Source: a virus (lineage: Duplodnaviria > Heunggongvirae > Uroviricota > Caudoviricetes). Taken from it: a DNA stretch of 64,000 nt. Location of the stretch: the IMG/VR virus record IMGVR_UViG_3300033405_000002, positions 179,595 through 243,594 of that record. One strand, given 5' to 3'. Positions 1-64,000 of this stretch are shown piece by piece. The translations under genes were made by a program, and so were the position numbers. The number at the start of each line of letters is the position of its first letter. Position 1 is the stretch's first letter. The notes beneath the pieces are model-generated. The model was not told the DNA's origin and did not search any database. It saw nothing but the letters and a program-made list of their open reading frames with translations.

Positions 1-68
1 CGGACGACAGCGAATCGCAGCGCCCACCGAACAATCCGAAAACCACTATCGCGGCGTATGGCAGGCTG

Positions 69-1034
69 TTGGCCCCAATGCTCACCACCGTGGCTTGGAA
101 CAACCTTCCAACCATCAACGTGCGTATCATCAACGGCATGGCGGACGGCTCCAACGCGACGTACACATACGTCCCTGTCACTCAGTTTTTGCATGAAGGT
201 GAAATCCTGACCATCACCGGATTTTCAAACGCGGAGTTGAACGTGACATCTCCGATCAAGAATGTCTTGAACATTGTCTCGAACATCAACGGCACACAGA
301 TTGTCAACAACCTGCTGTCTGTATCCACGCCAAATCAGTTTGTGCCGGGAATGCTGGTGACCTTTGCCGGGACAGCCGAGACATTCCTGAATGGTCAGAC
401 GGTGGTCGTGGAAACGGCGTCGCCGACAGGTTTCACCGCAACCTTTACGCACGCTAACTACAGCAACCCGAATGATACAGGGACGGCTGAAGTTAGCACG
501 TTCCAGATCACTTTGACGGCTACTATCGCGCTCCAGAGCATCAACACAAGTGCGTTTGTAACCCCGACACTTCAGTCAGGCTACTATCTCTCAAACAGCA
601 ACTATGTGCTGGGTCAAGCCCCGATTCAAACGAGCGGTGTTGGCATCGGCACCAGTTGGGTTCCGGGTGGAACGGTGTTCGTGGGTCAGATTATTGTGGA
701 CTCAAACGGAAACACGCAGCTTGCTATTGCTGGTGGGGTGTCACAAACTGGCTCCGCTCCGGTGTGGAACGAAACGGAGAACGGAACAACATCTGACGGC
801 AGCTTGGTCAAGTGGCGCAACGTTGGACTCAACACATTCAGCCAGCCAAAGCAATGGGTTGGCGTCTTGAACTTCGACGTTTTCCCAGCGCCGGGACAGC
901 CGCAGCCATTTACGGGCGAAGTGGGCAATTGGAATCCAACTGGGTCTTACGGTCTGGTTGCACCACGCCTCAATCAGGTTTGGGAAATCTCTGGCAGCCC
1001 ACAGGATCAAGACTTCATCTTCGGGTTATTCTAA
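69..1034 (+). CDS. hypothetical Thr/Ser/Asn/Gly-rich protein, possibly a virion fibre-like protein; the frame is open back to the window start, so the true start may lie upstream
   Basis: 321-aa ORF; composition typical of fibre or decoration proteins; no stop codon in frame between nt 3 and 69. Confidence 0.5.
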   Translation: MAPMLTTVAWNNLPTINVRIINGMADGSNATYTYVPVTQFLHEGEILTITGFSNAELNVTSPIKNVLNIVSNINGTQIVNNLLSVSTPNQFVPGMLVTFAGTAETFLNGQTVVVETASPTGFTATFTHANYSNPNDTGTAEVSTFQITLTATIALQSINTSAFVTPTLQSGYYLSNSNYVLGQAPIQTSGVGIGTSWVPGGTVFVGQIIVDSNGNTQLAIAGGVSQTGSAPVWNETENGTTSDGSLVKWRNVGLNTFSQPKQWVGVLNFDVFPAPGQPQPFTGEVGNWNPTGSYGLVAPRLNQVWEISGSPQDQDFIFGLF

Positions 1035-1037
1035 TAG

Positions 1038-3428
1038 ATGGATAACGCAACCAAAACCGCGTATGTTTCGCCCCCGAACGGGCAGCTTGACATCACAATC
1101 ATCAGGGATGCGAACCCGCGTGTGACTATTCTGATCGACCTTGGAATTCCCAATTTTACTGTGTTTTCTATGACCTTGCCACTCGCGGAAGGACAGCCGG
1201 GGGCTATGTCCCAGCTTATCGCTGAGGCGGTGCATGTGCTGCTCGACGAAGTGGCTTCGTTCATGATGAGCATGGAGTTTGACGAGAAAGTTATCGTCAA
1301 TATTTACGCTACAGTGCTCGCCACATTCAAGAGCATGAGCACGGAGTCTGACTCAGCCAAAGAGCAGGATGTGTCCGGTCAAGACCCAACAGTCGCTACC
1401 TACGAAGGCACGTTTGAGATTCCGATGGACTTCATCAACGAGACTCAGAAGCGTGTTGTGACCGCCGCTGAGATTACCGAGAAAGAGGCCGAGAGACTCA
1501 TCCGCATGGCTCGTAAGCTGAACGATGATCCAAAGCGCACTGAGCTTTACGAGAAGGCGAAGAGTAGCTGGAGCCGAGAAGAATCCAAAACAGCGCACGA
1601 CTATCAGTGGGCCCCGATTAAGCGTATCTGGGATGCACTTGCAGAATACGTTTCAATCGAACAACCTTTGGGGTTTGACAAAGACGTAGACCAGTTCATC
1701 CGCGAGAAGCTTCAGCACATCGACAAGAGTATGCGTCAAGTGGAGAAAGTGATCTCAACTGGCTCTGATGAATTCTATCCCATGGCGATTGCCATAGAAT
1801 CAACGATCATAAGCGACATGCTTTGGGTAGCCAGAGCGCTTCACTCGCAGGCACACGTGCGCGAGCAATTGGGTGAGAACGCGTGGCGCACCATGCGGCA
1901 GGCTGACTATGAGCTAAAGGACGCGGAGAAAGCTTTGAAGCAAGCTGTCAGGCTGGGTAATGACCCTAAGCGCAGCGAGATTGTTGGAAAAGCCCGCGAG
2001 ACAAAGAGCGAAAAAGATATAAAGGCGGCGCACGAGTACCAGTATCCGCTCATGCAAAAGTTGTACAACACTCTTCTCGATCTTGTGGGCCGTGAACAAG
2101 AGATTGAGTTCGGCGGTGTCGGCAGCGATGAAAAGCAGTACGATTTCATCATTCGTGGCAAGATGAAGTGGTTGGCGTCTGCCTTTGACGACATTGATGA
2201 CATGGTGCAGGGCAAGTTCGTCGCGTTGAAACCATCGGAATATTACAGTGAATACCTGATGTCCACGGAAGAAAACATGCTGAACGAATTGAGCAATGTT
2301 GCTAATGCTCTGAGAGTTCAAGCCCTTCCCACACCTAGTTGGCAGCGAGTTGAAGCCGCGACCAAAATTCAGCGAACTCCCAAGGTCCGTCACGTTGAAC
2401 TGACGTACTCCCCGAAAGAAAAGACTAAACCGAGTGACACCGCACGCGTGATTCGCATGTATCGCAACCGCACGCTGAAGCAACAACCTCGCCCGATGTT
2501 CGTTGTCGTGTACGATCAGGCGGGCCGTCCCGCTGGCGCGGTTCAGGTTGGCCCCGGCAAGAATTTCAAGAATGAACTGTTGCGTCAAATGAAGAAAAAG
2601 GGCAGCATTGATTTTACCGAGCCTGTCAGCTTCGTGAATGAGCAAGAGATGAAGTCGAATCAGCTAAACGGTATCCCGCGTGCCATCAGCGTCGGCGGCA
2701 TGACGTACCAGCCGGAGGCGATGAGTGGCGTGGACATGGCTCTGTACCACGGCCCACAGGACTACATCGTGAAGTTCCCCGATGGTCGCTCAGCTATTTT
2801 CCCCGGACGCCCGACGTTCAGCAAGATGCGCGTGCTCAATTTCCCTGTTCCTCGCAATCGTTTCCGTTGGACGACGATCCCGGAAGATGCTCTCGCAGAG
2901 CCGAAGGACAAGCCGCAAGAGGTCAAGGAAGCCGGGGATGATGATGCTCCACGCAGCGCTGAGCAAGTTAAAAACGATGAAGCACGCAGCATGACCATGC
3001 CCCCTGACGATCACTACAAGCCAAAAGACACGGTTCGCCCGGACATGGTGCATCATCGCAGTGGTGGTGAGAATAAGTTTCGCGGTGTAGAGCAGATTTG
3101 GCTCAAGCCGACGCGCACTTACGACGATCTTGTCCCATTGGATCAATTGAAGAAGCGTCTCGAACGTGACAAACTCAGCGGTCGGCAGATTTTCAGCGGC
3201 TTGATGCTGATCGACAGAATTGGATACTACGGCACCTTCGAGGGCAAGAACGTGCTCGTTATCCCGCAGTATTACATCCGGCGCTACGGTGTGAAGAAGG
3301 ACGATGGCACTTGGCAGGTTTATCACTTGCGGTCTGACGGCCGTGCGCAGAAGATTGGTTTCCGCACGATTACGGACAACGATTTCACCGAAGCAAAGCC
3401 AGCGGAGAGTATTGAACAGCATGGCTGA
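1038..3428 (+). CDS. hypothetical 796-aa protein with an internal duplicated ~50-aa segment
   Basis: long ORF; repeats 'NDDPKRTELYEKAKSSWSREESKTAHDYQW' and 'GNDPKRSEIVGKARETKSEKDIKAAHEYQY'; TAA-TAG-ATG junction with the upstream gene. Confidence 0.6.
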   Translation: MDNATKTAYVSPPNGQLDITIIRDANPRVTILIDLGIPNFTVFSMTLPLAEGQPGAMSQLIAEAVHVLLDEVASFMMSMEFDEKVIVNIYATVLATFKSMSTESDSAKEQDVSGQDPTVATYEGTFEIPMDFINETQKRVVTAAEITEKEAERLIRMARKLNDDPKRTELYEKAKSSWSREESKTAHDYQWAPIKRIWDALAEYVSIEQPLGFDKDVDQFIREKLQHIDKSMRQVEKVISTGSDEFYPMAIAIESTIISDMLWVARALHSQAHVREQLGENAWRTMRQADYELKDAEKALKQAVRLGNDPKRSEIVGKARETKSEKDIKAAHEYQYPLMQKLYNTLLDLVGREQEIEFGGVGSDEKQYDFIIRGKMKWLASAFDDIDDMVQGKFVALKPSEYYSEYLMSTEENMLNELSNVANALRVQALPTPSWQRVEAATKIQRTPKVRHVELTYSPKEKTKPSDTARVIRMYRNRTLKQQPRPMFVVVYDQAGRPAGAVQVGPGKNFKNELLRQMKKKGSIDFTEPVSFVNEQEMKSNQLNGIPRAISVGGMTYQPEAMSGVDMALYHGPQDYIVKFPDGRSAIFPGRPTFSKMRVLNFPVPRNRFRWTTIPEDALAEPKDKPQEVKEAGDDDAPRSAEQVKNDEARSMTMPPDDHYKPKDTVRPDMVHHRSGGENKFRGVEQIWLKPTRTYDDLVPLDQLKKRLERDKLSGRQIFSGLMLIDRIGYYGTFEGKNVLVIPQYYIRRYGVKKDDGTWQVYHLRSDGRAQKIGFRTITDNDFTEAKPAESIEQHG

Positions 3429-3645
3429 TTTACAGGAAGTTCTCGATCACATCAAGGCACACCCTGATGAGCACAGGCACTCGTATGCTGAATTGCTGGT
3501 CTGTTGTTCGCAGACGGAGAACGGCAAGGTAGTCCTTTACAACACGCTTCTCGAAGCGCACAAGGGTCTGCTAGGAGCAAACGGCGGCGTTCTGTGCGAT
3601 GTTGTTGAAGGCGCTTGCTCTTGTGGCGCTTGGCACGGAATTTGA
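3421..3645 (+). CDS. small hypothetical protein
   Basis: ATG at 3421 overlaps the upstream stop (ATGGCTGA); 74 aa. Confidence 0.4.
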   Translation: MADLQEVLDHIKAHPDEHRHSYAELLVCCSQTENGKVVLYNTLLEAHKGLLGANGGVLCDVVEGACSCGAWHGI

Positions 3646-3692
3646 CACAAAAACACAGGTTTTAGGCTACGAGTTTAGGGATAGAGGCTATT

Positions 3693-4361
3693 ATGGCAGA
3701 AATTAAGAAAATCGACCTTGGTTCGGATATGCTTGATCGGCAGACGTATCCCGCCCACATCAACATCCGTGTCCTTCGGTCGGACAACGGCGAAGTTTTA
3801 TGGCAGGGTCACAACGTCATCGTGAACGTTGTGAAGTGGCTTTTCGCCCGCCTGATGGCGAACACGCTTCCGAGCGCTCCGAATCCGCCCTACACCCTTG
3901 GTCAGGCTGGCGTATCCGCTGACCCGCTCTACGGTATCTGGGGTTTGGCGCTAGGTGCAGGCTCCCCAAGTTGGGCCCCCGAAACACAGCCGGACGCATC
4001 GCCTCTTCAAACCGCGCTCATTTCTGAGTTCCTTCGGCAACCAGTGTCGCGTATCAACTACGTGGATGCAAACTTCAACCCCTTGGCTACATTCAGCACA
4101 ATGGTGGACTTCCAGACTACAGTCAACGCCACAACCGATAACATCACGCAGGCCATCCGCGAAATGGGATTGATCGGCGGCGGGACACTCGTAGGCGCTG
4201 GCAACCAACCGACGAACATGCTTACCGCACCATACTTTAACCCGAATGCAACGCCTCCGGGTCCGGCAGATAGCGTGGTGCTCATCAATTACAAGACGCT
4301 CCCGCCGCTCATTCTGCCTGCTGGCGTGGACATCATTTTCAGTTGGATATTGAGCTTCTAA
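3693..4361 (+). CDS. hypothetical protein (possibly structural)
   Basis: 222-aa ORF with an AGAGG RBS. Confidence 0.55.
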   Translation: MAEIKKIDLGSDMLDRQTYPAHINIRVLRSDNGEVLWQGHNVIVNVVKWLFARLMANTLPSAPNPPYTLGQAGVSADPLYGIWGLALGAGSPSWAPETQPDASPLQTALISEFLRQPVSRINYVDANFNPLATFSTMVDFQTTVNATTDNITQAIREMGLIGGGTLVGAGNQPTNMLTAPYFNPNATPPGPADSVVLINYKTLPPLILPAGVDIIFSWILSF

Positions 4362-4362
4362 T

Positions 4363-4650
4363 ATGGCTTCACATTGGGTCTGGGCTGGTCTCGGAGCATT
4401 GGCGATCTGGCCCATTAAGCACATCTGGGAAAATTGGATCGAGAAGTTCTGGACAGCCTTCTGGATCAGCTTCAAAACAGGATTCAAGCAGACGCCAGAG
4501 GGAAAACAGTTCTTGGACGCCTACCACAAGGCCCGCGCTGAAAAGGATGCGCAAATCGCAGCGCAACACCCCGAACTTACAGACATGTTACACTGTAAGA
4601 AATGCGGCGGCAAAGGTTGTGATGATTGCGGCGGCACCGGGTGGGAATGA
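4363..4650 (+). CDS. membrane protein with a C-terminal DnaJ-type CxxCxGxG zinc-finger motif
   Basis: N-terminal hydrophobic helix; C-terminus 'CKKCGGKGCDDCGGTGW'. Confidence 0.5.
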   Translation: MASHWVWAGLGALAIWPIKHIWENWIEKFWTAFWISFKTGFKQTPEGKQFLDAYHKARAEKDAQIAAQHPELTDMLHCKKCGGKGCDDCGGTGWE

Positions 4651-4928
4651 TGAAATTTCAAACGTTGCGGTTAGTCTACAAAAACATGGTCGTGGGCCGT
4701 TCGATGCTGGGGCTATGTGGATTGCTGTTCATGACAGGGTTCTGCACTTTTGACGTGTACTTTGGTGCGCTGAAGTTCGGACATGGCACAGCGGTGGTCA
4801 TGGCAATATTTTCCCTTATCATGTGGCTGGTGATGTTGCCGATGGTTTTTACCATGGTCGACATCAAGCACAGCCCAAAGCGTCTTGAGAAAATCTGGGT
4901 GGAGATGCAACAAAATGGGAAAGTTTGA
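4647..4928 (+). CDS. small membrane protein
   Basis: ATGA overlap with the upstream stop; three predicted TM helices. Confidence 0.5.
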   Translation: MMKFQTLRLVYKNMVVGRSMLGLCGLLFMTGFCTFDVYFGALKFGHGTAVVMAIFSLIMWLVMLPMVFTMVDIKHSPKRLEKIWVEMQQNGKV

Positions 4929-5178
4929 CGACATGGACGCCGAAGATATGTTCGGCGATCCCGACCCGGATTGGGAACCGTCTCCTGAAGAAATTCGTGA
5001 GATTGAAGCCGCCATGCAAGATATGGATGAAGGCTTTGGCTACGAAATGCTCCGTGACGAGAACGATGAACTCACGTGGACTTTCAAATGCCTTAAGTGT
5101 GGGCGAACGGCGGAATTGCACGAGCGACCTTTCCCGCACAGGTATGACTGCGAGATGAGACGCAGATATGGAGACTAA
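4915..5178 (+). CDS. acidic small protein with a CxxC zinc-ribbon
   Basis: ATG at 4915 overlaps the upstream gene; 'CLKCGR...' motif. Confidence 0.45.
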   Translation: MGKFDDMDAEDMFGDPDPDWEPSPEEIREIEAAMQDMDEGFGYEMLRDENDELTWTFKCLKCGRTAELHERPFPHRYDCEMRRRYGD

Positions 5179-5756
5179 TGGCAACACCCGAAAATATCTT
5201 CGCGTTGCAACTTGGCGAACCCCAGCCGCAACAGGTGATCCCTGTCACAGGCGTGCCGTGGGATAGTGGGCTGCGTGCCATACTCTCGGTTCAAACCATC
5301 GTAGCGAAACTTCAAACTACAGTTCTGTTCGGCAACTCCCTTTACATGATTTCCTACGACGTCGGGCAATTTTCGCGGGCCGATGGCTACAAATATTTCT
5401 TGCAAAAATACTTCGGTAAGGAACTGACAGGCGTACAACTTTCTGCGCCGCCGTTCGCCGCAACGCCTTACCTCTACATCATGACGGGACTTCCCGTCCC
5501 ACCACCGCCCACACCGATTGCCACGGGCACGGTCAAGATTCTTAACGCTGGCTTTGATCCTTTCCGGGGTTACTGGATCGAGTTCCACGGCAATTACTAT
5601 TTGCACTTTCCGCTGTTCAAAAACTGGCCCGATGTGATCCGCGACACGCCGAACTATAAAGGCTACCAGCCGAACACAAGCGGTGGTCAGGGCGGCGGTC
5701 CCGGTTCCGGGGGCAACAATGGTGGACCTTCAGGCGGCTCCGGCATCTGCATGTGA
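5178..5756 (+). CDS. hypothetical protein with a Gly-rich C-terminus
   Basis: 192-aa ORF; GGQGGGPGSGGNNGG tail. Confidence 0.55.
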   Translation: MATPENIFALQLGEPQPQQVIPVTGVPWDSGLRAILSVQTIVAKLQTTVLFGNSLYMISYDVGQFSRADGYKYFLQKYFGKELTGVQLSAPPFAATPYLYIMTGLPVPPPPTPIATGTVKILNAGFDPFRGYWIEFHGNYYLHFPLFKNWPDVIRDTPNYKGYQPNTSGGQGGGPGSGGNNGGPSGGSGICM

Positions 5757-5768
5757 TACAATGCTGGA

Positions 5769-6014
5769 ATGAGTCTTCCAGACGATCTGTTGCAAGCCTA
5801 CACGACATTCACCTTCTTAGCGATGAAGCACGGCTACTCTTACGCCGGGATGATGGTTGGCAAAGAGCCGCCTTCAATTACCTGCATTGGCAATGTCACC
5901 GAGCGCGGTCATGACTTCGCCAAACTCCTGCGCATGTACGCCGACGTCGTGGACGAGCGCACGGATGCCGGGATGTTCCAAGAAGAGTCTGCAAACCCCA
6001 GTAAAGTCAACTAA
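5769..6014 (+). CDS. hypothetical protein
   Basis: 81-aa ORF. Confidence 0.45.
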   Translation: MSLPDDLLQAYTTFTFLAMKHGYSYAGMMVGKEPPSITCIGNVTERGHDFAKLLRMYADVVDERTDAGMFQEESANPSKVN

Positions 6015-6030
6015 ACAAAGCACTTAAACC

Positions 6031-6060
6031 TAGCCAAAACCGTCGTTTCAGCGGTATACT
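6031..6060 (+). promoter_or_regulatory. sigma70-type promoter, subtype TAGCCA-N18-TATACT
   Basis: ctAGCCAAAAccgtcgtttcagcggTATACT; near-identical to the minus-strand copy at 54869-54897. Confidence 0.5.
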
Positions 6061-6067
6061 TGAATTG

Positions 6068-6229
6068 ATGGACACCGTAGGCAAGGTATTCCAAGCCGAA
6101 CAGGGAAAACGGCGCTGCAAGGTCTGCGAAGGGCTGTTCACTCGTGACGAAGCCGCCGCCCATGCCGCCGTTCCCTGTCAACCGCAGGAAGCCGCTCAAG
6201 CGGCTGTAGCCGGAGGGTCTCAATGTTGA
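6068..6229 (+). CDS. small Cys-containing ORF (53 aa) downstream of the promoter
   Basis: ATG 6068; CKVCEG motif; below the ORF-track size cut-off. Confidence 0.3.
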   Translation: MDTVGKVFQAEQGKRRCKVCEGLFTRDEAAAHAAVPCQPQEAAQAAVAGGSQC

Positions 6230-6387
6230 AGAGCAACAAAGAAAAGCACGTTACTGGTCAGTCAATCCTGATTGGAGCCATTGCGTTCTTGAACGCCCGG
6301 ACGATTGATTTTGACAACCCGCTGCGCCCCGCTGCAATGGACGCCATCGACATCCTGTTCGAGACTTTAGGCAAGTTTCCCGCTTAA
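6223..6387 (+). CDS. small ORF (54 aa)
   Basis: ATGTTGA overlap with the upstream stop. Confidence 0.25.
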   Translation: MLKSNKEKHVTGQSILIGAIAFLNARTIDFDNPLRPAAMDAIDILFETLGKFPA

Positions 6388-6405
6388 AATCCTGCTTTCT
6401 GACCC

Positions 6406-7905
6406 ATGAGTGAGGCTTCATTCATGGCGAATCTCCTGAAAAAGACAGCAGTTGGACTGACCAATGAAGGTCAGCCGGACTCCGTTTGCCCCAAGTGCCA
6501 TCAGCCCATCGCCGAAGGTCAGATGGTGAACTATCCCGGTGGAAAAGAAACGCACGTGCAGTGTCCGCCAGCGCAACAGCAGCAACCGGGACAAACTCCC
6601 GGCTGGCAGTCTCGCCTAAACCTGCCCCCCGGCTTCAAGCAAAAGCAACAACAGCCCCAGCAAATTTCCCCGAACGCCGGACGCCCAATCGCAAGTATGA
6701 GAACTGAAAAGAAGCTCGCCGGACAGCCGCCGCGATTCAGCTTTGCCGTTCCCATGGAAGCCGCAGGGAAAGTCGCATACTATCTTGCCAAAGCGGGGAT
6801 GAGAGATTTTGAAGTAATCAATTTTGAAGAGGATGCCGTCTCAGTCTTCGCTTTTACCAAAGAGCCGGAGCTTCACGTAGCGGAAGAGATCATCCGCGCT
6901 GAGTTCGCGCCACAGATCGCCGCCGAAAAAGGAATGTGGGCATCATGGACTGAGCATCCGAAAGACCCATCTCGTGTGGAGCCGACCCACGAGCAAGTAC
7001 CACAGCACATGATGAGCAGTGATAAGACCGCCGAAGACCCAAACAGCTACTTGCGCGGAAAACGTGTCACAGGGCCGCAAGCTGTTCCGTCTCGTTACGA
7101 AGCTGCCGTGCAGAAAGCACTCGCAGGTCTGGACGCATTGTCCGAGATCGGCCCTAGCGAAGACATCAAAGGTTGCGCCGCGATGAGCGCTGCTGATCTA
7201 CGTCAGTTTGTTGAAGACCACGCACAGGGACGCGCACGGAAGTTCAGCGCCGGAGAGAAGATCGCCGGACAATGGGGCGAGCGTTCTTATGATGGCGATA
7301 CGGTGCATGATCTTCTGGATGCACACCGCCCGGACAAATCCCAAGGCTTTGATTCTCCCGTCCCCGAAGAAGAAATTGAACCTTTGCTCCGCGAGCTTGA
7401 TAAGGGCCCTGTTTCGGGATCGGACGACAACCAGCACTACCTTGGTGTCATCTATTTCCTCGTGACGCACGGTTCCACCGTGCCGCCTGTCTATCGCGAG
7501 CGAGCGCGTCAGATTGCGGAAGCGATGCTCTCGGATGAAGAATATTTGAATTCGTGGAAAAACCCGAAGGAACGCGCAGCCGAACTGGAGAAAGAGATTG
7601 ACATCCTCTCTGGCGGGAAGACGGCCGGAATTCACCCGGAAGCTGATCTTCCGCTTATCACGCAAGGCGCACCAGTACAGAGTAAGGGTATGACTGATGA
7701 AGAAGTGGCGAAGATGCGCAAGTATCGCCGCAAGAAGCTGCTCGCGTGGATTGACGAGCTTGGTCTTGACCTCAGCGAAGAGTTGAAGAAGTTCGATGAA
7801 GGCGATTTCTGGGCGGCGGACGAAGCGTATGAGTCAGTCCGTGATATGGTCAATGAAGACCGTAAGTTCCAGACTCAATATCGCCGCTCGATGCGAGGGC
7901 GTTGA
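6406..7905 (+). CDS. hypothetical 499-aa protein with an N-terminal CPKC...CPP motif and a Gln/Pro-rich linker
   Basis: long ORF. Confidence 0.6.
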   Translation: MSEASFMANLLKKTAVGLTNEGQPDSVCPKCHQPIAEGQMVNYPGGKETHVQCPPAQQQQPGQTPGWQSRLNLPPGFKQKQQQPQQISPNAGRPIASMRTEKKLAGQPPRFSFAVPMEAAGKVAYYLAKAGMRDFEVINFEEDAVSVFAFTKEPELHVAEEIIRAEFAPQIAAEKGMWASWTEHPKDPSRVEPTHEQVPQHMMSSDKTAEDPNSYLRGKRVTGPQAVPSRYEAAVQKALAGLDALSEIGPSEDIKGCAAMSAADLRQFVEDHAQGRARKFSAGEKIAGQWGERSYDGDTVHDLLDAHRPDKSQGFDSPVPEEEIEPLLRELDKGPVSGSDDNQHYLGVIYFLVTHGSTVPPVYRERARQIAEAMLSDEEYLNSWKNPKERAAELEKEIDILSGGKTAGIHPEADLPLITQGAPVQSKGMTDEEVAKMRKYRRKKLLAWIDELGLDLSEELKKFDEGDFWAADEAYESVRDMVNEDRKFQTQYRRSMRGR

Positions 7906-7911
7906 AATAAC

Positions 7912-7941
7912 TGGACGAAAAGTCCAACTTCTCAGTATAAT
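7912..7941 (+). promoter_or_regulatory. sigma70-type promoter TGGACG-N18-TATAAT upstream of the tmRNA
   Basis: cTGGACGaaaagtccaacttctcagTATAAT; a member of the repeated promoter family. Confidence 0.55.
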
Positions 7942-7984
7942 GTAGAAGAAGATTGATGGTCGTGCGTTTTACAGAAGACCGTAA

Positions 7985-8248
7985 GACAATAGGCACCAGA
8001 CACGTTATCGGACGCGGGTTCGACTCCCGCCGCCTCCACCATAAAGATTTGGTGGTACTCCCACAGCAGGGCTTATGGGGGCGTCACGGCTTCGACGGTG
8101 AATGATGCGAGGATAGCGCCAACGACCCGATGATCGGTTCCCAGCGTTAATAGGGGGCAAAAAACAGTAAACGCCAACGCTCCAAAGGCAATGGCTGCTC
8201 ATGCTTAATGAGCCTGACCCGGTGGGTCAGTTCCTCAACACCACAAAA
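7985..8248 (+). ncRNA. ssrA: tmRNA (ssrA), circularly permuted two-piece type. The acceptor piece ends with ...GGACGCGGGTTCGACTCCCGCCGCCTCCACCA at 8041. The coding piece starts with GGGGGCG at 8077
   Basis: 3' T-arm and acceptor nearly identical to E. coli ssrA; coding-piece 5' GGGGGCGTCACGGCTTCGACGG resembles the tmRNA 5' end; the 5' strand GGGGGCG pairs with the 3' strand CGCCTCC and gives a G3:U70 pair; candidate tag ORF GCC AAC GCT CCA AAG GCA ATG GCT GCT CAT GCT TAA TGA at 8173-8211; helix-5-like hairpin follows. Confidence 0.75.
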
Positions 8249-8250
8249 GA

Positions 8251-8273
8251 ACCCGCGCAAGCGGGCTTTTTTG
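8251..8273 (+). terminator. rho-independent terminator after the tmRNA
   Basis: CCCGCGCAAGCGGGC hairpin followed by a T6 run. Confidence 0.7.
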
Positions 8274-8292
8274 TTTGTGGTAGAATCCTGTT

Positions 8293-8490
8293 ATGAACAC
8301 CACACTTGGTCCTTGGCTGCGCGGCGATTATCTCGACGCGGGCATTCTCGCGCTTCTCATCATCTGGTTTACTCTTGACCGTCTCAATTGCTATTTCTTC
8401 GATCTGTGGCAGGTGTTCCGCCGCTGGCTTTACATCCTAAACATTTTCACTTCGCGCCCGTGGGACGAGAATGGCAGGAGACCGCTGTAG
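8293..8490 (+). CDS. small hydrophobic protein
   Basis: 65-aa ORF; ends with TAG, which overlaps the GTG of the next gene. Confidence 0.4.
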   Translation: MNTTLGPWLRGDYLDAGILALLIIWFTLDRLNCYFFDLWQVFRRWLYILNIFTSRPWDENGRRPL

Positions 8491-8837
8491 TGGGACTCAT
8501 CAAGCTTTTCAGTGACGGCAAGTACGAACCGCCGAACCCTAATCCGAAGAACTTCAAGCTCATCCACGCGCAGTGCGCAGAAGACAAGCGGACAATCTGG
8601 GTGTGCGAAGTTTACTATCCGGGATGCACCACACTGGATGGCAGGAAAATTCTCGTCTACGAGTGCGAATTTGACGCCTTTCTCGCTTTCCTGCGCGGCA
8701 AAGAGATGGACCCGCACTTCCTTGACCCGTGGGATAAGCGACTGGGCCCGATTGCCAGATTTCCGGCGACCGAAGAAGGCATTGATGACGCGCTTCATTT
8801 CGCTGACTGGAAGAGCAGGCAGGATCGAGTATTATAG
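8490..8837 (+). CDS. hypothetical protein (GTG start)
   Basis: GTG at 8490 overlaps the upstream TAG; ends with TAG; in frame with the next gene and separated from it by one codon. Confidence 0.45.
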   Translation: MGLIKLFSDGKYEPPNPNPKNFKLIHAQCAEDKRTIWVCEVYYPGCTTLDGRKILVYECEFDAFLAFLRGKEMDPHFLDPWDKRLGPIARFPATEEGIDDALHFADWKSRQDRVL

Positions 8838-8840
8838 GCT

Positions 8841-9053
8841 ATGAACAAAGAAATTGTGCGCGAAGAAGTGGTCAAGGCGCAGTACGAATACTATTCGAAC
8901 GCCGCGAGTCTTTGGAAGAATGACTTGGAAGCTGCCTTGGAGCGCGGGGATAAAGCAGCGGCTTGCTACTATTTCAGCACGTACATCAAACTCAAGGCGC
9001 TCGTCCGTGAGATCGAAACATACGCACAGCCTTATGCAATCGAGGTCTGGTGA
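8841..9053 (+). CDS. hypothetical protein
   Basis: 70-aa ORF. Confidence 0.5.
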   Translation: MNKEIVREEVVKAQYEYYSNAASLWKNDLEAALERGDKAAACYYFSTYIKLKALVREIETYAQPYAIEVW

Positions 9054-9268
9054 TGTGCGATCAATGCTGCACGTCCGGTCGAATTCAGTATCCGCCTGAA
9101 GGCACCACCGGGAGCGCCAAGTATGTTGGTGACTGCTGGAAGTGTGGCTGGCCTTGCTACGAAAATCTGAGCCATTCGTGCCCCACCGCGCCGCGCTATA
9201 CCGGGACGTACAAGTACGGCACTTCGTGGATTCTCAACGGCAACACCCACTCGATCACCAATGACTGA
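9050..9268 (+). CDS. Cys-rich small protein
   Basis: MMCDQCCTSG...CWKCGWPC. Confidence 0.5.
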   Translation: MMCDQCCTSGRIQYPPEGTTGSAKYVGDCWKCGWPCYENLSHSCPTAPRYTGTYKYGTSWILNGNTHSITND

Positions 9269-9509
9269 GCATTACTGTGAATTCGTTATTCTATTTGAGG
9301 GCGACCAAGACGCTTACGGCAACCCTGTTGATGAAGTGGTGCAGTGTGGCAAGGTTGCACACTTCAAAGACGAATTGGATAGCTGGTGGTGCGCCGACCA
9401 TTATGATGAGTTGATGGACATGGCAAACATACAGTACGTTGAAGGTCAGGGAGTTTGCCGCATCTGCAACTGCGAATTTTTCAACGGCGAGTGCAACTGC
9501 TCATCATGA
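9261..9509 (+). CDS. Cys-rich small protein, paralog A (WWCADHYDE motif)
   Basis: 82 aa; shares the W(W/F)CADHYDE motif with the next gene. Confidence 0.5.
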   Translation: MTEHYCEFVILFEGDQDAYGNPVDEVVQCGKVAHFKDELDSWWCADHYDELMDMANIQYVEGQGVCRICNCEFFNGECNCSS

Positions 9510-9796
9510 ATTTCTGTCAATACATTGTCGATTTTCACATGGAGCCGGGGGAAGACGGTGACCCGATTTTCTGCGATAAGCCCGCCCCGATCAAATGGGA
9601 TGGCTGCTGGTTTTGCGCCGATCATTACGATGAGGTCGTGGCGAGCGCGGCCAAGCCGAAGGGCGGTTACATCTATCGGCAAGGCATGGCGTCCATGCCG
9701 GGACTTGCCTTCCCAGACGAGAAGCTGTTCATTGGCGTAGATTTTGACGAGCTTAAAAACGCTGTATTTTCATTCTGTTACGGCTCGAAAAAATAA
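9506..9796 (+). CDS. Cys-rich small protein, paralog B (CWFCADHYDE motif)
   Basis: ATGA overlap with the upstream gene; tandem paralog. Confidence 0.5.
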   Translation: MNFCQYIVDFHMEPGEDGDPIFCDKPAPIKWDGCWFCADHYDEVVASAAKPKGGYIYRQGMASMPGLAFPDEKLFIGVDFDELKNAVFSFCYGSKK

Positions 9797-9809
9797 TTTT
9801 TCGCAAATC

Positions 9810-9839
9810 TGGACAAATTTTCCGAATTCGCAGTATAAT
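9810..9839 (+). promoter_or_regulatory. sigma70-type promoter TGGACA-N18-TATAAT with a conserved upstream AAAAATAATTTTCGCAAATC element
   Basis: near-identical ~50-bp copy at 16227-16278. Confidence 0.6.
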
Positions 9840-9858
9840 AGCAGCAGGAGAAGCAAAC

Positions 9859-10320
9859 ATGAAGCTCCAACTCGAAGGTCTCTAGGTTCATCCTTACTTC
9901 TACGTCTTTGTGCGACAGGACATTTCGCTCGCGCAACAGATAGTGCAGTCCAATCACGCCACATTTGAAGTTGCTCGTCGTCTCCCAACAGACTATAGCG
10001 AAGTTCCGCACATGGTTCTTATCGGTGTGCCCGATAAGGCTGCGCTCTTCCGCGTGGTCGAAAAACTCAACAAAAATGACATAGGACATCAGGTCTTCTA
10101 CGAGCCTGATGACAACATGGGTCTGTCCGCCGTGGCAACCGTGCCACTCGAACAGAGCCAGCGCCGCTGCCTGTCCAATTACGCGATCTGGCGCGATACG
10201 ACCAAGGACAAGCAGCAACGCGAAATGCTGGCGGAACGCCTCGCCGGACGCGCCGTGCCGCCTGATGCGTGGCTCGACTGCGGAACACCATATCTCAGTG
10301 AAGGGGCAGCCAATGACTAA
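9859..10320 (+). CDS. PTH2-family-like peptidyl-tRNA hydrolase. It has an in-frame TAG at 9883-9885 after the leader MKLQLEGL, so it needs amber readthrough. Alternatively it is a GTG-9910 start or a pseudogene
   Basis: AGGAG RBS then ATG 9859; TAG at codon 9; downstream frame 'VHPYFYVFVRQDISLAQQIVQSNHATFEV...HMVLIGVPDKAALF' resembles the PTH2 beta1-alpha1 core (VVR.D....AQ..HA); there is no ATG, GTG or TTG between the TAG and GTG 9910. Confidence 0.5.
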
Positions 10321-10567
10321 GCGCGTCTACATCAAGCTGTGGGTCTACAACTACGACAGGTCGCCGCGTGCGCACTGGGTGCAGCACAACTGTAAGTCCA
10401 TCGAGCAGGCGCAGCATCTTGTCAAACGGCTGCGCTCGCTGCAAGGCGTCCTGTACTCGGACAATCGCACTGGCGGCTGGCTGATGCGCAACCACAATAT
10501 TGACGGTTTTGTTGAGCACGGTGGAATCGAAGGCATTTACGAAGAGATCACTAGGAGAATACAATGA
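10313..10567 (+). CDS. hypothetical protein
   Basis: ATGACTAA overlap with the upstream stop. Confidence 0.5.
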   Translation: MTKRVYIKLWVYNYDRSPRAHWVQHNCKSIEQAQHLVKRLRSLQGVLYSDNRTGGWLMRNHNIDGFVEHGGIEGIYEEITRRIQ

Positions 10568-10956
10568 CAAACTCTGAACTCGCACAGCAAGCCTACGAGA
10601 TTAACAACCAGATTTATGAGATCGCCAACGAGGTGTTTGGCAAGTGCCGTGAGGCCGGAATTATCGACAAGCATTACGGCTTCGACAAGTATGAGCTTGA
10701 CCAGAAAGGTATGGAGATCACAGGCGAATACTACTCCTGTGGCGATACGGATTACGAGTCGTTCCACATCCCCTACGCCGATCTGGACAACATCGACGGT
10801 TTTGTCCAGAGACGCACGGCTGAGATTGCCGAAGAGAAGCGCAAGGCGATTGAGAAGCGTGCCGCTGAAGATGAGCAAAAGAAGGTAGCGGCGGCACAGG
10901 CTGAGCGCGAGCAGTATCTTAAACTCAAGGCAAAGTTCGAGGGAGCAGGACAATGA
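10564..10956 (+). CDS. hypothetical protein with a Lys/Glu-rich coiled-coil C-terminus
   Basis: 130-aa ORF. Confidence 0.55.
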   Translation: MTNSELAQQAYEINNQIYEIANEVFGKCREAGIIDKHYGFDKYELDQKGMEITGEYYSCGDTDYESFHIPYADLDNIDGFVQRRTAEIAEEKRKAIEKRAAEDEQKKVAAAQAEREQYLKLKAKFEGAGQ

Positions 10957-11624
10957 AAACGAAAGACCTAATCAGAGAGTTGCAGGAAGCCGACCCGTCC
11001 GGCGAGATTGAAGTTTGCGTGAACAACGTAGACATCTTCTGCGTGACGACGGAACCTGCTTATTGGGATGGCAGACTGCAACTTCTGGTTCGCGATGAAA
11101 AGCTGAAGCCTTATTTCGACGTCGTTGGCGGCAAGTACGTGACGAGCGGGTCGAAGGTGGTGATCCAGCCAATGAGCATCACAGATGTTCTCTGGGACAA
11201 CCCCGAGGCCCCTGTGGATTACTCAGAGCTTGGGGAAGCAACCGAACAGCGCTACAAAGCAACCGATGACGAGACACGGAAAGCCGCCCGCGACGTCGAA
11301 TTGAAGGTTGACATGGACGCGTTTCATCGTTGGGTGGAGAAGAAAACTCAGGAGATTCGTCCGGGCAACAGCGACAAGTGCCGGAGCGCGGCGGATTATT
11401 TTTACGAGAAGAACCTGAGTCCGAAAGACCCGGTGAAAGATTTGCCGCCGAAGAAAGAAAAGATGGGCGGTATCCTTGGGATCGGTGCAAAGGAATATGA
11501 AGTTTGGCCTAGCTGGAATGAACGCCGGGAAGCGAAGTGGGACGACGATCTGGAAGTTTACTGGCGCGGCGGCTGGGGCATCCGTAAAAAAGGTGAGACA
11601 AACGGAGACACATACAGTGATTGA
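10953..11624 (+). CDS. hypothetical protein; its N-terminus is paralogous to the ORF at 16068
   Basis: MKTKDLIRELQEADPSGEIEV compared with MTVREFIMELSDYDPDAEIVV. Confidence 0.55.
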   Translation: MKTKDLIRELQEADPSGEIEVCVNNVDIFCVTTEPAYWDGRLQLLVRDEKLKPYFDVVGGKYVTSGSKVVIQPMSITDVLWDNPEAPVDYSELGEATEQRYKATDDETRKAARDVELKVDMDAFHRWVEKKTQEIRPGNSDKCRSAADYFYEKNLSPKDPVKDLPPKKEKMGGILGIGAKEYEVWPSWNERREAKWDDDLEVYWRGGWGIRKKGETNGDTYSD

Positions 11625-11790
11625 TCTTTTGAAAATCTTCACGCGGACAGAGCGCGTGTGCTGCTGCGGTTCAGAAAACCCCGGTTCACACAAACTGCGT
11701 TGCGTGAAGTGTGGCAAAGATTATTGCTGGGGGATTTTATACGGTGTGACGTGTCCGCAATGCGGATACTGCGCCGAAATGGAAGATTAA
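11617..11790 (+). CDS. Cys-rich zinc-ribbon small protein (GTG start)
   Basis: CCCGSENPG...CVKCGKDYC...CPQCGYC. Confidence 0.4.
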   Translation: MIDLLKIFTRTERVCCCGSENPGSHKLRCVKCGKDYCWGILYGVTCPQCGYCAEMED

Positions 11791-11794
11791 GTTT

Positions 11795-11954
11795 GCGCGG
11801 GTAGCTCAGTGGGAAGTTGGAAGACGGGTTGATCTCCGTTACGACAGCTTCATGAGCGCCATCGGTGAGACAGGGGGAATGAGAGGGACGCTTCTTTGGA
11901 AGCCTGTCAATAAACGTGAAAGCAAGGGTGGTTCGATTCCATCCCCGCGCACCA
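11795..11954 (+). tRNA. tRNA-like gene, aberrant at 160 nt. It has canonical acceptor 5' and D-stem 5' ends (GCGCGGGTAGCTCAG) and a canonical T-arm, acceptor 3' strand and CCA, but about 90 nt are inserted between them
   Basis: acceptor GCGCGGG pairs with CCCGCGC; T-loop TTCGATT; paralog of the tRNA-like gene at 12432; no canonical D-stem 3' or anticodon arm identified. Confidence 0.35.
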
Positions 11955-11955
11955 A

Positions 11956-12028
11956 GGGCGGTTAGCTCAGTGAAAGAGCGCTCGGCTTGTCCGAGAGGTC
12001 GGGGGTTCAAGTCCTTCACCGCCCACCA
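11956..12028 (+). tRNA. tRNA-like gene with a shortened anticodon arm (5-bp stem CTCGG/CCGAG closed by a 5-nt loop CTTGT)
   Basis: acceptor GGGCGGT/ACCGCCC; D-arm GCTC...GAGC; T-loop TTCAAGT; encoded CCA. Confidence 0.4.
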
Positions 12029-12033
12029 AGTTA

Positions 12034-12155
12034 TGCAGGATAAAGGCTCAGGCGAAGATAGGTCGCACTTATCAGACCAAAAGCTGAAGTTGGCAACACG
12101 GCGCTTGCCCTCATCGTGAGATGAGAAACCGGGTTCGACTCCCGGCCCTGCACCA
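12034..12155 (+). tRNA. tRNA-like gene, long at about 120 nt. It has a T-arm and acceptor with a hairpin variable arm (CTCATCGTGAGATGAG), but no canonical D-arm or anticodon arm
   Basis: T-arm CCGGG-TTCGACT-CCCGG; 5' TGCAGGA pairs with 3' CCCTGCA; candidate anticodon hairpin has an 8-nt loop. Confidence 0.3.
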
Positions 12156-12289
12156 AATGTAAAACGGGCACACGCTGTTAGGGAACCGCGCCGTAAATGT
12201 TCTGTTAGAAAGAGCAGGACACTAGGCAGCGGACAGCAGCTTGCGGAGCCAAGTACGGCAAACTGAAAACGCGGGAAATACCATGGTGA

Positions 12290-12344
12290 GTACCGCGCAA
12301 GTAATCCGCATTCGCCGGAGGTTCGATTCCTCAGGTGCCCACCA
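12290..12344 (+). tRNA. tRNA 3'-half-like element (T-arm, acceptor 3' strand and CCA); no convincing 5' half found
   Basis: GGAGG-TTCGATT-CCTCA then GGTGCCC-A-CCA. Confidence 0.25.
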
Positions 12345-12354
12345 AGTTTGTTGC

Positions 12355-12430
12355 GCCTGATTAGCTCAGCGCAGAGCACCGGACTTTTAGTCCGGGGGTC
12401 GGCTGGTTCAACTCCGGTCATCAGGCTCCA
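12355..12430 (+). tRNA. tRNA-Lys(UUU)
   Basis: acceptor GCCTGAT/ATCAGGC; anticodon arm CCGGA-CTTTTAG-TCCGG; T-loop TTCAACT; CCA encoded. Confidence 0.6.
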
Positions 12431-12431
12431 T

Positions 12432-12505
12432 ACGCGGGTAGCTCAGAGAAAGAGCATCCGGCGCAAGCTGGAAGGTCGGTGGTTTAATTCCATCCCCGCG
12501 TGCCA
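12432..12505 (+). tRNA. tRNA-like gene in which the anticodon arm is replaced by a 6-bp hairpin capped by a GCAA (GNRA) tetraloop
   Basis: acceptor ACGCGGG/CCCGCGT; D-arm GCTC-AGAGAAA-GAGC; T-loop TTTAATT; TCCGGC-GCAA-GCTGGA. Confidence 0.4.
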
Positions 12506-12506
12506 C

Positions 12507-12541
12507 GGGGCTGTGGCGTTAGTAGCGTCGCAGCCCCACCA
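12507..12541 (+). other. acceptor-stem minihelix-like element: a 7-bp stem, a 17-nt loop, then A-CCA
   Basis: GGGGCTG...CAGCCCC-A-CCA immediately after the tRNA-like gene. Confidence 0.3.
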
Positions 12542-12607
12542 AGTTCATGAGTTTGTTGGAGTTGTATCGGTAGCCAAAGATGGTTGGTTTTCCGTATACT
12601 TGGGTAT

Positions 12608-12684
12608 GCGCCCGTAACGCTTAGCGGCTAAAGCTGTGGTCTCTAAAACCGTGATCGGGGGTTCGAGTCCCTCCGGGCGCACCA
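12608..12684 (+). tRNA. tRNA with anticodon CUA (amber suppressor type). It has two extra nt between the acceptor and the D-stem
   Basis: acceptor GCGCCCG/CGGGCGC; anticodon arm GTGGT-CTCTAAA-ACCGT with U33, CUA at 12643-12645 and A37; T-loop TTCGAGT; CCA encoded. Confidence 0.5.
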
Positions 12685-12713
12685 ACCTTCAGTATTAACC
12701 CCCAGCACAAGAT

Positions 12714-12817
12714 GCCCCGGTAGCTCAATAGCAGAGCAGCGGTCTCTAAAACCGTCCTCACTAGAGCAGCGGATGTTAATCCGTTGGTTACGGGTTCAAG
12801 TCCCGTCCGGGGTTCCA
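12714..12817 (+). tRNA. tRNA with anticodon CUA (amber suppressor type) and an about 34-nt variable arm
   Basis: canonical D-arm GCTC-AATAGCA-GAGC; anticodon arm GCGGT-CTCTAAA-ACCGT with CUA at 12746-12748; variable-arm hairpin CGGAT-GTTA-ATCCG; T-loop TTCAAGT; acceptor GCCCCGG/CCGGGGT. Confidence 0.55.
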
Positions 12818-12818
12818 C

Positions 12819-12893
12819 ACTCCTGTAGCTCAACGTGGCTAGAGCGCGGTCCCTAAAATCGCAGATGCGAGTTCGATGCTCGCCGGGAGTGCC
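12819..12893 (+). tRNA. tRNA with anticodon CUA (amber suppressor type, C33 variant)
   Basis: acceptor ACTCCTG/CGGGAGT; D-arm GCTC-AACGTGGCTA-GAGC; anticodon arm GCGGT-CCCTAAA-ATCGC with CUA at 12853-12855; T-arm GCGAG-TTCGATG-CTCGC; CCA. Confidence 0.5.
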
Positions 12894-12897
12894 AACG

Positions 12898-12926
12898 ATT
12901 GACAAATTCACTAGACGCGGTATTAT
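12898..12926 (+). promoter_or_regulatory. sigma70-type promoter TTGACAAATT...TATTAT, related to the TGGACAAATT family
   Basis: gaTTGACAaattcactagacgcggTATTATgtg, right after the last tRNA. Confidence 0.5.
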
Positions 12927-13034
12927 GTGAATGGCGATAGTACCTCGCAATAGAGAACCGTCAACATCCGATACGTAGAAGCTTCATGAAGTCGTTCGGT
13001 GAGAATCAGGGCTTGCGCGTGGTTGAGCTATGTG

Positions 13035-13058
13035 GGGGTGTGCAGCGCTGCACACCCC
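13035..13058 (+). promoter_or_regulatory. perfect 24-bp palindrome (candidate operator) between the promoter and the RBS
   Basis: GGGGTGTGCAGC|GCTGCACACCCC; no trailing T-run, so it is not a terminator. Confidence 0.45.
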
Positions 13059-13077
13059 TGCGCTATCTAGGATCGAA

Positions 13078-13569
13078 ATGAAACTCGCACGGATCGAACA
13101 TTGGCGTTGCGGTGAACCTATCGGTTGGAAGAACGGCAGCGGCTCCACGTATGTGTGGGTGCCCGATTCAATGACCGAAGAAGAGTTCAGCACGTTCTGT
13201 GAGAACGCCCGCCAATCTTACCTCCTCGTGGAAGAGGGGTTCAAAAAGAAAGCTCCGGTCTATCCACCGGGATACGGCCCGTCCATCGAGCATTACCCTG
13301 ACACCATGACGGTCGCTGAGATCAAGGCCGATCACGCAAAGAAAACCGCTGCATACAAAACGTACACAGATGAGTGCAATCGGGCGCGGAAGCCGTATTC
13401 GTGGCATCTGCAATTAGTCAGTGGTGGTACAATCAGACTGTTCTATGATGTGAAGCCAGAGCTTGAGTACGAGCTTTCATGGGGCCATAGACACGGCACC
13501 ACGATTGAGCACAGCGGCACTGACTTCGGCGATTATCCACCAAAAACAGAAGACGAGGACGGACTGTAA
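13078..13569 (+). CDS. hypothetical protein
   Basis: AGGA RBS; 163 aa. Confidence 0.5.
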   Translation: MKLARIEHWRCGEPIGWKNGSGSTYVWVPDSMTEEEFSTFCENARQSYLLVEEGFKKKAPVYPPGYGPSIEHYPDTMTVAEIKADHAKKTAAYKTYTDECNRARKPYSWHLQLVSGGTIRLFYDVKPELEYELSWGHRHGTTIEHSGTDFGDYPPKTEDEDGL

Positions 13570-13859
13570 TGCCAAGAAACCTTCACTGCGGATGTCTCTG
13601 CCACGGCTCCAACGGGAACCGGATCGGTGATGAATATTTCGCCTGCAAGAACTGCTATGCGGCGAACCACATGCACAACTTACCCAAGGTTGTGCCACAG
13701 CAGCGCACGAAGCCTGCTGGGAAACCCCGCAAGCCACGCCCTACCGCGCCGACTGGCACGATTGAAGCCGTTGCTGCCGCCGTAGCCACTGAAACTCCAA
13801 AGCTGGATCGCACGAAACCGTTGTATGATCGCAGCAAGAAGATCGAGCAGAACGTTTAG
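13569..13859 (+). CDS. zinc-finger protein with a basic C-terminus
   Basis: CGCLCHGSNGNRIGDEYFACKNC; ends with TAG. Confidence 0.5.
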   Translation: MPRNLHCGCLCHGSNGNRIGDEYFACKNCYAANHMHNLPKVVPQQRTKPAGKPRKPRPTAPTGTIEAVAAAVATETPKLDRTKPLYDRSKKIEQNV

Positions 13860-13993
13860 ACATTGACCGGAATCCGAAACGTATGTCGGAGGAAGGCAAT
13901 CCTTGGCAACAGGTTAATTGCACGTGTGCTCAACACATAAAATACCGAGCCGAGTCCGCCAGATGACCCGTTAGCAATGTGAGCCGTGTCCTA

Positions 13994-14076
13994 CCTTGAC
14001 TCGATAATATAGGTCGTGCGCCCGTGGCTCGTAAACACCGTGGATGTGTCTAGCCTTGACTCATAATGGTAGGCCG
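13994..14076 (+). repeat. two copies of an about 25-nt direct-repeat motif CCTTGACTC(G)ATAAT..GG.CGT spaced about 60 nt apart
   Basis: 13994-14018 and 14054-14076; TTGACT then ATAAT only 3-4 nt later, so it is not a standard sigma70 spacing. Confidence 0.4.
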
Positions 14077-14143
14077 TTCTCCTCGACCGTCAACCGGGGA
14101 AGGTTTCGGCGGGGGATTCCATAAAACCTGCCACAGTTTCCAG

Positions 14144-14365
14144 ATGAGCGACTTCACGGATTTCCTGATTGACGGCCCAGATCGTCCCCGCAAGAAGCCG
14201 AAGAAAGCACGGCGCTGCGTGAACTTTGACATCTGCGGTAAGCGCGTCTCCCCTCACAGTGACGAGAAACAGTGCTACTGGTGCATCAAAGCTGAGCGCT
14301 GCCCATCCTGCGGCGGCACGCCGGACGGCCCTTTTGGATGTGAAGATTGTATGGTACTATCCTGA
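14144..14365 (+). CDS. Cys-rich small protein
   Basis: CVNFDICGK...CYWC...CPSCGG...CEDC. Confidence 0.4.
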   Translation: MSDFTDFLIDGPDRPRKKPKKARRCVNFDICGKRVSPHSDEKQCYWCIKAERCPSCGGTPDGPFGCEDCMVLS

Positions 14366-14403
14366 TTTCTGGTATCATACATAGAACATCCAAGGAGGAT
14401 GCC

Positions 14404-15323
14404 ATGTCACAGCGGGACGCTTAAATGAGACTTTACGCCGTCATTTTGACGGGTATGGTCTCCCTTTCTCTTTTTCAACCAACGTAATCCCCGAAAACGA
14501 TCCAACCACTCTCTTCATTAGCGCGGGGATGCAACCACTCAAACCAAGGTTTCAGACGCCGGACGGCACAGGCTACGGCAATGTGCAGTATTGTGTGCGC
14601 ACGAACGACATTGACGAAGTGGGCGATGGCACGCATCTGACTTTCTTCCAGATGATCGGCAGCTTCGGCTTTGGCACCTACAACTACGAGAGCCACGTGC
14701 AGATGTGGTCGGACATCATGACCGACCTGAAGATTCCTATTGACCACGTGGACGTTCACCCAGACTCCCAGCTAGATTATCTGTGGCTTCAGCGCGGCTA
14801 CGGCGTGCGCATGAACCCGGAGTGTGTTTGGTCGGACGGCAATGTCGGCGGTTATTGCTGCGAACTATTCACGCCGGACGGACTCGAAGTAGGCAATCTG
14901 GTGAACCCATTGCAGCACTCCGTGGACGTAGGATTCGGCTACGAACGAATCTTGCAGATCATGGAGGGCAAATCTCGCGTGGATGAGACGAGCCTTTTCA
15001 ACCAGTTTCTCGATCCGATTTCTCGCGACCATTTTCGCACGCTCAACGTGTTTCATGAGCAAGGGATTGTTCCGGGGAACAAAGGGCGGAATTACGTCTG
15101 CCGCCGCCTGATTCGCCGCTTTATCCGGTTGAATCCAAACGGTTTAGAGTGTTCGTTCATGGATTGGATGGATGATGAACGAATCCGCATGGAGAATTCG
15201 ATCCGCGACGGGCGCAAGCATTGGCGCAGGAATAAACGCAAACTCCCACCAATACCGAACTCGTTCTATTGGGAGACTTTCGGCATCATGCCCGATGAGA
15301 TGGTATTAGTGAAAGAGGAATAG
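14404..15323 (+). CDS. alanyl-tRNA synthetase catalytic-domain fragment (mini-AlaRS). It is split into an SD-ATG leader MSQRDA-TAA (14404-14424) and a -1 frame (14385-15323); it needs a -1 frameshift, or it is a pseudogene or carries a sequencing indel
   Basis: frame-0 region 'ENDPTTLFISAGM...QYCVR...THLTFFQMIGSFGFGTYNYESH...VDVGFGYERILQI...GNKGRNYVCRRLIRRFIRL' matches the E. coli AlaRS motifs HNDPTLLFTNAGM, QRCVR, HHTFFEMLGNFSFGDYFK, IDTGMGLERI and GRGYVLRRIIRRA; AlaRS-like homology extends 48 codons upstream of the first ATG (14529) with no start codon in that frame; the AAGGAGGA RBS serves ATG 14404 in the +1 frame; ends with TAG. Confidence 0.6.
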
Positions 15324-15327
15324 AACT

Positions 15328-16068
15328 ATGGCAAAAAGCAAAGCAAAGAAGCAGAAGTTGAGTCCGCGTGAACGTATGTTGGCTACGGTAGCCGGGGAAA
15401 CTTTCACGAAGCTACCCGCCCGCAACGCAGACAACCAACTGATCGAGGAAGAGAAGCGTCCAGCAGGCAGCGTCCTGCTCGAAGGCATCGACAACGCGGC
15501 GGCGGCACCGATTGACGAGATGTTCAATCACTGCCCGATTTGCAGCCAAGAAAAGGTCGCGAAAGAACGCGCCGTGGCTGCGGCCGCAAAGACCGAGATG
15601 ATTCTGACTATCCGCGCTCTCGTGGAGAACTTCAGGAAAGATACGGACACCAAGCTTGCGAAGCTTGCGTCATTGATCGAGACGCAGCTAAAGCCTATCC
15701 TCGCGATGACATCGGCTGTTGCGGTTGAACGTGCAGAGTTGACAACTCGCTTGGTCGCGTTCGAAAATGAATTGAAGGACGCTTTCGGAATCAAGGATGA
15801 GATCGACCCGAACGTTGCATCCGGTGCAATGTTCATGGAGACGATTGACGGCGACGCATGGGGAATGAACCTCAATGATGAGCCAGCCCCCGGCACGGAC
15901 AAAGCCTTCGATGCGCTGACTGACAAGCTCGGTAACGCACTGGACGAGAATGACCCGGACGAAGTTCTCGGCGGCGTGGCAGCGAGGCAGGAAGTGCGGG
16001 ACGTGCAGAAGAGTGTGGAAGACGAGGCGCGTGACAACCGATCTTATCCGCGTCCATGGACGGTCTGA
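15328..16068 (+). CDS. hypothetical acidic protein
   Basis: 246 aa. Confidence 0.55.
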   Translation: MAKSKAKKQKLSPRERMLATVAGETFTKLPARNADNQLIEEEKRPAGSVLLEGIDNAAAAPIDEMFNHCPICSQEKVAKERAVAAAAKTEMILTIRALVENFRKDTDTKLAKLASLIETQLKPILAMTSAVAVERAELTTRLVAFENELKDAFGIKDEIDPNVASGAMFMETIDGDAWGMNLNDEPAPGTDKAFDALTDKLGNALDENDPDEVLGGVAARQEVRDVQKSVEDEARDNRSYPRPWTV

Positions 16069-16229
16069 TGACAGTAAGAGAATTCATCATGGAACTCAGT
16101 GACTACGATCCTGACGCGGAGATCGTAGTCAAAGGCTCATGCCCGAAGAATCCCGGTGAAGAAGTGGATTCCTACGATGCGGAGCCTTTTACCATAGCTG
16201 GCGATGGGAAGGTCACCATCTACTCCTGA
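16068..16229 (+). CDS. small protein whose N-terminus is paralogous to the 10953 gene
   Basis: ATG overlaps the TGA (TGATG). Confidence 0.4.
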   Translation: MTVREFIMELSDYDPDAEIVVKGSCPKNPGEEVDSYDAEPFTIAGDGKVTIYS

Positions 16230-16248
16230 AAAATAATTTTCGCAAGTC

Positions 16249-16278
16249 TGGACAAATTCCCAGACTTTGCAGTATACT
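16249..16278 (+). promoter_or_regulatory. sigma70-type promoter TGGACA-N18-TATACT with the conserved upstream AAAAATAATTTTCGCAAGTC element
   Basis: paralog of 9786-9839. Confidence 0.6.
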
Positions 16279-16343
16279 ATGTAGGTAGCACACAGAATGT
16301 CCCGTCAGGGCGTTGCCGGACGATACACGGCGAGATTGAAATT

Positions 16344-16433
16344 ATGAAGCAGACACAGACAACGCGAACTACAACGACCCAACGAATTATTACGGGCGTG
16401 CGCGTTGACGTGTCTGAGGGCTGGGACGATTAA
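16344..16433 (+). CDS. leader peptide ORF MKQTQTTRTTTTQRIITGVRVDVSEGWDD, rich in Thr, Gln and Ile
   Basis: 8 Thr, 3 Gln and 2 Ile codons in the first 17 codons; followed by a terminator, then an array containing only Ile, Thr and Gln tRNAs. Confidence 0.45.
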   Translation: MKQTQTTRTTTTQRIITGVRVDVSEGWDD

Positions 16434-16460
16434 ATAACCCAGTAAAATCAGCAAGTTAAC

Positions 16461-16491
16461 GAGCCGCCAGAAATGGCGGCTTTTTTATTTT
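16461..16491 (+). terminator. rho-independent terminator, a candidate attenuator, between the leader ORF and tRNA array 2
   Basis: GCCGCC-AGAAAT-GGCGGC followed by TTTTTTATTTT. Confidence 0.65.
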
Positions 16492-16565
16492 GGCGAGTAG
16501 CTCAGTGGGAGAGCACAGTCCTGATAAGACTGGGGTCGAGAGTTCAATCCTCTCCTCGCCAACCA
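16491..16565 (+). tRNA. tRNA-Ile(GAU)
   Basis: canonical cloverleaf; anticodon loop CTGATAA; CCA encoded. Confidence 0.7.
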
Positions 16566-16583
16566 AGTTTTGAGATGTGAGAT

Positions 16584-16657
16584 GCGCCCTTCGTCTAACG
16601 GCAAGGCCCACGCCCGATTAGCGTGAGATCGCGGTTCGAATCCGTGAGGGCGTACCA
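16584..16657 (+). tRNA. tRNA with anticodon GAU (Ile-like) and an atypical loop (C33, U37)
   Basis: anticodon arm CACGC-CCGATTA-GCGTG; T-loop TTCGAAT; G1:U72. Confidence 0.45.
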
Positions 16658-16663
16658 AATTTT

Positions 16664-16867
16664 ATGAAGAGTGACTGGCGAAAACGATACGAAGACGCGG
16701 AGAGTGCCTTCCATAAGCTGAAGAGCATGACGAAGCGCGTTCCCGCCAGCGCATGGACGCCGGAGTATCGCGAACTCGCGAACGCGATCCACACGTTAGG
16801 AAGAGAATCTTTCTACGTGGAATCAGATGATTTTAAGCCTGAAGATCGAGAAGATTGGGAAGGCTAG
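16664..16867 (+). CDS. small hypothetical protein between tRNAs
   Basis: 67 aa; ends with TAG. Confidence 0.4.
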   Translation: MKSDWRKRYEDAESAFHKLKSMTKRVPASAWTPEYRELANAIHTLGRESFYVESDDFKPEDREDWEG

Positions 16868-16871
16868 TTAG

Positions 16872-16954
16872 GCCGATGTGGCTCAGCGGCGACAGCAGCG
16901 GTTCCGTAAACCGCCACACAAACATCGGGGGTTCGAGTCCCTCCATCGGCTCCA
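16872..16954 (+). tRNA. tRNA-Thr(CGU) with a 3-bp D-stem and a 12-nt unpaired variable region (C33)
   Basis: anticodon arm GCGGT-TCCGTAA-ACCGC; paralog of 17830-17911. Confidence 0.5.
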
Positions 16955-16960
16955 AGTTTT

Positions 16961-17035
16961 GCCACGGTAACACAACGGTGGTGTACTCCCTTGGTAAGGG
17001 AGAGGGTGTGGGTTCGATTCCCACCCGTGGCTCCA
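16961..17035 (+). tRNA. tRNA-Thr(GGU)
   Basis: fully canonical cloverleaf; anticodon loop TTGGTAA. Confidence 0.75.
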
Positions 17036-17039
17036 AGTT

Positions 17040-17375
17040 ATGTTTGGGCGAACTACAGATTGCGGCGGCAAGCACGAGTACGAGAAAACAACTTGTCAGC
17101 GCATGGTTGAATGGGAGTTGGTTGACCATGAAACCGGAATCGTGCTGGCGCGTAAGTTCGATCCGTGCCCGCGTCACCAGCCGGGACAGGCAGCGGTCAA
17201 TCTGGTAGATGAGCGCACGCTTCAGGATCAAGCGGTAAAGTTTCTGGTTGCGCACCCAGAGTTGTTCCCGCGCTGTGAGAAGTGCTGGGCGTATTTGACA
17301 CCGAAGAAAGCGCATGTTTGTGCGAAGGCGTCCAAGTGGGAACGGAAAGAGCCGCGTAAAAACGCGAAGCATTGA
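17040..17375 (+). CDS. small zinc-binding-like protein
   Basis: 111 aa with several CxxC or CxxH pairs. Confidence 0.45.
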   Translation: MFGRTTDCGGKHEYEKTTCQRMVEWELVDHETGIVLARKFDPCPRHQPGQAAVNLVDERTLQDQAVKFLVAHPELFPRCEKCWAYLTPKKAHVCAKASKWERKEPRKNAKH

Positions 17376-17388
17376 GTATTTGATTGCT

Positions 17389-17556
17389 ATGAAATGTCAA
17401 GAACAACACGAGCATGGCGGGTGCGGTTTGGAACTGACGTTCCCGCAGCGGTATCCATTGGATGTTACGGTTCCCGGCCCAACGCAACAGTTGGGTGAAG
17501 GTGGACAGCCGGGGACGAGCGAAGATCAATATCCAATGAACGGAACTTGCTGCTAA
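17389..17556 (+). CDS. small hypothetical protein
   Basis: MKCQEQHEHGGCG... Confidence 0.3.
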   Translation: MKCQEQHEHGGCGLELTFPQRYPLDVTVPGPTQQLGEGGQPGTSEDQYPMNGTCC

Positions 17557-17569
17557 CAGACCCCCTTGT

Positions 17570-17824
17570 ATGGGGGCACTCAGCGACGAGCAGACCGACC
17601 TTCTCTACCAGAACCAGAAGGTACTGGACGCTCGTAGAGCCTTCCTCAAAAAGCTTGCGGAAGGAATGAGACGCGGCGATCTGGAGATGATCGCGGAAGG
17701 AAACGCTCTCAAGAAAGTGTACGAAACGCTCTTTGCGGAGCATCTGAAGTGGGTGATTGAAAACCCACCGGAGCCAAAGGCGAAACCGATGGTGTCATTC
17801 AACGGCTTCGCACGCAGAGCGTAA
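17570..17824 (+). CDS. small hypothetical protein
   Basis: 84 aa. Confidence 0.45.
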   Translation: MGALSDEQTDLLYQNQKVLDARRAFLKKLAEGMRRGDLEMIAEGNALKKVYETLFAEHLKWVIENPPEPKAKPMVSFNGFARRA

Positions 17825-17829
17825 ATTAG

Positions 17830-17911
17830 GCCAACGTGGCACAGCGGCGACTGCAACGGTTTTGTAAACCGTCATCCCACATCGGAGGTTCGAGTCCTCT
17901 CGTTGGCTCCA
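17830..17911 (+). tRNA. tRNA-Thr(UGU) with a long unpaired variable region
   Basis: anticodon arm ACGGT-TTTGTAA-ACCGT; T-loop TTCGAGT. Confidence 0.55.
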
Positions 17912-17924
17912 AGTTTAGATTCAT

Positions 17925-17999
17925 TGCCCTGTCGTTTAATGGCTAGGACGGTTGCCTTTGAAGCAACTTATCGGGGTTCGAGTCCCTGCGGGGCAGCCA
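17925..17999 (+). tRNA. tRNA-Gln(UUG)
   Basis: anticodon arm GTTGC-CTTTGAA-GCAAC; T-loop TTCGAGT. Confidence 0.6.
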
Positions 18000-18003
18000 A
18001 GAT

Positions 18004-18089
18004 TGGGAGATGGTGGAAAAGTGTAAACACGCCAGTCTTTGAAACTGGTGCCGATAGGCTTGCAGGTTCGAGTCCTGCTCTCCCAGCCA
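18004..18089 (+). tRNA. tRNA-Gln(UUG), second copy, with a 12-nt variable region
   Basis: anticodon arm CCAGT-CTTTGAA-ACTGG; T-arm GCAGG-TTCGAGT-CCTGC. Confidence 0.55.
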
Positions 18090-18111
18090 ATTCACTACCC
18101 ATCTCTTTTGT

Positions 18112-18534
18112 ATGGACATCCTTCACAAGTTCCTTCTAGGCGGGGAAATCTACCTCGCAGCTTCAGCCGGACTGGTAGTCGTCAGCACGATCTTCCGTGG
18201 TATTCATCACCTTCTTGGCACATCGAACTCCCGCCCAATGACGCCGGAGAACATCCAAGCGGCTATGGCACGGTCTAACGACGAAAGCCGTATCCATCGC
18301 TGGCTGGACGCTTTTGACATCTTCCTAAACGTTACCTTCATGAATGGACAGAACGATGAAACCATGTCTGCCCACTGCTGGCGTGCGGCTCAAGCCGGAC
18401 ATCTGTGGGGCAAAGCGATGAACTGGTGGTTGGAAGGATTCCAGCCAAACCACGGCTACCAAGCTGCCTGCGGCGATCTCCAGCGTGCGCTGAATCGTAT
18501 CGCCATCGAGAAAAAGGCTTTGGGAATTCAGTAG
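18112..18534 (+). CDS. hypothetical protein with an N-terminal TM helix
   Basis: 140 aa; ends with TAG. Confidence 0.45.
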   Translation: MDILHKFLLGGEIYLAASAGLVVVSTIFRGIHHLLGTSNSRPMTPENIQAAMARSNDESRIHRWLDAFDIFLNVTFMNGQNDETMSAHCWRAAQAGHLWGKAMNWWLEGFQPNHGYQAACGDLQRALNRIAIEKKALGIQ

Positions 18535-18613
18535 CCGCCCGTAAAATTTTTTAACACCTTCCGCCAACTCCCTGCATCTAAGCCTACGTAGCCGAATCTC
18601 GTCTGGAGCCATC

Positions 18614-19243
18614 GTGGGTAAGCTTATGACATTGTTGATCGCAGTCTTGATAGCGTTCCTCGCTACCACGGCGGTTCTCGCCTTGGCACAATCTCCGTTG
18701 GATGTCACAGACGGAAAGATCGAGAAAAAGAGTGGACGATTCCATGTTAGTGCCGAAGAGATGCGGGCCGTTCTCAGAGACGACATGCCCGCAAACTCCA
18801 AAGTTGAATTGTCTTTCACATATCTGGGTTCGAGCAAGAAAGTTGCACGCCTTGGCAACGGTGATATTCGACACCAGCTTGGTCTTAAACTCTTCGCGCA
18901 AGACCCGTGTAACCTGCTATATGTGATGTGGGACTTTGATCGTCCTGCGGCGTTGCGCGTTTCAGTTAAAAGCAATCCCGGCATGTGTACGTGGAGCCAA
19001 TGTCGTGACGGCGGTTATTTCGGCTTGAAGCCCACATTAGTCAAACCTCTTCCCCCGATTAAAGCCAACGAATCACATGTGCTTACTGTTGAAACAGCGG
19101 GTGCGGACTTCACTGTCTCAGTCGATGGCGAACTTGTCTGGCAAGGGCGTAACGATATTCTTCCGAGCTTGAAGGGGCCCGCCGGAGTACGTTCAGACAA
19201 TGTAGAAGTCCTCTTCGATCTCAGCGTTAGTGAGCGCAAGTAA
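18614..19243 (+). CDS. secreted protein (signal peptide) of unknown function
   Basis: MGKLMTLLIAVLIAFLATTAVLALAQSP signal. Confidence 0.55.
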   Translation: MGKLMTLLIAVLIAFLATTAVLALAQSPLDVTDGKIEKKSGRFHVSAEEMRAVLRDDMPANSKVELSFTYLGSSKKVARLGNGDIRHQLGLKLFAQDPCNLLYVMWDFDRPAALRVSVKSNPGMCTWSQCRDGGYFGLKPTLVKPLPPIKANESHVLTVETAGADFTVSVDGELVWQGRNDILPSLKGPAGVRSDNVEVLFDLSVSERK

Positions 19244-20493
19244 TGCAAATATATTTCTTCTTACTCTTCTTGACTCTCGCAATCTCTTGGCTGACAGGGG
19301 TGTGCCGCTACCTGTTTGGTGGTATTTTGCAGATTCAGCACCCGGAATACGGCGTCAAGAAAGACTACTCGTACAAGCCAACGGTGAGTGTGTTACTGCC
19401 TTGCTACAACGAAGGCGAAGAAGTTTACCACTCAATCAAGACAACACTTTTAAGCGATTACCCAGAAGACAAGCTGAAGGTCATCGCAACCGATGACTGC
19501 TCCGTGGATGACAGTTGGGAGTGGATTCAAAAAGCGGCGGCGGATTTCCCCGACCGCGTGATGGCGGTGAGAAACCGTACCAATCTTGGTAAAACCGCCA
19601 CGATCCTTAACGCGTTGGATCACAGCGACTCGGAGCTTGTCATCATCGTGGACTCTGACACTCACTTGGGAACGAACGCGATCCGCGAGATGGTAGCGTG
19701 CTTTGGCGGTGATAAATCACTAGGTGCCGTAGGCGCTCCGGCGAATGTCAAGAACCCGAATGACAACGCACTGACGGCGTTCCAGACCTATCTTTACTAC
19801 ATGGGGTTCCGACTGGCGAAGATTCCTGAGTGCTGGGTCAAAACGGTTGGCTGCATCGGCGGTTATTCACTTACGATGCCCCGGAAAATTTTGATGGAGA
19901 TCAAGCCACAGCTTGAGGCGCGGCACTGGTTCGGCACCAAGATACGAGACGGTGAAGATCGGTTCATCACGCATCAGGTGCTCTTGCACGGTTACAACAC
20001 CTACATCGACATGGAGGCAGAAGTCTGGACACTGGTGCCAACTACGTTTAAGGCGTATTTCTTGCAGCAGCTTCGATGGCGGCGCAGCTACACGCGGGAC
20101 TTTACGTTTACTCTGCGAACCCTGCCGACGCACCTAACAAAGCTGCATCCGAGCGTGATCTACACCTACGTGTTAACACCAATGGTGACGGTAATCGCTG
20201 TTATCCAAATGTTCACATTGCCTTTCTTCGGTCCACAAGTGCTGGCGGACCCGCGCATGTGTATTCTGTACGTCGGCACCGCTTTTTTCATTATCTGGCT
20301 CGCTGGGTTGACGCACAAAGATCAACGCCCAAAGAACCCGATAAAGATGTTTGTTTTCTTGACATGGTGGGTGGTAAACAACGTTTTTCTGACACCGCTT
20401 GCTTTTTTGACGCTTGATACTGGTTCGTGGGGGAACCGGGACAAGGTGGTTGAATCCAACAGCGATGTAACAGTGATAGGAGCTAAACAATGA
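19243..20493 (+). CDS. family-2 glycosyltransferase, processive polysaccharide synthase type (cellulose, chitin, hyaluronan or NodC-like), integral membrane
   Basis: DDCSVD and VDSD (DXD) motifs; Q(Q)xRW motif 'QQLRWRRS'; N- and C-terminal TM helices. Confidence 0.75.
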   Translation: MQIYFFLLFLTLAISWLTGVCRYLFGGILQIQHPEYGVKKDYSYKPTVSVLLPCYNEGEEVYHSIKTTLLSDYPEDKLKVIATDDCSVDDSWEWIQKAAADFPDRVMAVRNRTNLGKTATILNALDHSDSELVIIVDSDTHLGTNAIREMVACFGGDKSLGAVGAPANVKNPNDNALTAFQTYLYYMGFRLAKIPECWVKTVGCIGGYSLTMPRKILMEIKPQLEARHWFGTKIRDGEDRFITHQVLLHGYNTYIDMEAEVWTLVPTTFKAYFLQQLRWRRSYTRDFTFTLRTLPTHLTKLHPSVIYTYVLTPMVTVIAVIQMFTLPFFGPQVLADPRMCILYVGTAFFIIWLAGLTHKDQRPKNPIKMFVFLTWWVVNNVFLTPLAFLTLDTGSWGNRDKVVESNSDVTVIGAKQ

Positions 20494-21548
20494 GAAACCC
20501 GTTTCTGATTTTCTTGGAGTCCATGCGCGTTGCACACAACAAAGTTATTCTGCTGCTGTATCGAGCGTTTGCGCTCGTCACACTTTACGGCATTCTCGCG
20601 CTCGTGCTGGGCTACGCTGTCTATATGGGTTTCTACGCGATGAACACTTCGTGGGTTGCCCCGACAATCATCAGTCCGACAAATGACAAGATTCTCGATC
20701 TCACGTCCAAGATCGTGACTAGTGAGCAGACGCTTGCGGTGTTGACAGTTGACCGTGACCATCAGATGTCCAGCTTGGGTGAAATGAAGGGCACCGTCAC
20801 CGCGCTTCAAGCCTTGGATAGCAAATTTCAAGTTGCTATCGCGGAACAAAGCAAGAGCAACAAAGTTGACGGCCCGGAACTTTCCCAACTCGATAACCGG
20901 AAAAAGATTGATAACACTAAAACGTCTGAAGTTGTCGCACAACTTGCAATCGTTGAGGCGCAAGTTGACAAAGACCTGAAGAACGGTCTTATCACGAAAG
21001 TGGACGCGGCATCTGCCAAGGCAACTATCAACCAAGCACGCACGACCGCAACCGACAGCGAGATCACTGAAGTGATGCTGCGTGACAGTATGCGGCAAAA
21101 GACCAGCACGCACTTCAATACGGTTGACGCGCTGGCGAAAGAAGCGGAACTCAAGGGAAATATTGTTCAGCTTCAAATCCTGATCCACACAGGCGAGATG
21201 CAGTTGACGAGTGATCTTGTGCAGATTAAACAACTCGAAAGCGCAATCGCCTTGGCGCAGGATAGCCCGTATTTTCTGGCGACGAAGGGGAAGGTGCAGT
21301 TTGCTTTCGTCCCGTATGCGAACGCATCTAACGCGAAGGTCGGCGCGAAAGTGTACGACTGTTATCTCAGCTTCATCGCGTGTCGTTACGTTGGCACGGT
21401 AGTTCGAGTGTTCAATGACGAAGAAGTCATCAATCATCCGGTATTCAAAACAGCGATCCGTGGAACGTTGACTCAACTTGACCTGAAAGACCCGGAAGCC
21501 GGGAAAGACGCAACTCTGTTTTTTGGTCACAAACCGTTCTTGTTCTAA
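20490..21548 (+). CDS. membrane-anchored coiled-coil protein, a possible HlyD-like periplasmic adaptor or polysaccharide co-polymerase
   Basis: N-terminal TM helix, long coiled-coil, C-terminal beta-rich domain; ATGA overlap with the GT2 gene. Confidence 0.4.
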   Translation: MRNPFLIFLESMRVAHNKVILLLYRAFALVTLYGILALVLGYAVYMGFYAMNTSWVAPTIISPTNDKILDLTSKIVTSEQTLAVLTVDRDHQMSSLGEMKGTVTALQALDSKFQVAIAEQSKSNKVDGPELSQLDNRKKIDNTKTSEVVAQLAIVEAQVDKDLKNGLITKVDAASAKATINQARTTATDSEITEVMLRDSMRQKTSTHFNTVDALAKEAELKGNIVQLQILIHTGEMQLTSDLVQIKQLESAIALAQDSPYFLATKGKVQFAFVPYANASNAKVGAKVYDCYLSFIACRYVGTVVRVFNDEEVINHPVFKTAIRGTLTQLDLKDPEAGKDATLFFGHKPFLF

Positions 21549-21559
21549 GCGAGGAAGCC

Positions 21560-22609
21560 ATGAAAAATATTCTATTGATTTCTCTGACTTTACTGATCGC
21601 CTCGGTAGCATTTGCCGCCGACGATCAAGATGCTTACTGCAAGTACGTGCTTGAGCAAGGCGCGGCGCAACGTGACTTTCTCCGCACACCTGAAGCCACG
21701 TCCGGCATCGTGCAGCCAAACACCGGGCTGCCAGCGCAGCTTTTGTGGGGGGCTTCTAGCAGCTACTCTAGTTTCCGCAAGGCGAAGCTGACAATGGAAG
21801 TCGCAAAGAAGAACTGCGAGCTTTACGTTTCGACGGTGACCGCGCAACAACAACTTCTCTACGCACTACCGTCATTAGAGAAAGCCGCGCTCCTAAATCG
21901 TGTGAGTTTGATTCAACAAGCGAACAGCCAGCTTGACGCGCTTATCGCGGAGAACACGAAGGCGATAGAGGCGCAGGAATCAACTGTGCCCACGCTTTAT
22001 GCTCTGCACGCGGCGAAAGTGAAATTCTTCAAAGATCAAGGCGATACGTCCTTGAAAGCTGCCGCATTGTACACGCCTGAGTCCAGTCCTAAGCCTGTAA
22101 AGCAATTGGTCGTAGAGAAGCAGGGGGACGAAGTGGCGGACCAGAAAGCTATTGACCATTTGGCGCGTCAGCAGAATTGGGACTTGACATTTGAGGGCGG
22201 GATGCGACATCAGATTAACCAATTTTTCGCGAACGGCGTTGGCCCTTACGTCACCTTTCAAGCGAGCTATAGTCTCGCGAACAAAGCCATCAACCGCCAT
22301 CTGGATTCTTCCGCAGATGCCTACGCACAATGGAAGTTGACCGAGCAAGGCGACGTTGTACAAAACGCCGCGATTTTGAAACAGCAGATCGTCAACAGTA
22401 TCTCCGTGGAAGAGTCTCAACTGAAGTCTCTACAAAGCGAAGAGCAAGAAATTGACTCGAACTTGAAGATTGTCAATGATGTAGCAACATCGGCGGCGAT
22501 CAACTTCAAAAACCAATTGCTCGCTGACCGTCTAGGGTTGCGCGTAGAGATTGGGGATGTATCGTTCAGACTTACACAACTCCGGCAGTATCTCGCCGAC
22601 AATTTCTAG
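21560..22609 (+). CDS. secreted coiled-coil protein, a possible outer-membrane or periplasmic export component
   Basis: signal peptide MKNILLISLTLLIASVAFA; ends with TAG; in frame with the next small gene. Confidence 0.45.
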   Translation: MKNILLISLTLLIASVAFAADDQDAYCKYVLEQGAAQRDFLRTPEATSGIVQPNTGLPAQLLWGASSSYSSFRKAKLTMEVAKKNCELYVSTVTAQQQLLYALPSLEKAALLNRVSLIQQANSQLDALIAENTKAIEAQESTVPTLYALHAAKVKFFKDQGDTSLKAAALYTPESSPKPVKQLVVEKQGDEVADQKAIDHLARQQNWDLTFEGGMRHQINQFFANGVGPYVTFQASYSLANKAINRHLDSSADAYAQWKLTEQGDVVQNAAILKQQIVNSISVEESQLKSLQSEEQEIDSNLKIVNDVATSAAINFKNQLLADRLGLRVEIGDVSFRLTQLRQYLADNF

Positions 22610-22618
22610 GAGACTGAC

Positions 22619-22810
22619 ATGGAAGCAGCAACGGCAACATCACAAGAGGGATTTATTGACGACCAACGCGAGACCTGCAAGTGCGGAAAAGAGATTCGCT
22701 GGGACGCGGACAAAAAGAAGTGGTTTCACATTCACAACTTCATGACGTTCTGCTCCGGCAGGGCCCTTGACGACAACCACAACGATTGTGAACGTGGTCA
22801 ACCCGCGTAG
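22619..22810 (+). CDS. small Cys/His protein
   Basis: 63 aa. Confidence 0.35.
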   Translation: MEAATATSQEGFIDDQRETCKCGKEIRWDADKKKWFHIHNFMTFCSGRALDDNHNDCERGQPA

Positions 22811-22927
22811 CACTTCAGTGCTACGATGCAAAATAAAAAGAAGCACCTTCCGAACAGAAGGAATCATAGAGATGTCAAGAACCTTTCGGTTCTGGTTTAG
22901 ATTACTAGCGGCAACCCCGCTTCAAGG

Positions 22928-24484
22928 ATGGTTATGAAACTTCGTCTATTCTCCGTTGCTGCACTGATTCTGTTTGCTACCAGCGCGGCGTTCGCGTGGC
23001 CCTCGTGTTCGGGCAACTGGGTTCAGGTTCCAGCGGGGACCAAACAGGGAACGGTTGGCTCCGGCAACGTCGGAGCTATCGTCACTGAGAACGGTCAGAC
23101 GTTCGAATGTGAATCCCCATCGAACCCCTCCGGTGGTGGAAATACCAACACCAATAACAATTCAGCCAGTTCAACATCCTCGTCCAGTTCCAACTCTGGT
23201 GCAACATCAGGCTCATCGTCCGGCGCTTCTGCCACTGGCGGCAATTCATCCGCCACGGGTGGAAACTCGTCATCGACCGCTAACGGCGGTGCAGGTGGGT
23301 CGGTTTCAGGCTCCGGCAATTCATCTTCTTCGTCCGGCGTGAACAACTCCGGCAACTCGTCCAACACCAATAACAACACCGCTCAGGGCGGCAAAGGTGG
23401 TCAGGGTGGTCAAGGCGGCACTGGTGTGGGCGTAGGCGTCGGAATCGGCGGCGGCGCATCCAACAACGGCAACGGGAACGGCAATGGCAACGGGTCGAAC
23501 AACACGACCACAGCCAACGGCGGAACCTCGAATGCCAACGGCAACGGCAGCAATAACACCACGGTAGCGAAGGGTGGGTCAGCGAACGGCAATGGCTCGA
23601 ACAACACCACCAACTCTACCTCTTCTGCGACAGGCAACGGCAGCAATAACACCACCGCCGCAAACTCCAATCAGTCACAGTCCAGCACTTCGTCAGCGAA
23701 CAACTCTGGCGGTAACTCCAGCAACTCGTATTCGAGCACGAGCAACACGACCGTGGAAGCTCCGAAGATTCCGGTCAACACCGCGTATGCTCCAACCACC
23801 ATCCCGACGTCGCCCTGTCTCAAGGGCTACAGTGGCGGCGGTCAGGGTGCGAACTTCGGTTTCGCTTTCGGCGGCAGCAAGGTTGATGAGAACTGCGCTG
23901 CGCTGGAAACGGCACGTGCCTTCGACTCCATGAACGAACGTCTGGCGGCTTGCAAGGTCAAGATCAACACCAAGTACGCCAAGAAAGCTGGCGTCACGCT
24001 GGAAGACTGTATGCAGGTTGAGATGGTTCCCGCGCCTCCGACCGCTCCGGTGGTTGAGAAGCACGAAGAACGGCAGCAGCCCATCGTGGTTGTAGTCCCG
24101 ACACCGCAAGCTGCGGCTCCAGTGCCAGCGATTGCTCCGCAGCCCCCGGCTCCGGCAATCGTTTGGACGAGCGTTTGCACGTTCGCCAGCAAGACGGTCT
24201 GCACGGCGGAAGATAAGACCTTTACTCCTGATCCGGCCCGTCCGACATCAGTCTGTAAGATCATGATTGACTCCGCAGTCCGTGCGTACAAGCAAAGCCC
24301 GAACAGCCGCTTCGTGCTCGTTGGCAACCGCAACCGGGAAGAGAGCGATCTGCTCCCGACTGCCCGCGCCAACAACGTTCGCAAGCAGCTTGAAGCCGCT
24401 GGTGTACCAGCCAGCGCTATCAACGTTCAGGTTGGTTCAGGAACGACCCGCACGGTAGAGATCGTCCTGATTCAGGCTCAATAA
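22928..24484 (+). CDS. secreted low-complexity protein rich in Ser, Gly, Asn and Thr, with an OmpA-like C-terminal domain
   Basis: signal peptide; about 200-aa SGN repeat region; C-terminus 'FVLVGNRNREESDLLPTARANNVRKQLEAAGVPA' resembles the OmpA-C peptidoglycan-binding motif. Confidence 0.55.
   Translation: MVMKLRLFSVAALILFATSAAFAWPSCSGNWVQVPAGTKQGTVGSGNVGAIVTENGQTFECESPSNPSGGGNTNTNNNSASSTSSSSSNSGATSGSSSGASATGGNSSATGGNSSSTANGGAGGSVSGSGNSSSSSGVNNSGNSSNTNNNTAQGGKGGQGGQGGTGVGVGVGIGGGASNNGNGNGNGNGSNNTTTANGGTSNANGNGSNNTTVAKGGSANGNGSNNTTNSTSSATGNGSNNTTAANSNQSQSSTSSANNSGGNSSNSYSSTSNTTVEAPKIPVNTAYAPTTIPTSPCLKGYSGGGQGANFGFAFGGSKVDENCAALETARAFDSMNERLAACKVKINTKYAKKAGVTLEDCMQVEMVPAPPTAPVVEKHEERQQPIVVVVPTPQAAAPVPAIAPQPPAPAIVWTSVCTFASKTVCTAEDKTFTPDPARPTSVCKIMIDSAVRAYKQSPNSRFVLVGNRNREESDLLPTARANNVRKQLEAAGVPASAINVQVGSGTTRTVEIVLIQAQ
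23130..23760 (+). repeat. low-complexity coding repeat (GGC/AAC/AGC-rich) inside the 22928 gene
   Basis: generates spurious ORFs in the other frames. Confidence 0.6.
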
Positions 24485-24508
24485 CTTTCATACGCAGTAC
24501 CTTCATAC

Positions 24509-24540
24509 CACCCCGGCTTTCGAGCCGGGGTTTTCTTTTG
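24509..24540 (+). terminator. rho-independent terminator
   Basis: CCCCGGC-TTTCGA-GCCGGGG followed by TTTTCTTTT. Confidence 0.7.
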
Positions 24541-24843
24541 TGGTATCATAGCTCTATGGGACTCGAATTTAAGATCATCCAGAGTGAACGCAAGGAACTC
24601 GATAAGGCCATCTGCGACCGCTGCGGCGTAGAGATAAAGAAGCTCAGCGAAGGGCATTGGAATGAGTATGGTGAGCCGCATAGCGTCTACCATGAGCCGG
24701 GGTTTGACTGCTTCTTCTTCCTTGAGCATAGCTGGGGCTATTTCTCCAATAAAGACGGACAGACGCACCGCGCCGTCCTGTGTGAGCCTTGCTACGACAT
24801 CGTGTTCAAAGACGTGAAAATCAAGGTCACGAACTACCTGTGA
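24538..24843 (+). CDS. small Cys-containing protein
   Basis: 101 aa. Confidence 0.4.
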   Translation: MWYHSSMGLEFKIIQSERKELDKAICDRCGVEIKKLSEGHWNEYGEPHSVYHEPGFDCFFFLEHSWGYFSNKDGQTHRAVLCEPCYDIVFKDVKIKVTNYL

Positions 24844-24873
24844 AAAAGTGACCCCGCTTCAGTATTAGTAAAA

Positions 24874-25638
24874 GTGAAACTCCAACTAACGACATCATCC
24901 GCTACTCACAAAGGGCAGCGTCCATACCAAGAAGATCGGCTATTCACCGCAACCATGCAGGAAGGCACGCTTCTAGCTGTGTTCGATGGACACGGCGGCG
25001 GCGAAGTGTCCCATCTCGCGTCCGAAGAACTCCCGGTGATGTTTGCTGACGAAATCACCGAAGACGGAGCGATCAACCACGTGGATGACGTTCTCCGTAA
25101 CGTGGTGCAAAAGTTGAACATAATGACACAGGACAAGGAACCGGGGTCTACACTTTCCCTCGCGTTCATCCCCGCTGGGAAGCCTGTGGTTTACTGCGCG
25201 GTCATGGGGGATAGCCCGATCCTTATCAAAGACAAGGACGGCAAGATCAATATCAGCCCGGATCACAACATCCGAACTAACGACGCGGAGCGCCGTGCGG
25301 CCGAAGATCGCGGCGGTTTCTGCGATGGCGGCTATTTGTTCGCATCGTTTGACGGCATGGGACTTCAGATGGCCCGCGCCCTTGGCGATTCGCACCTGAA
25401 CAAGGTTTTGTCTCGCCTACCGGACGTGTACGCCGTGGAGATCAACGAGAACAGCTTCGTGCTTGTTGGCACTGACGGTCTGTTCGACCCCGGTCACTGG
25501 AACTTCAAAGTGGAAGCAGATGCCGTGGTAAAGTTGATTGACGAAGGGGCCGATGCTGCCGCGCTCGTCACGCGTGCGGTGAATATCCCCACAGGAGACA
25601 ACGTTACGGCAATCCTTGCGAGGTTCGCAAATGAGTGA
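24874..25638 (+). CDS. PP2C-family Ser/Thr protein phosphatase
   Basis: motifs FDGHGG, MGDS, ARALGD and GTDGLFD. Confidence 0.7.
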   Translation: MKLQLTTSSATHKGQRPYQEDRLFTATMQEGTLLAVFDGHGGGEVSHLASEELPVMFADEITEDGAINHVDDVLRNVVQKLNIMTQDKEPGSTLSLAFIPAGKPVVYCAVMGDSPILIKDKDGKINISPDHNIRTNDAERRAAEDRGGFCDGGYLFASFDGMGLQMARALGDSHLNKVLSRLPDVYAVEINENSFVLVGTDGLFDPGHWNFKVEADAVVKLIDEGADAAALVTRAVNIPTGDNVTAILARFANE

Positions 25639-25855
25639 GATGTACGCAAAGCCTCCGCGTGAATTCAGTTGGCGTCGAGACTTTTGGTTTCCAATCTACT
25701 ACTTTTTCTGGCACAACACTTGGTGGTTCCGCCGTTTGTATTGCAAGCACAACGGCGTCCACTTCTCCGATTCGACGAAGGGCGAGTTCACCATGTGCGC
25801 CACATGCTACAGTAAAGACGTGCCGCAACGCTGCGGTCAGAGAAACCCCGTCTAA
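25631..25855 (+). CDS. small aromatic-rich protein
   Basis: ATGAGTGA overlap with the upstream gene. Confidence 0.35.
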   Translation: MSEMYAKPPREFSWRRDFWFPIYYFFWHNTWWFRRLYCKHNGVHFSDSTKGEFTMCATCYSKDVPQRCGQRNPV

Positions 25856-25858
25856 GAG

Positions 25859-27880
25859 ATGAAGCTAAACGAGGAACAAACAAGAGCCGTAGAGCACCCA
25901 CAGGGGGAACCAGCGGTGCTGATCGCTGGCGCTGGCTCCGGCAAGACTCGTGTGCTCACCGAGCGCGTCCGCTGGTTGATGGATCAAGGCGTTGCGCCAC
26001 GTCGTATCTGCGCCATCACATTCACCAATAAGGCCGCCGGGGAACTCAAAGACAGGCTTGGTATTGGCATCCACACGCCGCCTGACAAAGAGCCACGCGT
26101 CAGTACAATCCATTCCCTTGCGTTAAACGGCATCCGCAAGAATCCCCCGGCTTTCGGTCTGGCTGACAAAGTTACACCCTTGGACGAATGGGACCAGCAG
26201 CAGTTGATGAAGAAGGTCATCGAGCGTTACAACGAGAAGAACAAACGCGAAGGGGAAGAGAAAGAAGTTTACGTCATACTGGATAAGATCAGCTTTCATC
26301 GTGCGCGTGGCTTGGGTTTTCGCGACGAATACACTGAAGCTGTCCACAAGAAGGCACAGGTTGAACACTCTGGCTACCACGCCATGAGTGACGAGCACCT
26401 TGACATCTGGGAAGCGTTTGAAGACGAGAAGCGCAAGAACTCTGTCGTGGATTTCGATGACATGCTTCACCTTGTGGTTCGCAGATTGCGAACTGACCCG
26501 AAGTGGAAAGCATCTCTTCAAAAGCAATTTGACCACGTGTTGATGGACGAAGCGCAGGATACGAACCCCGTTCAATGGGAGTTTGTAAACGGACTGCTGG
26601 GCCCTGACAACAAAAATCTTTACGTTGTGGGGGACATGAGCCAGTCTATCTACGGCTTCTCCGGCGCTGTCCCGGCTCTGCTCAAGGAATACTCCGAAGG
26701 CTGGCGTGGCACAGTGCCGACGATGTACCGCATCGCCCGCAACCACCGCAGTCTGCAAGTCATCGTGCAATTGGCGAACAAGATTCAGAAAACGATGACT
26801 CACACGATCCCGCTTCAGATGGAAACACATCGTCCAGAAGAAGGAGATTTCAACATCATCGCCGCCAGCTTGCCACAGGACATCGCTAACGGGATTGCAA
26901 CCCAAATCCAAAAGGATGCGCGGCGCAAGGTCAACCCGATCCTTTACAAAGAAAACGCGATCCTTGTACGCAGTGGTAAAACGCAAGTCCGGGACTTGGA
27001 GGGTGAGCTTGTACGGCGTCGTATCCCGTACATCGTTCGCGGCGGGCGCGGCTTGCTCCAGACTGAAGAAGTACGCGACATCTTGGCGTATCTCCGGTTG
27101 ACTACCAACCGCAAAGACTACATGACGTTTACACGTTGCTGTGCCGTTCCCCGCTGCGGAGTCGGTGACGTGGCGCTCGCTAAGCTGCGTATTGAAGCAA
27201 ACCAGAAATACGACGGAGACTTGCTCGAAGCCGCTAAAACCAACGACCGCTTGCATAATCTAGTCAGCATCATTGACCAGATTACCCTGTTCAAAGACGA
27301 TCCGGTTAACGCATTGCAGAAGTTGCTGGCGCTGTTTGATTACCGCAAGTACGTTGCGGAAAAATACAAGAAGGACAAAGATAAGGTGCGTGTCAAGCTG
27401 GAAAACATCGAAAGATTTGTGCTCATGGTTGTGGCTTTGACAGAAGGCACCGAGCAGACATTGGACGACCTGATCTTCAAAATGACACTGGATCGCCCAA
27501 ACCCGGAGAACGAGAAGGCGTTGTATGACCAGCAGCTTGCGTCCGGGGAGCTAACACAAGAGCAGTACGATGTCAAGATGGAAGAGTTACAAAACGGCTC
27601 AGTCACCATCAGCACAATCCATAGCGCAAAGGGCCTCGAATGGAAGCGCGTTTACGTGACCAACATCTACGAAGGCTCCCTACCGCACAGGTGGTCAATG
27701 GGTTCAGACGAGGAGATTGAAGAAGAAAGACGGCTCTTTTACGTGGCTTGCACGCGTGCTCGTGACACTTTGGTACTCTGTGTCCCCCGAAAGATCGCTG
27801 TCCAAAGCACCGCCAACTTCCAGCGGCTCGCCCCGTCCCGGTTTCTCAAAGAAATCAATGTATCCATTCCGGCTGAATAG
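25859..27880 (+). CDS. UvrD/PcrA/Rep-family superfamily-1 DNA helicase
   Basis: LIAGAGSGKTRVLTERV Walker A; 'TFTNKAAGELKDRL'; 673 aa. Confidence 0.85.
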   Translation: MKLNEEQTRAVEHPQGEPAVLIAGAGSGKTRVLTERVRWLMDQGVAPRRICAITFTNKAAGELKDRLGIGIHTPPDKEPRVSTIHSLALNGIRKNPPAFGLADKVTPLDEWDQQQLMKKVIERYNEKNKREGEEKEVYVILDKISFHRARGLGFRDEYTEAVHKKAQVEHSGYHAMSDEHLDIWEAFEDEKRKNSVVDFDDMLHLVVRRLRTDPKWKASLQKQFDHVLMDEAQDTNPVQWEFVNGLLGPDNKNLYVVGDMSQSIYGFSGAVPALLKEYSEGWRGTVPTMYRIARNHRSLQVIVQLANKIQKTMTHTIPLQMETHRPEEGDFNIIAASLPQDIANGIATQIQKDARRKVNPILYKENAILVRSGKTQVRDLEGELVRRRIPYIVRGGRGLLQTEEVRDILAYLRLTTNRKDYMTFTRCCAVPRCGVGDVALAKLRIEANQKYDGDLLEAAKTNDRLHNLVSIIDQITLFKDDPVNALQKLLALFDYRKYVAEKYKKDKDKVRVKLENIERFVLMVVALTEGTEQTLDDLIFKMTLDRPNPENEKALYDQQLASGELTQEQYDVKMEELQNGSVTISTIHSAKGLEWKRVYVTNIYEGSLPHRWSMGSDEEIEEERRLFYVACTRARDTLVLCVPRKIAVQSTANFQRLAPSRFLKEINVSIPAE

Positions 27881-28130
27881 GCATCAAAGAAGTGTGAAGC
27901 CAAAACGCAAAGTCCACTCCAGCCCTGAGAAGTATGCCGCCGCACGCAAGGAATTCGTTGGCGCGTTGATGGCAAATCTGTTACATTCATTGAAGAACAA
28001 CGGGTACGTCCCGCAAGACTTGCGCCGGGATTGTGCAGAACTCCAACTCATGTGGGACAAAGTTTCACAGTTGCGGATGATTAACCCGCTTACCATTGCC
28101 GAACTCAAAAAGGAATTTGAGCTTTTGTGA
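27858..28130 (+). CDS. small basic protein
   Basis: overlaps the helicase 3' end. Confidence 0.4.
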   Translation: MYPFRLNRHQRSVKPKRKVHSSPEKYAAARKEFVGALMANLLHSLKNNGYVPQDLRRDCAELQLMWDKVSQLRMINPLTIAELKKEFELL

Positions 28131-28396
28131 CGGACGCCCCAAATCTCGAACAGATTACCGAGCAGCGGCAATTGGAAGATGCCACGCGGTTTCTCGCGGA
28201 ATTGCAGAAGCTCGATGCGCCGGGATTCGTTGACATGATCCGCGCCATGCTGGTAATCCGGGACAGCAATGACCCCGAGGCGCTCCGGTTGGCAGCGAAG
28301 TGCATCTTGCGGAACCAAGAGCGCTTGGAAGAAGCTCTTGACGACGCCCGCTCTGACTTGGAATCTTGGAAGCAGCGCGAAAGGTATACGGTATGA
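28127..28396 (+). CDS. hypothetical protein
   Basis: 89 aa. Confidence 0.45.
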   Translation: MTDAPNLEQITEQRQLEDATRFLAELQKLDAPGFVDMIRAMLVIRDSNDPEALRLAAKCILRNQERLEEALDDARSDLESWKQRERYTV

Positions 28397-28545
28397 CGTT
28401 AAAAGGGTTTCTGCTATTGGTGATTCTCATCGTGGTTGTTTGTTTCGTGGTCAGCCATTCGTTCTTTTTCGTTTCGCTTGGCACAGGGCTGGCGGCGCTC
28501 ACGGTTTTGATTCTGGCACTGTGGCTGTGGGGAAAACTGAAGTGA
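28393..28545 (+). CDS. small membrane protein (50 aa)
   Basis: ATGA overlap; two hydrophobic helices; below the ORF-track cut-off. Confidence 0.3.
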   Translation: MTLKGFLLLVILIVVVCFVVSHSFFFVSLGTGLAALTVLILALWLWGKLK

Positions 28546-28688
28546 AAACTTTTGACGAAGCTCTGGACGAGGCGTTCAACAACATCGTCATCGACCGCCT
28601 CGATAGGGTCCGTCAATCGGTGGAGCGTTTTACTGAGCGTGCTAAGAAGCTGCGCGAAGAAGAACAGAAAGACGGGGAGAAGAAATGA
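28542..28688 (+). CDS. small charged protein (GTG start)
   Basis: GTGA overlap with the upstream gene. Confidence 0.3.
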   Translation: MKTFDEALDEAFNNIVIDRLDRVRQSVERFTERAKKLREEEQKDGEKK

Positions 28689-29632
28689 AGCCGAGCTACG
28701 GCGTCATCGTCGGGCGATTCCAAGTCAATGACTTGCACGAGGGGCACATGGAGTTGTTTCGCCAAGTGCGCTCCCGGCACAGCGGCGTCATCGTTTTTGT
28801 CGGCGTTGCTCCGGCTGGTTTGACCAAAGACAACCCATTGGATTTCCCTACGCGCCGCGCCATGATCCAAGCCAAGTTCCCTGACTTCACTGTTTTACCT
28901 TTGCAGGACTGCAAGACCGACGAGCAATGGAGCGAACAGCTTGACACCGCCATTGGCTCCGTTGTAAATTTCGGCGATGTGACGCTCTACGGCGGGCGTG
29001 ACTCGTTCGTGCCACATTACACCGGAAAATTCAAGCCTGTTGAATTAGCCCTCCCCACCGAAACTCAGAAAGTCAGCGGCACCGACATCCGTAACGAATA
29101 CTCGAACAAGGTGATTGAATCGCCGGAGTTCCGCGCCGGGATGATCTATGCCGCCGCGCACCTTTGGCCCGTCCTGTTACCGACCGTGGACATCGCCATT
29201 TTCAACAGCGATTACACTGAAGTCCTGCTGGGGCGCAAACCCGGCGAAAAGCAGTTCCGTTTCATCGGCGGTCACGCGGAGAAGAAGCACGGCACCTATG
29301 AGAAGGGCGCTCGCTGCGAAGTGCTGGAAGAGGCTGGGATTGATCCGAATGAGATGCAATACATCGGCTCCGCTGTGATCCCTGACTGGCGCTATGCCAC
29401 GTCTGATCGCGGCGTGATGACAGCGTTCTTCGCAACTACCACCATGAGCCAAGCTGCTACGGCTGGTGACGACATCGAAGAAGTGAAGTGGTTCAAGGTC
29501 TCGCAACTTACTGCATCCGATCTCGTGGACACGCATCAAATCCTGTATAGGATGTTGGCGGATTACCGAAACAAGATCGTGTTCACCAACATCAACAAGG
29601 AGAAGACAAATGCCGGAACCGCTAAAGCTTAA
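28685..29632 (+). CDS. bifunctional NMN adenylyltransferase (NadM-like) and Nudix hydrolase
   Basis: GRFQV..LHEGH nucleotidyltransferase motif; Nudix box GGHAEKKHGTYEKGARCEVLEEAGI. Confidence 0.75.
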   Translation: MKPSYGVIVGRFQVNDLHEGHMELFRQVRSRHSGVIVFVGVAPAGLTKDNPLDFPTRRAMIQAKFPDFTVLPLQDCKTDEQWSEQLDTAIGSVVNFGDVTLYGGRDSFVPHYTGKFKPVELALPTETQKVSGTDIRNEYSNKVIESPEFRAGMIYAAAHLWPVLLPTVDIAIFNSDYTEVLLGRKPGEKQFRFIGGHAEKKHGTYEKGARCEVLEEAGIDPNEMQYIGSAVIPDWRYATSDRGVMTAFFATTTMSQAATAGDDIEEVKWFKVSQLTASDLVDTHQILYRMLADYRNKIVFTNINKEKTNAGTAKA

Positions 29633-31067
29633 CCCAATCTGGAACACCGACAGCTACAAGCTGGGGCACTGGGTGCAGTATCCACCTGACACTGAGTACA
29701 TTGAGTCCCACCTGATGTCGCGGGGCGGCTTTTTCAAGCAGACTTTGTTCCAAGGGCTTCAAGGCATCCTGAAGGCGAACTACACCGGAGTTGTGTTCAC
29801 GAAAGCTGATGTGGACGAAGCCCGTTTCCTCTCTGCCTTGCATTTCGGCTCCGACAAGGTGTTCAACTACGCTGGCTGGACCCGCTTGCTTGAAAAGCAT
29901 GGCGGACGCCTGCCTCTCAAGATTCGCGCTCCCAAGGAAGGGACGCTTGTTCAGACCAAGAACGCCCTGATGACCATCGTGAATACTGATCCAGAGTTTC
30001 CGTGGTTGACCAACTGGGCCGAGACGATCCTGCTTCAGGTTTGGTATCCAATCACAGTTGGCACCTTGTCGTTCAAGATTCGTCAAGTCATTGGCATGGA
30101 CCTCGTGCGCACAGGTGATCCGGCAGGTCTGGATTTCAAGCTGCACGATTTCGGTTTCCGTGGCGTATCATCGAAAGAGACGGCTGCTATCGGCGGCGCT
30201 TCGCACCTATTCAACTTCCACGGTACTGACACGCTTGCTGCGATTCAGTACATTCGCCAGTATTACGGCGGCAAAGACCCCGGCAACCTGATGCCCGGTT
30301 TCTCGATCCCGGCAATGGAACACTCGACTGTCACTTCATGGGGCAAGCCCGGTGAAGCAGCCGCTTACCGGAACATGCTGCTGAAGAACCCCGATGGTCT
30401 GGCGGCGTGCGTGGTGGACTCCTATGACACCCACAACGCCGTGGAGAACATCTTCGGCGGCGATCTGCGGGACATGGTGCTTCGGCGCAACGGCACTGTT
30501 GTGCTGCGCCCGGACTCCGGCGATCCGGTCGTGGTGATCGAAGACATCTTCAACTCGGTCGCCGACAAGTTCGGCTACACGACTAACACGAAAGGTTACA
30601 AGGTTCTGCCCTCGCAGGTTCGCGTCATCCAAGGCGACGGCGTGAACTTCCAAAACATCCAACGCATCAACTCGTCTTTGACTCGCGGCACGTGGTCAAT
30701 GGACAACTGGGGCTACGGCATGGGCGGTGCGCTGCTTCAGCAGTTGAATCGTGACACTCAGCGTTTCGCGATCAAGTGCAACGCGATCTCTCGCTCTGGC
30801 GTTTGGACCCCGGTCTTCAAAGACCCAAAGACTGATCCGAGCAAGGCATCAATCGGTGGTCATGGTCTGTGTCTTGTGGATCGCGCAGTGGATCACTCCG
30901 GCGACTACACCACGGTTGTAAGCGGCGATTCGGACGCTTATGGCAACGAACTGGATGTCGTACTGTTGGACGGTGAATTGAAACGTGACCAGCTTTATCA
31001 GGATGTTTGGGACACGGCCCGTAAGTACGACACTTACGTTGAAGAAGCGCAAGAAGCATACGCATGA
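29610..31067 (+). CDS. nadV: nicotinamide phosphoribosyltransferase (NadV/NAMPT)
   Basis: N-terminus 'NTDSYKLGHW'; 'GFRGVSS'; 485 aa. Confidence 0.85.
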   Translation: MPEPLKLNPIWNTDSYKLGHWVQYPPDTEYIESHLMSRGGFFKQTLFQGLQGILKANYTGVVFTKADVDEARFLSALHFGSDKVFNYAGWTRLLEKHGGRLPLKIRAPKEGTLVQTKNALMTIVNTDPEFPWLTNWAETILLQVWYPITVGTLSFKIRQVIGMDLVRTGDPAGLDFKLHDFGFRGVSSKETAAIGGASHLFNFHGTDTLAAIQYIRQYYGGKDPGNLMPGFSIPAMEHSTVTSWGKPGEAAAYRNMLLKNPDGLAACVVDSYDTHNAVENIFGGDLRDMVLRRNGTVVLRPDSGDPVVVIEDIFNSVADKFGYTTNTKGYKVLPSQVRVIQGDGVNFQNIQRINSSLTRGTWSMDNWGYGMGGALLQQLNRDTQRFAIKCNAISRSGVWTPVFKDPKTDPSKASIGGHGLCLVDRAVDHSGDYTTVVSGDSDAYGNELDVVLLDGELKRDQLYQDVWDTARKYDTYVEEAQEAYA

Positions 31068-31246
31068 TCGCAGACGTTCTCACGCAGGTGAAAGACGAAT
31101 TCTCAAGTGACCGGGATTTCGTCTTTTTCCTGTTTTCACCGAACTCGTATTTGGACAATCGCCGTCCGGTTGAGCTTTTGGATGTCGATCCGTCCCGACT
31201 CATCGGTTTGGCGCGAGCGTTCGTGCATCCGGCTGACCCATTTTAG
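31064..31246 (+). CDS. small hypothetical protein
   Basis: ATGA overlap with the upstream gene. Confidence 0.35.
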   Translation: MIADVLTQVKDEFSSDRDFVFFLFSPNSYLDNRRPVELLDVDPSRLIGLARAFVHPADPF

Positions 31247-31255
31247 GAGGACGTA

Positions 31256-31588
31256 ATGAAGGCACCTATCACATATTTGACCTACCTGAGATTCGATCCG
31301 GCTCCCGGCAAAATCACGTCTCCCCGCGATAAGAAACAGCCGCGCACTTATTTCATGCACATCACCCCGCCGCTCCGCAAAGGGCAGGAGTATTACTACA
31401 CCACCCGGAAGCGTGCCGAGAACTTTGTCGCCAAGGTTGCGGGAAATTGGGTTAAAGGCGGCTTCGCAAAGGTGTCTGGCGTGGTAGTGAAGGTGGACGC
31501 CGTTCTGCCGCCGCTCAGCGCTATGTCGCTTGCGGAACTGAAAGCCAATCACCAGATTTTCGAAATTCCGGCCGCACCCCAAAAATAA
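31256..31588 (+). CDS. hypothetical protein
   Basis: GGAGG RBS. Confidence 0.45.
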   Translation: MKAPITYLTYLRFDPAPGKITSPRDKKQPRTYFMHITPPLRKGQEYYYTTRKRAENFVAKVAGNWVKGGFAKVSGVVVKVDAVLPPLSAMSLAELKANHQIFEIPAAPQK

Positions 31589-31613
31589 ATAGAATCATGG
31601 TAGACTGAGAAAC

Positions 31614-32411
31614 GTGACCCTAGTTGTCCTCTTGCTCTCCCTACTCGCTGTTGTCGGCCTCACCGGATGCGGTTCCGCATCGCCTGACGCCGGACACCAA
31701 ATTGTGCTCGTATCCAAGCCCCTGATTTTCGGGCACGGCGGTATTGATCCAGAGCCAGTGTCCACAGGACGCACATTCACCGCGCTCACAACTGAAGGCG
31801 TTGATGTCAACATGCAGCCGCAGAAGTACGAAGTGGAAATGGACGACACCCAGACATCAGACGGCATCCCTGTCACATTCCACGCCATCATGGTACTGAA
31901 GGTCAACGATTCCGTTGCCCTGATTACCAACTTCGGCGATAAGTGGTACGAAAACAACTTGTTGGAGCCGTACAAGACGATGGTGCGCCAAGCAGTGCGC
32001 AAGCACACAATGAACGAAACCGCCATCAGCACCACGGCGCTTGACGCCATCGACGCGGAAATCCATGACCAGCTTGTCTCTTTCATCAAGGAAAAGAAGC
32101 TGCCGATTGACCTTATCACGATGACGGTTGGTAAAGCTAATCCCCCTGAGAGTGTGAAGGAACAGCGCATCGCCACGGCTACACAAGAGCAGCGCATCCA
32201 GACCGAGCAGCAGACGAAGCTCGCGGAAGACCAGCGCAAGGCGGCTGAGCAATCCCGCGCCGCCGCTGACAACGCCTATCGTGAGGCGATGGGGCTTTCG
32301 CCGGAACAGTTCCTCCGGCTGGAGACAATCAAGATGGAGCGTGAAGCCTGCAAGACGGCAACCTGTATCCTTGGTGGTGGAGCAACGCCAGTTCTTCCGG
32401 TGGGTAAATGA
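31614..32411 (+). CDS. SPFH/band-7 domain lipoprotein
   Basis: lipobox LTGC; SPFH-like core with an Ala/Glu/Gln-rich coiled-coil C-terminus. Confidence 0.55.
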   Translation: MTLVVLLLSLLAVVGLTGCGSASPDAGHQIVLVSKPLIFGHGGIDPEPVSTGRTFTALTTEGVDVNMQPQKYEVEMDDTQTSDGIPVTFHAIMVLKVNDSVALITNFGDKWYENNLLEPYKTMVRQAVRKHTMNETAISTTALDAIDAEIHDQLVSFIKEKKLPIDLITMTVGKANPPESVKEQRIATATQEQRIQTEQQTKLAEDQRKAAEQSRAAADNAYREAMGLSPEQFLRLETIKMEREACKTATCILGGGATPVLPVGK

Positions 32412-32677
32412 GTAAGCTATCCGCATATCCGTGGGACGCGTACTGCAAGTTGATCTTGTTTTACGCGTTCCTGCTTTGCGTCTTTTTCTCGATGCAGGCG
32501 TGCTCATCTCATTCCGCGCCGGACCCGATCAAAAGTTCGGACATCATCTACTTCAAAGACGCTCGCACCCAGCAGTGCTTTGCCGCCACGAACAGCTTGG
32601 ACGGTCATAGCGGCTGGTACACCACCAGCATCACTTACGTCCCCTGCACCACGGCCGTTGAAGCGCTGATAAAGTAA
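32408..32677 (+). CDS. small lipoprotein
   Basis: signal peptide and lipobox SMQAC. Confidence 0.45.
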   Translation: MSKLSAYPWDAYCKLILFYAFLLCVFFSMQACSSHSAPDPIKSSDIIYFKDARTQQCFAATNSLDGHSGWYTTSITYVPCTTAVEALIK

Positions 32678-32712
32678 TTGAACTCAGCCTGAAAGTAAGG
32701 TAATCTTTAAGC

Positions 32713-34485
32713 ATGGCATCCAAAGCAAAATCGAAGCTGAAGTCTGTGGCGAAGTCGGCACCAACCGGGGGCGCTGTGGCGAAACCCGTTGAGTACCTTG
32801 ATGAGAAAGAAGATCAACCGATTATCGTGTCCAAGTGCGATGGTTTCCGTGTCATTGAACTCCACGGCTTTCAATACATAGACTGCCGTGACACCAAACA
32901 CGGCGGGATGCGCAACGAAATTACAGAGTGGCTCTGCAACGAGATGGACGAGGACTCAGTGTACAGCTACACGCACCGCTATCCGGTCACGTTTCTTCTG
33001 GAGCACTACTACATCCTCAACAACATCAACCACAAGGACAAGCGTGCGTTGCTGAAGATTTTGAAGGCTGAACAGAAGAAGCGTTCAGCGACCTACGCGA
33101 CCCGCAAAAAGCAGGGAATGGTGGAAACAGGCGACATCGAAACAGAGTTCCCTGTTGGCGCTGAGGTTGTGTTCCAGAACGGCGACGACATCATTGGCGG
33201 CGTTGTTCAAGCCATCAAGATTCAAAGCTCTTGGTTTCGCGGGACGTACTTTGAAATCCGTTTGCAAATCATCCATGCCATCAAGGGTGAAGTTGCAGCC
33301 GGACATTACACGGTGCGCTTCCCAACGTGGCACGGACTCGTGGAACTCTCCACCTTACCGATGCGAGCGCCTACGGTAAAAGATCGCAAGCTTCTGACGG
33401 AGCGCGGTAAGAAATTCTCCAAGTTCATGAAGCCCGGAACTTACGTTTCCTACAAAGGGACGTTGACGCAGGACAGCTATTGGTCTTCGCGCACGTTCCG
33501 CGCTGACGGACGCGTTGTAGTTGATCCAATCTCGTTCGAGCGCACAGACCCGGAGACGTGGGGCGACTGTATCCGTGCTTGCGGCATTCAGCTTGAAGAG
33601 CGCGACAGCACCACCAAGCTGAAGAGCACGGTGGAGATCGACGAGAAAGATTACTGGCGCTGTCTGCCTGTTCTGTACGGTTTCAGCCTCACCGTTAAGC
33701 AGTGGGGACGGCTGGAGCTTGACGGCATGAGCGACATCCAGTGGCGTGACTCCGCTTGGGAAACTCTCGTGCTCGATCCAGACGAGAAAGACCTGATCTA
33801 CTCGCTCGTGAAGTTCCACGGCGGCGGGTTCACAGACATCATCGAAGGCAAGGGCGGCGGCTGCATTTTCTTACTACACGGCAAGCCGGGATGGGGCAAA
33901 ACTGCGTCCGCTGAAGCTGTGGCTGAGCTACTGCACAAGCCGCTGTACTCCGTCAGCGTCGGCGAACTCGGTGTGAACACTGACGTACTGGAACGGAAGC
34001 TCCGCGAGATTCTCGACGTCGCTACGATCTGGGATGCTGTCATTCTGCTTGATGAAGCTGACATCTTTCTCGAAGAGCGCGATGAGCACAACATTCAGCG
34101 TAACGCAATGGTTGGTGTGTTCCTGCGCTTGCTGGAATACCACAACGGCGTTCTCTTCCTCACCACCAACCGCGTGAAGAAGATTGACCCGGCGTTCTTC
34201 AGCCGTATCTCCGTTGCGTTGCATTACCGCAGCGAAGGCAAAGCGTTGAAGGTCTGGACGAATCTGCTTATCGCATCCGGTCTTGACCCGAACTGGGCCA
34301 CGGAGATGAGCACGTTCGATGTAAACGGACGCCAGATCAAGAATGCAATCCGCATGGCGCAGACACTCGCACGTGCGAAAAATCGTAAGGTTCAAATCAC
34401 CGATCTGAAGCGTTCCTGTGACGCCGCGATCCGGTTTGAGTCTGAGATGACTACAAAGGCAAGGAAGGCGGCTAACGGCGAATGA
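32713..34485 (+). CDS. AAA+ ATPase with an about 380-aa N-terminal domain of unknown function
   Basis: Walker A GKPGWGKT, Walker B ILLDEAD, sensor and Arg residues (TTNRVKKIDPAFFSRI). Confidence 0.7.
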   Translation: MASKAKSKLKSVAKSAPTGGAVAKPVEYLDEKEDQPIIVSKCDGFRVIELHGFQYIDCRDTKHGGMRNEITEWLCNEMDEDSVYSYTHRYPVTFLLEHYYILNNINHKDKRALLKILKAEQKKRSATYATRKKQGMVETGDIETEFPVGAEVVFQNGDDIIGGVVQAIKIQSSWFRGTYFEIRLQIIHAIKGEVAAGHYTVRFPTWHGLVELSTLPMRAPTVKDRKLLTERGKKFSKFMKPGTYVSYKGTLTQDSYWSSRTFRADGRVVVDPISFERTDPETWGDCIRACGIQLEERDSTTKLKSTVEIDEKDYWRCLPVLYGFSLTVKQWGRLELDGMSDIQWRDSAWETLVLDPDEKDLIYSLVKFHGGGFTDIIEGKGGGCIFLLHGKPGWGKTASAEAVAELLHKPLYSVSVGELGVNTDVLERKLREILDVATIWDAVILLDEADIFLEERDEHNIQRNAMVGVFLRLLEYHNGVLFLTTNRVKKIDPAFFSRISVALHYRSEGKALKVWTNLLIASGLDPNWATEMSTFDVNGRQIKNAIRMAQTLARAKNRKVQITDLKRSCDAAIRFESEMTTKARKAANGE

Positions 34486-34617
34486 CCGCCTACGACATCA
34501 TCATACCGATCCTTGGCGCTGCATCAATCGTCGGGCTGGTAACCGCCAGCTTGCAGATGAGCAAAGCGCTCAAGGACGGTAAGGTGAGAGTGGTTGGAAT
34601 CGTGAAGGGCAAAAAAG

Positions 34618-34887
34618 ATGAACGACTTTCTTAACTGGTTCGGCAGGAACATCGACGCTGGGATTTTGGTCTGCATTGTTGTCATCATTTTAGCGGGGAT
34701 TCTGCTCGCTGCAATCCGCGCTTTCATTGACGGAGTTATCAACGCACTTCGAGCATTCACCGGGAAATATCCGCCGCCGCGTCCGGTGGTAGAATGCGAC
34801 TGCCCCAGCGATCCGTGCAAGTGCTGCGCAGACGGAGAATGTGAAAACGAAGACTGCCGCTGCTTTGGTTTAACCGAAGATGAGTAA
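34618..34887 (+). CDS. small membrane protein with a Cys-rich C-terminus
   Basis: TM helix; CDCPSDPCKCCADGECENEDCRC. Confidence 0.4.
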   Translation: MNDFLNWFGRNIDAGILVCIVVIILAGILLAAIRAFIDGVINALRAFTGKYPPPRPVVECDCPSDPCKCCADGECENEDCRCFGLTEDE

Positions 34888-35461
34888 AACCGTTAACGCC
34901 GAAATCAATACGAACGTCACATTTCCTCTCCTCGTGGATGATGATCTCTTTCCCATCGTGCCACAAGACGCACCGTTTAATGACGGGGCCCACATGCTTT
35001 GGTTTGAGCTACACGGCGTAAGGGGCCATTGGTGGGTAATCGTCCAGCAAGGACGGATAGAAAAGGCGTGGAGCCACATTGAGCACAAGACCACGTTCAT
35101 GCACGAGTTGAACAATGGTCAAGGCGCGGACATTGACATCGAAGTTATGCCCGTTGTCAAGTACATCAATAAGTTGGGCATGACGACGATCAGCAGTTGC
35201 CAAGGCTGGCCCGGTCTGCTCGCCGAAGGTGGGCACCGGGGACACGTGTATTTCACTGACGGTAGCGGCTCGTATGAAAACCTAGCCAACTTCGCCTTCA
35301 ACATCCTTCGCCCTATGTTCGCCCACCTGTGGGATGACGTTTGTTTGGGCATCTTTTTGTCAGAAGACATCGGGTTCTACGTGGACTTGAGTTTTCGCAA
35401 TGAGGCCATACCGGAGATAACAAAGCGGTTAGGCTGCTACTGCGAAATACTTCACAAGTAG
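34880..35461 (+). CDS. hypothetical protein
   Basis: 193 aa; ends with TAG. Confidence 0.5.
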   Translation: MSKTVNAEINTNVTFPLLVDDDLFPIVPQDAPFNDGAHMLWFELHGVRGHWWVIVQQGRIEKAWSHIEHKTTFMHELNNGQGADIDIEVMPVVKYINKLGMTTISSCQGWPGLLAEGGHRGHVYFTDGSGSYENLANFAFNILRPMFAHLWDDVCLGIFLSEDIGFYVDLSFRNEAIPEITKRLGCYCEILHK

Positions 35462-35493
35462 CCGAATTTCTCCGATTTCCCGTATACTTAAGC

Positions 35494-35904
35494 ATGAGAC
35501 TTTTCGGGCTAGTCCTTCTCTTTGCATCCTTCACACAGGCATCCACCGCACGTCATCCGCTCGCGGAGCCTGTCTTTCAAAATGTTGCTTATGCTCACAC
35601 CGGATATGAGTCCATGCGCGAGACGGCGGTGTTTTCAGGGATCGAGCGCCAGCCGTGCGCGAAGACTACGGAGCCTGAGCCGCTTTCAACCCCCGGCCCG
35701 CTGGGTGTTGTGGATTCTGGCGAAGTTGTCATTAGCTACATCATTGGGATTGATGGGCGCGTGGATGGCGTGCTCGTCATGGAGAGCGTCGGGACAAAGA
35801 CCGATCAAGCGGTTGTTCGCGCCGTCAAGCAGTGGCGGTTCCGTCCGGCAAAGTGCAACGGCATTCCGTTCGATACCGAAGGCAGGACCAGCTTTACTTT
35901 TTAG
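35494..35904 (+). CDS. secreted protein with a TonB C-terminal-like domain
   Basis: signal peptide; 'DQAVVRAVKQWRFRPAKCNGIPF' matches the TonB-C signature. Confidence 0.45.
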   Translation: MRLFGLVLLFASFTQASTARHPLAEPVFQNVAYAHTGYESMRETAVFSGIERQPCAKTTEPEPLSTPGPLGVVDSGEVVISYIIGIDGRVDGVLVMESVGTKTDQAVVRAVKQWRFRPAKCNGIPFDTEGRTSFTF

Positions 35905-36250
35905 CCAGCGCCTTCTCTAGCTCCGCATCTATCGCTTTCAAAGTCTTTTTCAGTGTGGCGTCGATCTCTGCCGTAACTTTGTGATAGGTTTGCAGGTAAA
36001 GGTTGCGCTCGCGGTCGTACTCTTTGTCGTAGTCCTTGCCAGCCGACTTTTTTGATGTATCCGCCCGCAGTCCGGCTAGGTAGCGGTTCCACGCCATGCT
36101 CATGCCCGTGTTGTAGTCTTTATTGGCCTTATCGAAAGCTTTCTCCCACTCGTCATCCGCAGCTTTGGCGGCACGTGCGGCTACCGTTTCCGGCGAGAGC
36201 GTGGGGACAGCTTTAGGCGCGTCCGGGGCTTTTGTCTTTTTAGCCATCAC
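35894..36250 (-). CDS. hypothetical Lys/Ala/Asp-rich protein (minus strand)
   Basis: 118 aa; convergent with the 35494 gene. Confidence 0.45.
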   Translation of the reverse strand: MMAKKTKAPDAPKAVPTLSPETVAARAAKAADDEWEKAFDKANKDYNTGMSMAWNRYLAGLRADTSKKSAGKDYDKEYDRERNLYLQTYHKVTAEIDATLKKTLKAIDAELEKALAKK

Positions 36251-36275
36251 TGTAAAATACTGGTATTAAGCACGT

Positions 36276-37106
36276 ATGAGCGATTCTACCCTTTTCTGGC
36301 AAGAAGTCCGGCGCAGTCTTATGGTGCGCGGGGACGAATGGAAACCAGTCATCGAGTCCCTTCCCGATCATGTTTCAGCGAGCGAAGCAAAACAGCTAAT
36401 TCAATCCGCCGACCAGCTTACTGTCCTTCAAGGGCAAGGATACATTGCTGGCGGTTTGATCGAGTCTACACCGCTGAAAATGATCCTGTTGGCCCACGTC
36501 AATGACTCCGAGTTGAATCTGGAGAACATTACACTTCAATGGCTCTACAGATTCATCATCGTGGAGTCCCTGTTGGAACATGTCCGCAAAGAGCCGATGG
36601 CAAAGTGGCCTCCGATGTTCCTGCACATGGTTGAGCAGGGTTTGAACTTTTTGGTCTACATGGCGGCTTTACTGGTTTTGATCGAAGAGAAGAAAGTCAG
36701 CTATGAAGACTGGGTGTACGGGAATGGAGTCAAAAAATATCTTGTCCCACTTTCCGGCTTTGCGGAGACTGAAACACTCGTCAAAAATCGCGTAGCGGAA
36801 GCCTGCGCGTTCCTCCATCCGAAAGCGCAGGACTACGGTGAGAGCTTCCGGCGTCACGGCCTACCGGGATTGATGCCGCGTCTATGGGACAAAATCGCTC
36901 GCTATGCACAACTCAAGGCAGACAACCGCGCCGGGAACTTCGAGAAGAAGGAAGATTCTGCACGCGACCTGCTTGGCTATTGCTGCATTGCCTATTCGCT
37001 TATGCTAGAATTGCCCAAAGAGCTTCGCATAAGCTACCAGCCATCGGCTGTTTACGAAACTGACAGCAATGTAGCCGCAGGCGCGAAATGGAAGAAAGTT
37101 AACTGA
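36276..37106 (+). CDS. hypothetical protein
   Basis: 276 aa. Confidence 0.5.
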   Translation: MSDSTLFWQEVRRSLMVRGDEWKPVIESLPDHVSASEAKQLIQSADQLTVLQGQGYIAGGLIESTPLKMILLAHVNDSELNLENITLQWLYRFIIVESLLEHVRKEPMAKWPPMFLHMVEQGLNFLVYMAALLVLIEEKKVSYEDWVYGNGVKKYLVPLSGFAETETLVKNRVAEACAFLHPKAQDYGESFRRHGLPGLMPRLWDKIARYAQLKADNRAGNFEKKEDSARDLLGYCCIAYSLMLELPKELRISYQPSAVYETDSNVAAGAKWKKVN

Positions 37107-37453
37107 TGCCTTACATCAACGAGCCAAACCGTGAATTGCTTGACCCGCGTATTGAAGAACTTGCGGCACACATCACTTCGACGGGCGATCTCAACTACGT
37201 TGTCACGCGGCTCGCGCTCAAACACCTGATCGAACTGGGTCTCAATGACTACGGGAATTTCGATTCCGAAATGGGAATGTTCCTGTGCGCCTTGCTGGAA
37301 ATGTACCGCAGGGTTGGCACCATTTACGAAGACCTGAAGATCAAGCAGAACGGTGACGTGCCGGAGTACGCGCAAGTAGAGCAGATGGTGCGTAGGCTGG
37401 GGAATCAGTTACCTGCAAACCACGCGGCGGACGCAAGCCAAGCACACGGGTAA
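37106..37453 (+). CDS. hypothetical protein
   Basis: ATGA overlap with the upstream gene. Confidence 0.5.
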   Translation: MPYINEPNRELLDPRIEELAAHITSTGDLNYVVTRLALKHLIELGLNDYGNFDSEMGMFLCALLEMYRRVGTIYEDLKIKQNGDVPEYAQVEQMVRRLGNQLPANHAADASQAHG

Positions 37454-37487
37454 TTGACTAAAATTTACTGAAAGTTGACTCAAATCT

Positions 37488-37652
37488 ATGGCGCAGCGAA
37501 ACGAGTTCGGCGACGTAACAATCACCCTGACAGAAGAAGATTACACGTACCTGCTCATCATGTTGGGCTATGCCTGTGGCGCGGCGAGCGAGCGGAAGGA
37601 CGACAAGGCTGACTTGTTCCTTGACATCACCACAAAGGTTATTCAAAGCTAA
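37488..37652 (+). CDS. small ORF (54 aa)
   Basis: its stop overlaps the ATG of the next gene. Confidence 0.3.
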   Translation: MAQRNEFGDVTITLTEEDYTYLLIMLGYACGAASERKDDKADLFLDITTKVIQS

Positions 37653-37963
37653 TGCCCACATTGAAGCTGACTTTTACACCGTCCGAACTCACGGATGACG
37701 CGAGAGCTTATCTCGAACAACGTTTCATGCAAGAAGATTACGAGAGCATGTGGCTTAGCATCGACAGTCTTCTTGAGGAACTCGCTGATGATTGGATGGA
37801 AGGTTTAACCATAGACGCAAGCACCATCAATTGGGAGAAAACTTCGCTGAAAGACATCCCGAAGGCTTGGTGGAAACGTATGGCTTTCTCTCCAAAAATG
37901 GAGAGAGCAATCAAGGCGTTCTGGAAGAAACACCCCACGGGGGAGATCGAGTGGAGTTGGTAG
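37652..37963 (+). CDS. hypothetical protein
   Basis: 103 aa. Confidence 0.45.
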   Translation: MPTLKLTFTPSELTDDARAYLEQRFMQEDYESMWLSIDSLLEELADDWMEGLTIDASTINWEKTSLKDIPKAWWKRMAFSPKMERAIKAFWKKHPTGEIEWSW

Positions 37964-38823
37964 TGAGAGTCCAAGACCTTTTCAACTTCATCTACGAGCG
38001 CCATTCAATTCATACCAAACGGGCACTTGGTTTACCCAAGCCGTGGACTGACGATCCCATTCTTCAAAGCTATCGCTTCTGCAATGCCTACCGTGAACTT
38101 GACCGGGAAACAATCTGGATCAAAGAAAACTGGCGCGATCCCCACAAGTATGAACCTGAAGTATGGTTTGCAATGGCGGTCGCTCGCTTCGTAAATTGGT
38201 CGCCGACGCTCGCTGAGATTGGTTATCCGGTGCCGTGGGATGAGCGCGTCAGTTCCTACACCATGAAGGAACATTTTGTTAACACGCTGAAGATGCGCGA
38301 GCAAGCCGGGGAGAAAGTCTGGACTGGCGCTTACCTGATCCATGCGGGTAAAGGCGGGAGTAAGGTTGCGCACGTTGCTGATAACATTCTCACGCCGTTG
38401 TGGGAGAGGCGAGATTTTGTGCTCGAAGCCACTTTCAGTTGTGAAGCACTCAGTCAGCGCTTGCAGGAATTCAATGGCATCGGCAGCTTCATGGCGGGGC
38501 AGATTGTCTGTGACACAAAGTACACCCGCTTGCTGGACACCGCGCAAGATTGGTGGGAGTTTGTCGTACCGGGCCCCGGCAGCCTGCGCGGTCTTAACCG
38601 CGTGATGGATCGTCCGGTGAATCAGCGATGGAAGCCCAGCGAGTGGCGTGTGGAGTTGCTTTTACTCAAGACACGCATCGGGCCTTTATTCTTGAACGCG
38701 GGAATGCCGCCGATCTCAGCCCAAGACTTGCAGAACTGTTTGTGCGAGTTTGACAAGTACGAGCGCGTCCGTCTCGGTGAAGGGCGTCCTCGAAACAATT
38801 TCGCTGGAAAAGCTGAAGTGTGA
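37951..38823 (+). CDS. hypothetical protein ('YRFCNAYRELDRET' motif); identity unknown
   Basis: GTG start overlapping the upstream gene; about 290 aa. Confidence 0.45.
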   Translation: MELVVRVQDLFNFIYERHSIHTKRALGLPKPWTDDPILQSYRFCNAYRELDRETIWIKENWRDPHKYEPEVWFAMAVARFVNWSPTLAEIGYPVPWDERVSSYTMKEHFVNTLKMREQAGEKVWTGAYLIHAGKGGSKVAHVADNILTPLWERRDFVLEATFSCEALSQRLQEFNGIGSFMAGQIVCDTKYTRLLDTAQDWWEFVVPGPGSLRGLNRVMDRPVNQRWKPSEWRVELLLLKTRIGPLFLNAGMPPISAQDLQNCLCEFDKYERVRLGEGRPRNNFAGKAEV

Positions 38824-38846
38824 TAGAATTAGGTGACGAGGAATTT

Positions 38847-39131
38847 ATGAACGGTGCCGGAACTGAAGAAACAAACCAACCTACTTTCACCCCAGAACAA
38901 GAAGCCGCAGCCAAGGAACTTGTCACCAAGTTGGCTACCGTTTGCCGCGAGTACGAGCCGGGACTTGTTCTTTTCGTGCTGGAAGCTTGCTTGTCTGAGG
39001 AGCTTGCCCGCATCAGTCCTGTTATTGGCATGATGTTCGACGGCTACATGCGTGAGTTCAAGAAGAGGTCATCCTTGATTCTTAACGTCATGGAAGCTCT
39101 GGAGAAGACCGTCGAGCGTCAGGAGACATAA
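38847..39131 (+). CDS. hypothetical protein
   Basis: GAGGA RBS then ATG 38847 (alternative GTG at 38820). Confidence 0.45.
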   Translation: MNGAGTEETNQPTFTPEQEAAAKELVTKLATVCREYEPGLVLFVLEACLSEELARISPVIGMMFDGYMREFKKRSSLILNVMEALEKTVERQET

Positions 39132-39135
39132 AGAA

Positions 39136-39366
39136 ATGACGATGGAAGAACTCATGAAGTCGCCACTGGCGGCTCTTGCGCTTGCGTCCGTACAAGCTGA
39201 CCCAACATTGAAAACGGAAACGCCTGTCTACACTCAAAAGCTGTACGAGTGGATGCGCGAGAATCAGATCACATTGCCACAGCTAATCTGCGCTTTTACA
39301 AACCTGTTGGGAACCTACTGTGACGATTCGATGATGAATTTTCCGGGTTCGGACACGATCAACTAA
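39136..39366 (+). CDS. hypothetical protein
   Basis: 76 aa. Confidence 0.45.
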   Translation: MTMEELMKSPLAALALASVQADPTLKTETPVYTQKLYEWMRENQITLPQLICAFTNLLGTYCDDSMMNFPGSDTIN

Positions 39367-39923
39367 CGCTTTTTCTTTTTTCGTGCTTTGAGAGCTAGGG
39401 CGACAACCGCGTCCCCTAGCTTTTCTTCTTCATCCCAGCCGATCTCCATCCAGAAGTTGTTCTTCATCACTTTCCTCACCTGCTTATCGAACGCTCGCGC
39501 TTCCGCTTCCGTCTTCTGCACGCGGCTTTCCGGGTCATACGATCCCGGCGTTGGATGGATGTAGACGTTATACGTCTCGAATCGCTTGGCGCAGTCGGCA
39601 ACCACCACCTTCAGGCTTTTCTCGTAAGGGTGCCCCTTAAAATAGAGCGTCTGTTGCTCCAACGATGAGTCACAGATTGCAACCTCGAAGCTGTGGCGCT
39701 TCAGCCGCAGCACTCGCTCGTACTGCTGACCTACCACAAGCACTTGGTTGTCGAGAAGTTGCTGAGGAACCCGGTCGGGCGGGTATTCGTAGATGTGATG
39801 CTCTCGCGCCGCTTCACTGGTGAGTTCCGTCCTGATCCCGGCCTTCTTCAAACGGTACGCCAGATAGTAGGATAGGGTGGTTTTCCCGCACCCCGGCCCG
39901 CCACATAAGTTGATGAGAATCAT
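39363..39923 (-). CDS. P-loop NTPase or kinase (minus strand)
   Basis: Walker A LCGGPGCGKTT; small-kinase-sized at 186 aa. Confidence 0.6.
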   Translation of the reverse strand: MILINLCGGPGCGKTTLSYYLAYRLKKAGIRTELTSEAAREHHIYEYPPDRVPQQLLDNQVLVVGQQYERVLRLKRHSFEVAICDSSLEQQTLYFKGHPYEKSLKVVVADCAKRFETYNVYIHPTPGSYDPESRVQKTEAEARAFDKQVRKVMKNNFWMEIGWDEEEKLGDAVVALALKARKKKKR

Positions 39924-39962
39924 ATCAGTAAATACGCGATTCTAGGTTAGAGGAACCCTTTC

Positions 39963-40916
39963 ATGATCGTTTTAACCCAAGGACAACAGACGGGCACGCA
40001 AGACTTGGCGATCCTCGTCCGTGACGGCAATGGGAACCTTGTCGATCCGGTGTCAATCAGCTACACCATCTTCAAGCTAAAGGACTTGGTGCCTACCAAG
40101 CCGACCGTTGCCTACGAGTATGACATGCGTCAACCGCTGAATATGGAGGGAGGCCCGCCGCTCCCGCCTGAAGGCTCCACGCTCGTGAGCCAGCCACAAT
40201 CCACCCCGGTCAAGGCGTCCGTTGGCACCTACTACGCCCAATTCACGATTCCGACCACGTGGAAGGGACAATACAAGATCGTGTGGCAGCTTCAGGTGTT
40301 CTCCGGTTCCTGCCCTATCAGCTACGTCCACATGGACTTTATCGTCCAGTCGATTGATCCGGCTGATCCGGCCTTCGAAGCACCGTCCATGATTATTGGT
40401 AAGCAGATGGGCATCGCCGACGCTCGCACAACACCCGCAATGTTCGCTCAAGCCATTCGCGTCGTGCGTGAACTTTTGTCAGACACGAACCCAGACCGAA
40501 ACTACCACTTCCGTCCACCAACTCCGGGTAGGGTGGTTGCGAACTACACGACTCGCGTCGGTTTTATTTGGCTGGACACGACGATTCTCGTCAATCTGGC
40601 GATGTCAATCTCCATGCTCAATCTGTACAACCCGATGAACTACTACAACTGGAATCTGAACACGATTCCGTATGACTGGGGCAACATCGCAGCGCTCGAA
40701 GCAGCATCACTCTGTCTCAGCGGCGAATCGGCACGTTGGGCGGCTGAAGAGTTTGGTTACAGCTTGAACGGTGTTTCGCTCGATCTGAACAAATCCGGGC
40801 TGTACCAGTCACTCGCGACGACATATCAACAGCAGTTCAACACAATGGCCCCGCTGGTTACGGCGAACCGTCCGTTCAGCGCAGGTCTGCGCCAGCAACG
40901 CTGGCTCTTGGGATGA
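39963..40916 (+). CDS. hypothetical protein (possibly structural); contains copy 1 of the 114-bp repeat
   Basis: 317 aa. Confidence 0.55.
   Translation: MIVLTQGQQTGTQDLAILVRDGNGNLVDPVSISYTIFKLKDLVPTKPTVAYEYDMRQPLNMEGGPPLPPEGSTLVSQPQSTPVKASVGTYYAQFTIPTTWKGQYKIVWQLQVFSGSCPISYVHMDFIVQSIDPADPAFEAPSMIIGKQMGIADARTTPAMFAQAIRVVRELLSDTNPDRNYHFRPPTPGRVVANYTTRVGFIWLDTTILVNLAMSISMLNLYNPMNYYNWNLNTIPYDWGNIAALEAASLCLSGESARWAAEEFGYSLNGVSLDLNKSGLYQSLATTYQQQFNTMAPLVTANRPFSAGLRQQRWLLG
40445..40558 (+). repeat. 114-bp perfect direct repeat, copy 1, inside the 39963 gene
   Basis: identical to 41007-41120. Confidence 0.8.
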
Positions 40917-40965
40917 CGGCTTACATTTTCCGACTTTCTCAGTATTAGACAGAGAGGTCACTATG

Positions 40966-41136
40966 TACATCTATCTCATTGTCAACCACGTCACCGGAAA
41001 GTATTACGCTCAAGCCATTCGCGTCGTGCGTGAACTTTTGTCAGACACGAACCCAGACCGAAACTACCACTTCCGTCCACCAACTCCGGGTAGGGTGGTT
41101 GCGAACTACACGACTCGCGTTGGAACGAGCTTATGA
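40966..41136 (+). CDS. small ORF that re-encodes the 38-aa segment AQAIRVVRELLSDTNPDRNYHFRPPTPGRVVANYTTRVG with a new N-terminus
   Basis: formed by repeat copy 2 in the same frame as in the parent gene. Confidence 0.25.
   Translation, partial: YIYLIVNHVTGKYYAQAIRVVRELLSDTNPDRNYHFRPPTPGRVVANYTTRVGTSL
41007..41120 (+). repeat. 114-bp perfect direct repeat, copy 2, intergenic
   Basis: identical to 40445-40558. Confidence 0.8.
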
Positions 41137-41453
41137 CTGGGCACGACACATCACCTGAGACGATAGAAAAAATCAAAGCCGCCCGCGCTGAACAGGACGA
41201 GTCTCAGCGTCTAAACGCTTGGAACGATTGGAAAGAACAAAAGCTTACAGAAGACCCTGAGCATTTCAAAAAGATCGGAGGACGTGCTTCTAAAGAAGAC
41301 ACAAGGGCAACAACCTTCAGCATTACCTTCAACAGAAATTTTATGAAGCAAAGCACCGACGCGAGTCTGAACATCGGAGAGAAGTGCGTGGATGGTAAAA
41401 GCATCACGACCGTGCTTCCGCATGGATGCGTAAAGATGGGAACGATTCTTTAA
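41133..41453 (+). CDS. hypothetical protein
   Basis: 106 aa. Confidence 0.4.
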   Translation: MTGHDTSPETIEKIKAARAEQDESQRLNAWNDWKEQKLTEDPEHFKKIGGRASKEDTRATTFSITFNRNFMKQSTDASLNIGEKCVDGKSITTVLPHGCVKMGTIL

Positions 41454-41634
41454 GCGTCGGACAGCAAGGCACGCGCAGGCCGCATGGGTTCTCGCGAAGA
41501 CAAGCAAAAGGCAGCCCGTGCCAGCATCGCAAGCGGCAGTTTGGTGAAAGCACACCACACCCGCTGGCACGTCAACCGTGGCATTATCAACCCTACATGC
41601 CAGCTATGCGTTCCTTCTAGTAGGTAAGGCGCAA

Positions 41635-42948
41635 ATGATCCAGAACTTACAGGTTTTGAATTCGAGCTACGTTGGCTCTCACGACATTTGGTGGGAACAG
41701 GACACGACCGCCACGGTTGGTTACAACATTTATCGTGCGTATGACTTCCCGACCAACTGGGTGAAACTCAACCCTGCTCCGTGGGGTGGGAACTTCTGGC
41801 GCGACATGAGCACGCTTACTCAGGTGACATACACCGTGCAGCCACAGGATTTCATTGAACACGGTGAGCTAGGTCGCTGGGCGTTTCGCATTCCTGACAT
41901 TCCTTACACGACGGTTTATGCTCAGCGCGTGGTTGTGAGCAACAGTTGCGATGACGTGGAAGTAACCGTTAGCGTGAGTGGCAATCCCTTGATTGACGGT
42001 CAGAAGTTCCGCCCAATCAAAGTTGAGGGCTTCGACCGCACAATCTACATGCAGATGGACAACACGCTTCCGGCTGGCGGTGCGGTGAGTGACGAAGCTT
42101 TGGTGAATGCAGGCAACGTAAGCATTGCGGATTACAGCAACATCACGCTCTGGCAGGTCACCTACAATAAGCTGACAAACTACGTTGACATCTATACGAA
42201 CTTCAACCGCACGTATTACACGGTTGTTCCTGTTGGGCCGAATGGCGAATGCCACGAACCCGGCTGCAAAGGCTCTGTCATCAAGAACACACAAGAAGTG
42301 GACGAGATTGATTGGGTATATGCGGAAATGGTACGCCGCAACCAGTACATCTTCGAGACCACGGGCGAGCCAGCCTATCTATTCTTCCGCAAGTGGCGCG
42401 GGGAATTGTGCGGCTGTACTTATGGTAGTGAGCAGGCAAAGCACGGCTGTAAGGTTTGCTACGAGACGGGCTATGTCGGCGGCTACATCGGGCCGTTTGA
42501 CTTCTTGTTCGTTCCCCCTGACTCCGCTTTGCAAGTTGAGTTGGACGAAGGTGGTCGCAAGGTCACTCGCGACTCGCGCAGCTACTTGTCTCGGACACCG
42601 ATTGTCCAGAATGGTGACTTCATTCTTCGCCGGAACGGTGACCGCATGGTCATTAGCAATGTCGTTTACAAGATGCCGCGTGGAATCCTGCTTCAGCAGG
42701 ACTTTACCGTGTCCTTGATAACCCCCGGAGATACGCGCTACCTGATCCCGTATGAGAATACAGGACTGCCGACGATTTACAATCCGGTTGTTCGTCCCGA
42801 TCCGTTCAACTTGCGGAGTCCCAAGGACGGACATGGCGAACCGATCTTCGATCCTCGCACAGTTCCGTCAATCAACGGCGGTAAGGATTGGGAGAACCCA
42901 AACATTCCAATCGGCCGTACCATCGAATTCGGAAAGATTTCTACATAG
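41635..42948 (+). CDS. hypothetical protein (possibly a virion component)
   Basis: about 437 aa from ATG 41635; the ORF is open from 41578. Confidence 0.55.
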   Translation: MIQNLQVLNSSYVGSHDIWWEQDTTATVGYNIYRAYDFPTNWVKLNPAPWGGNFWRDMSTLTQVTYTVQPQDFIEHGELGRWAFRIPDIPYTTVYAQRVVVSNSCDDVEVTVSVSGNPLIDGQKFRPIKVEGFDRTIYMQMDNTLPAGGAVSDEALVNAGNVSIADYSNITLWQVTYNKLTNYVDIYTNFNRTYYTVVPVGPNGECHEPGCKGSVIKNTQEVDEIDWVYAEMVRRNQYIFETTGEPAYLFFRKWRGELCGCTYGSEQAKHGCKVCYETGYVGGYIGPFDFLFVPPDSALQVELDEGGRKVTRDSRSYLSRTPIVQNGDFILRRNGDRMVISNVVYKMPRGILLQQDFTVSLITPGDTRYLIPYENTGLPTIYNPVVRPDPFNLRSPKDGHGEPIFDPRTVPSINGGKDWENPNIPIGRTIEFGKIST

Positions 42949-43239
42949 CTCGGACAATTAGTTGAAATTAAACAACTTCGTAACACGCTGACGAGTCGAA
43001 CGATAAAAATCGCCGTGCGCATATTCTTGATCTTCAAGGACAGCAATTCGGATATGTGACTGTGCTTTTTTTGTTTTGCGTTAAGCAGAAAGCTGAGTGG
43101 ACAGTTCAATGTTCTATCTGTGGTGCCAAGGATGTTGTGAGATGCGACAGGATCAGAAATGGTGATTCGGCCTTTATGCGAGCACACCGACATCAGACTT
43201 AAAAACTAACTACCGCAAGCATTAAAGAGAGGCACCACT

Positions 43240-43767
43240 ATGGCATTTGACGCATCCTTACTGGCAAAAACAGCACGAGTGCTGGACGAATCTGATCTTC
43301 CGAACGGCAACCCCGAGCTTCAGGCTATGGTGGGCGATCCAGACGATTTCCGCTCGTCTACATGGGCGCAGTTCAAGCCGAACCCCGGCAACATGCAGCT
43401 TCCGAATCCTCTCTCCCCGGTTGAAGGCGACGAGATGTTCTTCGCTTACATGATTCCGGGTGCCAAGTTTCAAGCTCGCGACGGCAGCCAGTGGAACGTA
43501 CTGGACTACCCGTGGCAGGGCATGGTTCACATCGAGAACGTGTGGTATCCGCGAGTCAACGCGCAAGTCAACCTAAATGATGTTCGTCGTTCCATCGAAC
43601 AGTGGGTTGAGCCAGTTCAGATTTTCATCGCGGCTCCGGCCCCCGGCGTGGACTACGGTGCCATGCCTGTCAAGATCGTCGATGGGCCGACCAACTACGG
43701 TCGCCCGGACGAACTTTCGAAAGGCGAGATGGGCGCGGGGAACTCGGACGTTTCTGGCGGCTGGTAA
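43240..43767 (+). CDS. hypothetical protein
   Basis: 175 aa. Confidence 0.5.
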   Translation: MAFDASLLAKTARVLDESDLPNGNPELQAMVGDPDDFRSSTWAQFKPNPGNMQLPNPLSPVEGDEMFFAYMIPGAKFQARDGSQWNVLDYPWQGMVHIENVWYPRVNAQVNLNDVRRSIEQWVEPVQIFIAAPAPGVDYGAMPVKIVDGPTNYGRPDELSKGEMGAGNSDVSGGW

Positions 43768-44045
43768 TGGGCGTCAAGCTGACATGGCTTGATGACAATA
43801 TCGTCATGTTCCGCTGTCCCGGTTGTGAAGAGGAACATGTTGTTCGGGTTAGAGGCGAATCGCCTTGGGGCTGGAACAACAGCATGGAAGCACCTACTTT
43901 CACTTCGAGCATTCTTGTCAATCGCGGTCAGTCGAATCCAACCGCGCACCAGTGCCACAGTTTTGTTACGGACGGAAAGATTCAGTTCTTAGCAGACTGC
44001 ACGCACCGATTGGCAAACCAAACGATAGAGCTTCCAGATTGGTAA
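43767..44045 (+). CDS. zinc-ribbon protein
   Basis: CPGCEEEH...CHSF...C. Confidence 0.45.
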   Translation: MGVKLTWLDDNIVMFRCPGCEEEHVVRVRGESPWGWNNSMEAPTFTSSILVNRGQSNPTAHQCHSFVTDGKIQFLADCTHRLANQTIELPDW

Positions 44046-44060
44046 ATAGGGAGCTTTGGA

Positions 44061-45956
44061 ATGATTGATTTAACTGGTGCAAATCTCGTCAACTATCTGA
44101 TGCGCATGGTCCGTGACATCGTGGATCGTAATCCGCGCTTCAAAGAAACTCTTGGCGAAGTCACGTTCCCCGCAAACACGCTCATCCAGTGGAAAGATGC
44201 TTGGGTCAGCATCACCAGTGTTTCCACATCAGGTACTCGCTTATCCCCCAACTATTTCATGTGTACGCAGCTTGGTCGCTGCATCCTCGCCAAGACCGTT
44301 GACAAGGACGGTCAGTTCATTGAGTGGACACGCGAGACTGACAGAACGCAGCAAACGCCCGAAGCAGGCATTTATTATCTGGGCGTGACCTACTTCAACG
44401 ATCAGACACGAGACCTTGGTCTGGTTGTCCAAAAGTACCGCTGGGTCGAAGGCTGCTACAAGAACGCAGTTGGAACAGCCGTTTATTTCGCTCCCGGTAT
44501 CGACCTGACAACCGTAAACCTGAGTGACGCAGCAACAAGCACGCCTGTTCAGGCGACTATGTTCAACGCGAGCACTGGCGGACGAGCGTATCTTCAAACA
44601 CCAACGCAACAGCTTGTTGCTACGTACAATGACGCGTTGAATTCCCCCGTGTGGGATTCGTTCACAACTTACATGATCGGCTCCATTGTAACGTATGACG
44701 GCGCAGCATACGTTTCTGGAGGACAGAGCCTTGGCGTGGTTCCGGGCACCAACCCAGCGTTGTGGGCACCATATCTTGCGCAGAATCCGCTCGCCGGACA
44801 ACGGCTCGCACCGTTTACTGATTATTGGTATCAGTTGCCGCAGACCGCCGTAATCTGCCAGAACACCGTAGCAGGCACACAGCTTTGCAACATCCCACTA
44901 CCGTATCTCTCGGTGACGATCACTGACCAAACAGGCTATGAGTTGCGCTCCGGCATTGACTATCAGTTCCAAGGCCCGCAGTGGATTACCTTGAGCGCTT
45001 ACACGCCGCCCGGTTCTACGATCAGCGCGAATATGGTTGTCAAGGTCAACCCTTACAATGCCGTGGGGATCAACCCAGAGAACTACATTCAAGTGAACTT
45101 GGGGCCAAACGAGACTCTTGCGCCAAACCAAGTCTTCATTCATACGAATGAGGGGACGTTCACAAACCCGATTGTCAACTCGAACGGCACATTAACGGTG
45201 CCAGTGTTGTTGCAGCCGGGAGACAACATGCGTTGGTCTGTCAGGATCAACTCCGGTCAATATTATGCAAGCGCCAAGAAGTGGGAACTCAACAGCTTCG
45301 TGCTGGTGAACCCCACCACGATCACTTATGCGAAGCCGGACGCGAACCAAGGCGGTAAGCTCGTCCCGGTTCCGACAAGCTGGGTTATGGGTGCTGATTC
45401 ATCGCAACTCGCTGGCGTGATGCAGACTTCAGCCGGACAACCGCTCTTGGACGCTAACGGACAGGTGCAATACATTCTACCCGGACTGCGCTGCGCCATC
45501 GGTGACAACGTGGTTGTGGGTGACCAGTGTGCCATCATCGTAAGCCCCACCCGTACAGAGACTTACGAGGTATTTGGCTCCAAGGAAAACTTGACTTTCA
45601 CGCTTCAAGTTAAGGCTAATGACATGCAAACATCGTCTGATCTCGCTGAAATGCTCAAGCGCGAAATGCTGGTGATGCGCCGCGCAAACACAGAAGCGGA
45701 TGGCCTAACGATATTTGAAATCTCCCGCAATTACGTTGGTCAGGCTCGCGATGCCAGCGCTACGGCACCCAGCTACGTTAACGAGGTTACTGTCACAGCA
45801 TCAGCCGATTGGAAGGTCTACGTGCCGCTTGTGACACGTCTTGCAAGCTTGGAAATCAACGAGGTAGAAGTGCAAAACGACTTTCAAGGTAAATTACAGA
45901 TGGCTCCGAGAATGAAGGCGCTAGGCGCTGAAGCGTTCATCCCAGCCTACGTATAA
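44061..45956 (+). CDS. hypothetical structural protein (fibre or baseplate-like)
   Basis: 631 aa; Thr/Gly/Val/Asn-rich. Confidence 0.6.
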   Translation: MIDLTGANLVNYLMRMVRDIVDRNPRFKETLGEVTFPANTLIQWKDAWVSITSVSTSGTRLSPNYFMCTQLGRCILAKTVDKDGQFIEWTRETDRTQQTPEAGIYYLGVTYFNDQTRDLGLVVQKYRWVEGCYKNAVGTAVYFAPGIDLTTVNLSDAATSTPVQATMFNASTGGRAYLQTPTQQLVATYNDALNSPVWDSFTTYMIGSIVTYDGAAYVSGGQSLGVVPGTNPALWAPYLAQNPLAGQRLAPFTDYWYQLPQTAVICQNTVAGTQLCNIPLPYLSVTITDQTGYELRSGIDYQFQGPQWITLSAYTPPGSTISANMVVKVNPYNAVGINPENYIQVNLGPNETLAPNQVFIHTNEGTFTNPIVNSNGTLTVPVLLQPGDNMRWSVRINSGQYYASAKKWELNSFVLVNPTTITYAKPDANQGGKLVPVPTSWVMGADSSQLAGVMQTSAGQPLLDANGQVQYILPGLRCAIGDNVVVGDQCAIIVSPTRTETYEVFGSKENLTFTLQVKANDMQTSSDLAEMLKREMLVMRRANTEADGLTIFEISRNYVGQARDASATAPSYVNEVTVTASADWKVYVPLVTRLASLEINEVEVQNDFQGKLQMAPRMKALGAEAFIPAYV

Positions 45957-45963
45957 GGATCGA

Positions 45964-46332
45964 ATGGCTACTTACGACTTTAAGTGCAAGAACGAGAAGT
46001 GCGGTTTGGTGGAAGAGTACATCTGCCCGATAGCCGAATGCCCCGAGGTTTTGAAGTGCAAACGCTGTGGTTCTGACTCGGTGCAGGCGTATTTGACCCC
46101 GCGTGGTGTGCTAACAGGCAATATGACACACGCACCAATAGATGTCGTGATTGGGCGCGATGCCGCCAAACGCTGGGACCGTATTCACGCGAACAAAGCG
46201 ATGCGCGACAAGATTCGTCAGGAAACAGGGAAGCAGCATATTGAGGCGACCCCGGTTGGCGAGTTTGGCGCGAAGGATTACAAAGGCAGCGACAAGCAGT
46301 TGCAGTTTGTCAGCACGCCGGAGCCGAAATAA
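45964..46332 (+). CDS. FmdB-family-like zinc-ribbon protein
   Basis: MATYDFKCKNEKCG...CKRCGS. Confidence 0.5.
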   Translation: MATYDFKCKNEKCGLVEEYICPIAECPEVLKCKRCGSDSVQAYLTPRGVLTGNMTHAPIDVVIGRDAAKRWDRIHANKAMRDKIRQETGKQHIEATPVGEFGAKDYKGSDKQLQFVSTPEPK

Positions 46333-46417
46333 GGGCTAAACCCCCTGTTTCGGTCGAGAATTATCACATTTTTGGACTTTGTGCAGCTTAATTGAAGTCC
46401 CTTTTGAAGAGGAAAAT

Positions 46418-49400
46418 ATGGCTCTATTCACGTCTTACGCCCCGCCCGGGGTTTCCACGACCGAAATCTTTGTGTCGAACACGGCGTCGAACGTCGGCAC
46501 CGCCCGCATCCCGGTCATCATCGGCGAAGGTGTACAGTTCTTCACGATCAATAACCAAGAACTGTTCCGTGGTTCCTCCCCGGTGCAGGACGACCAGTCG
46601 GTCAACGAGAACATTTCCGATCAAGTCACGGGCTTCACGCAGAACTTCCAGACAACCTTCTATCCTGTGGTTGACGGAACTGGCAAGGGAGTTGTCACGA
46701 ACAACCCGGCCCTGATTCAGTGCCAAGCGATCTACTCGAACGGCAACGTTGTTCCTGTAACGGTCATCACACTGAACGGCGCAACTGGACAATTTACCAC
46801 TCAAGAAATCATCCCACCCGGAACTGACCTGACGATCACCTACTTCTTCAAGCGCGGTGACACACTCATTCAGAACGAGAACGATTCGTACCAGATTCCG
46901 CAGTATGCGTCACAGACAATCGTTCTTGGCTCTTCACCAAATCAGGCATCACTCAAGCTGAGTCTGACGACTCCCGGCGAGTCCGGCAACCTTGTTACGC
47001 TGCAATTCGTGGCTGGCCCTCCGGTTCCAGATGCACAAGCTGTGCTTGGCGCTGGCACTGACGCAATCACGATCAACATCACCAGCACAACTGGTACGCG
47101 CACAATCGCCGACCTGTACACGCTCGTCAACAGCACAAGCATCCCGACGCTGGACGGCGGCTACTTAACATCCGGTCAGATCGTGCTCACAGGCACGGCT
47201 ACCACCGCTCAGCCACTCGTGGCAACGGCTGGTGCAGTTCCTTTCACTGGCGGCATCGGCCCGAACAGCAACACGGTGTTCCAAGTTCAGAATCTTCCGA
47301 TTGTGGACGGCACCAACGGCGGCGTGGTTACCACGAATCCGGCGCTTGTCACAGCCTACGTCAATGGCCTCGCGGTTACAGTCAGCGCGGTCAATGGCTC
47401 AGAAGGTCTCGTGACCTTGGCGCAGCCTGTTCCTTACGGCGCAACGCTCACACTCACTTACTACACGAACACGTGGCAGAACACGTTCGACCTGCTCCCA
47501 TCGTCCAATGTGGCGACAATCTTGCAGGTTGGTCTTGGCCCGAACCGCGCTGATTACACGCAGGGTGTTGACTACAGCCTTGGCGTGGCGCTCGATTCAC
47601 AAGGCAACGTTGTGGCAAACACGGTCAACTGGGGCAACAACGTCAGCGAAGCAGTTGGCGTGGACGCATCCGGTGACACACCGTTCAGCCCATCCGAAGT
47701 TCTGACAACTCTCGTTGACGAGAGCGTTTGGCTCCGTCCGCTGGCTGGCGTAACGAATGGTCGCAACGCGACCTTCACACTGCCTGACACACCGACAGAC
47801 GGTAGCGGTCAAGCACGCCCAACCAACAACCCAGCGCTCGTGAAAGTTTACATCGGAACCGATCCGCTGGAAGCCTTCCAAGCTGGTGCTGTGGCTGTCT
47901 CCTCGCTTAACGGCAAGGCACAGTCCATCACGCTCTACAACCCGCCTCCGGCTGGTTCAAGCGTTTACGCGAGCTACTACCGCAACACGCTGGAAGATCA
48001 GCAGTACACGTTGACGGTTGTCAACCCCGGCTTCTCCGGCATCGGCACCTACACAGTGCAAGACAACCTCCAGCGCTACATGCCGCTGGTGACATTCAAC
48101 GGCGCATCTTCTTACGTGGCGGCATCTGGCGCGTTCGCGGCGACAGGCGTTGTTTATCCGTTCGGCTTCTCCGACGCGGTTGATGACAACGGCTCTCCGT
48201 CCGAAACGGTCACACTGACGTTCCGTAACGACGGCACCAACACATTGCAGCCCGCAGTGCCAGCCATGCTGACATTGACCTTCGGTGCAAGCACCCTGAC
48301 CTTCGCGGCAGCGGCAGGCATCGGCGGCAATGACGTTCAAATCGCCATCGACGTTACGACTGTCAACCCGCAGCCAGTTGTGGTGGGTGGAAACCTCGTC
48401 ACGATCTACGCATTCTGGAATGGCACACTGGCAACTTTGAGCCAGATCGCAAGCTACTTCCCGTCCGCTGAGACTGTAAACGGTGGTCAGATCACTTGCG
48501 CAGCAGGCGGCGCTACTCCGAGCACACAGACTCCAACCGTGACCGGGGCAACGAATCTCGTTGGCGGTGCAAACGCAGTCACCGTCCCGGTTAGCCACAG
48601 CTACGTTGTTTCAAGCAGCTTGGTGACAGGCGGCTCCAACGGTCTTGGCTACCTTGACCAGACTTACATTGACGCTGTGACCGGATTCCGTGTCACCATC
48701 GTCAACCCGTCCGATCACGTGGCTTACGGCGTCACTTCGATCCCACAGAACTACAACTTCGTGGGCGCGGATGATGTCAGCTTGAACGGGGCGACAATTC
48801 AGGTCAACACCGACATCGTTACGGTTACGGTCAGCAACAACGTTGCAGTCGGTCAGCCTGTGACATTCAGCGGACTCACGGGTGCTACGTTCCTAAACGG
48901 TAAGACACTCAACGTGGTGACCGCGACCAACACGCAACTCACGTTTGCAATGACCACGCCGAACTACGGCCCGACGGTGGAAACATCCGGTACGGCAGCC
49001 GCAGCGGGCGACAAGCTGGTGTTCAACGTTGTGCAGAACGGCGCACGTTACGTTGGCAATCCGGGCATCGCTCCGGCGCAGGCGAACAACCAAGTTGCAA
49101 TCTTCGGTCTCAAGACCAAGGTTGTTTCGAACTTCGGTGCAACCGCAGGCGACACGGTTATCGTGAGCACGGTACGTGGTTCCGGTAACGAGCCGAACAT
49201 TGGCGAATACTACTATGTCACTTACACAGTGAACAAGGTAGCCGCCGACTACGCGATCAAGCTTTACACTGACCCGAACATCGCTTACGCAGCCTACGGT
49301 CAGCCGAGCACGATCAACCGTCTGTCCTTGGGCATCCAGTTCATGGTTCAGAACGGCGTCCAGACCTTCGGCGCGATTCAGGTTCCGGTTGTTCCGGGCA

Positions 49401-50254
49401 CGAACTACGCATCGAGCGCGGATTACATCAGCGCGATCCAGACGCTCACAACCAACCTGCCGGGGCTTAACCGCAAGGCAGACGTTGTGACCCCGCTCTC
49501 TAACGATCCAGTTGTGCATCAGTTCCTCAGCCGTCAATTGACGACTCAGGCGACCGCACGCTACAAGGGCGAGGCAATCGGCTTCGTTGGATACAGCCAG
49601 TTCACCACACCGCAGCAAGCAAGCGCTAACGCGCAGGCATTGCTCAACCAGCGCATGATCGCCATCGGCAACGCAGCCGCAGGCGTCCTGCTCACCAACT
49701 TGACCACTGGTGTTTCAGTGGAATACTTGGTGGACGGCACCTTCATGGCGGCCGCGATGGCTGGCTTGAACTGCAACCCAGCAAACGATGTGGCAACCAG
49801 CTTGACCCTCCAGAACTTGGTTGGTTTCAGCCGCTTGCTCATCACCTACGACGACAACACGATGAACCTGATGGCGGCGAATGGCTTGACACTGTTGCTC
49901 AACAACAACGGTGCTCTCCAGATTCGCCACTACAAGACCACGAACCCAAGCAACACGCTTGTCAGCGAGCCGACTTCAACAACCATCGCCGACTACGTGG
50001 CGCAGCGCTTCCGTGGCGACTTGCAGCAGTTCATCGGACGCAAGCTGGTTGACAGCTTGGTTACAGACATTCAGATCGTCTGCAACTCGCGTCTGAAGTC
50101 CTTGCAGGATCAGCAGATCATCACTGGTTACGAAAACCTAGTGGTCATGCAGAACGCCGATGACCCAACCGAAGTTGATGTCACAGTCACGTTCAAGCCG
50201 ATCTTCAGCTTGCTCTACGTGAGTGTCACCTTCACGGTGCAGACAAGCTTGTAA
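46418..50254 (+). CDS. large virion structural protein (about 1278 aa), possibly fibre or sheath-like with a repetitive beta-rich architecture
   Basis: GAGGAAAA RBS then ATG 46418; Thr/Gly/Val/Asn/Ala-rich. Confidence 0.65.
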   Translation: MALFTSYAPPGVSTTEIFVSNTASNVGTARIPVIIGEGVQFFTINNQELFRGSSPVQDDQSVNENISDQVTGFTQNFQTTFYPVVDGTGKGVVTNNPALIQCQAIYSNGNVVPVTVITLNGATGQFTTQEIIPPGTDLTITYFFKRGDTLIQNENDSYQIPQYASQTIVLGSSPNQASLKLSLTTPGESGNLVTLQFVAGPPVPDAQAVLGAGTDAITINITSTTGTRTIADLYTLVNSTSIPTLDGGYLTSGQIVLTGTATTAQPLVATAGAVPFTGGIGPNSNTVFQVQNLPIVDGTNGGVVTTNPALVTAYVNGLAVTVSAVNGSEGLVTLAQPVPYGATLTLTYYTNTWQNTFDLLPSSNVATILQVGLGPNRADYTQGVDYSLGVALDSQGNVVANTVNWGNNVSEAVGVDASGDTPFSPSEVLTTLVDESVWLRPLAGVTNGRNATFTLPDTPTDGSGQARPTNNPALVKVYIGTDPLEAFQAGAVAVSSLNGKAQSITLYNPPPAGSSVYASYYRNTLEDQQYTLTVVNPGFSGIGTYTVQDNLQRYMPLVTFNGASSYVAASGAFAATGVVYPFGFSDAVDDNGSPSETVTLTFRNDGTNTLQPAVPAMLTLTFGASTLTFAAAAGIGGNDVQIAIDVTTVNPQPVVVGGNLVTIYAFWNGTLATLSQIASYFPSAETVNGGQITCAAGGATPSTQTPTVTGATNLVGGANAVTVPVSHSYVVSSSLVTGGSNGLGYLDQTYIDAVTGFRVTIVNPSDHVAYGVTSIPQNYNFVGADDVSLNGATIQVNTDIVTVTVSNNVAVGQPVTFSGLTGATFLNGKTLNVVTATNTQLTFAMTTPNYGPTVETSGTAAAAGDKLVFNVVQNGARYVGNPGIAPAQANNQVAIFGLKTKVVSNFGATAGDTVIVSTVRGSGNEPNIGEYYYVTYTVNKVAADYAIKLYTDPNIAYAAYGQPSTINRLSLGIQFMVQNGVQTFGAIQVPVVPGTNYASSADYISAIQTLTTNLPGLNRKADVVTPLSNDPVVHQFLSRQLTTQATARYKGEAIGFVGYSQFTTPQQASANAQALLNQRMIAIGNAAAGVLLTNLTTGVSVEYLVDGTFMAAAMAGLNCNPANDVATSLTLQNLVGFSRLLITYDDNTMNLMAANGLTLLLNNNGALQIRHYKTTNPSNTLVSEPTSTTIADYVAQRFRGDLQQFIGRKLVDSLVTDIQIVCNSRLKSLQDQQIITGYENLVVMQNADDPTEVDVTVTFKPIFSLLYVSVTFTVQTSL

Positions 50255-50276
50255 TTGAGCTTGAGCGGAGCTAAGA

Positions 50277-50726
50277 ATGCAGATTAACCCAATCGTTACG
50301 CAGGCAAACGGCATCATCAGCATCCAGCTTCAAGCGCTGTTTGTCGGTGGTCCAACGGACGCGAGCGACAAGCAAAAGATCGCAGCGTTTGGTGATCCGG
50401 TTGTGAACATGGCGGGCAACTTTACTGACCCGAACAATCCTTCGTTCACGTTTGCGTTTCCGCAGACTGAGCTATGGGTTGGTGTCACAACGCAGATGTC
50501 AAGTTACACCGTGCGCTTCATGGAAGCGCTGCCGGGTCCACAAAACCCGAACCAACCCGCTCCGGTTCAGGGGCCGTTGGACTGCGTAACGATTAACCCA
50601 AGTGAGGCTTGCCAAGCTTGGTATAACGTGATGGCGGGGTTAGGAATCAGCAGCAGAATTGGTCAGGCTATGCAGCAGTTGCGTTCACAGCAAGTTGTGC
50701 CGACACTGGTGCCAGCGACGATCTAA
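50277..50726 (+). CDS. hypothetical protein
   Basis: 149 aa. Confidence 0.5.
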   Translation: MQINPIVTQANGIISIQLQALFVGGPTDASDKQKIAAFGDPVVNMAGNFTDPNNPSFTFAFPQTELWVGVTTQMSSYTVRFMEALPGPQNPNQPAPVQGPLDCVTINPSEACQAWYNVMAGLGISSRIGQAMQQLRSQQVVPTLVPATI

Positions 50727-50735
50727 GGAAAAACA

Positions 50736-52442
50736 ATGTCAAGACTGATTGCTCGCCGTAACGAAAAGAAAGCGACGATTTTGCGTTCCAAGAGAACTGT
50801 GGAAGACGCAATTCAACGCGCAAACTCGCTCGCTCAGGCGTGGATGAACGAGAACCCGAACGACCCACGCCTTGACGAACTCGAAAGAGTTGTCAGTCAC
50901 TTGTCGAGCGTTTTGAAGAAGACGCCACAGGAGATGCGTGCTGAAGGCGCTACGTCCATTGAAGACTATTTTGATGACGCGAAGATGCCGGAATCAGCGA
51001 ACACGATTAAGAGAGAGGTTGACATGATCGCAAAATGGAACAATCAACAGCGTCCGGCTGCACAGGGCGTCCCCGGAGAAAAGGGCGTCGGGTATGTGCC
51101 GGATACCGCAGTGGCCCAGCGCGGCATACACGCCAGCAAGAAGCAGGCGGACGGCGGCGCGGCGTTCACTACGGATCGCGATGATAAATCCGACCCGAAG
51201 TCACCTGAACAAGTGGAAGTTCCCCGCGTAGCGGCGAAGAAAAAGGAAGCAGTGCCGGAAGCTCCGGCTCCCGCAGCACCAGTTCCAACAGCCCCCGCGA
51301 GCGGCGCAGCAGGCGGCGGCGCGGTCAATCCTATCGACTACATTCCAACCGACATTCTCATCAAGATCATCGGCGATCTTCCAAAAGAAGAAGATTTCCC
51401 GCAGAACCAAGGCAAGCAGGACGCGGTTATCGAACTGACCAACATCCTCAAGTCTCGTCCAGTTGAGCCGCCAGAGCCAGCAGAAGGCGCAGCACCAGCG
51501 GCCCCGGCAGCGGCGGCACCCGTGGCAGCCCCGGTCGCCAGCAAAAAGAAGGCTGACCTTGGCGGTCTGTCTATCGCATCTTCGGTTGACGAAGAAGGCA
51601 AGACGGCTGACTATCGGTTGCACGACTACAAGCTCGAAGATGAAGGCGTTCGTCCTTCCGGCAAGCTTCCGTCAATGGAAGAGCAGGAACAGCGAATGCA
51701 CGTCGAAGATGAAGAGAACCCTGAACTGATTGAGGCTTCGATGGACAAGGAAGCTGTTTCGCCTTCGGGCTGGAGCGGCACCACGGAGCACATGAAGAAG
51801 CACAAAGAGATTGACAATCCTTGGGCCCTTTCATGGTACATGAAGAACAAGGGTGACTCACCACACTACAAAGAGTCCGGCGATGAGCCTGACACAGCGG
51901 ATCGTCGCATGGCGGCTCTGGAAGTTTGGAAAGAGCGTCAAGCCAGCATGTACAAAGAACTGGCGTCGAAGTACGCTTCCGGCGCGGCTGGCGGCGGATG
52001 GTCTACAGACATCGGCGAAAAGGGTAGAGTTGTTGAAGACGGCGGCAACCTCGCGGATGTAGACGAGGCGCACGCAGCACTGGATGAGTCCGGCGCACGT
52101 TTGAATCGCCCTGTCACAACCAATCCAATTCAGTTGAACAAGCAGGCGGCTGAGATGACTGCAACGAAGGCAGTCAAGGAAGCGGAACGGCTTGGCAACG
52201 AACTCAAGAAAATGTATCTCGATGCGAAGTCTTTGACTCAGGTCAACGACACGCGTCCAGTGCGCGAAGCGGTTGAGAGTATCTTCCGTGCAGCGGACAT
52301 GTTTGACGAAGCAACGAAGGCTCTCAACAAGCAACAGCAGCAAGAAGAGAGCGAGCGGGAAGCGGCGGCGATCAAGGAAAAGAACAAGAAGTCTTCCTTG
52401 AAGTCTCCACTCTTCTCTCTGTCAGTAGCAGCTTCGGAATAA
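50736..52442 (+). CDS. acidic protein with Ala/Pro-rich linkers (possibly a scaffold or internal protein)
   Basis: 568 aa. Confidence 0.55.
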   Translation: MSRLIARRNEKKATILRSKRTVEDAIQRANSLAQAWMNENPNDPRLDELERVVSHLSSVLKKTPQEMRAEGATSIEDYFDDAKMPESANTIKREVDMIAKWNNQQRPAAQGVPGEKGVGYVPDTAVAQRGIHASKKQADGGAAFTTDRDDKSDPKSPEQVEVPRVAAKKKEAVPEAPAPAAPVPTAPASGAAGGGAVNPIDYIPTDILIKIIGDLPKEEDFPQNQGKQDAVIELTNILKSRPVEPPEPAEGAAPAAPAAAAPVAAPVASKKKADLGGLSIASSVDEEGKTADYRLHDYKLEDEGVRPSGKLPSMEEQEQRMHVEDEENPELIEASMDKEAVSPSGWSGTTEHMKKHKEIDNPWALSWYMKNKGDSPHYKESGDEPDTADRRMAALEVWKERQASMYKELASKYASGAAGGGWSTDIGEKGRVVEDGGNLADVDEAHAALDESGARLNRPVTTNPIQLNKQAAEMTATKAVKEAERLGNELKKMYLDAKSLTQVNDTRPVREAVESIFRAADMFDEATKALNKQQQQEESEREAAAIKEKNKKSSLKSPLFSLSVAASE

Positions 52443-52554
52443 GTTCGGGGGAACAACAAGCCGGGTCATCGTGCTGGAGTTTCACTGCCTTAGGGCCGTT
52501 ACCGTTACTTGCGATGAAATGGAACGAAGGTTTTAGTTCCCCCGATTCGATTGA

Positions 52555-52935
52555 ATGAAGGTTAATTACGCAAATCCGTTCGCCTATACAACGGCGCTGC
52601 AATCGCAGGCGTGGTATGACCTTCGAAAAGAGTTTCTATCGTACAAGGTTGAACTGGCGATAGGGAACGAGGAAGTTGCGCTGGGTGTGATTGAGCGCAA
52701 CCCAAACGATGGTGGGCGCTGGCGGTGGGACACACCGTTATTCGACAGAGAAGTCGAAGAGTTAATGTCGCGCATCGTCAAGTCCGAGCGATTTGAAGCT
52801 GTTTGGCTGCGGAAAGAGAACGGCAAATACAGCGTGCTCGATGGTCACCATCGGCTCGTAGCTTGGCAAAAGCTGGGCAACACGAAAGTTCCCGCAGTTG
52901 TTGTGCATGTGACGCCGTTTAGATCGGCTGTTTGA
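52555..52935 (+). CDS. ParB/Srx-like N-terminal-domain protein
   Basis: 'SVLDGHHRLVAWQKLG' motif. Confidence 0.5.
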   Translation: MKVNYANPFAYTTALQSQAWYDLRKEFLSYKVELAIGNEEVALGVIERNPNDGGRWRWDTPLFDREVEELMSRIVKSERFEAVWLRKENGKYSVLDGHHRLVAWQKLGNTKVPAVVVHVTPFRSAV

Positions 52936-53000
52936 CAGAGAATACGGGAAAGAAGACTTTGGGGCTATCTTAATGAAGCCCTTGTAGGGCAGGAGAAACT

Positions 53001-53678
53001 ATGGCACAAGGCGGCTACATTTATCGGCAGGGCACATCAGCCAATACCGAAACCGTCATTTCCAGTCGGTTCAAGATTTTTACCGACATGGTGGATGTTG
53101 GCGCGTTCGTAAAGTTGGGTGTGACCTCGACCTTCAGCTACACAGAATCGAAGACCATTGACGCGGTGCGCGGTTTGGGCTACGGCGATCAGGTCGCTGA
53201 ACTCGTGCCGGGTGTCACCACGCCGCTGAGCATCAGCATCACGCGTACTTGCCTGTATCTGGCGAACCTCATGCAGGTTCTCGGTTACAAGGCGGGCGTG
53301 AGCGGCGCTGTTCGTTCACTCAAGCATCACCGTTGGCCCTTCGACATCAAGACTGAGATCGTTTTCTCAGAATTGGCAAACGAAGACCCACAGGCAAACA
53401 CCACTCCCGGTGGGCCAATCCTAGCAGACATCCCGAACGAAGGTGGTTTGAACAACACTGGTAACCCCGGACTGTACTGCGTTGCAACCGTCTATGAAGG
53501 CTGCTGGATGGAGTCTTACAACACCAACTACACGATTGACACGGCGGCTGTTGCGGAAGATTGCACGGTCACGGTCACTGACATTTTCGACGTGAGCGGT
53601 TCGATCTACGGCGAGTTCTTGGACGCAGGTCTGAACAAGCAGGATACAACCGGACGCTCGCTACTCTACAGCGTCTAA
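53001..53678 (+). CDS. probable abundant virion protein (tube or capsid-associated)
   Basis: 225 aa, followed by a strong terminator. Confidence 0.5.
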   Translation: MAQGGYIYRQGTSANTETVISSRFKIFTDMVDVGAFVKLGVTSTFSYTESKTIDAVRGLGYGDQVAELVPGVTTPLSISITRTCLYLANLMQVLGYKAGVSGAVRSLKHHRWPFDIKTEIVFSELANEDPQANTTPGGPILADIPNEGGLNNTGNPGLYCVATVYEGCWMESYNTNYTIDTAAVAEDCTVTVTDIFDVSGSIYGEFLDAGLNKQDTTGRSLLYSV

Positions 53679-53708
53679 TCATCTTCTGGACGATGAATCC
53701 AGAATCCA

Positions 53709-53744
53709 AAGCCCCGGTTACAAGCCGGGGCTTTTCGTTTTATT
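53709..53744. terminator. bidirectional rho-independent terminator
   Basis: GCCCCGG-TTACAA-GCCGGGGC followed by TTTTCGTTTT; sits between convergent genes. Confidence 0.7.
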
Positions 53745-54672
53745 GGTTGTGGATGGACACCGTAGTGCCGAGACCTTCTGTTTCCCATCGCCAGTTTCTA
53801 TGGCTCCAGATGACCTCTTTGATCGGCTTGCGGTAGAGTTCCCGCGTGAACATGGCGTAGATGATATTCTCTGTGTCCGCCTTTACGATCACGCCGATAC
53901 CGCCACGGTCACCCACTACAGCGATGCGGTCACCCGTCTGGATGATGCGCTTGACTGGCTTTGTATCGTACCAATCCTTGCGTTGGTCAACGAGATAACC
54001 CATCCCTTGCGCTGACCAGCCGTAGTCTTTAATCCACAGGGGAATAGTCTTGCCGCCGACACAGGGTTCACTCCCCGTCTGAATGTAAATGTCCACGTTG
54101 AACGGGATGAGTGTGGATTCTACACGCTTCTTAATCTCCGCGATCTGCCACGGAAACATGTTGTGCGGCACGATGAAAAACTTTGGATAGGCGTACTGCG
54201 CACGCCAGCCGAGCGAGTGTTCATAGAGACGGCCCCAGAGCAACACTTCGCCGTGGATTCCTTGCGCGGCGTAACCAATGTTGATGAGATGCTGTAGGTT
54301 GATGCCAGCATACATGCCGCACGTGCAATCTTCATTCGGCACAAGGTGCGCTGGTTCAGGGAAGTCGGTGAACTGGACGCCATTTATTGAGAGTGACGAC
54401 GAGAGCAACGAGGAAAGTTTTCGTCCCTCTTCGGCATGGGGGCACTTAGCTTCGAAGGCAACGCCCGGAGTCCAGCGTGCATTGTTGAGAGACTTGATGC
54501 CTTCGGCGTCCCACTGCCAGACGCGGTAGGCGGTGATCGGTGACGTGTAATCGGGGATGCCCTCGATAGCTGGTGTCTGCGGACGTGAGCGCACGTCGCG
54601 CTTGCTCAGCTTGAGCGGAGTCGGCTTCGCTTTAAGACACTTCCGCTTCGCTTTGGGGCGGCGTGGTTTCAT
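53740..54672 (-). CDS. hypothetical protein (minus strand)
   Basis: 310 aa; basic N-terminus. Confidence 0.5.
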   Translation of the reverse strand: MKPRRPKAKRKCLKAKPTPLKLSKRDVRSRPQTPAIEGIPDYTSPITAYRVWQWDAEGIKSLNNARWTPGVAFEAKCPHAEEGRKLSSLLSSSLSINGVQFTDFPEPAHLVPNEDCTCGMYAGINLQHLINIGYAAQGIHGEVLLWGRLYEHSLGWRAQYAYPKFFIVPHNMFPWQIAEIKKRVESTLIPFNVDIYIQTGSEPCVGGKTIPLWIKDYGWSAQGMGYLVDQRKDWYDTKPVKRIIQTGDRIAVVGDRGGIGVIVKADTENIIYAMFTRELYRKPIKEVIWSHRNWRWETEGLGTTVSIHNQ

Positions 54673-54676
54673 TATT

Positions 54677-54826
54677 TGGTGTTGACTTCAACGGGTACGA
54701 GCACAGGCACTTCGATGCGCTGCGGTTCGGGTTCAGGCTCCACTTCGCGGTTTGGCATCGCGCAGGGAAGCTCTAAAGGATCAACCACAACGATTCGTTT
54801 TGGTTCGCCGATGTAGCACATTAGGT
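54677..54826 (-). CDS. small ORF (49 aa) between the minus-strand promoter and the 53740 gene
   Basis: GGAGAA RBS; its stop overlaps the ATG of the downstream gene. Confidence 0.25.
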
Positions 54827-54868
54827 TTTCTCCAAAAGGAAAGGTGGGAGATTTTGTCCCCCACCCTA

Positions 54869-54897
54869 GTATACTGCAAGTCCGGCGATTTTGGCTA
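54869..54897 (-). promoter_or_regulatory. sigma70-type promoter TAGCCA-N18-TATACT on the minus strand
   Basis: minus-strand sequence ctAGCCAAAAtcgccggacttgcagTATACT, near-identical to 6031-6060. Confidence 0.5.
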
Positions 54898-55704
54898 GTT
54901 CTGGTTTACCAGCTTGCCGAACACGCCGCCAACTTCCTGAGTGGCGTCAATGCGCGTGGTCAACGGCATCTCTTTTGCCACTTCGGTGAAAGCGTTCAAC
55001 AGGTTCCAAGCGTTGCGATCACGGAACGCGGCAAACTTCGGCTCGTCGCTGTTGACGAACTCGTTGAAGTAGACGTTCGAGACGGTCGGCATGAACCGGA
55101 CAGGCATGATCTGCTGCGCAAAGATGTCATGAATCATGCACTTGGCGCGGTCAGAGTCCATCGCGTAGTTCTGGAGACGGTCAACTTCCATCTTCAACTG
55201 GCGATAGTGACGGTCATACTCGTCCAGAGACTTCACCAGTTCGTCCATCAGGTTCAAACCACTGGTGTGACGGCGCTTCATGATGATGGTCTCGCCGGAG
55301 AACGCCATGTTATCGCAGACGAATACGCGCAGACCAGCGATCATCTGGAGCGCCATCGTCTTGTTGTTCGCGGTGCGCAGACCAAGGCTGGCGCAGGTGC
55401 CGCCGATGCCGTTCAGAGTCAGGTCAAGCGTACCGAACAGGCGCATACCATTGGCGGACATCGCAAACTGTTCGCGAGTGATCTGGATGTCCCGGTCATT
55501 CAGGCGACGTTCCAGAGACTCGATCAGTTCGATGTGAGCAACAGGCTTGAAGGAATCGGTGCCGATGACGGCGGGAAGAGCGGCTAACTGCTCACGGGTC
55601 ACGAGGTTAGTGTTCTTGTGGGCCGAAAGCGAAGAGCTTGCTGCGATGACTTCTGCCATAAATTCCCCCTTTAATTTGACTGCCTTTACACTCTTATTAT
55701 ACAA
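54895..55704 (-). CDS. hypothetical protein (minus strand)
   Basis: 269 aa. Confidence 0.5.
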   Translation of the reverse strand: MYNKSVKAVKLKGEFMAEVIAASSSLSAHKNTNLVTREQLAALPAVIGTDSFKPVAHIELIESLERRLNDRDIQITREQFAMSANGMRLFGTLDLTLNGIGGTCASLGLRTANNKTMALQMIAGLRVFVCDNMAFSGETIIMKRRHTSGLNLMDELVKSLDEYDRHYRQLKMEVDRLQNYAMDSDRAKCMIHDIFAQQIMPVRFMPTVSNVYFNEFVNSDEPKFAAFRDRNAWNLLNAFTEVAKEMPLTTRIDATQEVGGVFGKLVNQN

Positions 55705-55768
55705 CCCGGTGGTGAAAAATGTCCATTTATATCCTCAGTGTTTTCAGTCTTTTGGCACCCTAATTAGG

Positions 55769-58700
55769 ATGAACTCCCCACTTTTCAAAAAGAGAGCGAT
55801 GGACGCCCTGCTCGATACCATGGTTGACACACCCTACGACTCGCTGGGAAACCACAGTCGCGGCGAGCTTGAGTCACTGCCTGAACAGAAAGGCACCGAG
55901 ATGGAGTCCACGCACGAGCACAGCGTTATGATCCCGTCGAAAGACATTGCTCAAGCCCCCGATCCTGCAACCGCAGAGTTTTTCAAAGAGAGTGATCCGG
56001 TGATGAAAGGTGAGCCGCCAGCGAGCATTGACGGCGTTCCGGTCTACGCATCTGGTGTTGCGCCCATCGTCCCGATTGAAGAAGAAAAAGAAGAGCATGA
56101 GTTTTTCAAGGAAGCGCCGGAGTTTGAAATAAACGCGTCCGGCATCCGCCGCATCGCAAAGGGAGATTCCCCGGAGTGGGAATACATCCAGAACTTTTTA
56201 TTGAAGCACGACTACCGTTGGCTTGGTAGAGTCTCCGATGGTACTGAGTTGTGGGGACGTAAAGAGCAGCGTGTGTCTTACGATCCTGCTAGAAAGATGT
56301 GGTCGCATACAGTCAATGGGGTCACCGATCTCAGCGGCCGCGTGGATGAACTTGAAGAAAAGTTGATGTACTACGGCTTGGACAAGCCCCTTCCCCCGGA
56401 ACCAAAAACATCTGCGCTCAAATCTTGCGTAGCATGTGAGTGCGGGGACTGCTTTGAACACTCATCCGTCGTCGCGTCTGAACCCGAAGAGCCTGCGCCG
56501 ACATCAACGCATGGCAATGTGCCGGACACAGGAAAGTATGATTTTGAGCACGAAGCACACGTGCGCCAAGAAGCGAAAGACTGGTCGCAATACGCCGAAG
56601 AGCGCGACAATGAAGGTGACATCCGCCCGTATGATGAGAGCGGAAACTACCTGTGCGGCACGTGCGACATGCGCCGCGAGCCAAGCCAATGTGCGCGTGT
56701 TGAAGGCGAAATCGACCTGACGGCTGGCGGCTGCAAACTCTACCACATCGGTAAGCCTGAGACTGATCCGCCGATGAAGAAGAAATTTTCGCGGGAAGAG
56801 GCGCGTTATAGCGAGCACGAAGGCGGCTTCGGTTGCCATCGTTGTGAGTATGGTTCGAAAGCTAAAGCCGCTGATGAAGAAGGGCGCGAGTCATGGTGCT
56901 CGTTCTGGGGAATGCACATTGACCCGATGGCTTGCTGCGCCGAATGGGAAGAGGGCGGCGAGACAAAGACAGCAGCTACGCCACTTGAGTTCGAGAAGCT
57001 GGATAAACGGTGGTCGAAGTTCTACCACAGCCTTGAAGGTAAAGAGAAGTCAGTTGATTTCCTGAAAGCTGTCATTCCTGCTGTCAAGGACTTCGCCGCG
57101 AAATTGTACGAATACGCACGGAGCGTGGGTTCAAACGAAGCTCTGTTCGAGCATGTGCAGCCGGAGCTAGGGAATGTGTTACCCAACATCGCTACGTGTT
57201 TGACCGCGCTGAAACAGGTTGAACTGGACATGGAGTATTTGGACTCCGATTGGGCAGAGCGCAGCGGACGTAATGAATCCGATATGCACTGGTCGTGGAG
57301 CCATGCGCTTAGTTCTTTATACATCGCGTTCAACAACATGCGTGTTGAATACTACCATTTGCAGCCGAAAGAAAAGCAGGCGGATAGCACAACCAAGAGC
57401 TACGGCTTGAACCAGCCGCTAGGCGGCACCGCTAACCCGGACGCTGGCGTAGACGATCCCACGGAAGATGAAGACGAGAACGCCGCCATGAATATGACTT
57501 CGGCGCTCGAAAAAATCGCGGCTATGGGTGACGACACCAGTTGGTGGATGAAGTCTGCTCGTCCAACAGAGCAAAAGATTGAACTATTGCAGAAGCAGCT
57601 AGGACTTACGCCGGAGCAGATTGAACTCTGCATCAACGTTGACCCCAGCCCCCAGCAGAAGGATTTCGTAGCCACAATCGCAAAGTGGCTTGCCAAGAAA
57701 CTCGTGAACTTGCCAGAAGACGGAGCAAGACTTAAAGAGCAATTGGAGATATTCCAAAAACTCAAGAAGTCACCGAACTTCCAAGGCGACAAAGACATTC
57801 AGAAGTACGACCCGGCGAAGCTCTACCAGACCGTAGAGCAGAATCAAGAAGCCGTCAGCAAGAAGGAAAAAGCCCGCGAGACAGTAGCCAAAGGCGCAAC
57901 CATCATCGTGCGAGACGGCGATCTGGTGATCTATAAAGTCACAGACGTTAAAGCGTTGAACCAACTTAGCGGCGGCACCAACTGGTGTACAGCGCACACA
58001 AGTCATGCTAGTCGTTATCTAAAAATGGGGCCGTCTTACGTGATGTTCAAGGGCGGTAGCGCGTTCGCGCAACTCCACCCCGCGTCCAACCAACTCATGA
58101 ACCGCGCCGATGTGTGCATGGTGAATAAGATTGAAAATGAAGGCGAAACTATCGCCAAGTTCATTGACGATCCTACCGCACTACGCGGACTCCAACTTTT
58201 AGCCGCCACAGAGCCGAATGTAGCCGCATGGGTGAAAGAGAACGCAACAGACAAAGAAACGCTCATTGAAGTTCTCGGTAAGAAGAGAGAGGAAGAAGCA
58301 GGCAAAGGGACGGACAACCGCGAGATGGCAGTTTGGTACGCCATCACTAAGGGTGAACAGCTTGACCCCAAGGAAGAAGCGATGCTTCCGAAACGTGTTG
58401 ACTTGGGTATGCTTCTTAAGTACGGTCAAAAGTTTCATTCAGGTCAGCCGTGGGAACCGCTTGAGAAGCGGATTCTGACAGACAAGTTTGTCAGCACTGA
58501 AATTGCCGATTACGCCATTGAGTTTTTGAAGGGTCGCTGGCCCAAGGCTGAGCAAACAATTCTCCGTAGAGCATTTGGCACGGGCGTGATAGGTAAAGGC
58601 CCGATGAGCACCGCGCTTGACTACGCCCAACGTGTAATTAAGGGGCGCTGGCCTCAACTCGAAAAGAAGTTCCACACGGCGGCTCCTACGTCAACCAACG

Positions 58701-60499
58701 GTTACGGTTCAGCACAATATGCCATTCTGATTTTGAAACAGGCTTGGCGGAACGTGCCTGACATCAAGCCGCGTGAAGATGGCAGATTCAACGAAGAAGT
58801 CATCATCATGTCTTCGCCGAAAGACGCTAACGAATATTACAAAACGTTCATGCCCGCAGAGTTGTGGACTGAGTTTGAGAATGAAGGTTACGCGAGCGCA
58901 GCGGGGTTGTACGACAAAGACTTTGACGAAAAGCATGATTGCTACATTATTCGTCAATGGCGTGACGCGGCTGCTTGCGTTCGTAGCATTGGTGTGGAAG
59001 ACGCGGACGAAGCCTTGGATTATGCACTCGAAGCAGAAACGGAAGCTGGGATAGATGTTACCCTGCCCGATGATGAGGACATGGTAGATAGGATCGTTGG
59101 AAACATCAGCTACAGAGCCATGCAACGGATTGGTCAGTCCCTTCAAGAAGAAGTGCCAACTTACATTCAGAGATGGGCATCCCAGAACAACATTGATGAA
59201 ATTGACTTTACCGATCAGCGACAACTCGCATCTGTCTTGATGTTTATGGCTAATTACGCACCGGAATGCTCCGTGTGGCGCAACATGCGAGAGGCGTTCA
59301 GCAAGGATGCAGAGGCGCAGTACAAAGGCCAACTCGCGAGCGATTTGGAATACGAGTTCACATCCGGTATGTATGAGCGCTCAGAAGGCTGGTATACAAC
59401 CCTGCTCTTCGGGCCAAACTTTGACGAAGCGTGGAGTGGTGACTGGCACCAAGGCCCGGTGTACGAAGTGCTTGACCGCGATGGTGCTGTGCGATTGATG
59501 CAAGACTTCCCGAATCCAGAGGAAGAAATCAAAAATATTGGCGACGGAGAAGTTGAACTTTGGCTGGACGCCAGCAGCACCAGATACAACCTCGAACATG
59601 ATGACAGCGAGAACAACGAAGAAGCCTACGAACTGATGGATCGTTGGTATACGAAAGGGCAGCCGCAGCAAAGCGACGAAAATCAAATGAGACTACAATT
59701 CCAATCCAGCCTGCTGAAGAAGAAGGCGCTTGTTGACATGCACGAAACGCCAACGAAGCTGCCGCCCCGCGACGACATGAAACGTCATCTTGACGAGCAG
59801 GAACAGGATGAAATCATGGACGGCGTTCTGCCGGAAGACAAGATGCCGCACCGTCCGGGTCAAATTGATCCGCGCATCAACCCTATGGGTGTCCGCGCCA
59901 AGCGCAAGGAAGGCGCGAACGCAGGCGTATGGGATTTCCCAACGTTCAAGCAATGGTGGGCTGCGGCGAAGCAAGCGCCGGAACTCGTGAAGAAAAATTT
60001 CAGCGTTGATACAGTGCCGGGATTTGGTCTCGCTAACGGCGCGATCCGCCTGATGTGGGGCGGCAAGACTTTGGGCTATGTTGGTTTCCCATTGCAAGAG
60101 TTTGAAGGTCTCGTGGGTCCGGTAAAGAGATGGCTTGAGAAAGGCAAAGAAGACATCGACCCATATCAGATGGAACGGCTCGGCAGCAAACAGGCTGACT
60201 ACTCTGACCAAGACTGGGCGGACGATGAGCAAGCGGAATACTTCCTCGATCAGGTGCGGGACGCTAAGAACGAAGCTAAGCGTCATTTCATGCAAGAGGA
60301 TTATTTGCAACAGATTGCAGACGAACAGATTCCTCCTATGACGATGGAGCAGCTTTGGGACAAGATGGGCGACGAATATACCGCTGAATTCTACGGTACG
60401 CCGTACACGAAAGTGCCGGATTGGACTGACGAAGAAGGCGGCTGGCAAGGCGAACGCGTTTCGAGCAAGAAGCGCAATGACTTTCGAGTCAATAGGTAG
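55769..60499 (+). CDS. giant hypothetical protein (about 1576 aa) with Cys clusters and acidic regions, possibly a virion internal or ejection protein
   Basis: the ORF is open from 55547, but its start must lie after the minus gene ends at 55704; ends with TAG. Confidence 0.6.
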   Translation: MNSPLFKKRAMDALLDTMVDTPYDSLGNHSRGELESLPEQKGTEMESTHEHSVMIPSKDIAQAPDPATAEFFKESDPVMKGEPPASIDGVPVYASGVAPIVPIEEEKEEHEFFKEAPEFEINASGIRRIAKGDSPEWEYIQNFLLKHDYRWLGRVSDGTELWGRKEQRVSYDPARKMWSHTVNGVTDLSGRVDELEEKLMYYGLDKPLPPEPKTSALKSCVACECGDCFEHSSVVASEPEEPAPTSTHGNVPDTGKYDFEHEAHVRQEAKDWSQYAEERDNEGDIRPYDESGNYLCGTCDMRREPSQCARVEGEIDLTAGGCKLYHIGKPETDPPMKKKFSREEARYSEHEGGFGCHRCEYGSKAKAADEEGRESWCSFWGMHIDPMACCAEWEEGGETKTAATPLEFEKLDKRWSKFYHSLEGKEKSVDFLKAVIPAVKDFAAKLYEYARSVGSNEALFEHVQPELGNVLPNIATCLTALKQVELDMEYLDSDWAERSGRNESDMHWSWSHALSSLYIAFNNMRVEYYHLQPKEKQADSTTKSYGLNQPLGGTANPDAGVDDPTEDEDENAAMNMTSALEKIAAMGDDTSWWMKSARPTEQKIELLQKQLGLTPEQIELCINVDPSPQQKDFVATIAKWLAKKLVNLPEDGARLKEQLEIFQKLKKSPNFQGDKDIQKYDPAKLYQTVEQNQEAVSKKEKARETVAKGATIIVRDGDLVIYKVTDVKALNQLSGGTNWCTAHTSHASRYLKMGPSYVMFKGGSAFAQLHPASNQLMNRADVCMVNKIENEGETIAKFIDDPTALRGLQLLAATEPNVAAWVKENATDKETLIEVLGKKREEEAGKGTDNREMAVWYAITKGEQLDPKEEAMLPKRVDLGMLLKYGQKFHSGQPWEPLEKRILTDKFVSTEIADYAIEFLKGRWPKAEQTILRRAFGTGVIGKGPMSTALDYAQRVIKGRWPQLEKKFHTAAPTSTNGYGSAQYAILILKQAWRNVPDIKPREDGRFNEEVIIMSSPKDANEYYKTFMPAELWTEFENEGYASAAGLYDKDFDEKHDCYIIRQWRDAAACVRSIGVEDADEALDYALEAETEAGIDVTLPDDEDMVDRIVGNISYRAMQRIGQSLQEEVPTYIQRWASQNNIDEIDFTDQRQLASVLMFMANYAPECSVWRNMREAFSKDAEAQYKGQLASDLEYEFTSGMYERSEGWYTTLLFGPNFDEAWSGDWHQGPVYEVLDRDGAVRLMQDFPNPEEEIKNIGDGEVELWLDASSTRYNLEHDDSENNEEAYELMDRWYTKGQPQQSDENQMRLQFQSSLLKKKALVDMHETPTKLPPRDDMKRHLDEQEQDEIMDGVLPEDKMPHRPGQIDPRINPMGVRAKRKEGANAGVWDFPTFKQWWAAAKQAPELVKKNFSVDTVPGFGLANGAIRLMWGGKTLGYVGFPLQEFEGLVGPVKRWLEKGKEDIDPYQMERLGSKQADYSDQDWADDEQAEYFLDQVRDAKNEAKRHFMQEDYLQQIADEQIPPMTMEQLWDKMGDEYTAEFYGTPYTKVPDWTDEEGGWQGERVSSKKRNDFRVNR

Positions 60500-60507
60500 A
60501 GGGAAAA

Positions 60508-61443
60508 ATGTCTTTCAAAAAGACTGCCAACGCGGGGTTAATTGATCCGATTCTGAAGGACTCAGATTGGATGAAGAAGTTTGGCAACCGTGCTTTTCGC
60601 GGTTGTGACATAGACTCCGACCATCCCTTCTGCAAAGTGGCGAGTGGTGCAACGGCGGCGGCACGCAAGATGGCTGCTGATACGAGCAAGTATATTCTGA
60701 GCCACTGCACGATCATGGCGTCTGTCATGACCGAAGAAGAACCCTTCGACTACCTCATCAAGCCTGAAACATCGCATCTTGTGAATAACAACGACGACGC
60801 GTGGACAAACGAAGTGCTGAAGCTCAGTCACCGTTCATTCGTAGGCGCGTTCAATTTCGTTGAACATTTCCAGAACTCCAAATATGCGAAGGGGCACATT
60901 CTTGACGCCGTGTTGCGAAAGATCAATATCGCCGAAGGCGGGCAGATTTGGGTCTACTTCTGCGACATCCTAGTGGCTACGGACATCACCCACGAGAAGC
61001 TGGTTGATGACATCCGTGAAGGCAAAGTCCGCTACCTTTCGATGGGTTGCGTCACCGATTTGGTCATTTGCAGCTATTGCGGATCACATGTCACGGACGC
61101 CAACACATACTGTAACCACCTTTCTTATCAAAAGGGTACGTTCCTTGCGGACGATGATGGTATCCCCCGGCGCATCGCTGAGCTTTGCGGTCACAAGACC
61201 ATGCCGAATGGCGGGGTCAAGTTCGTGGAAGCCAGTTGGGTAGCAACTCCGGCCTTCCCCGGCGCAGCGAAACGCAACATCGTGGCGGAAGAGTGGGTGG
61301 GCCCGAAAACGCCGTACACGCAGAAACAGGCAGCCTTGCCTAGCAAGTTTGCTATGACGGCATCGAAAAATACTGAATATGTAGACCTTTCATTGAGCGA
61401 TGCTCTGCTTGATGCAGACCTACGTGGGAACCTGAGACGGTAA
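60508..61443 (+). CDS. hypothetical protein
   Basis: 311 aa. Confidence 0.5.
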   Translation: MSFKKTANAGLIDPILKDSDWMKKFGNRAFRGCDIDSDHPFCKVASGATAAARKMAADTSKYILSHCTIMASVMTEEEPFDYLIKPETSHLVNNNDDAWTNEVLKLSHRSFVGAFNFVEHFQNSKYAKGHILDAVLRKINIAEGGQIWVYFCDILVATDITHEKLVDDIREGKVRYLSMGCVTDLVICSYCGSHVTDANTYCNHLSYQKGTFLADDDGIPRRIAELCGHKTMPNGGVKFVEASWVATPAFPGAAKRNIVAEEWVGPKTPYTQKQAALPSKFAMTASKNTEYVDLSLSDALLDADLRGNLRR

Positions 61444-61450
61444 CGAAATT

Positions 61451-63727
61451 ATGGCAAAACTAAACCTCAAAGTGGTACAAGCCGCACTCGCAAAGAAGCA
61501 AGCCGACCTTGACATGGTTGACGAAGAGATCATGGGGATGCCTGAAATGGCACCCGATGCTCCAGCGGACATGGGCACTTCGCCCGAATTTGACCTGCTC
61601 TCGCAGAAGCGTGAAGAACTCGAAGAAGAGATCACGAAGATGCACGAAGGCGTGCAGCTAATCAGCGAGTGGGAAAAGTTCAAGGGTGGGCCTTGGTCGG
61701 AAGAAGTGAAACAGCTTCTTGGCGAGATCGACGTCGAAATCAGCGACATCGCGAGCGATGAAATTGCTCCCGGCTCGGCAATGCCTGAAATGGGTGCGGA
61801 ACCGCCTGTTGTAGGCGCTCCGGCTCCCGCAGTTCCAGAAGCACCAATTGGCGGCGAAGGCACTGGTGATACGCTTTCCAGTCCCGCAGCCCCGGCTCCC
61901 GAAGAAAGTCCCGTTCCTGAAGCGGGAACAGCAGAACCCGCCCCGATTGAGCCTCCAATGGCGTCAGTCAAGGCAGGAAAATCCCCAACTAGCAAGAAAA
62001 ACAGCTATCAATCCCCTGATAAGAAGGGCGTTTCTGCCCGTTCTGACATGAAAAAGGAAGGCTCCAATATGGCAAATCCGACCCCAGCCAAGGCTTCAGT
62101 CCAAGAGAAGCTGGCAGATACCAAGACCAAGCGCGAATCAATTAAGCGCGAGGCACAGCAGCGCGTCGCGGCTGCGTGGACTATCGCAAAAACGATGCTC
62201 CCCGAAGCTCCGGCAGAGGTTCAGAAAAGCGCAGCGGCCAACCTGCTTCAGAACCCGACACGTGTACTGAACGCAATGTTGCGTCAGACCGCGAAGAACG
62301 CTCACTATTCCAAGCTTGCTGAAACCTTCAAGCAAGTACACAAAGTTGAACTCAACGATCTCCTCGAAGACCCATCCGTATTGCACGCAGAAAAGAAAGC
62401 CGTCGAATCTGAAATCAAGGGCGATGCCAAGAACGCCGCCGCGAAGTCAGCCGACGACCGCAAGGATGCGGGTCCGCAGACATCGACCTATAACGACGGT
62501 CGTGGTTGCGGCGGTGGAAAGCACACCGAACCGAAGCAGATGGATGCAGGCTCTTCCGCCTCGCAGACCGAAGCTGAAGGTCGTCCGATGGACACAGTGA
62601 ACAAGTCTGAAGGCGATTCCGCTAAGAAGACTTCTTCCAAGGAAGCTGCCGTGGAAACAAAGACCGCAAAGAAGTGCGAATGCAAGGGCGAGTGCAAGTG
62701 TGAAGAGAAGAAAGCGTCCGAGAAGACCGCGAAGTGCGACAAGTGCGGAACTTCGGAATGCGATCACAAGCACGCTGCCGAATCGTGTGGCGCTGACTGC
62801 AAGGGCTGCGACAAGTGCGCGGCTTCGAAGAAAGCTGCAATCGACGCTTCCGTAGAAGAGAAGAAAGCTGCACAGTCCAAGAAGGCTGATGAACCGATGG
62901 CGGAAGCCACGGCACCAGCAGACATGGGCGCTGAAGCACCACCGGAAGCCCCGATGGACGCTGCTCCGGCTGAAGAAGCACCGATGGGCGAAGAGCCTCT
63001 TGGTGAAGAGCCGATGGCTGACGAAGGCGATAGCTCCGCTGAAGTTCTCTCTGACGAGAAGAAGATGATCGTCGAAGAGAAGATTGAAGAAGCGCAAGAA
63101 GCTATCCAAGCTCTCGAACAGGAAATCCTGCAAGAGGGTGAAGAAGAGCTTGACCTGTCACAGGTCTTTAACGAGGACGAGATGGAAGAGAAAGTCTCGG
63201 CGCTCGCTAACGAAGGTGACGAACACACTGCTGGTAACGGCGAAGAGTTTTTTGCTCCGTCCGCAGCAGAGAGTATGGAAGCCAGCCTCGATGAGCCTCA
63301 GATGGCCTCGATGGAAGACTTCTTCTCGCTCAAGGGCAGTGACTCCGATCCGCTGGCGCACCTTATCGCTGGTGAGATCAAGACCGCTGAGCAGGTTGCT
63401 GGTATGGAAGTTGTTCCTTCCTTCACTGGTGAAGCTGCAAAGCACTTTGAGTCCGACACTGCAACTGGTGACACTCGTGACAACGAGAACGATCACGACG
63501 GCGATCTGTTCGCAGAAGCTATCGAAGATCAGAAGCCAGAAGACGGCGGCTTCAAGCGCGTGAAACAGGACGAAACAAACGTCATGGAAGCGCCGAAGTC
63601 CGCAGCCAAGACCGCATCGGCGAAGAAAGAAACGCCGAAGGTCATCAAGAAGCTGAAGCCCGTTGTTGCATCTGAGCAGAAGCCGATTGACATTGCATCC
63701 GCCCTATTCGGCAACGACGAGTTCTAA
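61451..63727 (+). CDS. acidic Ala/Pro/Glu-rich protein with a CxC/CxxC cluster
   Basis: 758 aa. Confidence 0.55.
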   Translation: MAKLNLKVVQAALAKKQADLDMVDEEIMGMPEMAPDAPADMGTSPEFDLLSQKREELEEEITKMHEGVQLISEWEKFKGGPWSEEVKQLLGEIDVEISDIASDEIAPGSAMPEMGAEPPVVGAPAPAVPEAPIGGEGTGDTLSSPAAPAPEESPVPEAGTAEPAPIEPPMASVKAGKSPTSKKNSYQSPDKKGVSARSDMKKEGSNMANPTPAKASVQEKLADTKTKRESIKREAQQRVAAAWTIAKTMLPEAPAEVQKSAAANLLQNPTRVLNAMLRQTAKNAHYSKLAETFKQVHKVELNDLLEDPSVLHAEKKAVESEIKGDAKNAAAKSADDRKDAGPQTSTYNDGRGCGGGKHTEPKQMDAGSSASQTEAEGRPMDTVNKSEGDSAKKTSSKEAAVETKTAKKCECKGECKCEEKKASEKTAKCDKCGTSECDHKHAAESCGADCKGCDKCAASKKAAIDASVEEKKAAQSKKADEPMAEATAPADMGAEAPPEAPMDAAPAEEAPMGEEPLGEEPMADEGDSSAEVLSDEKKMIVEEKIEEAQEAIQALEQEILQEGEEELDLSQVFNEDEMEEKVSALANEGDEHTAGNGEEFFAPSAAESMEASLDEPQMASMEDFFSLKGSDSDPLAHLIAGEIKTAEQVAGMEVVPSFTGEAAKHFESDTATGDTRDNENDHDGDLFAEAIEDQKPEDGGFKRVKQDETNVMEAPKSAAKTASAKKETPKVIKKLKPVVASEQKPIDIASALFGNDEF

Positions 63728-63756
63728 CTTAGACCTCGCGACGATCCTTAACTAAG

Positions 63757-63786
63757 AAGCCCCGGTTAAATTCCGGGGCTTTTTGC
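63757..63786 (+). terminator. rho-independent terminator
   Basis: GCCCCGG-TTAAATT-CCGGGGC followed by TTTTT. Confidence 0.7.
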
Positions 63787-63937
63787 TGCTCGAAATCGAC
63801 AATGAACGTGTTTTTTCAATACGCCTCCCTTATATGAACGCGTCCTTCCTATAGTCCTACCCGCCCCCAAAGCGGCCGGATTGGGAAAGACAAATCAAGC
63901 GCTCACTGTTTCAACCCAAAAACTGGAGAAACCACTT

Positions 63938-64000
63938 ATGAGTCTTAAACTGACTTATTACGGGCAGAACGACAGCGTGAACTGCACGCCAGCCGTTTTC
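63938..64000 (+). CDS. 5' end of a downstream gene (partial)
   Basis: GGAGAAACCACTT then ATG; the ORF runs off the window. Confidence 0.3.
   Translation, partial: MSLKLTYYGQNDSVNCTPAVF

Follow-up and report, generated by a model that had tools for sequence, protein, structure and literature searches.

Two-piece tmRNA was described in betaproteobacteria by Sharkady and Williams in 2004, as cited in PMC9004378. Among 133 unique tmRNA structures from the genomes of isolate phages, Buchholz et al. 2022 (PMC9004378) found 53 of the two-piece type, and the 2025 tmRNA database comprises 11,946 permuted tmRNAs. The lytic myovirus-type phages Melnitz (a Methylophilales phage) and Mosig (a Pelagibacter phage) also carry a complete permuted ssrA gene, which follows an early-type promoter and has been proposed to sustain or re-direct host translation (PMC9004378). 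The tmRNAs of huge phages were listed by Al-Shayeb et al. 2020 (PMC7162821), and the tmRNA of Bacillus megaphage G has the tag AKLNITNNELQVA, with a non-LAA ending (PMC12484599). Both reports list results of ARAGORN surveys and offer no structural or comparative analysis. The mycobacteriophage DS6A is reported to encode a tmRNA of the tRNA-like domain only, which blocks host trans-translation (PMC4131195, PMC11915505).

The gene studied here lies in a 64,000-nt stretch of phage DNA (the whole stretch analysed, hereafter the window). It has the same permuted gene order as the betaproteobacterial two-piece tmRNA (Rfam RF01850), but its carrier is a phage and not a bacterial chromosome, and its tag family (APKAMAAHA or ...AAAA) lacks LAA. 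Whereas Melnitz and Mosig are marine myophages with alpha-type tmRNAs, some with a glutamine riboswitch, the window lineage consists of soil and peat huge phages with a beta-like tmRNA and another tag ending, and the Rfam scan of the window detected no riboswitch families. The window shares with the huge phages and with phage G, phages larger than 200 kb, an expanded translation set of many tRNAs and aminoacyl-tRNA-synthetase-like genes. The tmRNA of phage G is a standard one-piece form. Both the window gene and that of DS6A are phage-borne tmRNA derivatives that would compete for SmpB, but DS6A has no tag frame (PMC4131195), whereas the window gene keeps a selected frame and helix 5.

Comparison with E. 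coli SsrA showed that the acceptor-piece 3′ end, described earlier as almost identical to that of ssrA, is 91% identical to the annotated ssrA 3′ end across 34 nt; each of the 5,426 complete E. coli genomes has a match. G3:U70, A73 and CCA are common to both RNAs, and in both a GCN resume codon follows an A-rich stretch. The stop codon of the E. coli RNA also lies in the helix-5 loop. SsrA is one-piece with PK2–PK4, whereas the window gene is two-piece with one post-tag pseudoknot-like element; its tag has AHA where that of SsrA has LAA, and it has no counterpart to the AANDENY part that binds SspB.

The parent contig of the window is at least 278 kb, and its relatives reach 463 kb. The window encodes a tail sheath, a UvrD helicase, NAMPT, a 5-hmdU kinase and 13 tRNAs, and it is syntenic with a 463-kb IMG/VR contig. 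The tmRNA gene is flanked on both sides by phage genes, in a region of one-strand genes with 87.5% coding density, so that its setting is a phage genome rather than the junction of a prophage with its host. The ORFs scanned showed no integrase domain. No DNA similarity to deposited phages was found, and an exact-pattern scan of metagenome contigs returned no relatives; the relatives used here were found via a neighbouring-protein search only. This search gave 13 further distinct versions of the gene in soil and peat phage contigs, located 4–6 kb downstream of one marker gene. The syntenic contigs are 31–463 kb long, and their neighbouring proteins are 45–85% identical. Two sub-lineages (L093–96 and L106/107) have no tmRNA gene near the marker, which indicates that the gene is dispensable.

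A search for the host via permuted tmRNAs in GTDB with the same tRNA-like domain gave only two matches, both in AT-rich phage-like contexts and with ordinary LAA tags. An AAA+ ORF (32713–34485) was considered as a possible tag reader, either protease or unfoldase, but dropped: it encodes a CDC48-like ATPase of generic type without ClpX or Lon signal. A 264-aa AlaRS-like ORF (mini-AlaRS, 14529–15323) belongs to a real conserved family. Its proposed dedication to the tmRNA is not supported, as six more distant genomes carry it in tRNA arrays, twice beside tRNA-Ala, with no tmRNA within 10 kb.

Both ARAGORN and Rfam recovered a permuted tmRNA, as the preliminary description had predicted. ARAGORN called it at 7949–8299 with the tag ANAPKAMAAHA, which agrees with the frame that had been read from the sequence. 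All of the features described earlier lie at the positions given, far beyond what chance would produce. Against RF04321 (tmRNA_permuted), the window scored 69.6 bits (gathering score 47, E = 2.5e-11) and the relatives 53.8–93.8 bits. The gene order is the permuted one: the P2 3′ strand, T-arm, acceptor 3′ strand with CCA and intervening segment come first, followed by the acceptor 5′ strand, P2 5′ strand and tag. RF01850 (beta_tmRNA) was the top clade-specific model for the window and every relative tested. Its score for the window was 46.7 bits over model positions 77–166 (the tRNA-like domain only), and its scores for the relatives were 46.8–66.3 bits, all below the gathering score of 84, although it aligned full-length (1–331) to L097 and L128. 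RF01849 (alpha) and RF01851 (cyanobacterial) were absent from the Rfam output for the window and relatives; this output omits lower-scoring overlapping matches of the same clan without naming them, so any alpha or cyanobacterial match scored below the beta match. As a more speculative and fairly unlikely reading, the lineage may be a permuted tmRNA clade separate from the three classical ones.

The preliminary description gave permuted ssrA as otherwise known from alpha- and some beta-proteobacteria and cyanobacteria. It is not confined to these groups, since phage two-piece forms are published (PMC9004378) and the permuted layout turned up in 85 IMG/VR contigs in our scan. The gene is thus no new kind of thing, because two-piece tmRNAs of phages and tmRNAs of huge phages are on record and standard annotators find it; its conserved AHA tag ending is the sole unusual feature. 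From its sequence and conservation, the phage gene probably encodes a functional two-piece tmRNA of the circularly permuted type, part of a lineage that a family of huge soil and peat phages carries. The features of the gene are listed in Table 1.

Table 1. Sequence features of the permuted tmRNA gene (window coordinates)
Feature	Position	Strand	Remarks
Sigma-70-like promoter	7912–7941	+	-35 TGGACG (7912–7917), 18-nt spacer, -10 TATAAT (7936–7941)
Acceptor piece, about 87–94 nt	7948–8041	+	Predicted 5′ end; consists of 5′ motif, variable segment, P2 3′ strand, T-arm, acceptor 3′ strand, A73 and CCA
5′ motif GAUGGUCGU	7955–7963		Part of acceptor piece
Outer P2 helix, 5′ strand GGUCGU	7958–7963	+	Pairs with ACGACC (8122–8127)
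P2a, 3′ strand UUAUCG	8005–8010	+	Pairs with CGGUGA (8096–8101)
T-arm	8014–8030	+	Stem GCGGG/CCCGC, loop UUCGACU
Acceptor 3′ strand CGCCUCC	8031–8037	+	U70 = 8035; A73 = 8038; encoded CCA 8039–8041
Intervening segment, 35 nt	8042–8076	+	Presumed excised; 3–81 nt among homologues, sequence not conserved
Coding piece, about 196 nt	8077–8273	+	Acceptor 5′ strand GGGGGCG (8077–8083), G3 = 8079; then P2 5′ strands, PK1 region, tag, helix 5, post-tag stem and pseudoknot partner, terminator
PK1 region	8128–8161	+	Stem 1 CGAUG (8128–8132) with CAGCG (8142–8146)
Candidate PK1 stem 2	8137–8141, 8154–8158	+	GUUCC with GGGGC
Tag frame	8173–8211	+	Resume codon GCC; ANAPKAMAAHA (8173–8205), GCC AAC GCU CCA AAG GCA AUG GCU GCU CAU GCU; stops UAA UGA (8206–8211)
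Helix 5	8197–8213	+	GCUCAU with AUGAGC; UAA (8206–8208) mostly in loop
Post-tag stem-loop	8214–8243	+	CUGACC (8214–8219) with GGUCAG (8225–8230)
Intrinsic terminator	8252–8273	+	CCCGC-GCAA-GCGGG, then CUUUUUUG

The promoter-like element matches the sigma-70 consensus at 10 of 12 positions, and transcription would start at about 7948. The repeated promoter and the clean terminator of the preliminary description were both found in place, the latter as a stem (8252–8265) followed by a T-run. The pattern TGGAC-N19-TATAAT occurs four times in the window, three of them on the + strand, against 0.26 expected, and the extended motif repeats on the + strand at 9810 and 16249. In the alignment, most relatives have a -10-like TATNAT at an equal distance upstream of the conserved 5′ motif. 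This motif is kept in 11 of the 14 homologues, and the other three vary with compensating changes in the partner.

The tRNA-like domain consists of a 7-bp acceptor stem and a T-arm with a GUUCGANUC-type loop and has no anticodon arm. The 7-bp acceptor stem with the G3:U70 pair proposed earlier (G8079 opposite U8035), A73 and the encoded CCA are all kept in 14 of 14 homologues. The acceptor stem and T-arm were each 100% paired; five of the seven acceptor pairs and three T-arm pairs showed compensatory changes (eight together), and the U:G pair was invariant in 11 of 11 aligned sequences. The outer P2 helix (six pairs) had 100% of cells paired, and its pair 5:162 was seen as GC, GU, CG and AU. 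P2a showed double changes in six of six pairs, with 87.7% of cells paired, a figure in which a MAFFT gap shifts the window one column out of register. The preliminary description had expected the coding-piece 3′ end to pair with the acceptor-piece 5′ end. That pairing appeared in some minimum-energy co-folds but lacked compensatory changes; the true partner is internal, at 8122–8127, and has them. A local alternative to the outer P2 helix (AUGGUC with GACCGU, 7977–7982) is possible in the window, and the middle of P2 (the P2b region) pairs poorly in the window itself.

PK1 stem 1 was 94.5% paired, with double changes in two pairs, and most relatives have CGAGG/CCUCG. The same sequence forms PK1 stem 1 in E. 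coli. The second PK1 stem is important for tagging in E. coli. The candidate stem 2 here has 4–6 bp of complementarity, no better than shuffled loops, and its anchor failed for five sequences including the window; L091 and L097 have a hairpin alone in the PK1 region, without stem 2. All 14 homologues place the stop codon within a hairpin loop, which is also its position in canonical helix 5; in the window, the last A of UAA pairs at the base of the 3′ strand. Helix 5 covaries (GCACAU/AUGUGC in L122) while the peptide is unchanged. The post-tag stem was 95.5% paired, with double changes in five of six pairs. The pseudoknot stem formed by its loop GGUG (8221–8224) and CACC (8240–8243) was 100% paired, the first pair being CG in eight sequences and GC in three. 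The terminator stem was 98.2% paired, with double changes in two pairs.

Altogether, the 11-sequence alignment showed 96.9% pairing for the 44 proposed pairs in eight helices, against 42–50% in slid controls. Changes on both sides were seen in 25 of the 44 pairs, and none of 500 shuffles reached the observed values. Covariation across the 14 distinct homologues thus bears out the circularly permuted two-piece reading, together with ARAGORN and RF04321. Co-folds of the mature pieces gave an intermolecular acceptor stem in six of six cases and the outer P2 helix in three of six (L122, L089 and L091). Single-sequence folding recovered the T-arm and the terminator stem. The precursor fold and the two-piece co-fold of the window do not reproduce the full tRNA-like domain and P2, so the comparative evidence was relied on. 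The minimum-energy co-fold of the window reproduces neither the T-arm nor P2, and the minimum-energy precursor fold contains a hairpin of UGGUGG (8053–8058, in the intervening segment) with CCACCA (8036–8041).

The A-rich stretch AAAAAACAGUAAAC stands just before the tag frame. Of the 14 homologues, 12 have GCC or GCU as resume codon, whereas L089 and L091 have GUC. The tags follow the pattern A-x-A-P-K-A-[M/F]-A..., are Ala-rich and end in AAHA or AAAA, never in LAA. A hydrophobic residue followed by Ala-Ala was not found at the C-terminus, which is A-H-A in the window and A-A-A in relatives; such an LAA-type degron is typical of tmRNA but not defining. The same or nearly the same peptide as in the window is encoded in L105, L122, L101 and L108 via different synonymous codons. 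In the AHA group, 30 pairwise codon differences were synonymous and 11 non-synonymous; the group with 13-residue tags ending in AAAA had 23 and 13, respectively. Six of the 11 tag codon positions vary solely synonymously. Since codon changes are mostly synonymous, the tag peptide is under selection. The 3′ halves of the AHA-type genes cluster together, and their 5′ halves form two separate groups, each sister to an AAAA-type gene. A module of tag plus 3′ part may be swapped between tmRNA lineages, a reading that we hold to be fairly unlikely.

We propose the following pathway for the functional two-piece tmRNA. A precursor of about 325 nt would start at the sigma-70-like promoter and end at the terminator near 8273, features that are kept in relatives. 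The processing proposed here builds on what is known of two-piece tmRNAs (Keiler, Shapiro and Williams 2000). By analogy, host tRNA-processing enzymes would excise the 35-nt segment, with an RNase P cut 5′ of G8077 and 3′ trimming to the CCA at 8041. The acceptor piece (about 90 nt) and the coding piece would then be held together by the acceptor stem, P2a and the outer P2 helix, three helices that covariation demonstrates. AlaRS would charge the RNA with alanine via G3:U70 and A73, and with SmpB and EF-Tu, presumably those of the host, the RNA would enter stalled ribosomes. Translation would resume at the GCC at 8173, add (A)ANAPKAMAAHA and stop at UAA/UGA in the helix-5 loop, giving a predicted adduct of +AANAPKAMAAHA on the tagged protein. 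The fate of the tagged proteins is the least certain step. The tag ends in Ala-COOH but is without the canonical Leu, and the window tag is also without the penultimate Ala.

This ending could mean that the tmRNA is active and only rescues: the AAHA ending would have evolved to escape ClpXP, and ribosomes would be recycled during infection without degradation of the products or saturation of host proteases. In E. coli ClpXP, mutating the penultimate or last Ala raises KM (PMC7652416), so replacement of the penultimate Ala by His should weaken binding by a ClpX of the E. coli type. The AHA ending is a real departure, since 72 of 77 other viral permuted tmRNA tags end in AA and five deviate; within IMG/VR the AHA type is confined to the phage family of the window, where the His is kept via both CAU and CAC. 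A functionless tail should drift, but A-x-APKA[M/F]AAHA is under purifying selection, and the ...AAAA tags of sister phages keep the C-terminal Ala-Ala that ClpX reads. Host protease specificity may also differ from that of E. coli. The Mesoplasma tag, for example, ends in AFA and is read by Lon. We regard a rescue-only role as possible but doubtful.

The purifying selection on the tag and the AAAA endings of sister phages suggest instead that the tag is still read by some factor. Most likely, the tag still serves for recognition at the C-terminus, as a signal whose strength or specificity has changed, rather than being a neutral tail. We speculate further, as a fairly unlikely case, that the AAHA tag is a phage signal that reprograms the output of trans-translation in infection, with products that escape host ClpXP or meet another reader. 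If this is true, a product would bear a different mark depending on whether the phage or the host tmRNA had rescued it.

Another explanation bears on the retention of the gene and does not conflict with the proposed mechanism: the tmRNA might clear ribosomes stalled at mRNA 3′ ends after read-through of TAG by amber suppressors. Two tRNAs with a CTA anticodon (12608–12684 and 12819–12894) lie about 4.5 kb downstream in the window, and most tmRNA-bearing relatives have one to three. TAG is a genuine stop for 17 of the 72 ORFs, and the tag stops of the 14 homologues are TAA (13) or TGA (one), never TAG, some of them doubled. TAA is the usual tmRNA stop anyway. The suppressor activity of these tRNAs is a prediction from their anticodons, and the two kinds of gene do not always occur together: L101–L105 and L108 carry the tmRNA without any CTA tRNA in the 20 kb fetched, and L106/107 have a CTA tRNA without the tmRNA. 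A link with suppression is therefore tentative and rather improbable. Recoding of TAG was rejected as an account of the CTA tRNAs, because TAG ends these 17 ORFs and the gain in coding density with TAG as sense did not exceed that of the TGA control.

The RNA might also act mainly as a decoy that titrates host SmpB, AlaRS or EF-Tu and thereby blocks host trans-translation, so that tagging would be irrelevant. The tRNA-like domain is the best-conserved part and near the bacterial consensus, and DS6A offers a precedent (PMC4131195, PMC11915505). Al-Shayeb et al. list SmpB in huge phages (PMC7162821), but no ORF of the 64-kb window matched the SmpB family, and a tblastn search with the E. coli protein gave no match in the window or the fetched relative loci. 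SmpB would thus come from the host or be encoded elsewhere in the genome of more than 278 kb. A pure decoy would not maintain the tag frame, helix 5 and the pseudoknot. Here the resume context, the tag frame, the post-tag pseudoknot and helix 5, whose loop holds the stop, are kept with compensatory changes, and the tag evolves mostly synonymously, which makes a decoy very unlikely. That the gene is a nonfunctional passenger, a host ssrA copy or attachment-site fragment left by imprecise excision, is scarcely credible: tmRNA genes often serve as integration sites, prophages can contain ssrA fragments (PMC9004378) and some relatives lack the gene, but it is complete with its own promoter and terminator, syntenic across the phage contigs, covarying in its base pairs and invariant in its identity elements, and no recent capture, as all clade-specific bacterial models score below threshold.

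On present evidence, the gene is an ordinary annotation, found by standard tools in a field where phage tmRNAs, including two-piece forms, are already documented. Its 14 divergent sequences define a beta-like permuted tmRNA architecture that the present clade-specific models miss. Bacteria rescue ribosomes mainly through tmRNA, whose tag decides the fate of unfinished proteins. A huge soil phage family keeps a structurally intact two-piece tmRNA with a lineage-specific, selected tag that lacks LAA. In this family, nature provides a test of whether viruses change what becomes of rescued proteins in addition to the capacity for rescue.

ARAGORN called a permuted tmRNA at 7949-8299 of the window, with the tag ANAPKAMAAHA and two stop codons, and the Rfam model tmRNA_permuted (RF04321) matched at 69.6 bits (gathering score 47, E = 2.5e-11). 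Both agree with the preliminary description of 7985-8273, which had placed the T-arm and CCA upstream of the 5′ end and had read the same peptide. The acceptor piece (upstream RNA) and the coding piece (downstream RNA) form a 7-bp acceptor stem, GGGGGCG with CGCCUCC, in which G3 faces U70. The 3′ half of the gene showed 91% identity over 34 nt with the annotated ssrA 3′ end, in line with the near identity to E. coli noted earlier; this match is present in 5,426/5,426 complete E. coli genomes. The tags of the phage family never end in LAA. The proposed repeated TGGAC-type promoter and clean terminator were also located.

Window positions of the tmRNA elements and of neighbouring translation genes
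Feature	Position	Remark
Promoter-like TGGACG-N18-TATAAT	7912-7941	upstream flank of gene
Outer P2 helix	7958-7963 x 8122-8127	covariation-supported
P2a	8005-8010 x 8096-8101	covariation-supported
T-arm	8014-8030	
T-arm helix	8014-8018 x 8026-8030	covariation-supported
Acceptor 3′ strand CGCCUCC	8031-8037	U70 = 8035
Acceptor stem	8031-8037 x 8077-8083	covariation-supported
A73	8038	
CCA	8039-8041	
Intervening spacer	8042-8076	35 nt, between CCA and GGGGGCG
Acceptor 5′ strand GGGGGCG	8077-8083	G3 = 8079
PK1 stem 1	8128-8132 x 8142-8146	covariation-supported
Post-tag stem	8214-8219 x 8225-8230	covariation-supported
Pseudoknot stem	8221-8224 x 8240-8243	covariation-supported
Terminator stem	8252-8265	covariation-supported
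Terminator	8252-8273	GC-rich hairpin and T-run; downstream flank of gene
CTA-anticodon (amber-suppressor) tRNA	12608-12684	
CTA-anticodon (amber-suppressor) tRNA	12819-12894	
AlaRS-like ORF	14529-15323	264 aa; AlaRS catalytic-core match in three segments

The relatives and the window together gave 14 distinct tmRNA sequences. A perfect 7-bp acceptor stem was present in 14/14, though with eight different stem sequences, and the predicted G3:U70 pair, A73, and the encoded CCA were invariant. CCA and G1 are separated by 3 to 81 nt of unconserved sequence, which fits an excised spacer. Pairing was tested at 44 base pairs in 8 helices, in an alignment of 11 sequences that covered both presumed mature pieces. 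Standard pairs occupied 96.9% of cells, versus 42–50% when the partners were slid by 1–3 columns; both sides had changed at 25 of the 44 pairs, and 0/500 shuffles matched the observed values. The pseudoknot stem opens with C:G in 8 sequences and with G:C in the other 3. In 14/14 the stop codon is found in a hairpin loop, the stem of which covaries while the peptide is unchanged. Co-folding of the mature pieces gave the intermolecular acceptor stem in 6/6 and the outer helix in 3/6. The expected P2 pairing between the pieces was borne out by covariation, but in the outer P2 helix the acceptor piece's conserved 5′ end pairs with an internal segment of the coding piece, not with its 3′ end. A second PK1 stem obtained no support in the homologues.

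Near its start the spacer carries UGGUGG, which can pair with the CCACCA 3′ end; the hairpin (window 8036-8058) would mask CCA in the precursor. It also occurs in the related loci L098, L122, and L128, and with a different sequence in L099, and may be a processing signal. The tmRNA genes look mosaic in the 14-tmRNA alignment (window, L098, L122, L101, L105, L108, L128, and others). AHA-type tags and downstream halves group together, and the upstream halves of these genes form two groups; in small neighbour-joining trees each group has an AAAA-type gene as its sister. This pattern suggests that the gene recombined internally or that AHA arose twice.

The tags follow a common pattern, A-x-A-P-K-A-[M/F]-A, with AAHA or AAAA at the C-terminus. 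The AHA group comprises ANAPKAMAAHA, ATAPKAMAAHA, and AEAPKAFAAHA; the other family tags are ATAPKALAMAAAA, (V)TAPKAMA[M/F]AAAA, ANAPKAMAMAAAA, AKAPAKAFAAAA, AAPREMAFAAAA, ATAPLAMAAAA, and AKPLSMAAAA. In the AHA group, 6/11 codon positions vary only synonymously, the His codon (CAU/CAC) among them, and pairwise codon differences are mostly synonymous (30 versus 11 non-synonymous), which indicates that the peptide, including His, is under selection. A degenerate search of IMG/VR found AHA-type coding sequences on 8 contigs, only in this huge-phage family; among 77 other permuted tmRNAs from IMG/VR, the tag has an AA end in 72. Tags without an AA end also occur in further viral permuted tmRNAs (L013, L039, L020, L044, L079, L086), as ...VAANA, ...AVALA, or ANSDSFRLVA, the last on 234-kb and 332-kb contigs; the intervening segment of L086 is about 120 nt. 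The tmRNAs of L089 and L091, otherwise intact family members, have GUC (Val) as resume codon, where GCN (Ala) is nearly universal.

A working two-piece tmRNA is the model with the best support, its anatomy, identity elements, and tag selection being demonstrated. It would be transcribed from the conserved sigma-70-like promoter. By analogy with established tmRNA biology, host tRNA-processing enzymes would remove the spacer. The two pieces are joined through P2a, the outer helix, and the acceptor stem, and AlaRS would charge the RNA with alanine via G3:U70 and A73. With SmpB and EF-Tu, (A)ANAPKAMAAHA would then be added to stalled nascent chains. For E. coli ClpXP, changing either of the two final Ala residues increases KM but hardly alters Vmax (Fei et al. 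2020, PMC7652416), so by E. coli rules AHA would be expected to act as a weaker degron for ClpX. This would favour the earlier idea that ribosomes are rescued without targeting the products for degradation. We consider that idea unlikely, because a functionless tail would not stay conserved and the AAAA relatives retain terminal Ala-Ala. More weight is given to a tag that still serves as a recognition signal, with its strength or specificity changed. The covariation and the conservation of the reading frame speak against a decoy RNA or a non-functional relic.

The window comes from a phage: among its products are a tail-sheath-domain protein, a UvrD-type helicase, NAMPT, a 5-hmdU DNA kinase, and a glycosyltransferase, and it has 13 tRNA genes, with every gene on one strand. 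A search with the window found no DNA-level similarity to deposited phages. Its first 8.4 kb is syntenic with a 463-kb IMG/VR contig (45–80% amino-acid identity), and one ORF has an identical protein on a 278-kb ENA contig. A conserved neighbouring protein (3693-4361), used as a marker, retrieved 63 loci, some of them on contigs of 436–463 kb, from metagenomes of soil, peat, and bog. This places the carrier in a family of huge phages. In most relatives ARAGORN placed a permuted tmRNA 4–6 kb downstream of the marker gene; none lies near it in L093-96 and L106/107, so the tmRNA is an accessory gene even inside its own phage family. L106 and L107 have a strong match (7308-7521, 120 bits) to HEARO, an RNA associated with HNH-endonuclease/IscB-type elements.

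No SmpB was found in the 64-kb window or the fetched relatives by family search and tblastn with E. coli SmpB. Most related loci carry 1–3 CTA-anticodon tRNAs a few kb from the tmRNA. In the window, which has two, TAG is an ordinary stop that terminates 17/72 ORFs. The co-occurrence is not strict among relatives, so a functional link between suppressor and tmRNA is only an idea. The AlaRS-like protein keeps only parts of the catalytic core, with motif-3-like GFGYER and GRNYVCRR, and its family is conserved, numbering at least 193 proteins (about 260 aa each) from contigs up to 859 kb. A role as dedicated tmRNA partner was not supported, because in six distant genomes the gene sits within tRNA arrays, sometimes flanked by tRNA-Ala (between two such genes in L162), with no tmRNA within 10 kb. 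In L165, a distant contig, it adjoins a class-I release factor with PCRF/RF-1 domains and an RtcB RNA ligase (7716-8747 and 2806-3945), another expanded translation and RNA-repair module. The AAA+ ORF (32713-34485) is a generic CDC48-like ATPase. Odd tRNA-like genes occur at window 12432-12505 and 12714-12814, L099 19302-19377, and L122 11891-11966. ARAGORN reports a 2-base anticodon for one; another, of 101 nt, has an Rfam tRNA match of 56 bits and was missed by ARAGORN, possibly through an insertion or intron. Those of the relatives were called with 4-base anticodons (gcaa, caat).

TGGAC-N19-TATAAT also occurs at 9810-9839 and 16249-16278 (+), the latter upstream of a tRNA cluster, and at 55725-55696 (−). 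The + strand copies share more than the hexamers (TGGACaAAtt..CC.GAcTT.gCAGTATAaT) and may represent a phage-specific promoter class. A bifunctional protein (28685-29632), cytidylyltransferase-like (NMNAT-type) and NUDIX, adjoins NAMPT (29610-31067), an NAD+ salvage pair (28685-31067) that resembles phage NAD-reconstitution modules. The DNA of the phage may contain hypermodified thymidine, judging from the 5-hmdU DNA kinase (37792-38823) and from a "nucleotide modification associated" DUF1599 protein (36276-37106). Very large structural ORFs lie at 46379-50254 (1291 aa) and, putatively, at 55547-60499 (1650 aa); a C-terminal tail-sheath domain is the sole recognisable part of the 1291-aa protein.

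The betaproteobacterial model had the best fit of the clade-specific Rfam set and aligned full-length to two relatives, but its scores (46.7–66.3 bits for window and relatives) are below the threshold of 84. No alpha or cyanobacterial match to the window or relatives was reported, any overlapping one scoring below the beta match. Of the testable features that define a permuted tmRNA, the gene shows all but a demonstrable PK1 pseudoknot, and it falls outside the curated beta, alpha, and cyanobacterial families. Phage tmRNAs are established in mycobacteriophage cluster C, Bacillus phage G, and DS6A, the last as a tRNA-like-domain-only form (PMC4131195). Two-piece forms make up 53 of 133 unique phage tmRNA structures (Buchholz et al., PMC9004378), tmRNAs and SmpB are reported in huge phages (PMC7162821), and 79 phage sequences are included in the tmRNA database of 2025 (PMC11915505). 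Phage, two-piece, and huge-phage tmRNAs are thus already known; what is particular here is a divergent lineage with a conserved non-canonical tag. The preliminary identification was correct: the gene is real and looks functional, and it belongs to a divergent beta-like lineage in huge soil and peat phages. A demonstration that the AHA tag alters what becomes of rescued proteins would make it more interesting.

What the first reader, a model, noticed from the sequence alone, without database searches (positions are those of the whole stretch)
9786..10320. PTH2-like peptidyl-tRNA hydrolase gated by an in-frame amber codon after an 8-codon leader
A strong promoter (TGGACA-N18-TATAAT) and an AGGAG RBS drive ATG 9859, which encodes MKLQLEGL followed by TAG (9883-9885). 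The same frame continues as VHPYFYVFVRQDISLAQQIVQSNHATFEV...HMVLIGVPDKAALF. This matches the PTH2 (Pfam PF01981-like) beta1-alpha1 core V.VR.D....AQ..HA and the later hydrophobic beta-strand. There is no ATG, GTG or TTG between the TAG and the GTG at 9910, and starting at 9910 would delete the first conserved strand. The full-length enzyme therefore seems to need amber suppression. The genome itself encodes three CUA tRNAs 2.7 kb downstream. Together these would form a self-contained suppressor-dependent switch on a peptidyl-tRNA hydrolase.
Basis: partly seen in the sequence, partly recalled or inferred. Interest (0 to 1): 0.8.

Follow-up and report, generated by a model that had tools for sequence, protein, structure and literature searches.

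The report
Amber-gated phage tRNA hydrolase gene
A phage gene for a PTH2-type tRNA hydrolase carries a deliberate stop codon a few codons after its start, so it can only be made when the phage's own neighbouring suppressor tRNAs read through that stop. The same arrangement recurs across very different giant phages, which gives their long-unexplained suppressor tRNAs a target.

Summary
ATG 9859 (Shine-Dalgarno AGGAG, promoter-like site 11/12) opens eight codons. An in-frame TAG follows at 9883-9885, and the frame then continues for 144 codons.

- **Fold.** The product is confidently predicted (pLDDT 89) to have the PTH2 peptidyl-tRNA hydrolase fold. The first strand lies between the TAG and the only downstream start codon (GTG 9910).
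- **Suppressor tRNAs.** Three CUA-anticodon tRNAs lie 2.7 kb downstream.
- **Conservation.** Among 72 homologous loci (window plus 71 viral contigs), 53 have a 1-12 codon ATG leader, an in-frame TAG and then the conserved domain. The cultured phages GAP32, CBB, ME3, Arash and RsoM2USA are among the carriers, and XacN1 probably is. Of those 53, 48 have a CUA tRNA within 10 kb.
- **Covariation.** Two loci carry TGA in the same place, and both have a UCA tRNA beside the gene.
- **Decoding.** Two loci have a second TAG inside the domain. One close relative has AAG where the others have TAG.
- **Scope.** TAG is otherwise an ordinary stop in this window.

I conclude this is a conserved, suppressor-tRNA-dependent translational gate on a divergent PTH2-like hydrolase. 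Its purpose, probably tying hydrolase dose to suppressor activity, is inferred. I found no prior description.

The parts
9810..9839 (+). Sigma-70-like promoter: TGGACA, 18-nt spacer, TATAAT
   Evidence: Matches 11 of 12 consensus positions. This is a consensus match only; function was not shown.
9846..9850 (+). Shine-Dalgarno sequence AGGAG, 8 nt upstream of ATG 9859
   Evidence: Read from the sequence. Equivalent AGGAG/GAGG/AAGGA motifs precede the leader ATG in most homologues.
9859..9882 (+). Eight-codon leader MKLQLEGL, the true N-terminus of the hydrolase
   Evidence: A relative in the same clade (L102) has the leader and the domain joined by a sense AAG codon, forming one open reading frame.
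9883..9885 (+). In-frame amber codon (TAG) followed by G: the gate
   Evidence: It is identical in two independent assemblies. An equivalent TAG is present in 53 of 72 homologous loci. The base after the TAG is a purine in 37 of 38 dereplicated cases.
9886..10320 (+). PTH2-fold hydrolase domain (144 codons) plus TAA stop at 10318-10320
   Evidence: The AlphaFold model has pLDDT 88.9. Its top 13 Foldseek PDB matches are all PTH2 structures. Sequence support comes from the profile search of PDB chains and PHROG 3668 'hydrolase'.
9910..9912 (+). GTG used by gene callers as the start; rejected as the real start
   Evidence: It lies inside strand beta1. The equivalent codon is GTT, GTA, GTC or ATC in many homologues, so no start codon is conserved here.
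12608..12684 (+). Suppressor tRNA 1, anticodon CUA (G1:C72, discriminator A73)
   Evidence: ARAGORN; Rfam tRNA model, 36.9 bits.
12714..12818 (+). Suppressor tRNA 2, anticodon CUA, with an insertion of about 34 nt in the variable region (G1:U72, U73)
   Evidence: Rfam tRNA model, 56 bits, full-length match at 12714-12814. The anticodon was read from the sequence. ARAGORN missed it.
12819..12894 (+). Suppressor tRNA 3, anticodon CUA (A1:U72, G73)
   Evidence: ARAGORN; Rfam tRNA model, 42.6 bits.
7949..8299 (+). Phage-encoded permuted tmRNA (tag ANAPKAMAAHA). It is syntenic context, not shown to be part of the switch.
   Evidence: ARAGORN; Rfam RF04321, 69.6 bits at 7981-8208. A tmRNA lies upstream of the PTH2-like gene in about 15 of 72 loci.

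Best explanation
The gene at 9859-10320 encodes a 153-residue PTH2-fold hydrolase, and its translation is gated by an in-frame UAG at codon 9.

**How the gate works.** Ribosomes start at ATG 9859. At the UAG they take one of two paths. Host RF1 can terminate them, releasing a harmless 8-residue peptide. Alternatively, one of the phage's three CUA-anticodon tRNAs (12608-12894) inserts an amino acid, and the full enzyme is made, including its essential first beta-strand. Enzyme output therefore reports and depends on the activity of the phage's own suppressor tRNAs.

**What is shown by sequence and comparison:**
- the anatomy of the gate;
- its conservation across very divergent phages;
- the physical linkage of the gene to a cognate suppressor tRNA;
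- the covariation of stop codon and anticodon;
- the fact that the stop codon is decoded as sense.

**What is inferred.** The gate most likely ties the dose of a (peptidyl/aminoacyl)-tRNA ester hydrolase to the level of nonsense suppression. That could serve to clean up or recycle tRNA species produced by read-through, or to restrain the suppressor itself in a homeostatic loop. The placement at codons 2-13 and the purine after the stop should both favour the suppressor over RF1 and make failure cheap.

The confidence given applies to the gating mechanism. For any one specific purpose of the gate I would give about 0.35.
For: **Anatomy.** The promoter, Shine-Dalgarno sequence, ATG, eight codons, TAG and continuing frame are as described.

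**Fold.** The model has a PTH2 fold, with beta1 lying between the TAG and GTG 9910.

**Conservation of the gate.**
- The first four homologues examined all have a Shine-Dalgarno sequence, an ATG, 1-2 further leader codons and a TAG directly before the conserved Y.FVR.D strand.
- Across 72 loci, 53 are TAG-gated. After dereplication at 90% identity this is 38 of 55, and at 60% identity 18 of 31 clusters hold TAG-gated members.
- The binomial probability against the local TAG frequency is 4e-11.
- The only recurrent family among 157 gate-like ORFs in these loci is this one.

**tRNA linkage.**
- A CUA tRNA lies within 10 kb, on the same strand, in 48 of 53 TAG-gated loci.
- Both TGA-gated loci (L017, L032) have a UCA tRNA within 520 bp and no CUA tRNA.
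- The closest relatives of L017 have TAG.

**The stop is decoded.**
- L034 and L036 carry a second TAG inside the domain, and conserved sequence continues after it.
- L102 has AAG where its relatives have TAG.
- Codons between the stop and the first possible start vary mostly synonymously, and the GTG is not conserved.

**Context.** The base after the TAG is a purine in 37 of 38 cases and never U. +4U is the strong termination context in bacteria (abstract of PMC5289835).

**Not genome-wide recoding.** TAG ends about 10 plus-strand ORFs in the window, and no other gated ORF was found there.

**Functional link beyond the gate.** Ten of the 17 loci not classed as gated still have a suppressor tRNA less than 1 kb upstream.

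**Literature consistent with the inferred purpose.**
- Suppressor read-through creates non-stop complexes that tmRNA handles.
- Pth acts on peptidyl-tRNA that drops off in early elongation cycles (PMC3985003).
- Published orphan suppressor tRNAs had no known target in XacN1 or RsoM2USA.
- RsoM2USA carries the gate, and XacN1 probably does: its Shine-Dalgarno sequence serves the ATG-AAG-TAG leader, but an annotated ATG lies four codons after the TAG.
Against: **No experimental evidence.** No protein or reporter data are available here.

**The amino acid inserted is unknown.** tRNA identity could not be assigned by similarity.

**The activity is unproven.**
- The window protein is below the Pfam PTH2 threshold (12.8 against 23 bits).
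- In the profile alignment, the position of the PTH2 'GK' lysine is Gln or Glu in this family. That this lysine is catalytic is my recollection of the Sulfolobus Pth2 work.

**Linkage and gating are not universal.**
- Five TAG-gated loci show no CUA tRNA within the sequence held. In L057 the syntenic tRNA is Arg-CCG.
- In L083, the TAG-gated relative of L017, I found no suppressor within 6 kb.
- About a quarter of the surveyed loci, and probably a larger share of the roughly 3,000-cluster family, are ungated.

**Some cases are ambiguous.**
- In L032 a GTG follows the TGA directly.
- In L024 and L044 an ATG follows the TAG closely, so reinitiation is possible there.

**The purpose is not discriminated.** The data cannot choose between feedback, feed-forward and timing.
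Confidence: 0.82

Rival explanations
1. The leader is an independent regulatory mini-ORF. The hydrolase would be translated separately, by reinitiation or from GTG 9910 or a non-canonical codon, without any read-through.
For: Gene callers choose GTG 9910. In a few homologues a start codon follows the stop closely: L024 has ATG directly after the TAG, L044 has ATG at +4, and L032 has GTG directly after the TGA. Two- or three-codon mini-ORFs are known regulatory or toxic elements (lambda bar minigenes, from my own knowledge).
Against: - A start at 9910 deletes strand beta1.
- The equivalent codon is not a start codon in many homologues, and no other start is conserved.
- Codons just after the stop are under protein-level constraint.
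- The stop codon type covaries with the neighbouring tRNA anticodon.
- L034 and L036 have a TAG inside the domain.
- L102 joins the leader and the domain with a sense codon.
Confidence: 0.06
2. The phage uses a reassigned genetic code (TAG as a sense codon, code 15) throughout or in a large block of genes. On this reading the gene is just one of many recoded genes.
For: Phage-encoded CUA tRNAs are the hallmark of code-15 phages (PMC11210395). Some pipelines called family members with code 15. L034 and L036 carry two TAGs in this gene.
Against: - In the 64-kb window, TAG terminates about 10 of 54 plus-strand ORFs.
- The only TAG with a short leader and a long start-less coding frame after it is 9883.
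- Across about 1.3 Mb of related loci, the PTH2-like family is the only recurrent gated family.
- Cultured carriers infect standard-code hosts. For XacN1 the authors found no extension of similarity after any of 18 amber stops.
Confidence: 0.05
3. The in-frame stop senses host RF1 activity or general read-through by host near-cognate tRNAs. On this reading the phage suppressor tRNAs are unrelated neighbours within a tRNA cluster.
For: The gene lies in tRNA-rich regions, so some proximity is expected. Five gated loci show no suppressor nearby. An early stop codon as a sensor has a precedent in prfB (PMC12421855, listed).
Against: - In many loci the suppressor is the only tRNA, or one of two, within 20 kb (L020, L022, L030, L045, L065, L069, L072).
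- Suppressors make up 78 of 572 tRNAs in these loci.
- The anticodon switches to UCA exactly where the gate is TGA.
Confidence: 0.06
4. The TAG is a sequencing or assembly error, or the gene is a decaying pseudogene.
For: A single in-frame stop near a start is what a random nonsense mutation would look like. L016 and L071 do look truncated.
Against: The sequence is identical in two independent assemblies. The same feature appears in more than 50 contigs and in more than 10 cultured phage genomes at 30-80% protein identity, with intact downstream frames.
Confidence: 0.01

Closest known systems
Stop-codon reassignment in phages by self-encoded suppressor tRNAs (code 15 TAG to Gln, code 4 TGA to Trp; crAss-like phages, Lak megaphages)
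   Same: A phage-encoded CUA (or UCA) tRNA decodes in-frame stop codons in phage genes while the host uses the standard code. Expression of the interrupted genes depends on the tRNA.
   Different: In those phages tens to hundreds of genes are recoded, mostly late genes, at scattered positions. Here the genome otherwise uses TAG as a stop. One gene family (occasionally a second) carries a single stop at codons 2-13. That family is conserved next to the tRNA across unrelated jumbo-phage lineages infecting standard-code hosts.
prfB (release factor 2) autoregulation through an early in-frame UGA
   Same: A gene for a translation-termination or tRNA-ester-hydrolysis factor carries a conserved premature stop near its 5' end. 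The fate of ribosomes there sets the protein's level.
   Different: prfB is rescued by +1 frameshifting and senses its own product directly. Here rescue is by a dedicated suppressor tRNA. Whether the hydrolase feeds back on its own gate is unknown.
bldA tRNA-Leu(UUA) and TTA-codon control in Streptomyces
   Same: A dedicated tRNA licenses translation of a small set of genes that contain its codon.
   Different: bldA reads a rare sense codon and its targets are dispersed. Here the codon is a stop, and the tRNA and its target are neighbours.
Archaeal/eukaryotic peptidyl-tRNA hydrolase 2 (PTH2, PF01981; e.g. MJ0051, AF2095, Sulfolobus Pth2, human Bit1/PTRH2)
   Same: The overall fold matches (Foldseek E about 1e-5, target TM-score about 0.7, full-length alignment). 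The 'R.D....Q..HA' helix motif is shared. PTH2 genes in jumbo phages were already noted by Iyer et al. 2021 (PMC7824862).
   Different: Sequence identity is only 10-18%. The window protein is below the Pfam threshold. The 'GK' lysine position is Gln or Glu, and the family has its own conserved E-P-D and R..Y motifs. Some members are fused to an unknown N-terminal domain of about 170 aa. The activity is untested.
Lambda bar minigenes and the Pth dependence of two-codon ORFs
   Same: Both are ORFs of two or three codons ending in a stop, which are the classic source of peptidyl-tRNA drop-off that Pth must clear.
   Different: bar minigenes are stand-alone toxic elements. Here the mini-ORF is in frame with, and continuous with, a hydrolase gene. 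The analogy is a lead recalled from memory, not a tested relationship.

Membership tests
PTH2 peptidyl-tRNA hydrolase superfamily (PF01981) | PTH2 alpha/beta fold | tested here: met
   The AlphaFold model has pLDDT 88.9. The 13 best PDB matches are all PTH2 structures, with E 1e-5 to 5e-4, target TM-score 0.67-0.74 and 108-120 aligned columns.
PTH2 peptidyl-tRNA hydrolase superfamily (PF01981) | Pfam HMM score above the gathering threshold (23 bits) | tested here: not met
   The window read-through product scores 12.8 bits, E 0.14. The homologous domain of XacN1 ORF364 scores 25.3 bits and passes. A family profile finds PDB 24bt_A 'peptidyl-tRNA hydrolase' at E 4.8e-4. Membership is therefore at superfamily level, through intermediates.
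PTH2 peptidyl-tRNA hydrolase superfamily (PF01981) | Conserved lysine of the G-K motif before the A-Q-x-x-H-A helix (catalytic in Sulfolobus Pth2, by my recollection) | tested here: not met
   In the profile alignment to 24bt_A, the GKK residues align with a-q-Q of the family. The window has A16-Q17-Q18, and other members have E-Q or S-V. The conserved His (H24) and an acidic E-P-D motif are retained.
PTH2 peptidyl-tRNA hydrolase superfamily (PF01981) | Hydrolysis of the peptidyl-tRNA ester bond | not testable with these tools
   This needs an enzyme assay.
Programmed stop-codon read-through by a dedicated suppressor tRNA | In-frame stop inside a conserved coding sequence, with constraint on both sides | tested here: met
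Programmed stop-codon read-through by a dedicated suppressor tRNA | Cognate suppressor tRNA encoded by the same genome | tested here: met
   The window has three CUA tRNAs. In the survey, 48 of 53 TAG-gated loci have one within 10 kb.
Programmed stop-codon read-through by a dedicated suppressor tRNA | Covariation of stop codon and anticodon | tested here: met
   Two TGA-gated loci have UCA tRNAs, and no TAG-gated locus does. There are only two such cases. A TAA-gated locus (L098) could not be tested.
Programmed stop-codon read-through by a dedicated suppressor tRNA | Full-length protein made with an amino acid at the stop position | not testable with these tools
   This needs proteomics or a reporter assay.
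Genome-wide TAG reassignment (genetic code 15) | Many genes with in-frame TAG, and TAG avoided as a terminator | tested here: not met
   TAG terminates about 10 of 54 plus-strand ORFs in the window. No other gated or interrupted ORF was found in 64 kb.
prfB-like autoregulatory recoding | The gene product acts on its own recoding site | not testable with these tools
   This is an inference only.

The most novel reading that the evidence does not exclude
The suppressor tRNA and the PTH2-like hydrolase form a dedicated two-part module that many standard-code jumbo phages carry. In this module the hydrolase acts specifically on the suppressor tRNA's ester-linked species. It might recycle short peptidyl-tRNA(CUA), deacylate the suppressor, or release chains after UAG decoding. 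The amber gate then closes an autoregulatory loop comparable to that of RF2. On this reading the 'orphan' suppressor tRNAs of XacN1, RsoM2USA, ME3, GAP32 and relatives exist mainly as parts of this circuit, not to recode the genome.
Probability: 0.35. Interest if true: 0.9.

Novelty: new variant of a known kind. Interest (0 to 1): 0.85.

Why it matters
- **It supplies a target for orphan suppressor tRNAs.** Papers on XacN1, RsoM2USA, Atu_ph07, phiKp24 and phage G repeatedly record these tRNAs as unexplained.
- **It shows a simple natural circuit.** One tRNA gene licenses one enzyme gene through a stop codon placed at codons 2-13, and the circuit has been kept across phages that share only about 30% protein identity.
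- **It exposes an annotation error.** Nearly half of the family's database entries held here are N-terminally truncated. In RsoM2USA the gene is missing altogether.
- **It is directly testable.** Cultured carriers infect Cronobacter, Pectobacterium, Erwinia, Serratia, Yersinia, Salmonella, Acinetobacter, Ralstonia and Xanthomonas.
- **It may be useful.** If the hydrolase proves specific for suppressor-linked tRNA species, it would be a new tool and a new principle for controlling nonsense suppression.

Tried and rejected
- **tRNA amino-acid identity.** I compared every suppressor with the 490-odd canonical tRNAs in the loci. The nearest matches scatter over Lys, Thr, Arg and Ile at low scores, so this is inconclusive.
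- **Read-through-stimulating RNA structure.** The fold of 9840-9960 is no better than shuffled sequence (z 0.33).
- **Tandem back-up stops.** I asked whether TAG-terminated genes are followed by early second stops, as an adaptation to a resident suppressor. TAG-ending frames in fact have longer distances to the next stop (median 22.5 against 15 codons). The pooled loci differ too much in G+C for this to mean anything, so I did not use it.
- **ORF coverage under alternative codes.** This was uninformative, because making TGA sense always wins at this G+C content.
- **Atu_ph07.** This phage has a published UCA suppressor and two putative Pth genes, which would have been a third covariation test. 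Its genes are not found by tblastn with this family, so the test was not run.
- **Family libraries.** NCBIfam has no model for the family. Pfam finds nothing in the N-terminal fusion domains or in the neighbouring genes.
- **TAG 14382 and TAG 8835 as further gates.** At 14382 an out-of-frame six-codon ORF and normal starts explain the region. At 8835 two same-frame ORFs are separated by TAG-GCT-ATG, and the second has its own ATG, so a fusion is possible but not needed.
- **Literature.** Ten full-text searches found no description of the gate. The library is incomplete, so this does not prove priority.
Full report
**What is in the window**

- A sigma-70-like site lies at 9810-9839: TGGACA, 18 nt, TATAAT. 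It matches 11 of 12 consensus positions and ties for the best match in the region with a site at 12899-12926.
- AGGAG at 9846-9850 precedes ATG 9859.
- Eight codons (MKLQLEGL) follow, then TAG at 9883-9885.
- The same frame continues for 144 codons to TAA 10318-10320.
- The nine codons after the TAG contain no ATG, GTG or TTG until GTG 9910. Automatic gene callers start there, giving a 136-aa product (P0001).
- The promoter, leader and TAG are identical in two independent ENA metagenome assemblies, so the TAG is not an assembly error.

Three CUA-anticodon tRNAs lie downstream on the same strand. ARAGORN finds two, at 12608-12684 and 12819-12894. The Rfam tRNA model finds a third at 12714-12814 with 56 bits. 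Its anticodon loop reads CTCTAAA, and it carries an insertion of about 34 nt in the variable region.

**What the protein is**

Sequence evidence for the window protein alone is weak.
- Pfam PTH2 scores E 0.14 and 12.8 bits against a threshold of 23. The match appears only when the residues upstream of GTG 9910 are included.
- PHROG 3668 'hydrolase' scores E 2e-4.

Structure evidence is clear.
- An AlphaFold model built on 52 family sequences has mean pLDDT 88.9.
- Its 13 best PDB matches are all PTH2 enzymes: MJ0051, AF2095, human Bit1, TA0108, PH1539 and Sulfolobus Pth2. E-values are about 1e-5, target TM-scores about 0.7, and the targets align along their whole length.
- A family profile finds a PDB chain named peptidyl-tRNA hydrolase at E 4.8e-4.
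- The homologous domain of XacN1 ORF364 passes the Pfam PTH2 threshold.

Strand beta1 of the model is residues 4-10 after the TAG (YFYVFVR), and GTG 9910 is residue 9.

The family is nevertheless a divergent branch. In the profile alignment, the position of the PTH2 G-K lysine is occupied by Gln or Glu. I recall that lysine as catalytic in Sulfolobus Pth2. The family also has its own near-invariant residues: D12, Q18, Q21, H24, E73-P74-D75, R93 and Y99. The fold is shown; the activity is not.

**The gate is conserved**

tblastn places homologues in jumbo phages of many hosts. In the first four I opened, the conserved strand is preceded by a Shine-Dalgarno sequence, an ATG, one or two more codons and TAG:
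- Arash: ATG CTG TAG
- ME3: ATG ACT TAG
- uncultured LR756511: ATG ACT CAC TAG
- GAP32: ATG GCA CAA TAG

. GenBank annotations truncate these genes.

A scan of IMG/VR gave 71 loci. Together with the window:
- 53 have an in-frame TAG 5-15 codons before the conserved motif (counted to the motif start);
- the TAG is preceded by a start codon 1-12 codons upstream, most often by two codons, that is ATG plus one;
- 2 loci have TGA in that place;
- 1 has the TAG gate in front of a fused N-terminal domain.

After dereplication at 90% identity this is 38 + 2 + 1 of 55. At 60% identity, 18 of 31 clusters hold TAG-gated members. In the same loci only 26% of long open frames are preceded by TAG, and about 3% look gate-like, half of which are this family. 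Among 157 gate-like ORFs in about 1.3 Mb, this family forms the only large cluster, with 48 members.

Further gated copies turned up in other places.
- They are hidden in protein databases as code-15 gene calls such as MHQV..., MLQI... and MTQI....
- RsoM2USA carries one, and the gene is not annotated there at all.
- XacN1 ORF364 probably carries one. Its Shine-Dalgarno sequence serves ATG AAG TAG, not the annotated ATG four codons later.

**The stop is read as sense**
1. L034 and L036 carry a second TAG inside the domain, with conserved sequence continuing after it.
2. L102, from the window's own clade, has AAG exactly where its relatives have TAG, so the leader and the domain form one uninterrupted ORF.
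3. The codons between the stop and the first possible start vary mostly at synonymous positions (TAC/TAT, TTT/TTC, GTN, CGN/AGR). The codon equivalent to GTG 9910 is GTT, GTA, GTC or ATC in many members, so no downstream start is conserved.

**Link to suppressor tRNAs**

ARAGORN on all loci shows the following.
- A CUA tRNA lies on the same strand within 10 kb in 48 of 53 TAG-gated loci. The median distance is 1.9 kb, and 14 lie within 1 kb.
- In many loci it is the only tRNA present.
- The two TGA-gated loci have a UCA tRNA 263 and 516 bp from the gate and no CUA tRNA. No TAG-gated locus has a UCA tRNA.
- The nearest relatives of TGA-gated L017 are TAG-gated, so the switch occurred within a clade.
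- Ten of the 17 loci not classed as gated also have a suppressor tRNA less than 1 kb upstream. The association of enzyme and tRNA therefore goes beyond the gate.

Exceptions:
- five gated loci have no suppressor in the sequence held;
- in L057 the syntenic tRNA is Arg-CCG;
- a TAA-gated copy, AAGGAG...ATG CAT TAA in L098, has no tRNA in the 9 kb available.

**Context features**
- The base after the TAG is A (21), G (16), C (1) and never U. U at +4 is the strong bacterial termination signal (abstract of PMC5289835). By my recollection of the work of Bossi and of Miller and Albertini, a following purine favours amber suppression.
- No significant RNA structure surrounds the site.

**Not genome-wide recoding**
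- In the window, TAG ends about 10 of 54 plus-strand ORFs.
- The only TAG with a short leader followed by a long, coding-like, start-less frame is 9883.
- The family is essentially confined to phage contigs. It gave only 5 hits in one genome from each of 185,579 species, four of them on MAG contigs and one on a short contig of an isolate assembly.
- It is large, with 3,132 clusters at 50% identity at E of 1e-3 or better.
- Nearly half of the 260 database proteins held here are truncated within or after beta1.

**How it most likely works**

*Shown by sequence and comparison.* Translation starts at the leader ATG. The full enzyme needs the stop codon to be decoded, and the cognate decoder is the phage's own neighbouring tRNA.

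*Inferred.* The gate makes hydrolase dose follow suppressor activity. Three readings fit, and I cannot separate them:
- proportional clean-up of the products of read-through;
- a brake on the suppressor, forming a homeostat like RF2;
- recycling of short peptidyl-tRNA(CUA), which would give positive feedback.

Points that lean towards a rescue or cost-control role:
- suppressor read-through generates non-stop complexes handled by tmRNA, and Pth clears peptidyl-tRNA that drops off in early elongation cycles (PMC3985003);
- a phage tmRNA lies just upstream in the window (7949-8299) and in about 15 of 72 loci;
- the gate sits at codons 2-13, where failure costs only a tiny peptide.

**Comparison with what is known**

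The presence of PTH2 in jumbo phages is published (PMC7824862). Orphan suppressor tRNAs are reported as unexplained for XacN1, RsoM2USA and Atu_ph07. Ten full-text searches found nothing that connects the two.

The mechanism belongs to a known kind, tRNA-mediated stop-codon read-through in phages. It is a distinct variant: a single conserved N-terminal gate on one enzyme family, in otherwise standard-code genomes, physically paired with its tRNA.

**Verdict**

Noticed in passing
window 12714-12818: The third CUA tRNA carries an insertion of about 34 nt (CCTCACTAGAGCAGCGGATGTTAATCCGTTGGTT) between the anticodon stem and the T arm. That is too long for a normal variable arm. ARAGORN misses it, but the Rfam tRNA model scores it at 56 bits. 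It could be an intron-like insert or a decaying copy.
   Followed up: partly
L010 9575-10030 and L011 11972-12430; window 10564-10956: A second gene family has the same gate (AGGAGG...ATG ACA TAG AGC / ATG ACA TAG GAC). It encodes about 150 aa, the two copies are 70% identical, and it lies between the PTH2-like gene and the CUA tRNAs. The syntenic window ORF (MTNSELAQQ...) is a weak homologue (E 6e-4) with AAC at the position where these have TAG. Its function is unknown (no Pfam hit).
   Followed up: partly
L034 and L036 (contigs of 488 and 499 kb): The PTH2-like gene carries two in-frame TAGs: MGFT[TAG]... and ...AFYDP[TAG]ANEHPH... inside the domain. I did not settle whether these genomes recode TAG more widely.
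   Followed up: partly
L098 3650-3660 (Neisseriaceae MAG contig RXKI01000052.1): This is a TAA version of the gate: AAGGAGAATTAA ATG CAT TAA ACT CAA ... YVYIFVRKD. No tRNA lies in the 9 kb held, so a cognate UUA tRNA could not be checked.
   Followed up: partly
window 7949-8299: A phage-encoded permuted (two-piece) tmRNA with tag peptide ANAPKAMAAHA (Rfam RF04321, 69.6 bits) lies 1.6 kb upstream of the gated gene. The synteny tmRNA, PTH2-like gene, CUA tRNAs is kept in the window's clade (L005-L015, L018, L068).
   Followed up: partly
window 12432-12505; L005 11016-11090 and 11411-11486; L012 10525-10600: These are tRNA-like genes whose anticodon loops are not 7 nt; ARAGORN reports 2- or 4-base 'anticodons'. 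The Rfam tRNA model accepts the window copy at 46 bits. What they decode is unknown.
   Followed up: no
window 11639-12421, minus strand: A 260-aa ORF antisense to the tRNA cluster is called as a gene in the public assemblies (L100/L101 5230-6012). It overlaps tRNA-Gln and tRNA-Lys and is almost certainly spurious.
   Followed up: no
window 8388-9053: Two ORFs in the same frame (149 aa, PHROG 13501; and 70 aa) are separated only by TAG GCT before the second ATG. With resident amber suppressors, a read-through fusion product would be possible. There is no evidence either way.
   Followed up: partly
L078 (XacN1 ORF364), L075; also L027/L038 and L070/L073: Some family members are fused to N-terminal domains of about 150-170 aa with no Pfam match. 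The XacN1/L075 type contains an H-D-x-G-K motif. The XacN1/L075 type keeps the ATG-x-TAG leader. The other fusion types have an ordinary ATG but sit directly after a CUA tRNA.
   Followed up: partly
L079 about 1470-1830 (Ralstonia phage RsoM2USA, MG752970 about 68.9-69.2 kb): The gated PTH2-like gene (AAAGGAG...ATG TTG TAG ATT TCT...) falls in an unannotated gap between RsoM2USA_93 and _92 in the GenBank record.
   Followed up: yes
L057 13893-13968: In this GAP32-like contig the tRNA at the position where relatives have the CUA suppressor is tRNA-Arg(CCG), although the PTH2-like gene keeps its TAG gate. A suppressor may lie elsewhere in the 358-kb genome.
   Followed up: partly

Follow-up and report, generated by a model that had tools for sequence, protein, structure and literature searches.

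The window analysed here, a 64,000-nucleotide stretch of DNA from a giant phage, carries a tRNA array (array 1, 11795-12894) of ten elements, each with an N73-CCA 3' end. Four of these are ordinary decoders, namely one tRNA-Lys(UUU) and three tRNA-CUA, and the other six, denoted A, B, C, D, F and G, are not. All six lie on the tRNA strand, within the operon, and all features described below are on the plus strand. N73-CCA is encoded by 17 of 17 elements across the window's two arrays. In every element from A to G, 6-7 acceptor positions are paired and followed by N73-CCA, and a T arm (5-bp stem, 7-nt loop UUCRANY) is shared by all of the six non-decoders except G. The T-loop motif GGTTCRANTCC occurs 24 times in the window against 8.2 expected, its exact matches being concentrated in the two arrays. 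The discriminator is A73 in A, B, C, D and G, and pair 3:70 is G-C in A, B, D, F and G and A-U in C, with G3:U70 found in none. A canonical anticodon arm (5-bp stem, 7-nt loop, U33, purine 37) is missing from A, B, C, D and F, as is a D arm with G18G19 from the non-decoders, and a regular D arm is absent altogether from C, D and G. The anticodon loop is sealed, shortened, lengthened or swapped for structured modules, and codon reading is therefore impossible. That normal decoding is impossible for all six elements, and that the features for tRNA-type excision and handling are retained, is thus supported. Since an acceptor helix and an encoded N73-CCA are found in all six, and a T arm in most, tRNA-type excision is expected, and processing and CCA-tailing without decoding, as the original prediction proposed for these molecules, is predicted to be possible. 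We are confident that A, B, C, D and F, and probably G as well, are small, non-decoding RNAs of tRNA origin, encoded in a phage tRNA operon.

Elements F (12432-12505) and B (11956-12028) are cloverleaf tRNA-like RNAs, as judged from Rfam, ARAGORN and homologs, and for F also from folding. In place of a normal anticodon arm F has a stem of 6 bp closed by GCAA, a tetraloop of the GNRA class, just as had been noted from the sequence: the Rfam tRNA score is 46.1 bits, ARAGORN reports 'tRNA-??? (ca)', and the minimum-energy fold is a clean cloverleaf with the 6-bp stem and GCAA (z = -3.0). Its acceptor starts with A1-U72, CCA directly follows the discriminator G73, and its D arm has a 4-bp stem and a 7-nt loop, AGAGAAA, with no GG. 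There is no space for any anticodon in F, which refutes its reading as an intron-containing tRNA. Orthologs or paralogs of F are known from 10 relatives of the phage and also from IMG/VR contigs unrelated to it. Among 185,579 species representative genomes, no cellular tRNA has the acceptor and D-arm start of F under a strict exact match, and F therefore copies no known cellular tRNA in this strict sense; the lone match to its acceptor in that scan is a coding-region coincidence. Element B (Rfam tRNA, 56.5 bits) indeed has the 5-nt-loop arm assigned to it, CUCGG-CUUGU-CCGAG, that is, a 5-bp stem with the loop CUUGU, and it lacks U33, R37 and G18G19. Its D arm has a 4-bp stem and a 7-nt loop, AGUGAAA, again with no GG. 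The 7-nt anticodon loop that ARAGORN gives for B is obtained only if G32-C38 is left open, resulting in C33 and U37. In relatives L120 and L121 the loop of the B ortholog has 8 nt (UGCAAUAC and UGAAAUAC, respectively), and in L123 the ortholog has the cap CGG-GCAA-CCG. The B arm also resembles the L064 suppressor arm CUCGG-CUCUAGU-CCGAG minus 2 nt. Because the D loops of B and F are without G18G19, the tRNA elbow of both may be altered.

Element A (11795-11954, 160 nt) is an F-type tRNA-like RNA, recognised by its fold and by a T-arm/acceptor repeat family (D1). Its acceptor (GCGCGGG/CCCGCGC-A-CCA) and T arm (GGUGG-UUCGAUU-CCAUC) are shared with F and about 95 nt are inserted, which bears out its description as an insertion-bearing paralog of F. 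The inserted stretch covers both the D loop and the place of the anticodon arm. In particular, the 5' strand of the D stem, GCUCA, pairs with UGAGC at 11853-11857, so that the insertion fills the D loop, where about 40 nt are added, and replaces the anticodon arm. The core of the insertion (11840-11880) shows homology with leader S, which lies downstream, and A is seen in the window phage only, with no ortholog in the relatives examined.

Element C (12034-12155) is a tRNA-like RNA of 121-122 nt with a fold z of -2.6, homologs at 6731-6852 of L061 and 6604-6728 of L120, and no Rfam family match. It consists of an acceptor stem, an internal hairpin GAUAGG-UCGCA-CUUAUC, a GUGA-capped hairpin directly 5' of the T arm, the T arm itself (CCGGG-UUCGACU-CCCGG) and ACCA. 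The claim of a tRNA-like RNA of about 120 nt thus stands, that of an intact D arm does not, since there is no regular one, and the conserved feature of the family is the hairpin GAURGG-YCGCR-CYYAYC instead of the 8-nt loop emphasised at first. Element D (12166-12344) is a 179-nt structured RNA, established by folding and by an alignment of three members (window, L061, L153), whose consensus has 35 pairs, 6 with compensatory changes. Its terminus reads GGGCAC...GGAGG-UUCGAUU-CCUCA-GGUGCCC-ACCA, the 5' GGGCAC pairing with GUGCCC ahead of ACCA. What had been described as a half-tRNA at 12290-12344 is really the 3' end of D, an RNA conserved in L061 and L153; the other five of the six items described are present in the sequence and above chance. 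Pair 3:70 of D is G-C, G-U and A-U across the three copies, the L061 copy being the only one among the relatives with G3-U70. Finally, element G (12507-12541) is, as proposed, an acceptor minihelix with ACCA: a 14-bp hairpin with strands GGGGCUG...CAGCCCC, then ACCA, without a T loop, folding at -26.7 kcal/mol (z = -5.5; 0 of 200 shuffles as good). No ortholog was found among the relatives examined; the G acceptor also occurs in the C-like RNA of L120. Relative L153 has small hairpin RNAs with ACCA or GCCA tails, analogous to G, at 5621-5672 and 5833-5900.

The known classes to which such elements could belong were assessed with ARAGORN, run with introns of 0-200 nt and lowered thresholds, and with Rfam at E<=10. 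The suggestion that some of them are intron-containing tRNAs fails, as no Rfam intron family matches within the elements at E<=10, the insertions are only 65-95 nt long, and the only forced ARAGORN model is that for A. This model, 'tRNA-Pro + 65-nt intron', leaves the D stem nearly unpaired and a 22-nt unstructured variable region and was rejected. Likewise, Rfam at E<=10 detects no group I intron core in the A insertion, which had been named as a place to look for one, and a group II intron fragment at 16.6 bits lies outside the elements. For D, ARAGORN intron mode yields a sub-threshold model of a part only, and no ARAGORN mode resolves C or D. A class II assignment was rejected for A, C and D, which are without a normal anticodon arm, and is true only for suppressor I. 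In short, neither ARAGORN nor Rfam turned the elements into ordinary intron-containing or type-II tRNAs with 7-nt loops, the outcome that had been named as refuting. Identity as tmRNA was rejected as well, since the Rfam tmRNA models reach 8-12 bits on T arms only and G3:U70 is missing; lowering the threshold of ARAGORN -m brings up nothing but implausible permuted calls across several elements. As for YrlA (RF02553), its best matches (33.6, 22.3 and 18.7 bits, against a gathering threshold of 69) bridge neighbouring tRNAs. The weak Rfam matches to YrlA, Tymo_tRNA-like, Plastid-ycf2 and tmRNA all come from tRNA-like pieces only.

Element E (12355-12430), a canonical tRNA-Lys(UUU), lies 1 nt upstream of F, and this adjacency, tRNA-Lys followed by a tRNA-like element, recurs in L061 and L153. 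A promoter-like site, TAGCCA-18-TATACT (12571-12600), is located directly upstream of the first suppressor tRNA, and its GTATACT box is at the same position in all relatives. Every relative has the three tRNA-CUA genes for amber suppression, here H (12608-12684), I (12714-12817), whose variable region bears an additional 8-bp hairpin, and J (12819-12894). They are followed by S (12899-13077), a leader or sRNA that begins with TTGACA-16-TATTAT, a strong promoter-like site, has a hairpin at its end and contains a covarying 10-nt palindrome, CTTCATGAAG, at 12982-12991; a copy of its core is the one found inside element A. At 7949-8299 lies a permuted tmRNA in two pieces, whose acceptor stem has G3:U70. 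Between both arrays, at 14529-15323, lies the gene for a mini alanyl-tRNA-synthetase-like protein of 264 aa. It has a trimmed catalytic core and a trimmed acceptor-recognition region, lacks an editing or C-Ala domain, and retains the alanine-pocket and acceptor-contact motifs. The gene is kept in L001, L120 and L121, absent from the visible region of L118 and L119, and has more than 190 metagenomic homologs on contigs of up to 859 kb; in the distant phage L125 two tRNA-Ala genes, both having the canonical G3:U70 and A73, flank it. Other counter-defence-type genes in the window are NAMPT, NMNAT/NUDIX and 5-hmdU kinase.

TAG recoding as a context for the array was rejected for the window, where standard-code plus-strand ORFs cover 92% and about 20 of 89 of them end in TAG. 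A 974-codon frame with three in-frame TAGs (21560-24484) is really three genes with two signal peptides, and the tail sheath gene has no in-frame TAG. A conserved 163-aa neighbour (AlphaFold pLDDT 85.4) has no fold match (best Foldseek E = 2.4) and no Pfam or NCBIfam match, and a protein of about 190 aa that is encoded at the A-G position in other relatives has no Pfam or PDB match. No RNA-repair or Ro60 gene is present among the about 40 window proteins scanned; Tpt1 occurs only in relative L119.

How strongly are these structures retained? The B/F family comprises 17 homologs from 10 related phages, and 271 of its 271 pair cells in the acceptor, D and T stems are paired, a value equalled by 0 of 500 shuffles and compared with 42-61% in slid controls. 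Compensatory changes affect 7 pairs of the alignment, and a neighbouring protein is only 43-65% identical between these phages. The anticodon arms are hypervariable, without any common sequence, yet they are always closed helices, capped by GCAA (three times), GUGA, GAAA or UUCG, with 5-, 8- or odd 7-nt loops in other members and a capped helix of 5 to more than 12 bp. In subfamily F1, which has U73 like the phage tRNA-Lys, the L123 and L124 members carry a Lys-like loop, UAUUUAA, with A33, and those of L120 and L121 capped hairpins. Members of F2 have the 7-nt loops UUUUGAU and UACGAUG on 6-bp stems, and the discriminator is A, G or U depending on the subfamily. The tRNA-Lys(UUU) of L153 has G33. 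D-loop hairpin insertions are present in L136, L154, L182 and L216. What is more, unrelated large phage contigs show the same design with the caps UCCG, CUUG and CUCG, and in a GCAA-cap pattern scan of IMG/VR 21 of 36 matches are anticodon-less, most of the others being ordinary GCA-anticodon tRNAs. These 21 have at least 7 different acceptor stems, and all recurrent tRNA-likes examined are inside tRNA arrays. Covariation and recurrence in unrelated phages indicate that selection acts on the non-decoding tRNA-likes; it retains the 'top half' of acceptor, T and D arms and not the anticodon arm. There are no close relatives among GenBank phages, which give short tRNA matches only, and DNA-word scans with GAGCTATGTGGGGG, CATTCGCCGGAGGTTCGA and GCGAAGATAGGTCGC returned chance matches only. 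A literature search, mostly outside subscription journals, found no account of tetraloop-capped, anticodon-less phage tRNA genes.

What could such RNAs do? We tentatively favour, at a likelihood somewhat short of even, that they are uncleavable tRNA mimics directed against host tRNA-targeting immunity. The non-decoders would be co-transcribed with the tRNAs of the array, excised, like them, by RNase P and the 3'-end machinery, and stabilised by their paired, CCA-tailed ends. They could then bind those host factors for which the tRNA body or the CCA end is the recognition site, candidate targets being the anticodon-arm tRNases PrrC, PARIS AriB, Schlafen and PtuAB and the CCA-end toxins toxSAS, MenT/AbiEii and Cas12a3. 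Such mimics would present no cleavable loop, would leave decoding undisturbed, and would add to what tRNA-Lys(UUU) and the suppressors, the decoding anti-defence tRNAs of this array, provide. The B/F covariation, the closed arms, the switching of loops between orthologs, the recurrence and the adjacency of F and tRNA-Lys(UUU) are all consistent with this reading. Phage tRNAs are known to serve in counter-defence, evading nucleases via anticodon-loop mutations (PMC10264068, PMC11555353, PMC11464382), with tRNA-Lys(UUU) as a common target (PMC13056530), and defences directed at the CCA end are also known (PMC11559606, PMC10435456, PMC12851939). Several points count against it. With a capped helix of anywhere between 5 and more than 12 bp, the cap has no fixed position, so that the arm seems to be 'just closed', as opposed to having a specific docking role, and the elbow may be altered in B and F, whose D loops are without G18G19. 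Titration of catalytic toxins by a decoy is difficult, A and G have no ortholog in the examined relatives, F copies no known cellular tRNA by strict exact match, and the non-tRNA bodies of C, D, A and G fit a scaffold role better. A wider proposition, which we regard as possible and on balance doubtful, is that GNRA/UNCG-sealed, anticodon-less mimics, built as cloverleaf or acceptor-helix RNAs whose CCA is encoded, form a widespread, undescribed class in large phages, one that has arisen repeatedly from different tRNAs and inhibits or sponges tRNA-directed immunity or a host synthetase. Here, G3-C70 acceptor helices might bind AlaRS unproductively, with the phage supplying its own mini-AlaRS. 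The class would then be to RNA what anti-defence factors are among proteins. The idea of a synthetase sponge or of charging is weakened in the case of AlaRS, as no element has G3:U70.

Would a role as stable-RNA scaffold or punctuation account for the same structures? The acceptor, CCA and, in those that have one, T arm would then be no more than a cassette for maturation and stability, with a 5' end made by RNase P and a 3' end whose CCA is paired and can be repaired. Function would lie in the embedded modules, namely the copy of the S core that A carries, the conserved C hairpin, the D body and the GNRA hairpins. The RNAs would in this case be of the T4 RNAC and RNAD kind and like engineered 'tRNA scaffolds' of natural origin. 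C and D, conserved structured RNAs of 120-180 nt whose tRNA features are the terminus and T arm only, speak for this, as do the comparable T arm and paired termini of T4 rnaC, the diverged S leader core in A with the same palindrome variant, the several ACCA/GCCA-tailed hairpin RNAs with GNRA caps in L153, and the D-loop hairpin insertions of the four relatives listed above. However, F and its many analogs are free of cargo, having a bare 5-10-bp helix and a tetraloop, and nevertheless conserve the top half of the cloverleaf; moreover, a D arm and a conserved variable loop are needless for pure processing signals. We rate this explanation as unlikely overall, if well short of far-fetched.

Decay is a more mundane possibility: duplicated phage tRNAs could have acquired anticodon-loop indels and become functionless pseudogenes. 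Indels do separate the anticodon arms of close relatives, the B arm is close to the L064 suppressor arm short of 2 nt, A and G have no orthologs in the relatives examined, and G is like a collapsed version of the C-like RNA of L120. However, the compensatory changes keep all top-half stems, even between phages whose neighbouring protein is only 43-65% identical, and the altered arms are anything but random, being perfect helices with the most stable classes of tetraloop. In addition, the design arose repeatedly on different acceptor stems, and the fold of G beats shuffles with z = -5.5. We consider decay improbable.

We see only a slim chance that the elements are aminoacylatable, non-ribosomal carriers, charged for instance by the mini-AlaRS 2 kb downstream, or blockers of a synthetase or EF-Tu. 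The enzyme lies between the arrays, is kept in relatives and has more than 190 homologs, AlaRS does not depend on the anticodon, acceptor microhelices are known substrates of a viral mini-AlaRS (PMC10036535), and G has the canonical tmRNA-type strand GGGGCUG with A73-CCA. Charging of A-G by the mini-AlaRS is nevertheless unlikely, because none of them has G3:U70, with G3-C70 or A3-U70 in its place; simpler substrates are the L125 tRNA-Ala pair and the phage tmRNA, all with G3:U70. The discriminator, too, varies among subfamilies (A, G, U), and the enzyme is missing from the region seen in L118 and L119. Lastly, genuine decoders, be they intron-containing or class II tRNAs or RNAs with 5-, 8- or 9-nt loops for frameshift or quadruplet reading, are hardly credible: ARAGORN does call B tRNA-Gln(UUG) and, in intron mode, A tRNA-Pro(UGG) with a 65-nt intron, it outputs the 8-nt loops of the L120 and L121 B orthologs as 4-base anticodons, and F2 members have 7-nt loops on 6-bp stems (UUUUGAU, UACGAUG), but the tetraloop leaves F and at least 20 analogs without any unpaired triplet, no intron family matches and the intron model of A has an almost unpaired D stem, positions 33 and 37 of B are C and U and pairing of G32 with C38 leaves it a loop of 5 nt, the 'anticodon' (UUG versus CGA) and the loop length differ between orthologs, and C and D are resolved in no mode.

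The phage tRNA genes, an enigma for 50 years, are now seen as tools of counter-defence, and to our knowledge all known counter-defence phage tRNAs act by decoding. The tRNA-derived genes of the window have clearly given up decoding and yet stay under strong structural selection, and many large phages, on a variety of acceptor stems, have likewise replaced an anticodon loop by a stable tetraloop. Annotation pipelines tag such genes 'tRNA-???', 'undetermined' or 'pseudo' and then disregard them. If they are mimics or inhibitors, as we tentatively favour, they would represent an anti-defence strategy that is new and based on RNA, and would offer a clue to the part of the tRNA that those defences recognise. 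If they are stability scaffolds, they would be a natural precedent for tRNA-scaffold RNA expression and may explain T4 RNAC and RNAD. In either case the family is small and synthetic-biology-friendly, and amenable to work in E. coli with cloned defence systems.

Among known systems, YrlA, the bacterial Y RNA (RF02553), shares a tRNA-like module and, together with Ro60, occurs in some jumbo phages (PMC4201824, PMC7824862). Its acceptor end, however, is closed, its open ends form the Ro-binding stem, and no Ro/TROVE protein is found among the window proteins scanned. The Bacillus cereus pseudo-tRNA 'tRNA-Other' is likewise tRNA-derived and non-translating and is thought to be a tRNA-like structural element (PMC3399842). 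It differs in being chromosomal and single-copy, in lying within a longer regulatory transcript outside any array, and in keeping its anticodon loop, with no tetraloop cap. With the tRNA-like domain of tmRNA, which is processed by RNase P, the elements share an acceptor stem, T arm and CCA and the lack of an anticodon, and the G strand GGGGCUG is the common tmRNA 5' end. Unlike tmRNA, they have no G3:U70, tag reading frame or pseudoknots, and F and B keep a full D arm, which tmRNA is without. Engineered 'tRNA scaffolds', in which the anticodon arm is swapped for a hairpin, show that cells still process and stabilise such a tRNA body, and a 12-bp acceptor/T helix with ACCA suffices for RNase P and CCA enzymes, and also for AlaRS if it has G3:U70. 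These scaffolds and minihelices are laboratory constructs, whereas the window elements are natural and without G3:U70.

The anti-defence tRNAs (T5-type tRNAs, tRNA-Lys against PARIS, tRNA-Tyr against retron and Septu PtuAB) are also array genes with deviant anticodon loops; the window elements resemble them in adjoining tRNA-Lys(UUU), and relatives of the window phage have Lys-like loops with A33 or G33. Such anti-defence phage tRNAs decode and replace cleaved host tRNAs (PMC10264068, PMC11464382, PMC11555353). F, B and their analogs have no anticodon and therefore cannot do so, and any anti-defence role of theirs would be that of a mimic or inhibitor. For C and D, the comparison is with T4 RNAC (species 1) and RNAD (species 2), which are also in a phage tRNA cluster, on the tRNA strand and 119-139 nt long, their role being uncharacterised (PMC3014915). 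In T4 rnaC (139 nt), a T arm, CCGGG-UUCGAAU-CCCGG, stands beside paired termini, with extra hairpins between. C (122 nt) and D (179 nt) have this RNAC/RNAD-type layout, the resemblance being architectural only. The T4 RNAs differ in having no encoded CCA and no tetraloop-capped cloverleaf like F or B, and the window phage, in turn, carries six such RNAs from several families.

Array 1 of the window (11795-12894) encodes six tRNA-derived, non-decoding small RNAs next to only four ordinary decoders. Namely, by ARAGORN and Rfam the ordinary tRNAs are a tRNA-Lys(UUU) at 12355-12430 (element E) and three tRNA-CUA genes at 12608-12684, 12714-12817 and 12819-12894; the remaining elements, A, B, C, D, F and G, are not ordinary tRNAs. 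N73-CCA is encoded by each of the 17 elements of the two arrays (ten in array 1, seven in array 2), in most cases with AGUU after it. The T-loop motif occurs in the window about three times as often as expected, and its exact matches cluster in both arrays. Element B (11956-12028; 56.5 bits as a tRNA) does have the 5-nt loop described in the original prediction (CUCGG-CUUGU-CCGAG); a 7-nt loop requires an opened G32-C38 pair and leaves C33 and U37. In element F (12432-12505; 46.1 bits), which folds as a clean cloverleaf (z = -3.0), the anticodon arm is the expected 6-bp helix with a GCAA cap. Element A (11795-11954), seen earlier as a paralog of F with an insertion, has an acceptor and T arm nearly identical to those of F and approximately 95 inserted nt; since its GCUCA pairs with UGAGC at 11853-11857, the insertion occupies the D loop and also stands in for the anticodon arm. 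Element C (12034-12155), put at about 120 nt, is an RNA of 122 nt that comprises an acceptor stem, a T arm and ACCA (z = -2.6), and element G (12507-12541), the acceptor minihelix, is a 14-bp hairpin followed by ACCA (z = -5.5; 0/200 shuffles). Element D, on the other hand, had been wrongly delimited: the GUGCCC-ACCA strand of the supposed T-arm and acceptor half at 12290-12344 pairs with GGGCAC at 12166-12171, giving a 179-nt RNA (12166-12344).

Neither ARAGORN, with introns of 0-200 nt, nor Rfam, at E<=10, resolves any of these elements as an ordinary intron-containing or class II tRNA, the outcome that the original prediction had named as speaking against it, so that its option of intron-containing tRNAs falls away. 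In particular, Rfam at this threshold assigns neither an intron nor any other family to A, C, D or G. The sole ARAGORN call in this intron range, A as a tRNA-Pro(UGG) with a 65-nt intron, was rejected, its D stem being almost unpaired and its variable region a 22-nt unstructured stretch. With a lowered threshold, part of D was called, poorly, as a tRNA-Gly with a 45-nt intron. C and G were never called, and B and F remained non-canonical.

Relatives were gathered by two routes, through a conserved 163-aa protein encoded downstream of array 1 (13078-13566; contigs L001, L061-L068 and L118-L121) and through a 264-aa alanyl-tRNA-synthetase-like protein, the mini-AlaRS (L122-L125). Their common layout is tmRNA, array 1, a leader or sRNA (S), the 163-aa gene, in most of them the mini-AlaRS, and array 2, with two or three tRNA-CUA genes in array 1 and a GTATACT promoter box ahead of these. 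B- and F-type genes occur in 10 of the 10 phages with array 1 visible. Eighteen such members were tabulated and 17 aligned with the anticodon arm excised; in the alignment, pairing is standard in 271 of 271 pair cells of the acceptor, D and T stems, with compensatory changes at seven pairs (25 cells), while 0 of 500 shuffles match this pairing, which falls to 42-61% if partners are slid. Between these phages the identity of the 163-aa neighbour protein is just 43-65%, from which it follows that strong purifying selection maintains the top half of the B/F RNAs.

The anticodon arms of the same genes are hypervariable: they share no common sequence, yet they form closed helices in every case. Next to the GCAA-capped 6 bp of F and the 5-nt loop of B in the window, one finds 7 bp, an internal loop and then GGCGG-GCAA-CCGCC in F of L061, a GUGA cap in F of L064, CCGGC-GAAA-GCCGG and CGGC-UUCG-GCCG in members of subfamily F1 from L120 and L121, respectively, CGG-GCAA-CCG in B of L123, and 8-nt loops with GCAA or GAAA inside in B of L120 and L121. 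Subfamily F2 has 6-bp stems with loops UUUUGAU, UACGAUG or UUCGAUG, and in F1 of L123 and L124 the loop, UAUUUAA with A33, is Lys-like. Among orthologs, then, the arm alternates between a quasi-decoding loop and a sealed helix. The F1 discriminator is U73, as in the tRNA-Lys of the phage itself. Separately, tRNA-Lys(UUU)-like genes with A33 or G33 for the universal U33 were observed in L123 (1654-1733), L124 (4026-4101) and L153 (5453-5527, G33), two of the three also with abnormal T loops (UUCGAAACA and UGAGAAU); position 33 flanks the PrrC cleavage site.

The larger elements recur as well. C has homologs in L061 and L120; common to them are the covarying hairpin GAURGG-YCGCR-CYYAYC and, directly 5' of the T arm, a hairpin with a GNRA cap. 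D has homologs in L061 and L153, with compensatory changes in 6 of 35 consensus pairs and with pair 3:70 being G-C, G-U and A-U in the three copies. L153, a more distant relative, has a richer array, namely F (7 bp and GCAA), D, Lys, a further cloverleaf capped by GCAA, a 52-nt RNA that combines an acceptor helix with two GNRA hairpins and ends in ACCA, a 147-nt tRNA-like RNA and a 13-bp hairpin with a GCCA end, in this order, its two suppressors standing further downstream. The case for function is weaker for A and G, since neither has a direct ortholog among the relatives examined: A occurs in the window only, and G shares its acceptor stem with the C-like RNA of L120.

Several neighbouring features deserve mention. 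S (12899-13077) lies 3' of a near-consensus promoter, TTGACA-16-TATTAT, and contains a 10-nt perfect palindrome covarying as a whole between phages (CTTCATGAAG, CTCACGTGAG, CTCGCGCGAG), a pattern less in keeping with a hairpin than with RNA dimerisation or an operator for a protein; within A (11840-11880) lies a second, diverged version of the S core that has the palindrome variant of the window itself. Directly upstream of tRNA-CUA, L001 (4414-4539), L062 (1075-1193), L122 (765-887) and L123 (1450-1542) have a conserved array 1 element of about 75-120 nt, absent from the window, that folds as GUACGC...GCGUAC followed by ACCA (ACAAG in L123). L119, with no array 1 upstream of its 163-aa gene, encodes an RNA 2'-phosphotransferase, Tpt1/KptA, directly downstream of that gene (2486-3028; Pfam E = 3.6e-46). 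Array 2 (16491-18089) comprises two Ile, three Thr and two Gln tRNAs; tRNA-Thr(CGU), tRNA-Thr(UGU) and one tRNA-Gln(UUG) (16872-16954, 17830-17911 and 18004-18089) measure 82-86 nt because of long variable regions, have normal anticodon loops and are equally long in L119, L121 and L124.

An IMG/VR scan with the 14-mer CGCGGGTAGCTCAG showed that unrelated contigs of 90-416 kb also contain F-type genes, with arm caps UCCG, CUUG, CUCG or GCAA; some have additional UUCG- or GAAA-capped D-loop hairpins, in one the D loop is enlarged by a 130-nt insertion, and another lacks the anticodon arm altogether. The IMG/VR pattern 'GAGC...GCAA...AGGTC + T arm' gave 36 matches, in 21 of which GCAA is closed by at least five contiguous pairs. 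These 21 genes have at least seven different acceptor stems and lie on contigs of up to 415 kb; of the remaining 15, most are normal tRNAs whose anticodon is GCA, which provides an internal control. All GCAA-capped or F-type cases examined lie within phage tRNA arrays, with or without suppressors, and representative bacterial and archaeal genomes contain no tRNA with the F acceptor stem. As far as these matches tell, the anticodon-less design extends past this phage group.

The window is one piece of the genome of an uncultivated jumbo myovirus, with its genes on the + strand and 92% of its length under standard-code ORFs, a 1291-aa tail sheath protein, a UvrD helicase and a PP2C phosphatase among the products. 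No close relative was found among the GenBank phages searched; a 332-kb contig also encodes the protein directly 3' of the tRNA-like region. NMN-adenylyltransferase/NUDIX and NAMPT genes, an NAD+ reconstitution pair, and a 5-hmdU DNA kinase for thymidine hypermodification (jointly at 28685-31067 and 37792-38823) are counter-defence-type functions. The window uses the standard code: TAG is the stop in about 20 of 89 + strand ORFs, the mini-AlaRS gene among them, and no in-frame TAG was found in the tail sheath gene. TAG recoding at 21560-24484, a 974-codon frame with only three TAG interruptions, was rejected, as these are separate genes, two of them starting with signal peptides. The three amber suppressors (12608-12894), with their own GTATACT box, are kept in every relative; the second, I (12714-12817), has a normal CUCUAAA anticodon loop and, in its variable region, an additional 8-bp hairpin AGCGGAU-GUUA-AUCCGUU (fold z-score -4.8) kept in L001, L062, L121, L122, L123 and L124.

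What might such RNAs do? The comparisons demonstrate conserved structure, recurrence and loss of the anticodon loop. By what is established about how bacterial tRNAs mature and decode, the tRNA-likes would be transcribed together with the tRNAs, excised by RNase P and 3'-end enzymes, and unable to read codons. Two readings, we infer, fit best. It is quite possible, if short of probable, that they are uncleavable tRNA mimics. Namely, phage tRNA arrays counter tRNA-directed immunity, and phage tRNAs evade nucleases by changes in the anticodon loop (PMC10264068, PMC11555353, PMC11464382); PrrC, PARIS and bacterial Schlafen cut the anticodon arm, with tRNA-Lys(UUU) a common target (PMC13056530), and toxSAS (PMC11559606), MenT (PMC10435456) and Cas12a3 (PMC12851939) are defences directed at the CCA end or the acceptor stem. 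The position of F adjoining tRNA-Lys(UUU), the A33/G33 Lys-like variants and full sealing of the loop would look like successive steps to a body-only mimic, which could be highly expressed without disturbing decoding. By analogy with T4 RNAC and RNAD, the tRNA-like ends (the acceptor/CCA end plus any T arm) may instead be a stability scaffold that only matures and protects embedded modules; T4 rnaC has the same layout, and its function is still not known (PMC3014915). This we consider rather doubtful. As a reading it suits F and B, with their lack of cargo, less well than C, D and A.

The mini-AlaRS (14529-15323) aligns to the AlaRS catalytic core, keeping R69, W170, N212, D235, G237-type motifs and parts of the acceptor-binding helices; it has neither an editing nor a C-Ala domain, and approximately 45 residues are missing from its start. 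It is much smaller than the Tupanvirus mini-AlaRS class. Its family is large and well conserved (more than 190 homologs, 48-77% identity), reaching jumbo-phage contigs of up to 859 kb. AlaRS recognition is independent of the anticodon, and the mini-AlaRS of a giant virus charges microhelices (PMC10036535), so that it was attractive to connect the enzyme with the anticodon-less RNAs, as aminoacylated carriers. However, the acceptor-stem pair G3:U70 is present in none of A-G and is found instead in the phage's two-piece, permuted tmRNA (7949-8299; tag ANAPKAMAAHA), which is kept in L001, L061 and L120; moreover, in the distant phage L125 tRNA-Ala(GGC) and tRNA-Ala(UGC) flank the mini-AlaRS, and each has G3:U70 and A73. 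The simpler reading is that the mini-AlaRS serves tmRNA and tRNA-Ala. G3-C70 helices, G for example, might conceivably form unproductive complexes with AlaRS. That the elements are aminoacylated carriers, pseudogenes or true decoders seems to us, in each case, very improbable.

Structurally, the finding is well supported. In the literature, as incompletely covered here, no phage tRNA-array genes with a tetraloop-capped helix for the anticodon loop, and neither the C nor the D family, are described. As a kind, tRNA-like RNAs are already known, for example tmRNA, YrlA, T4 RNAC/RNAD and the pseudo-tRNA 'tRNA-Other' (PMC3399842).
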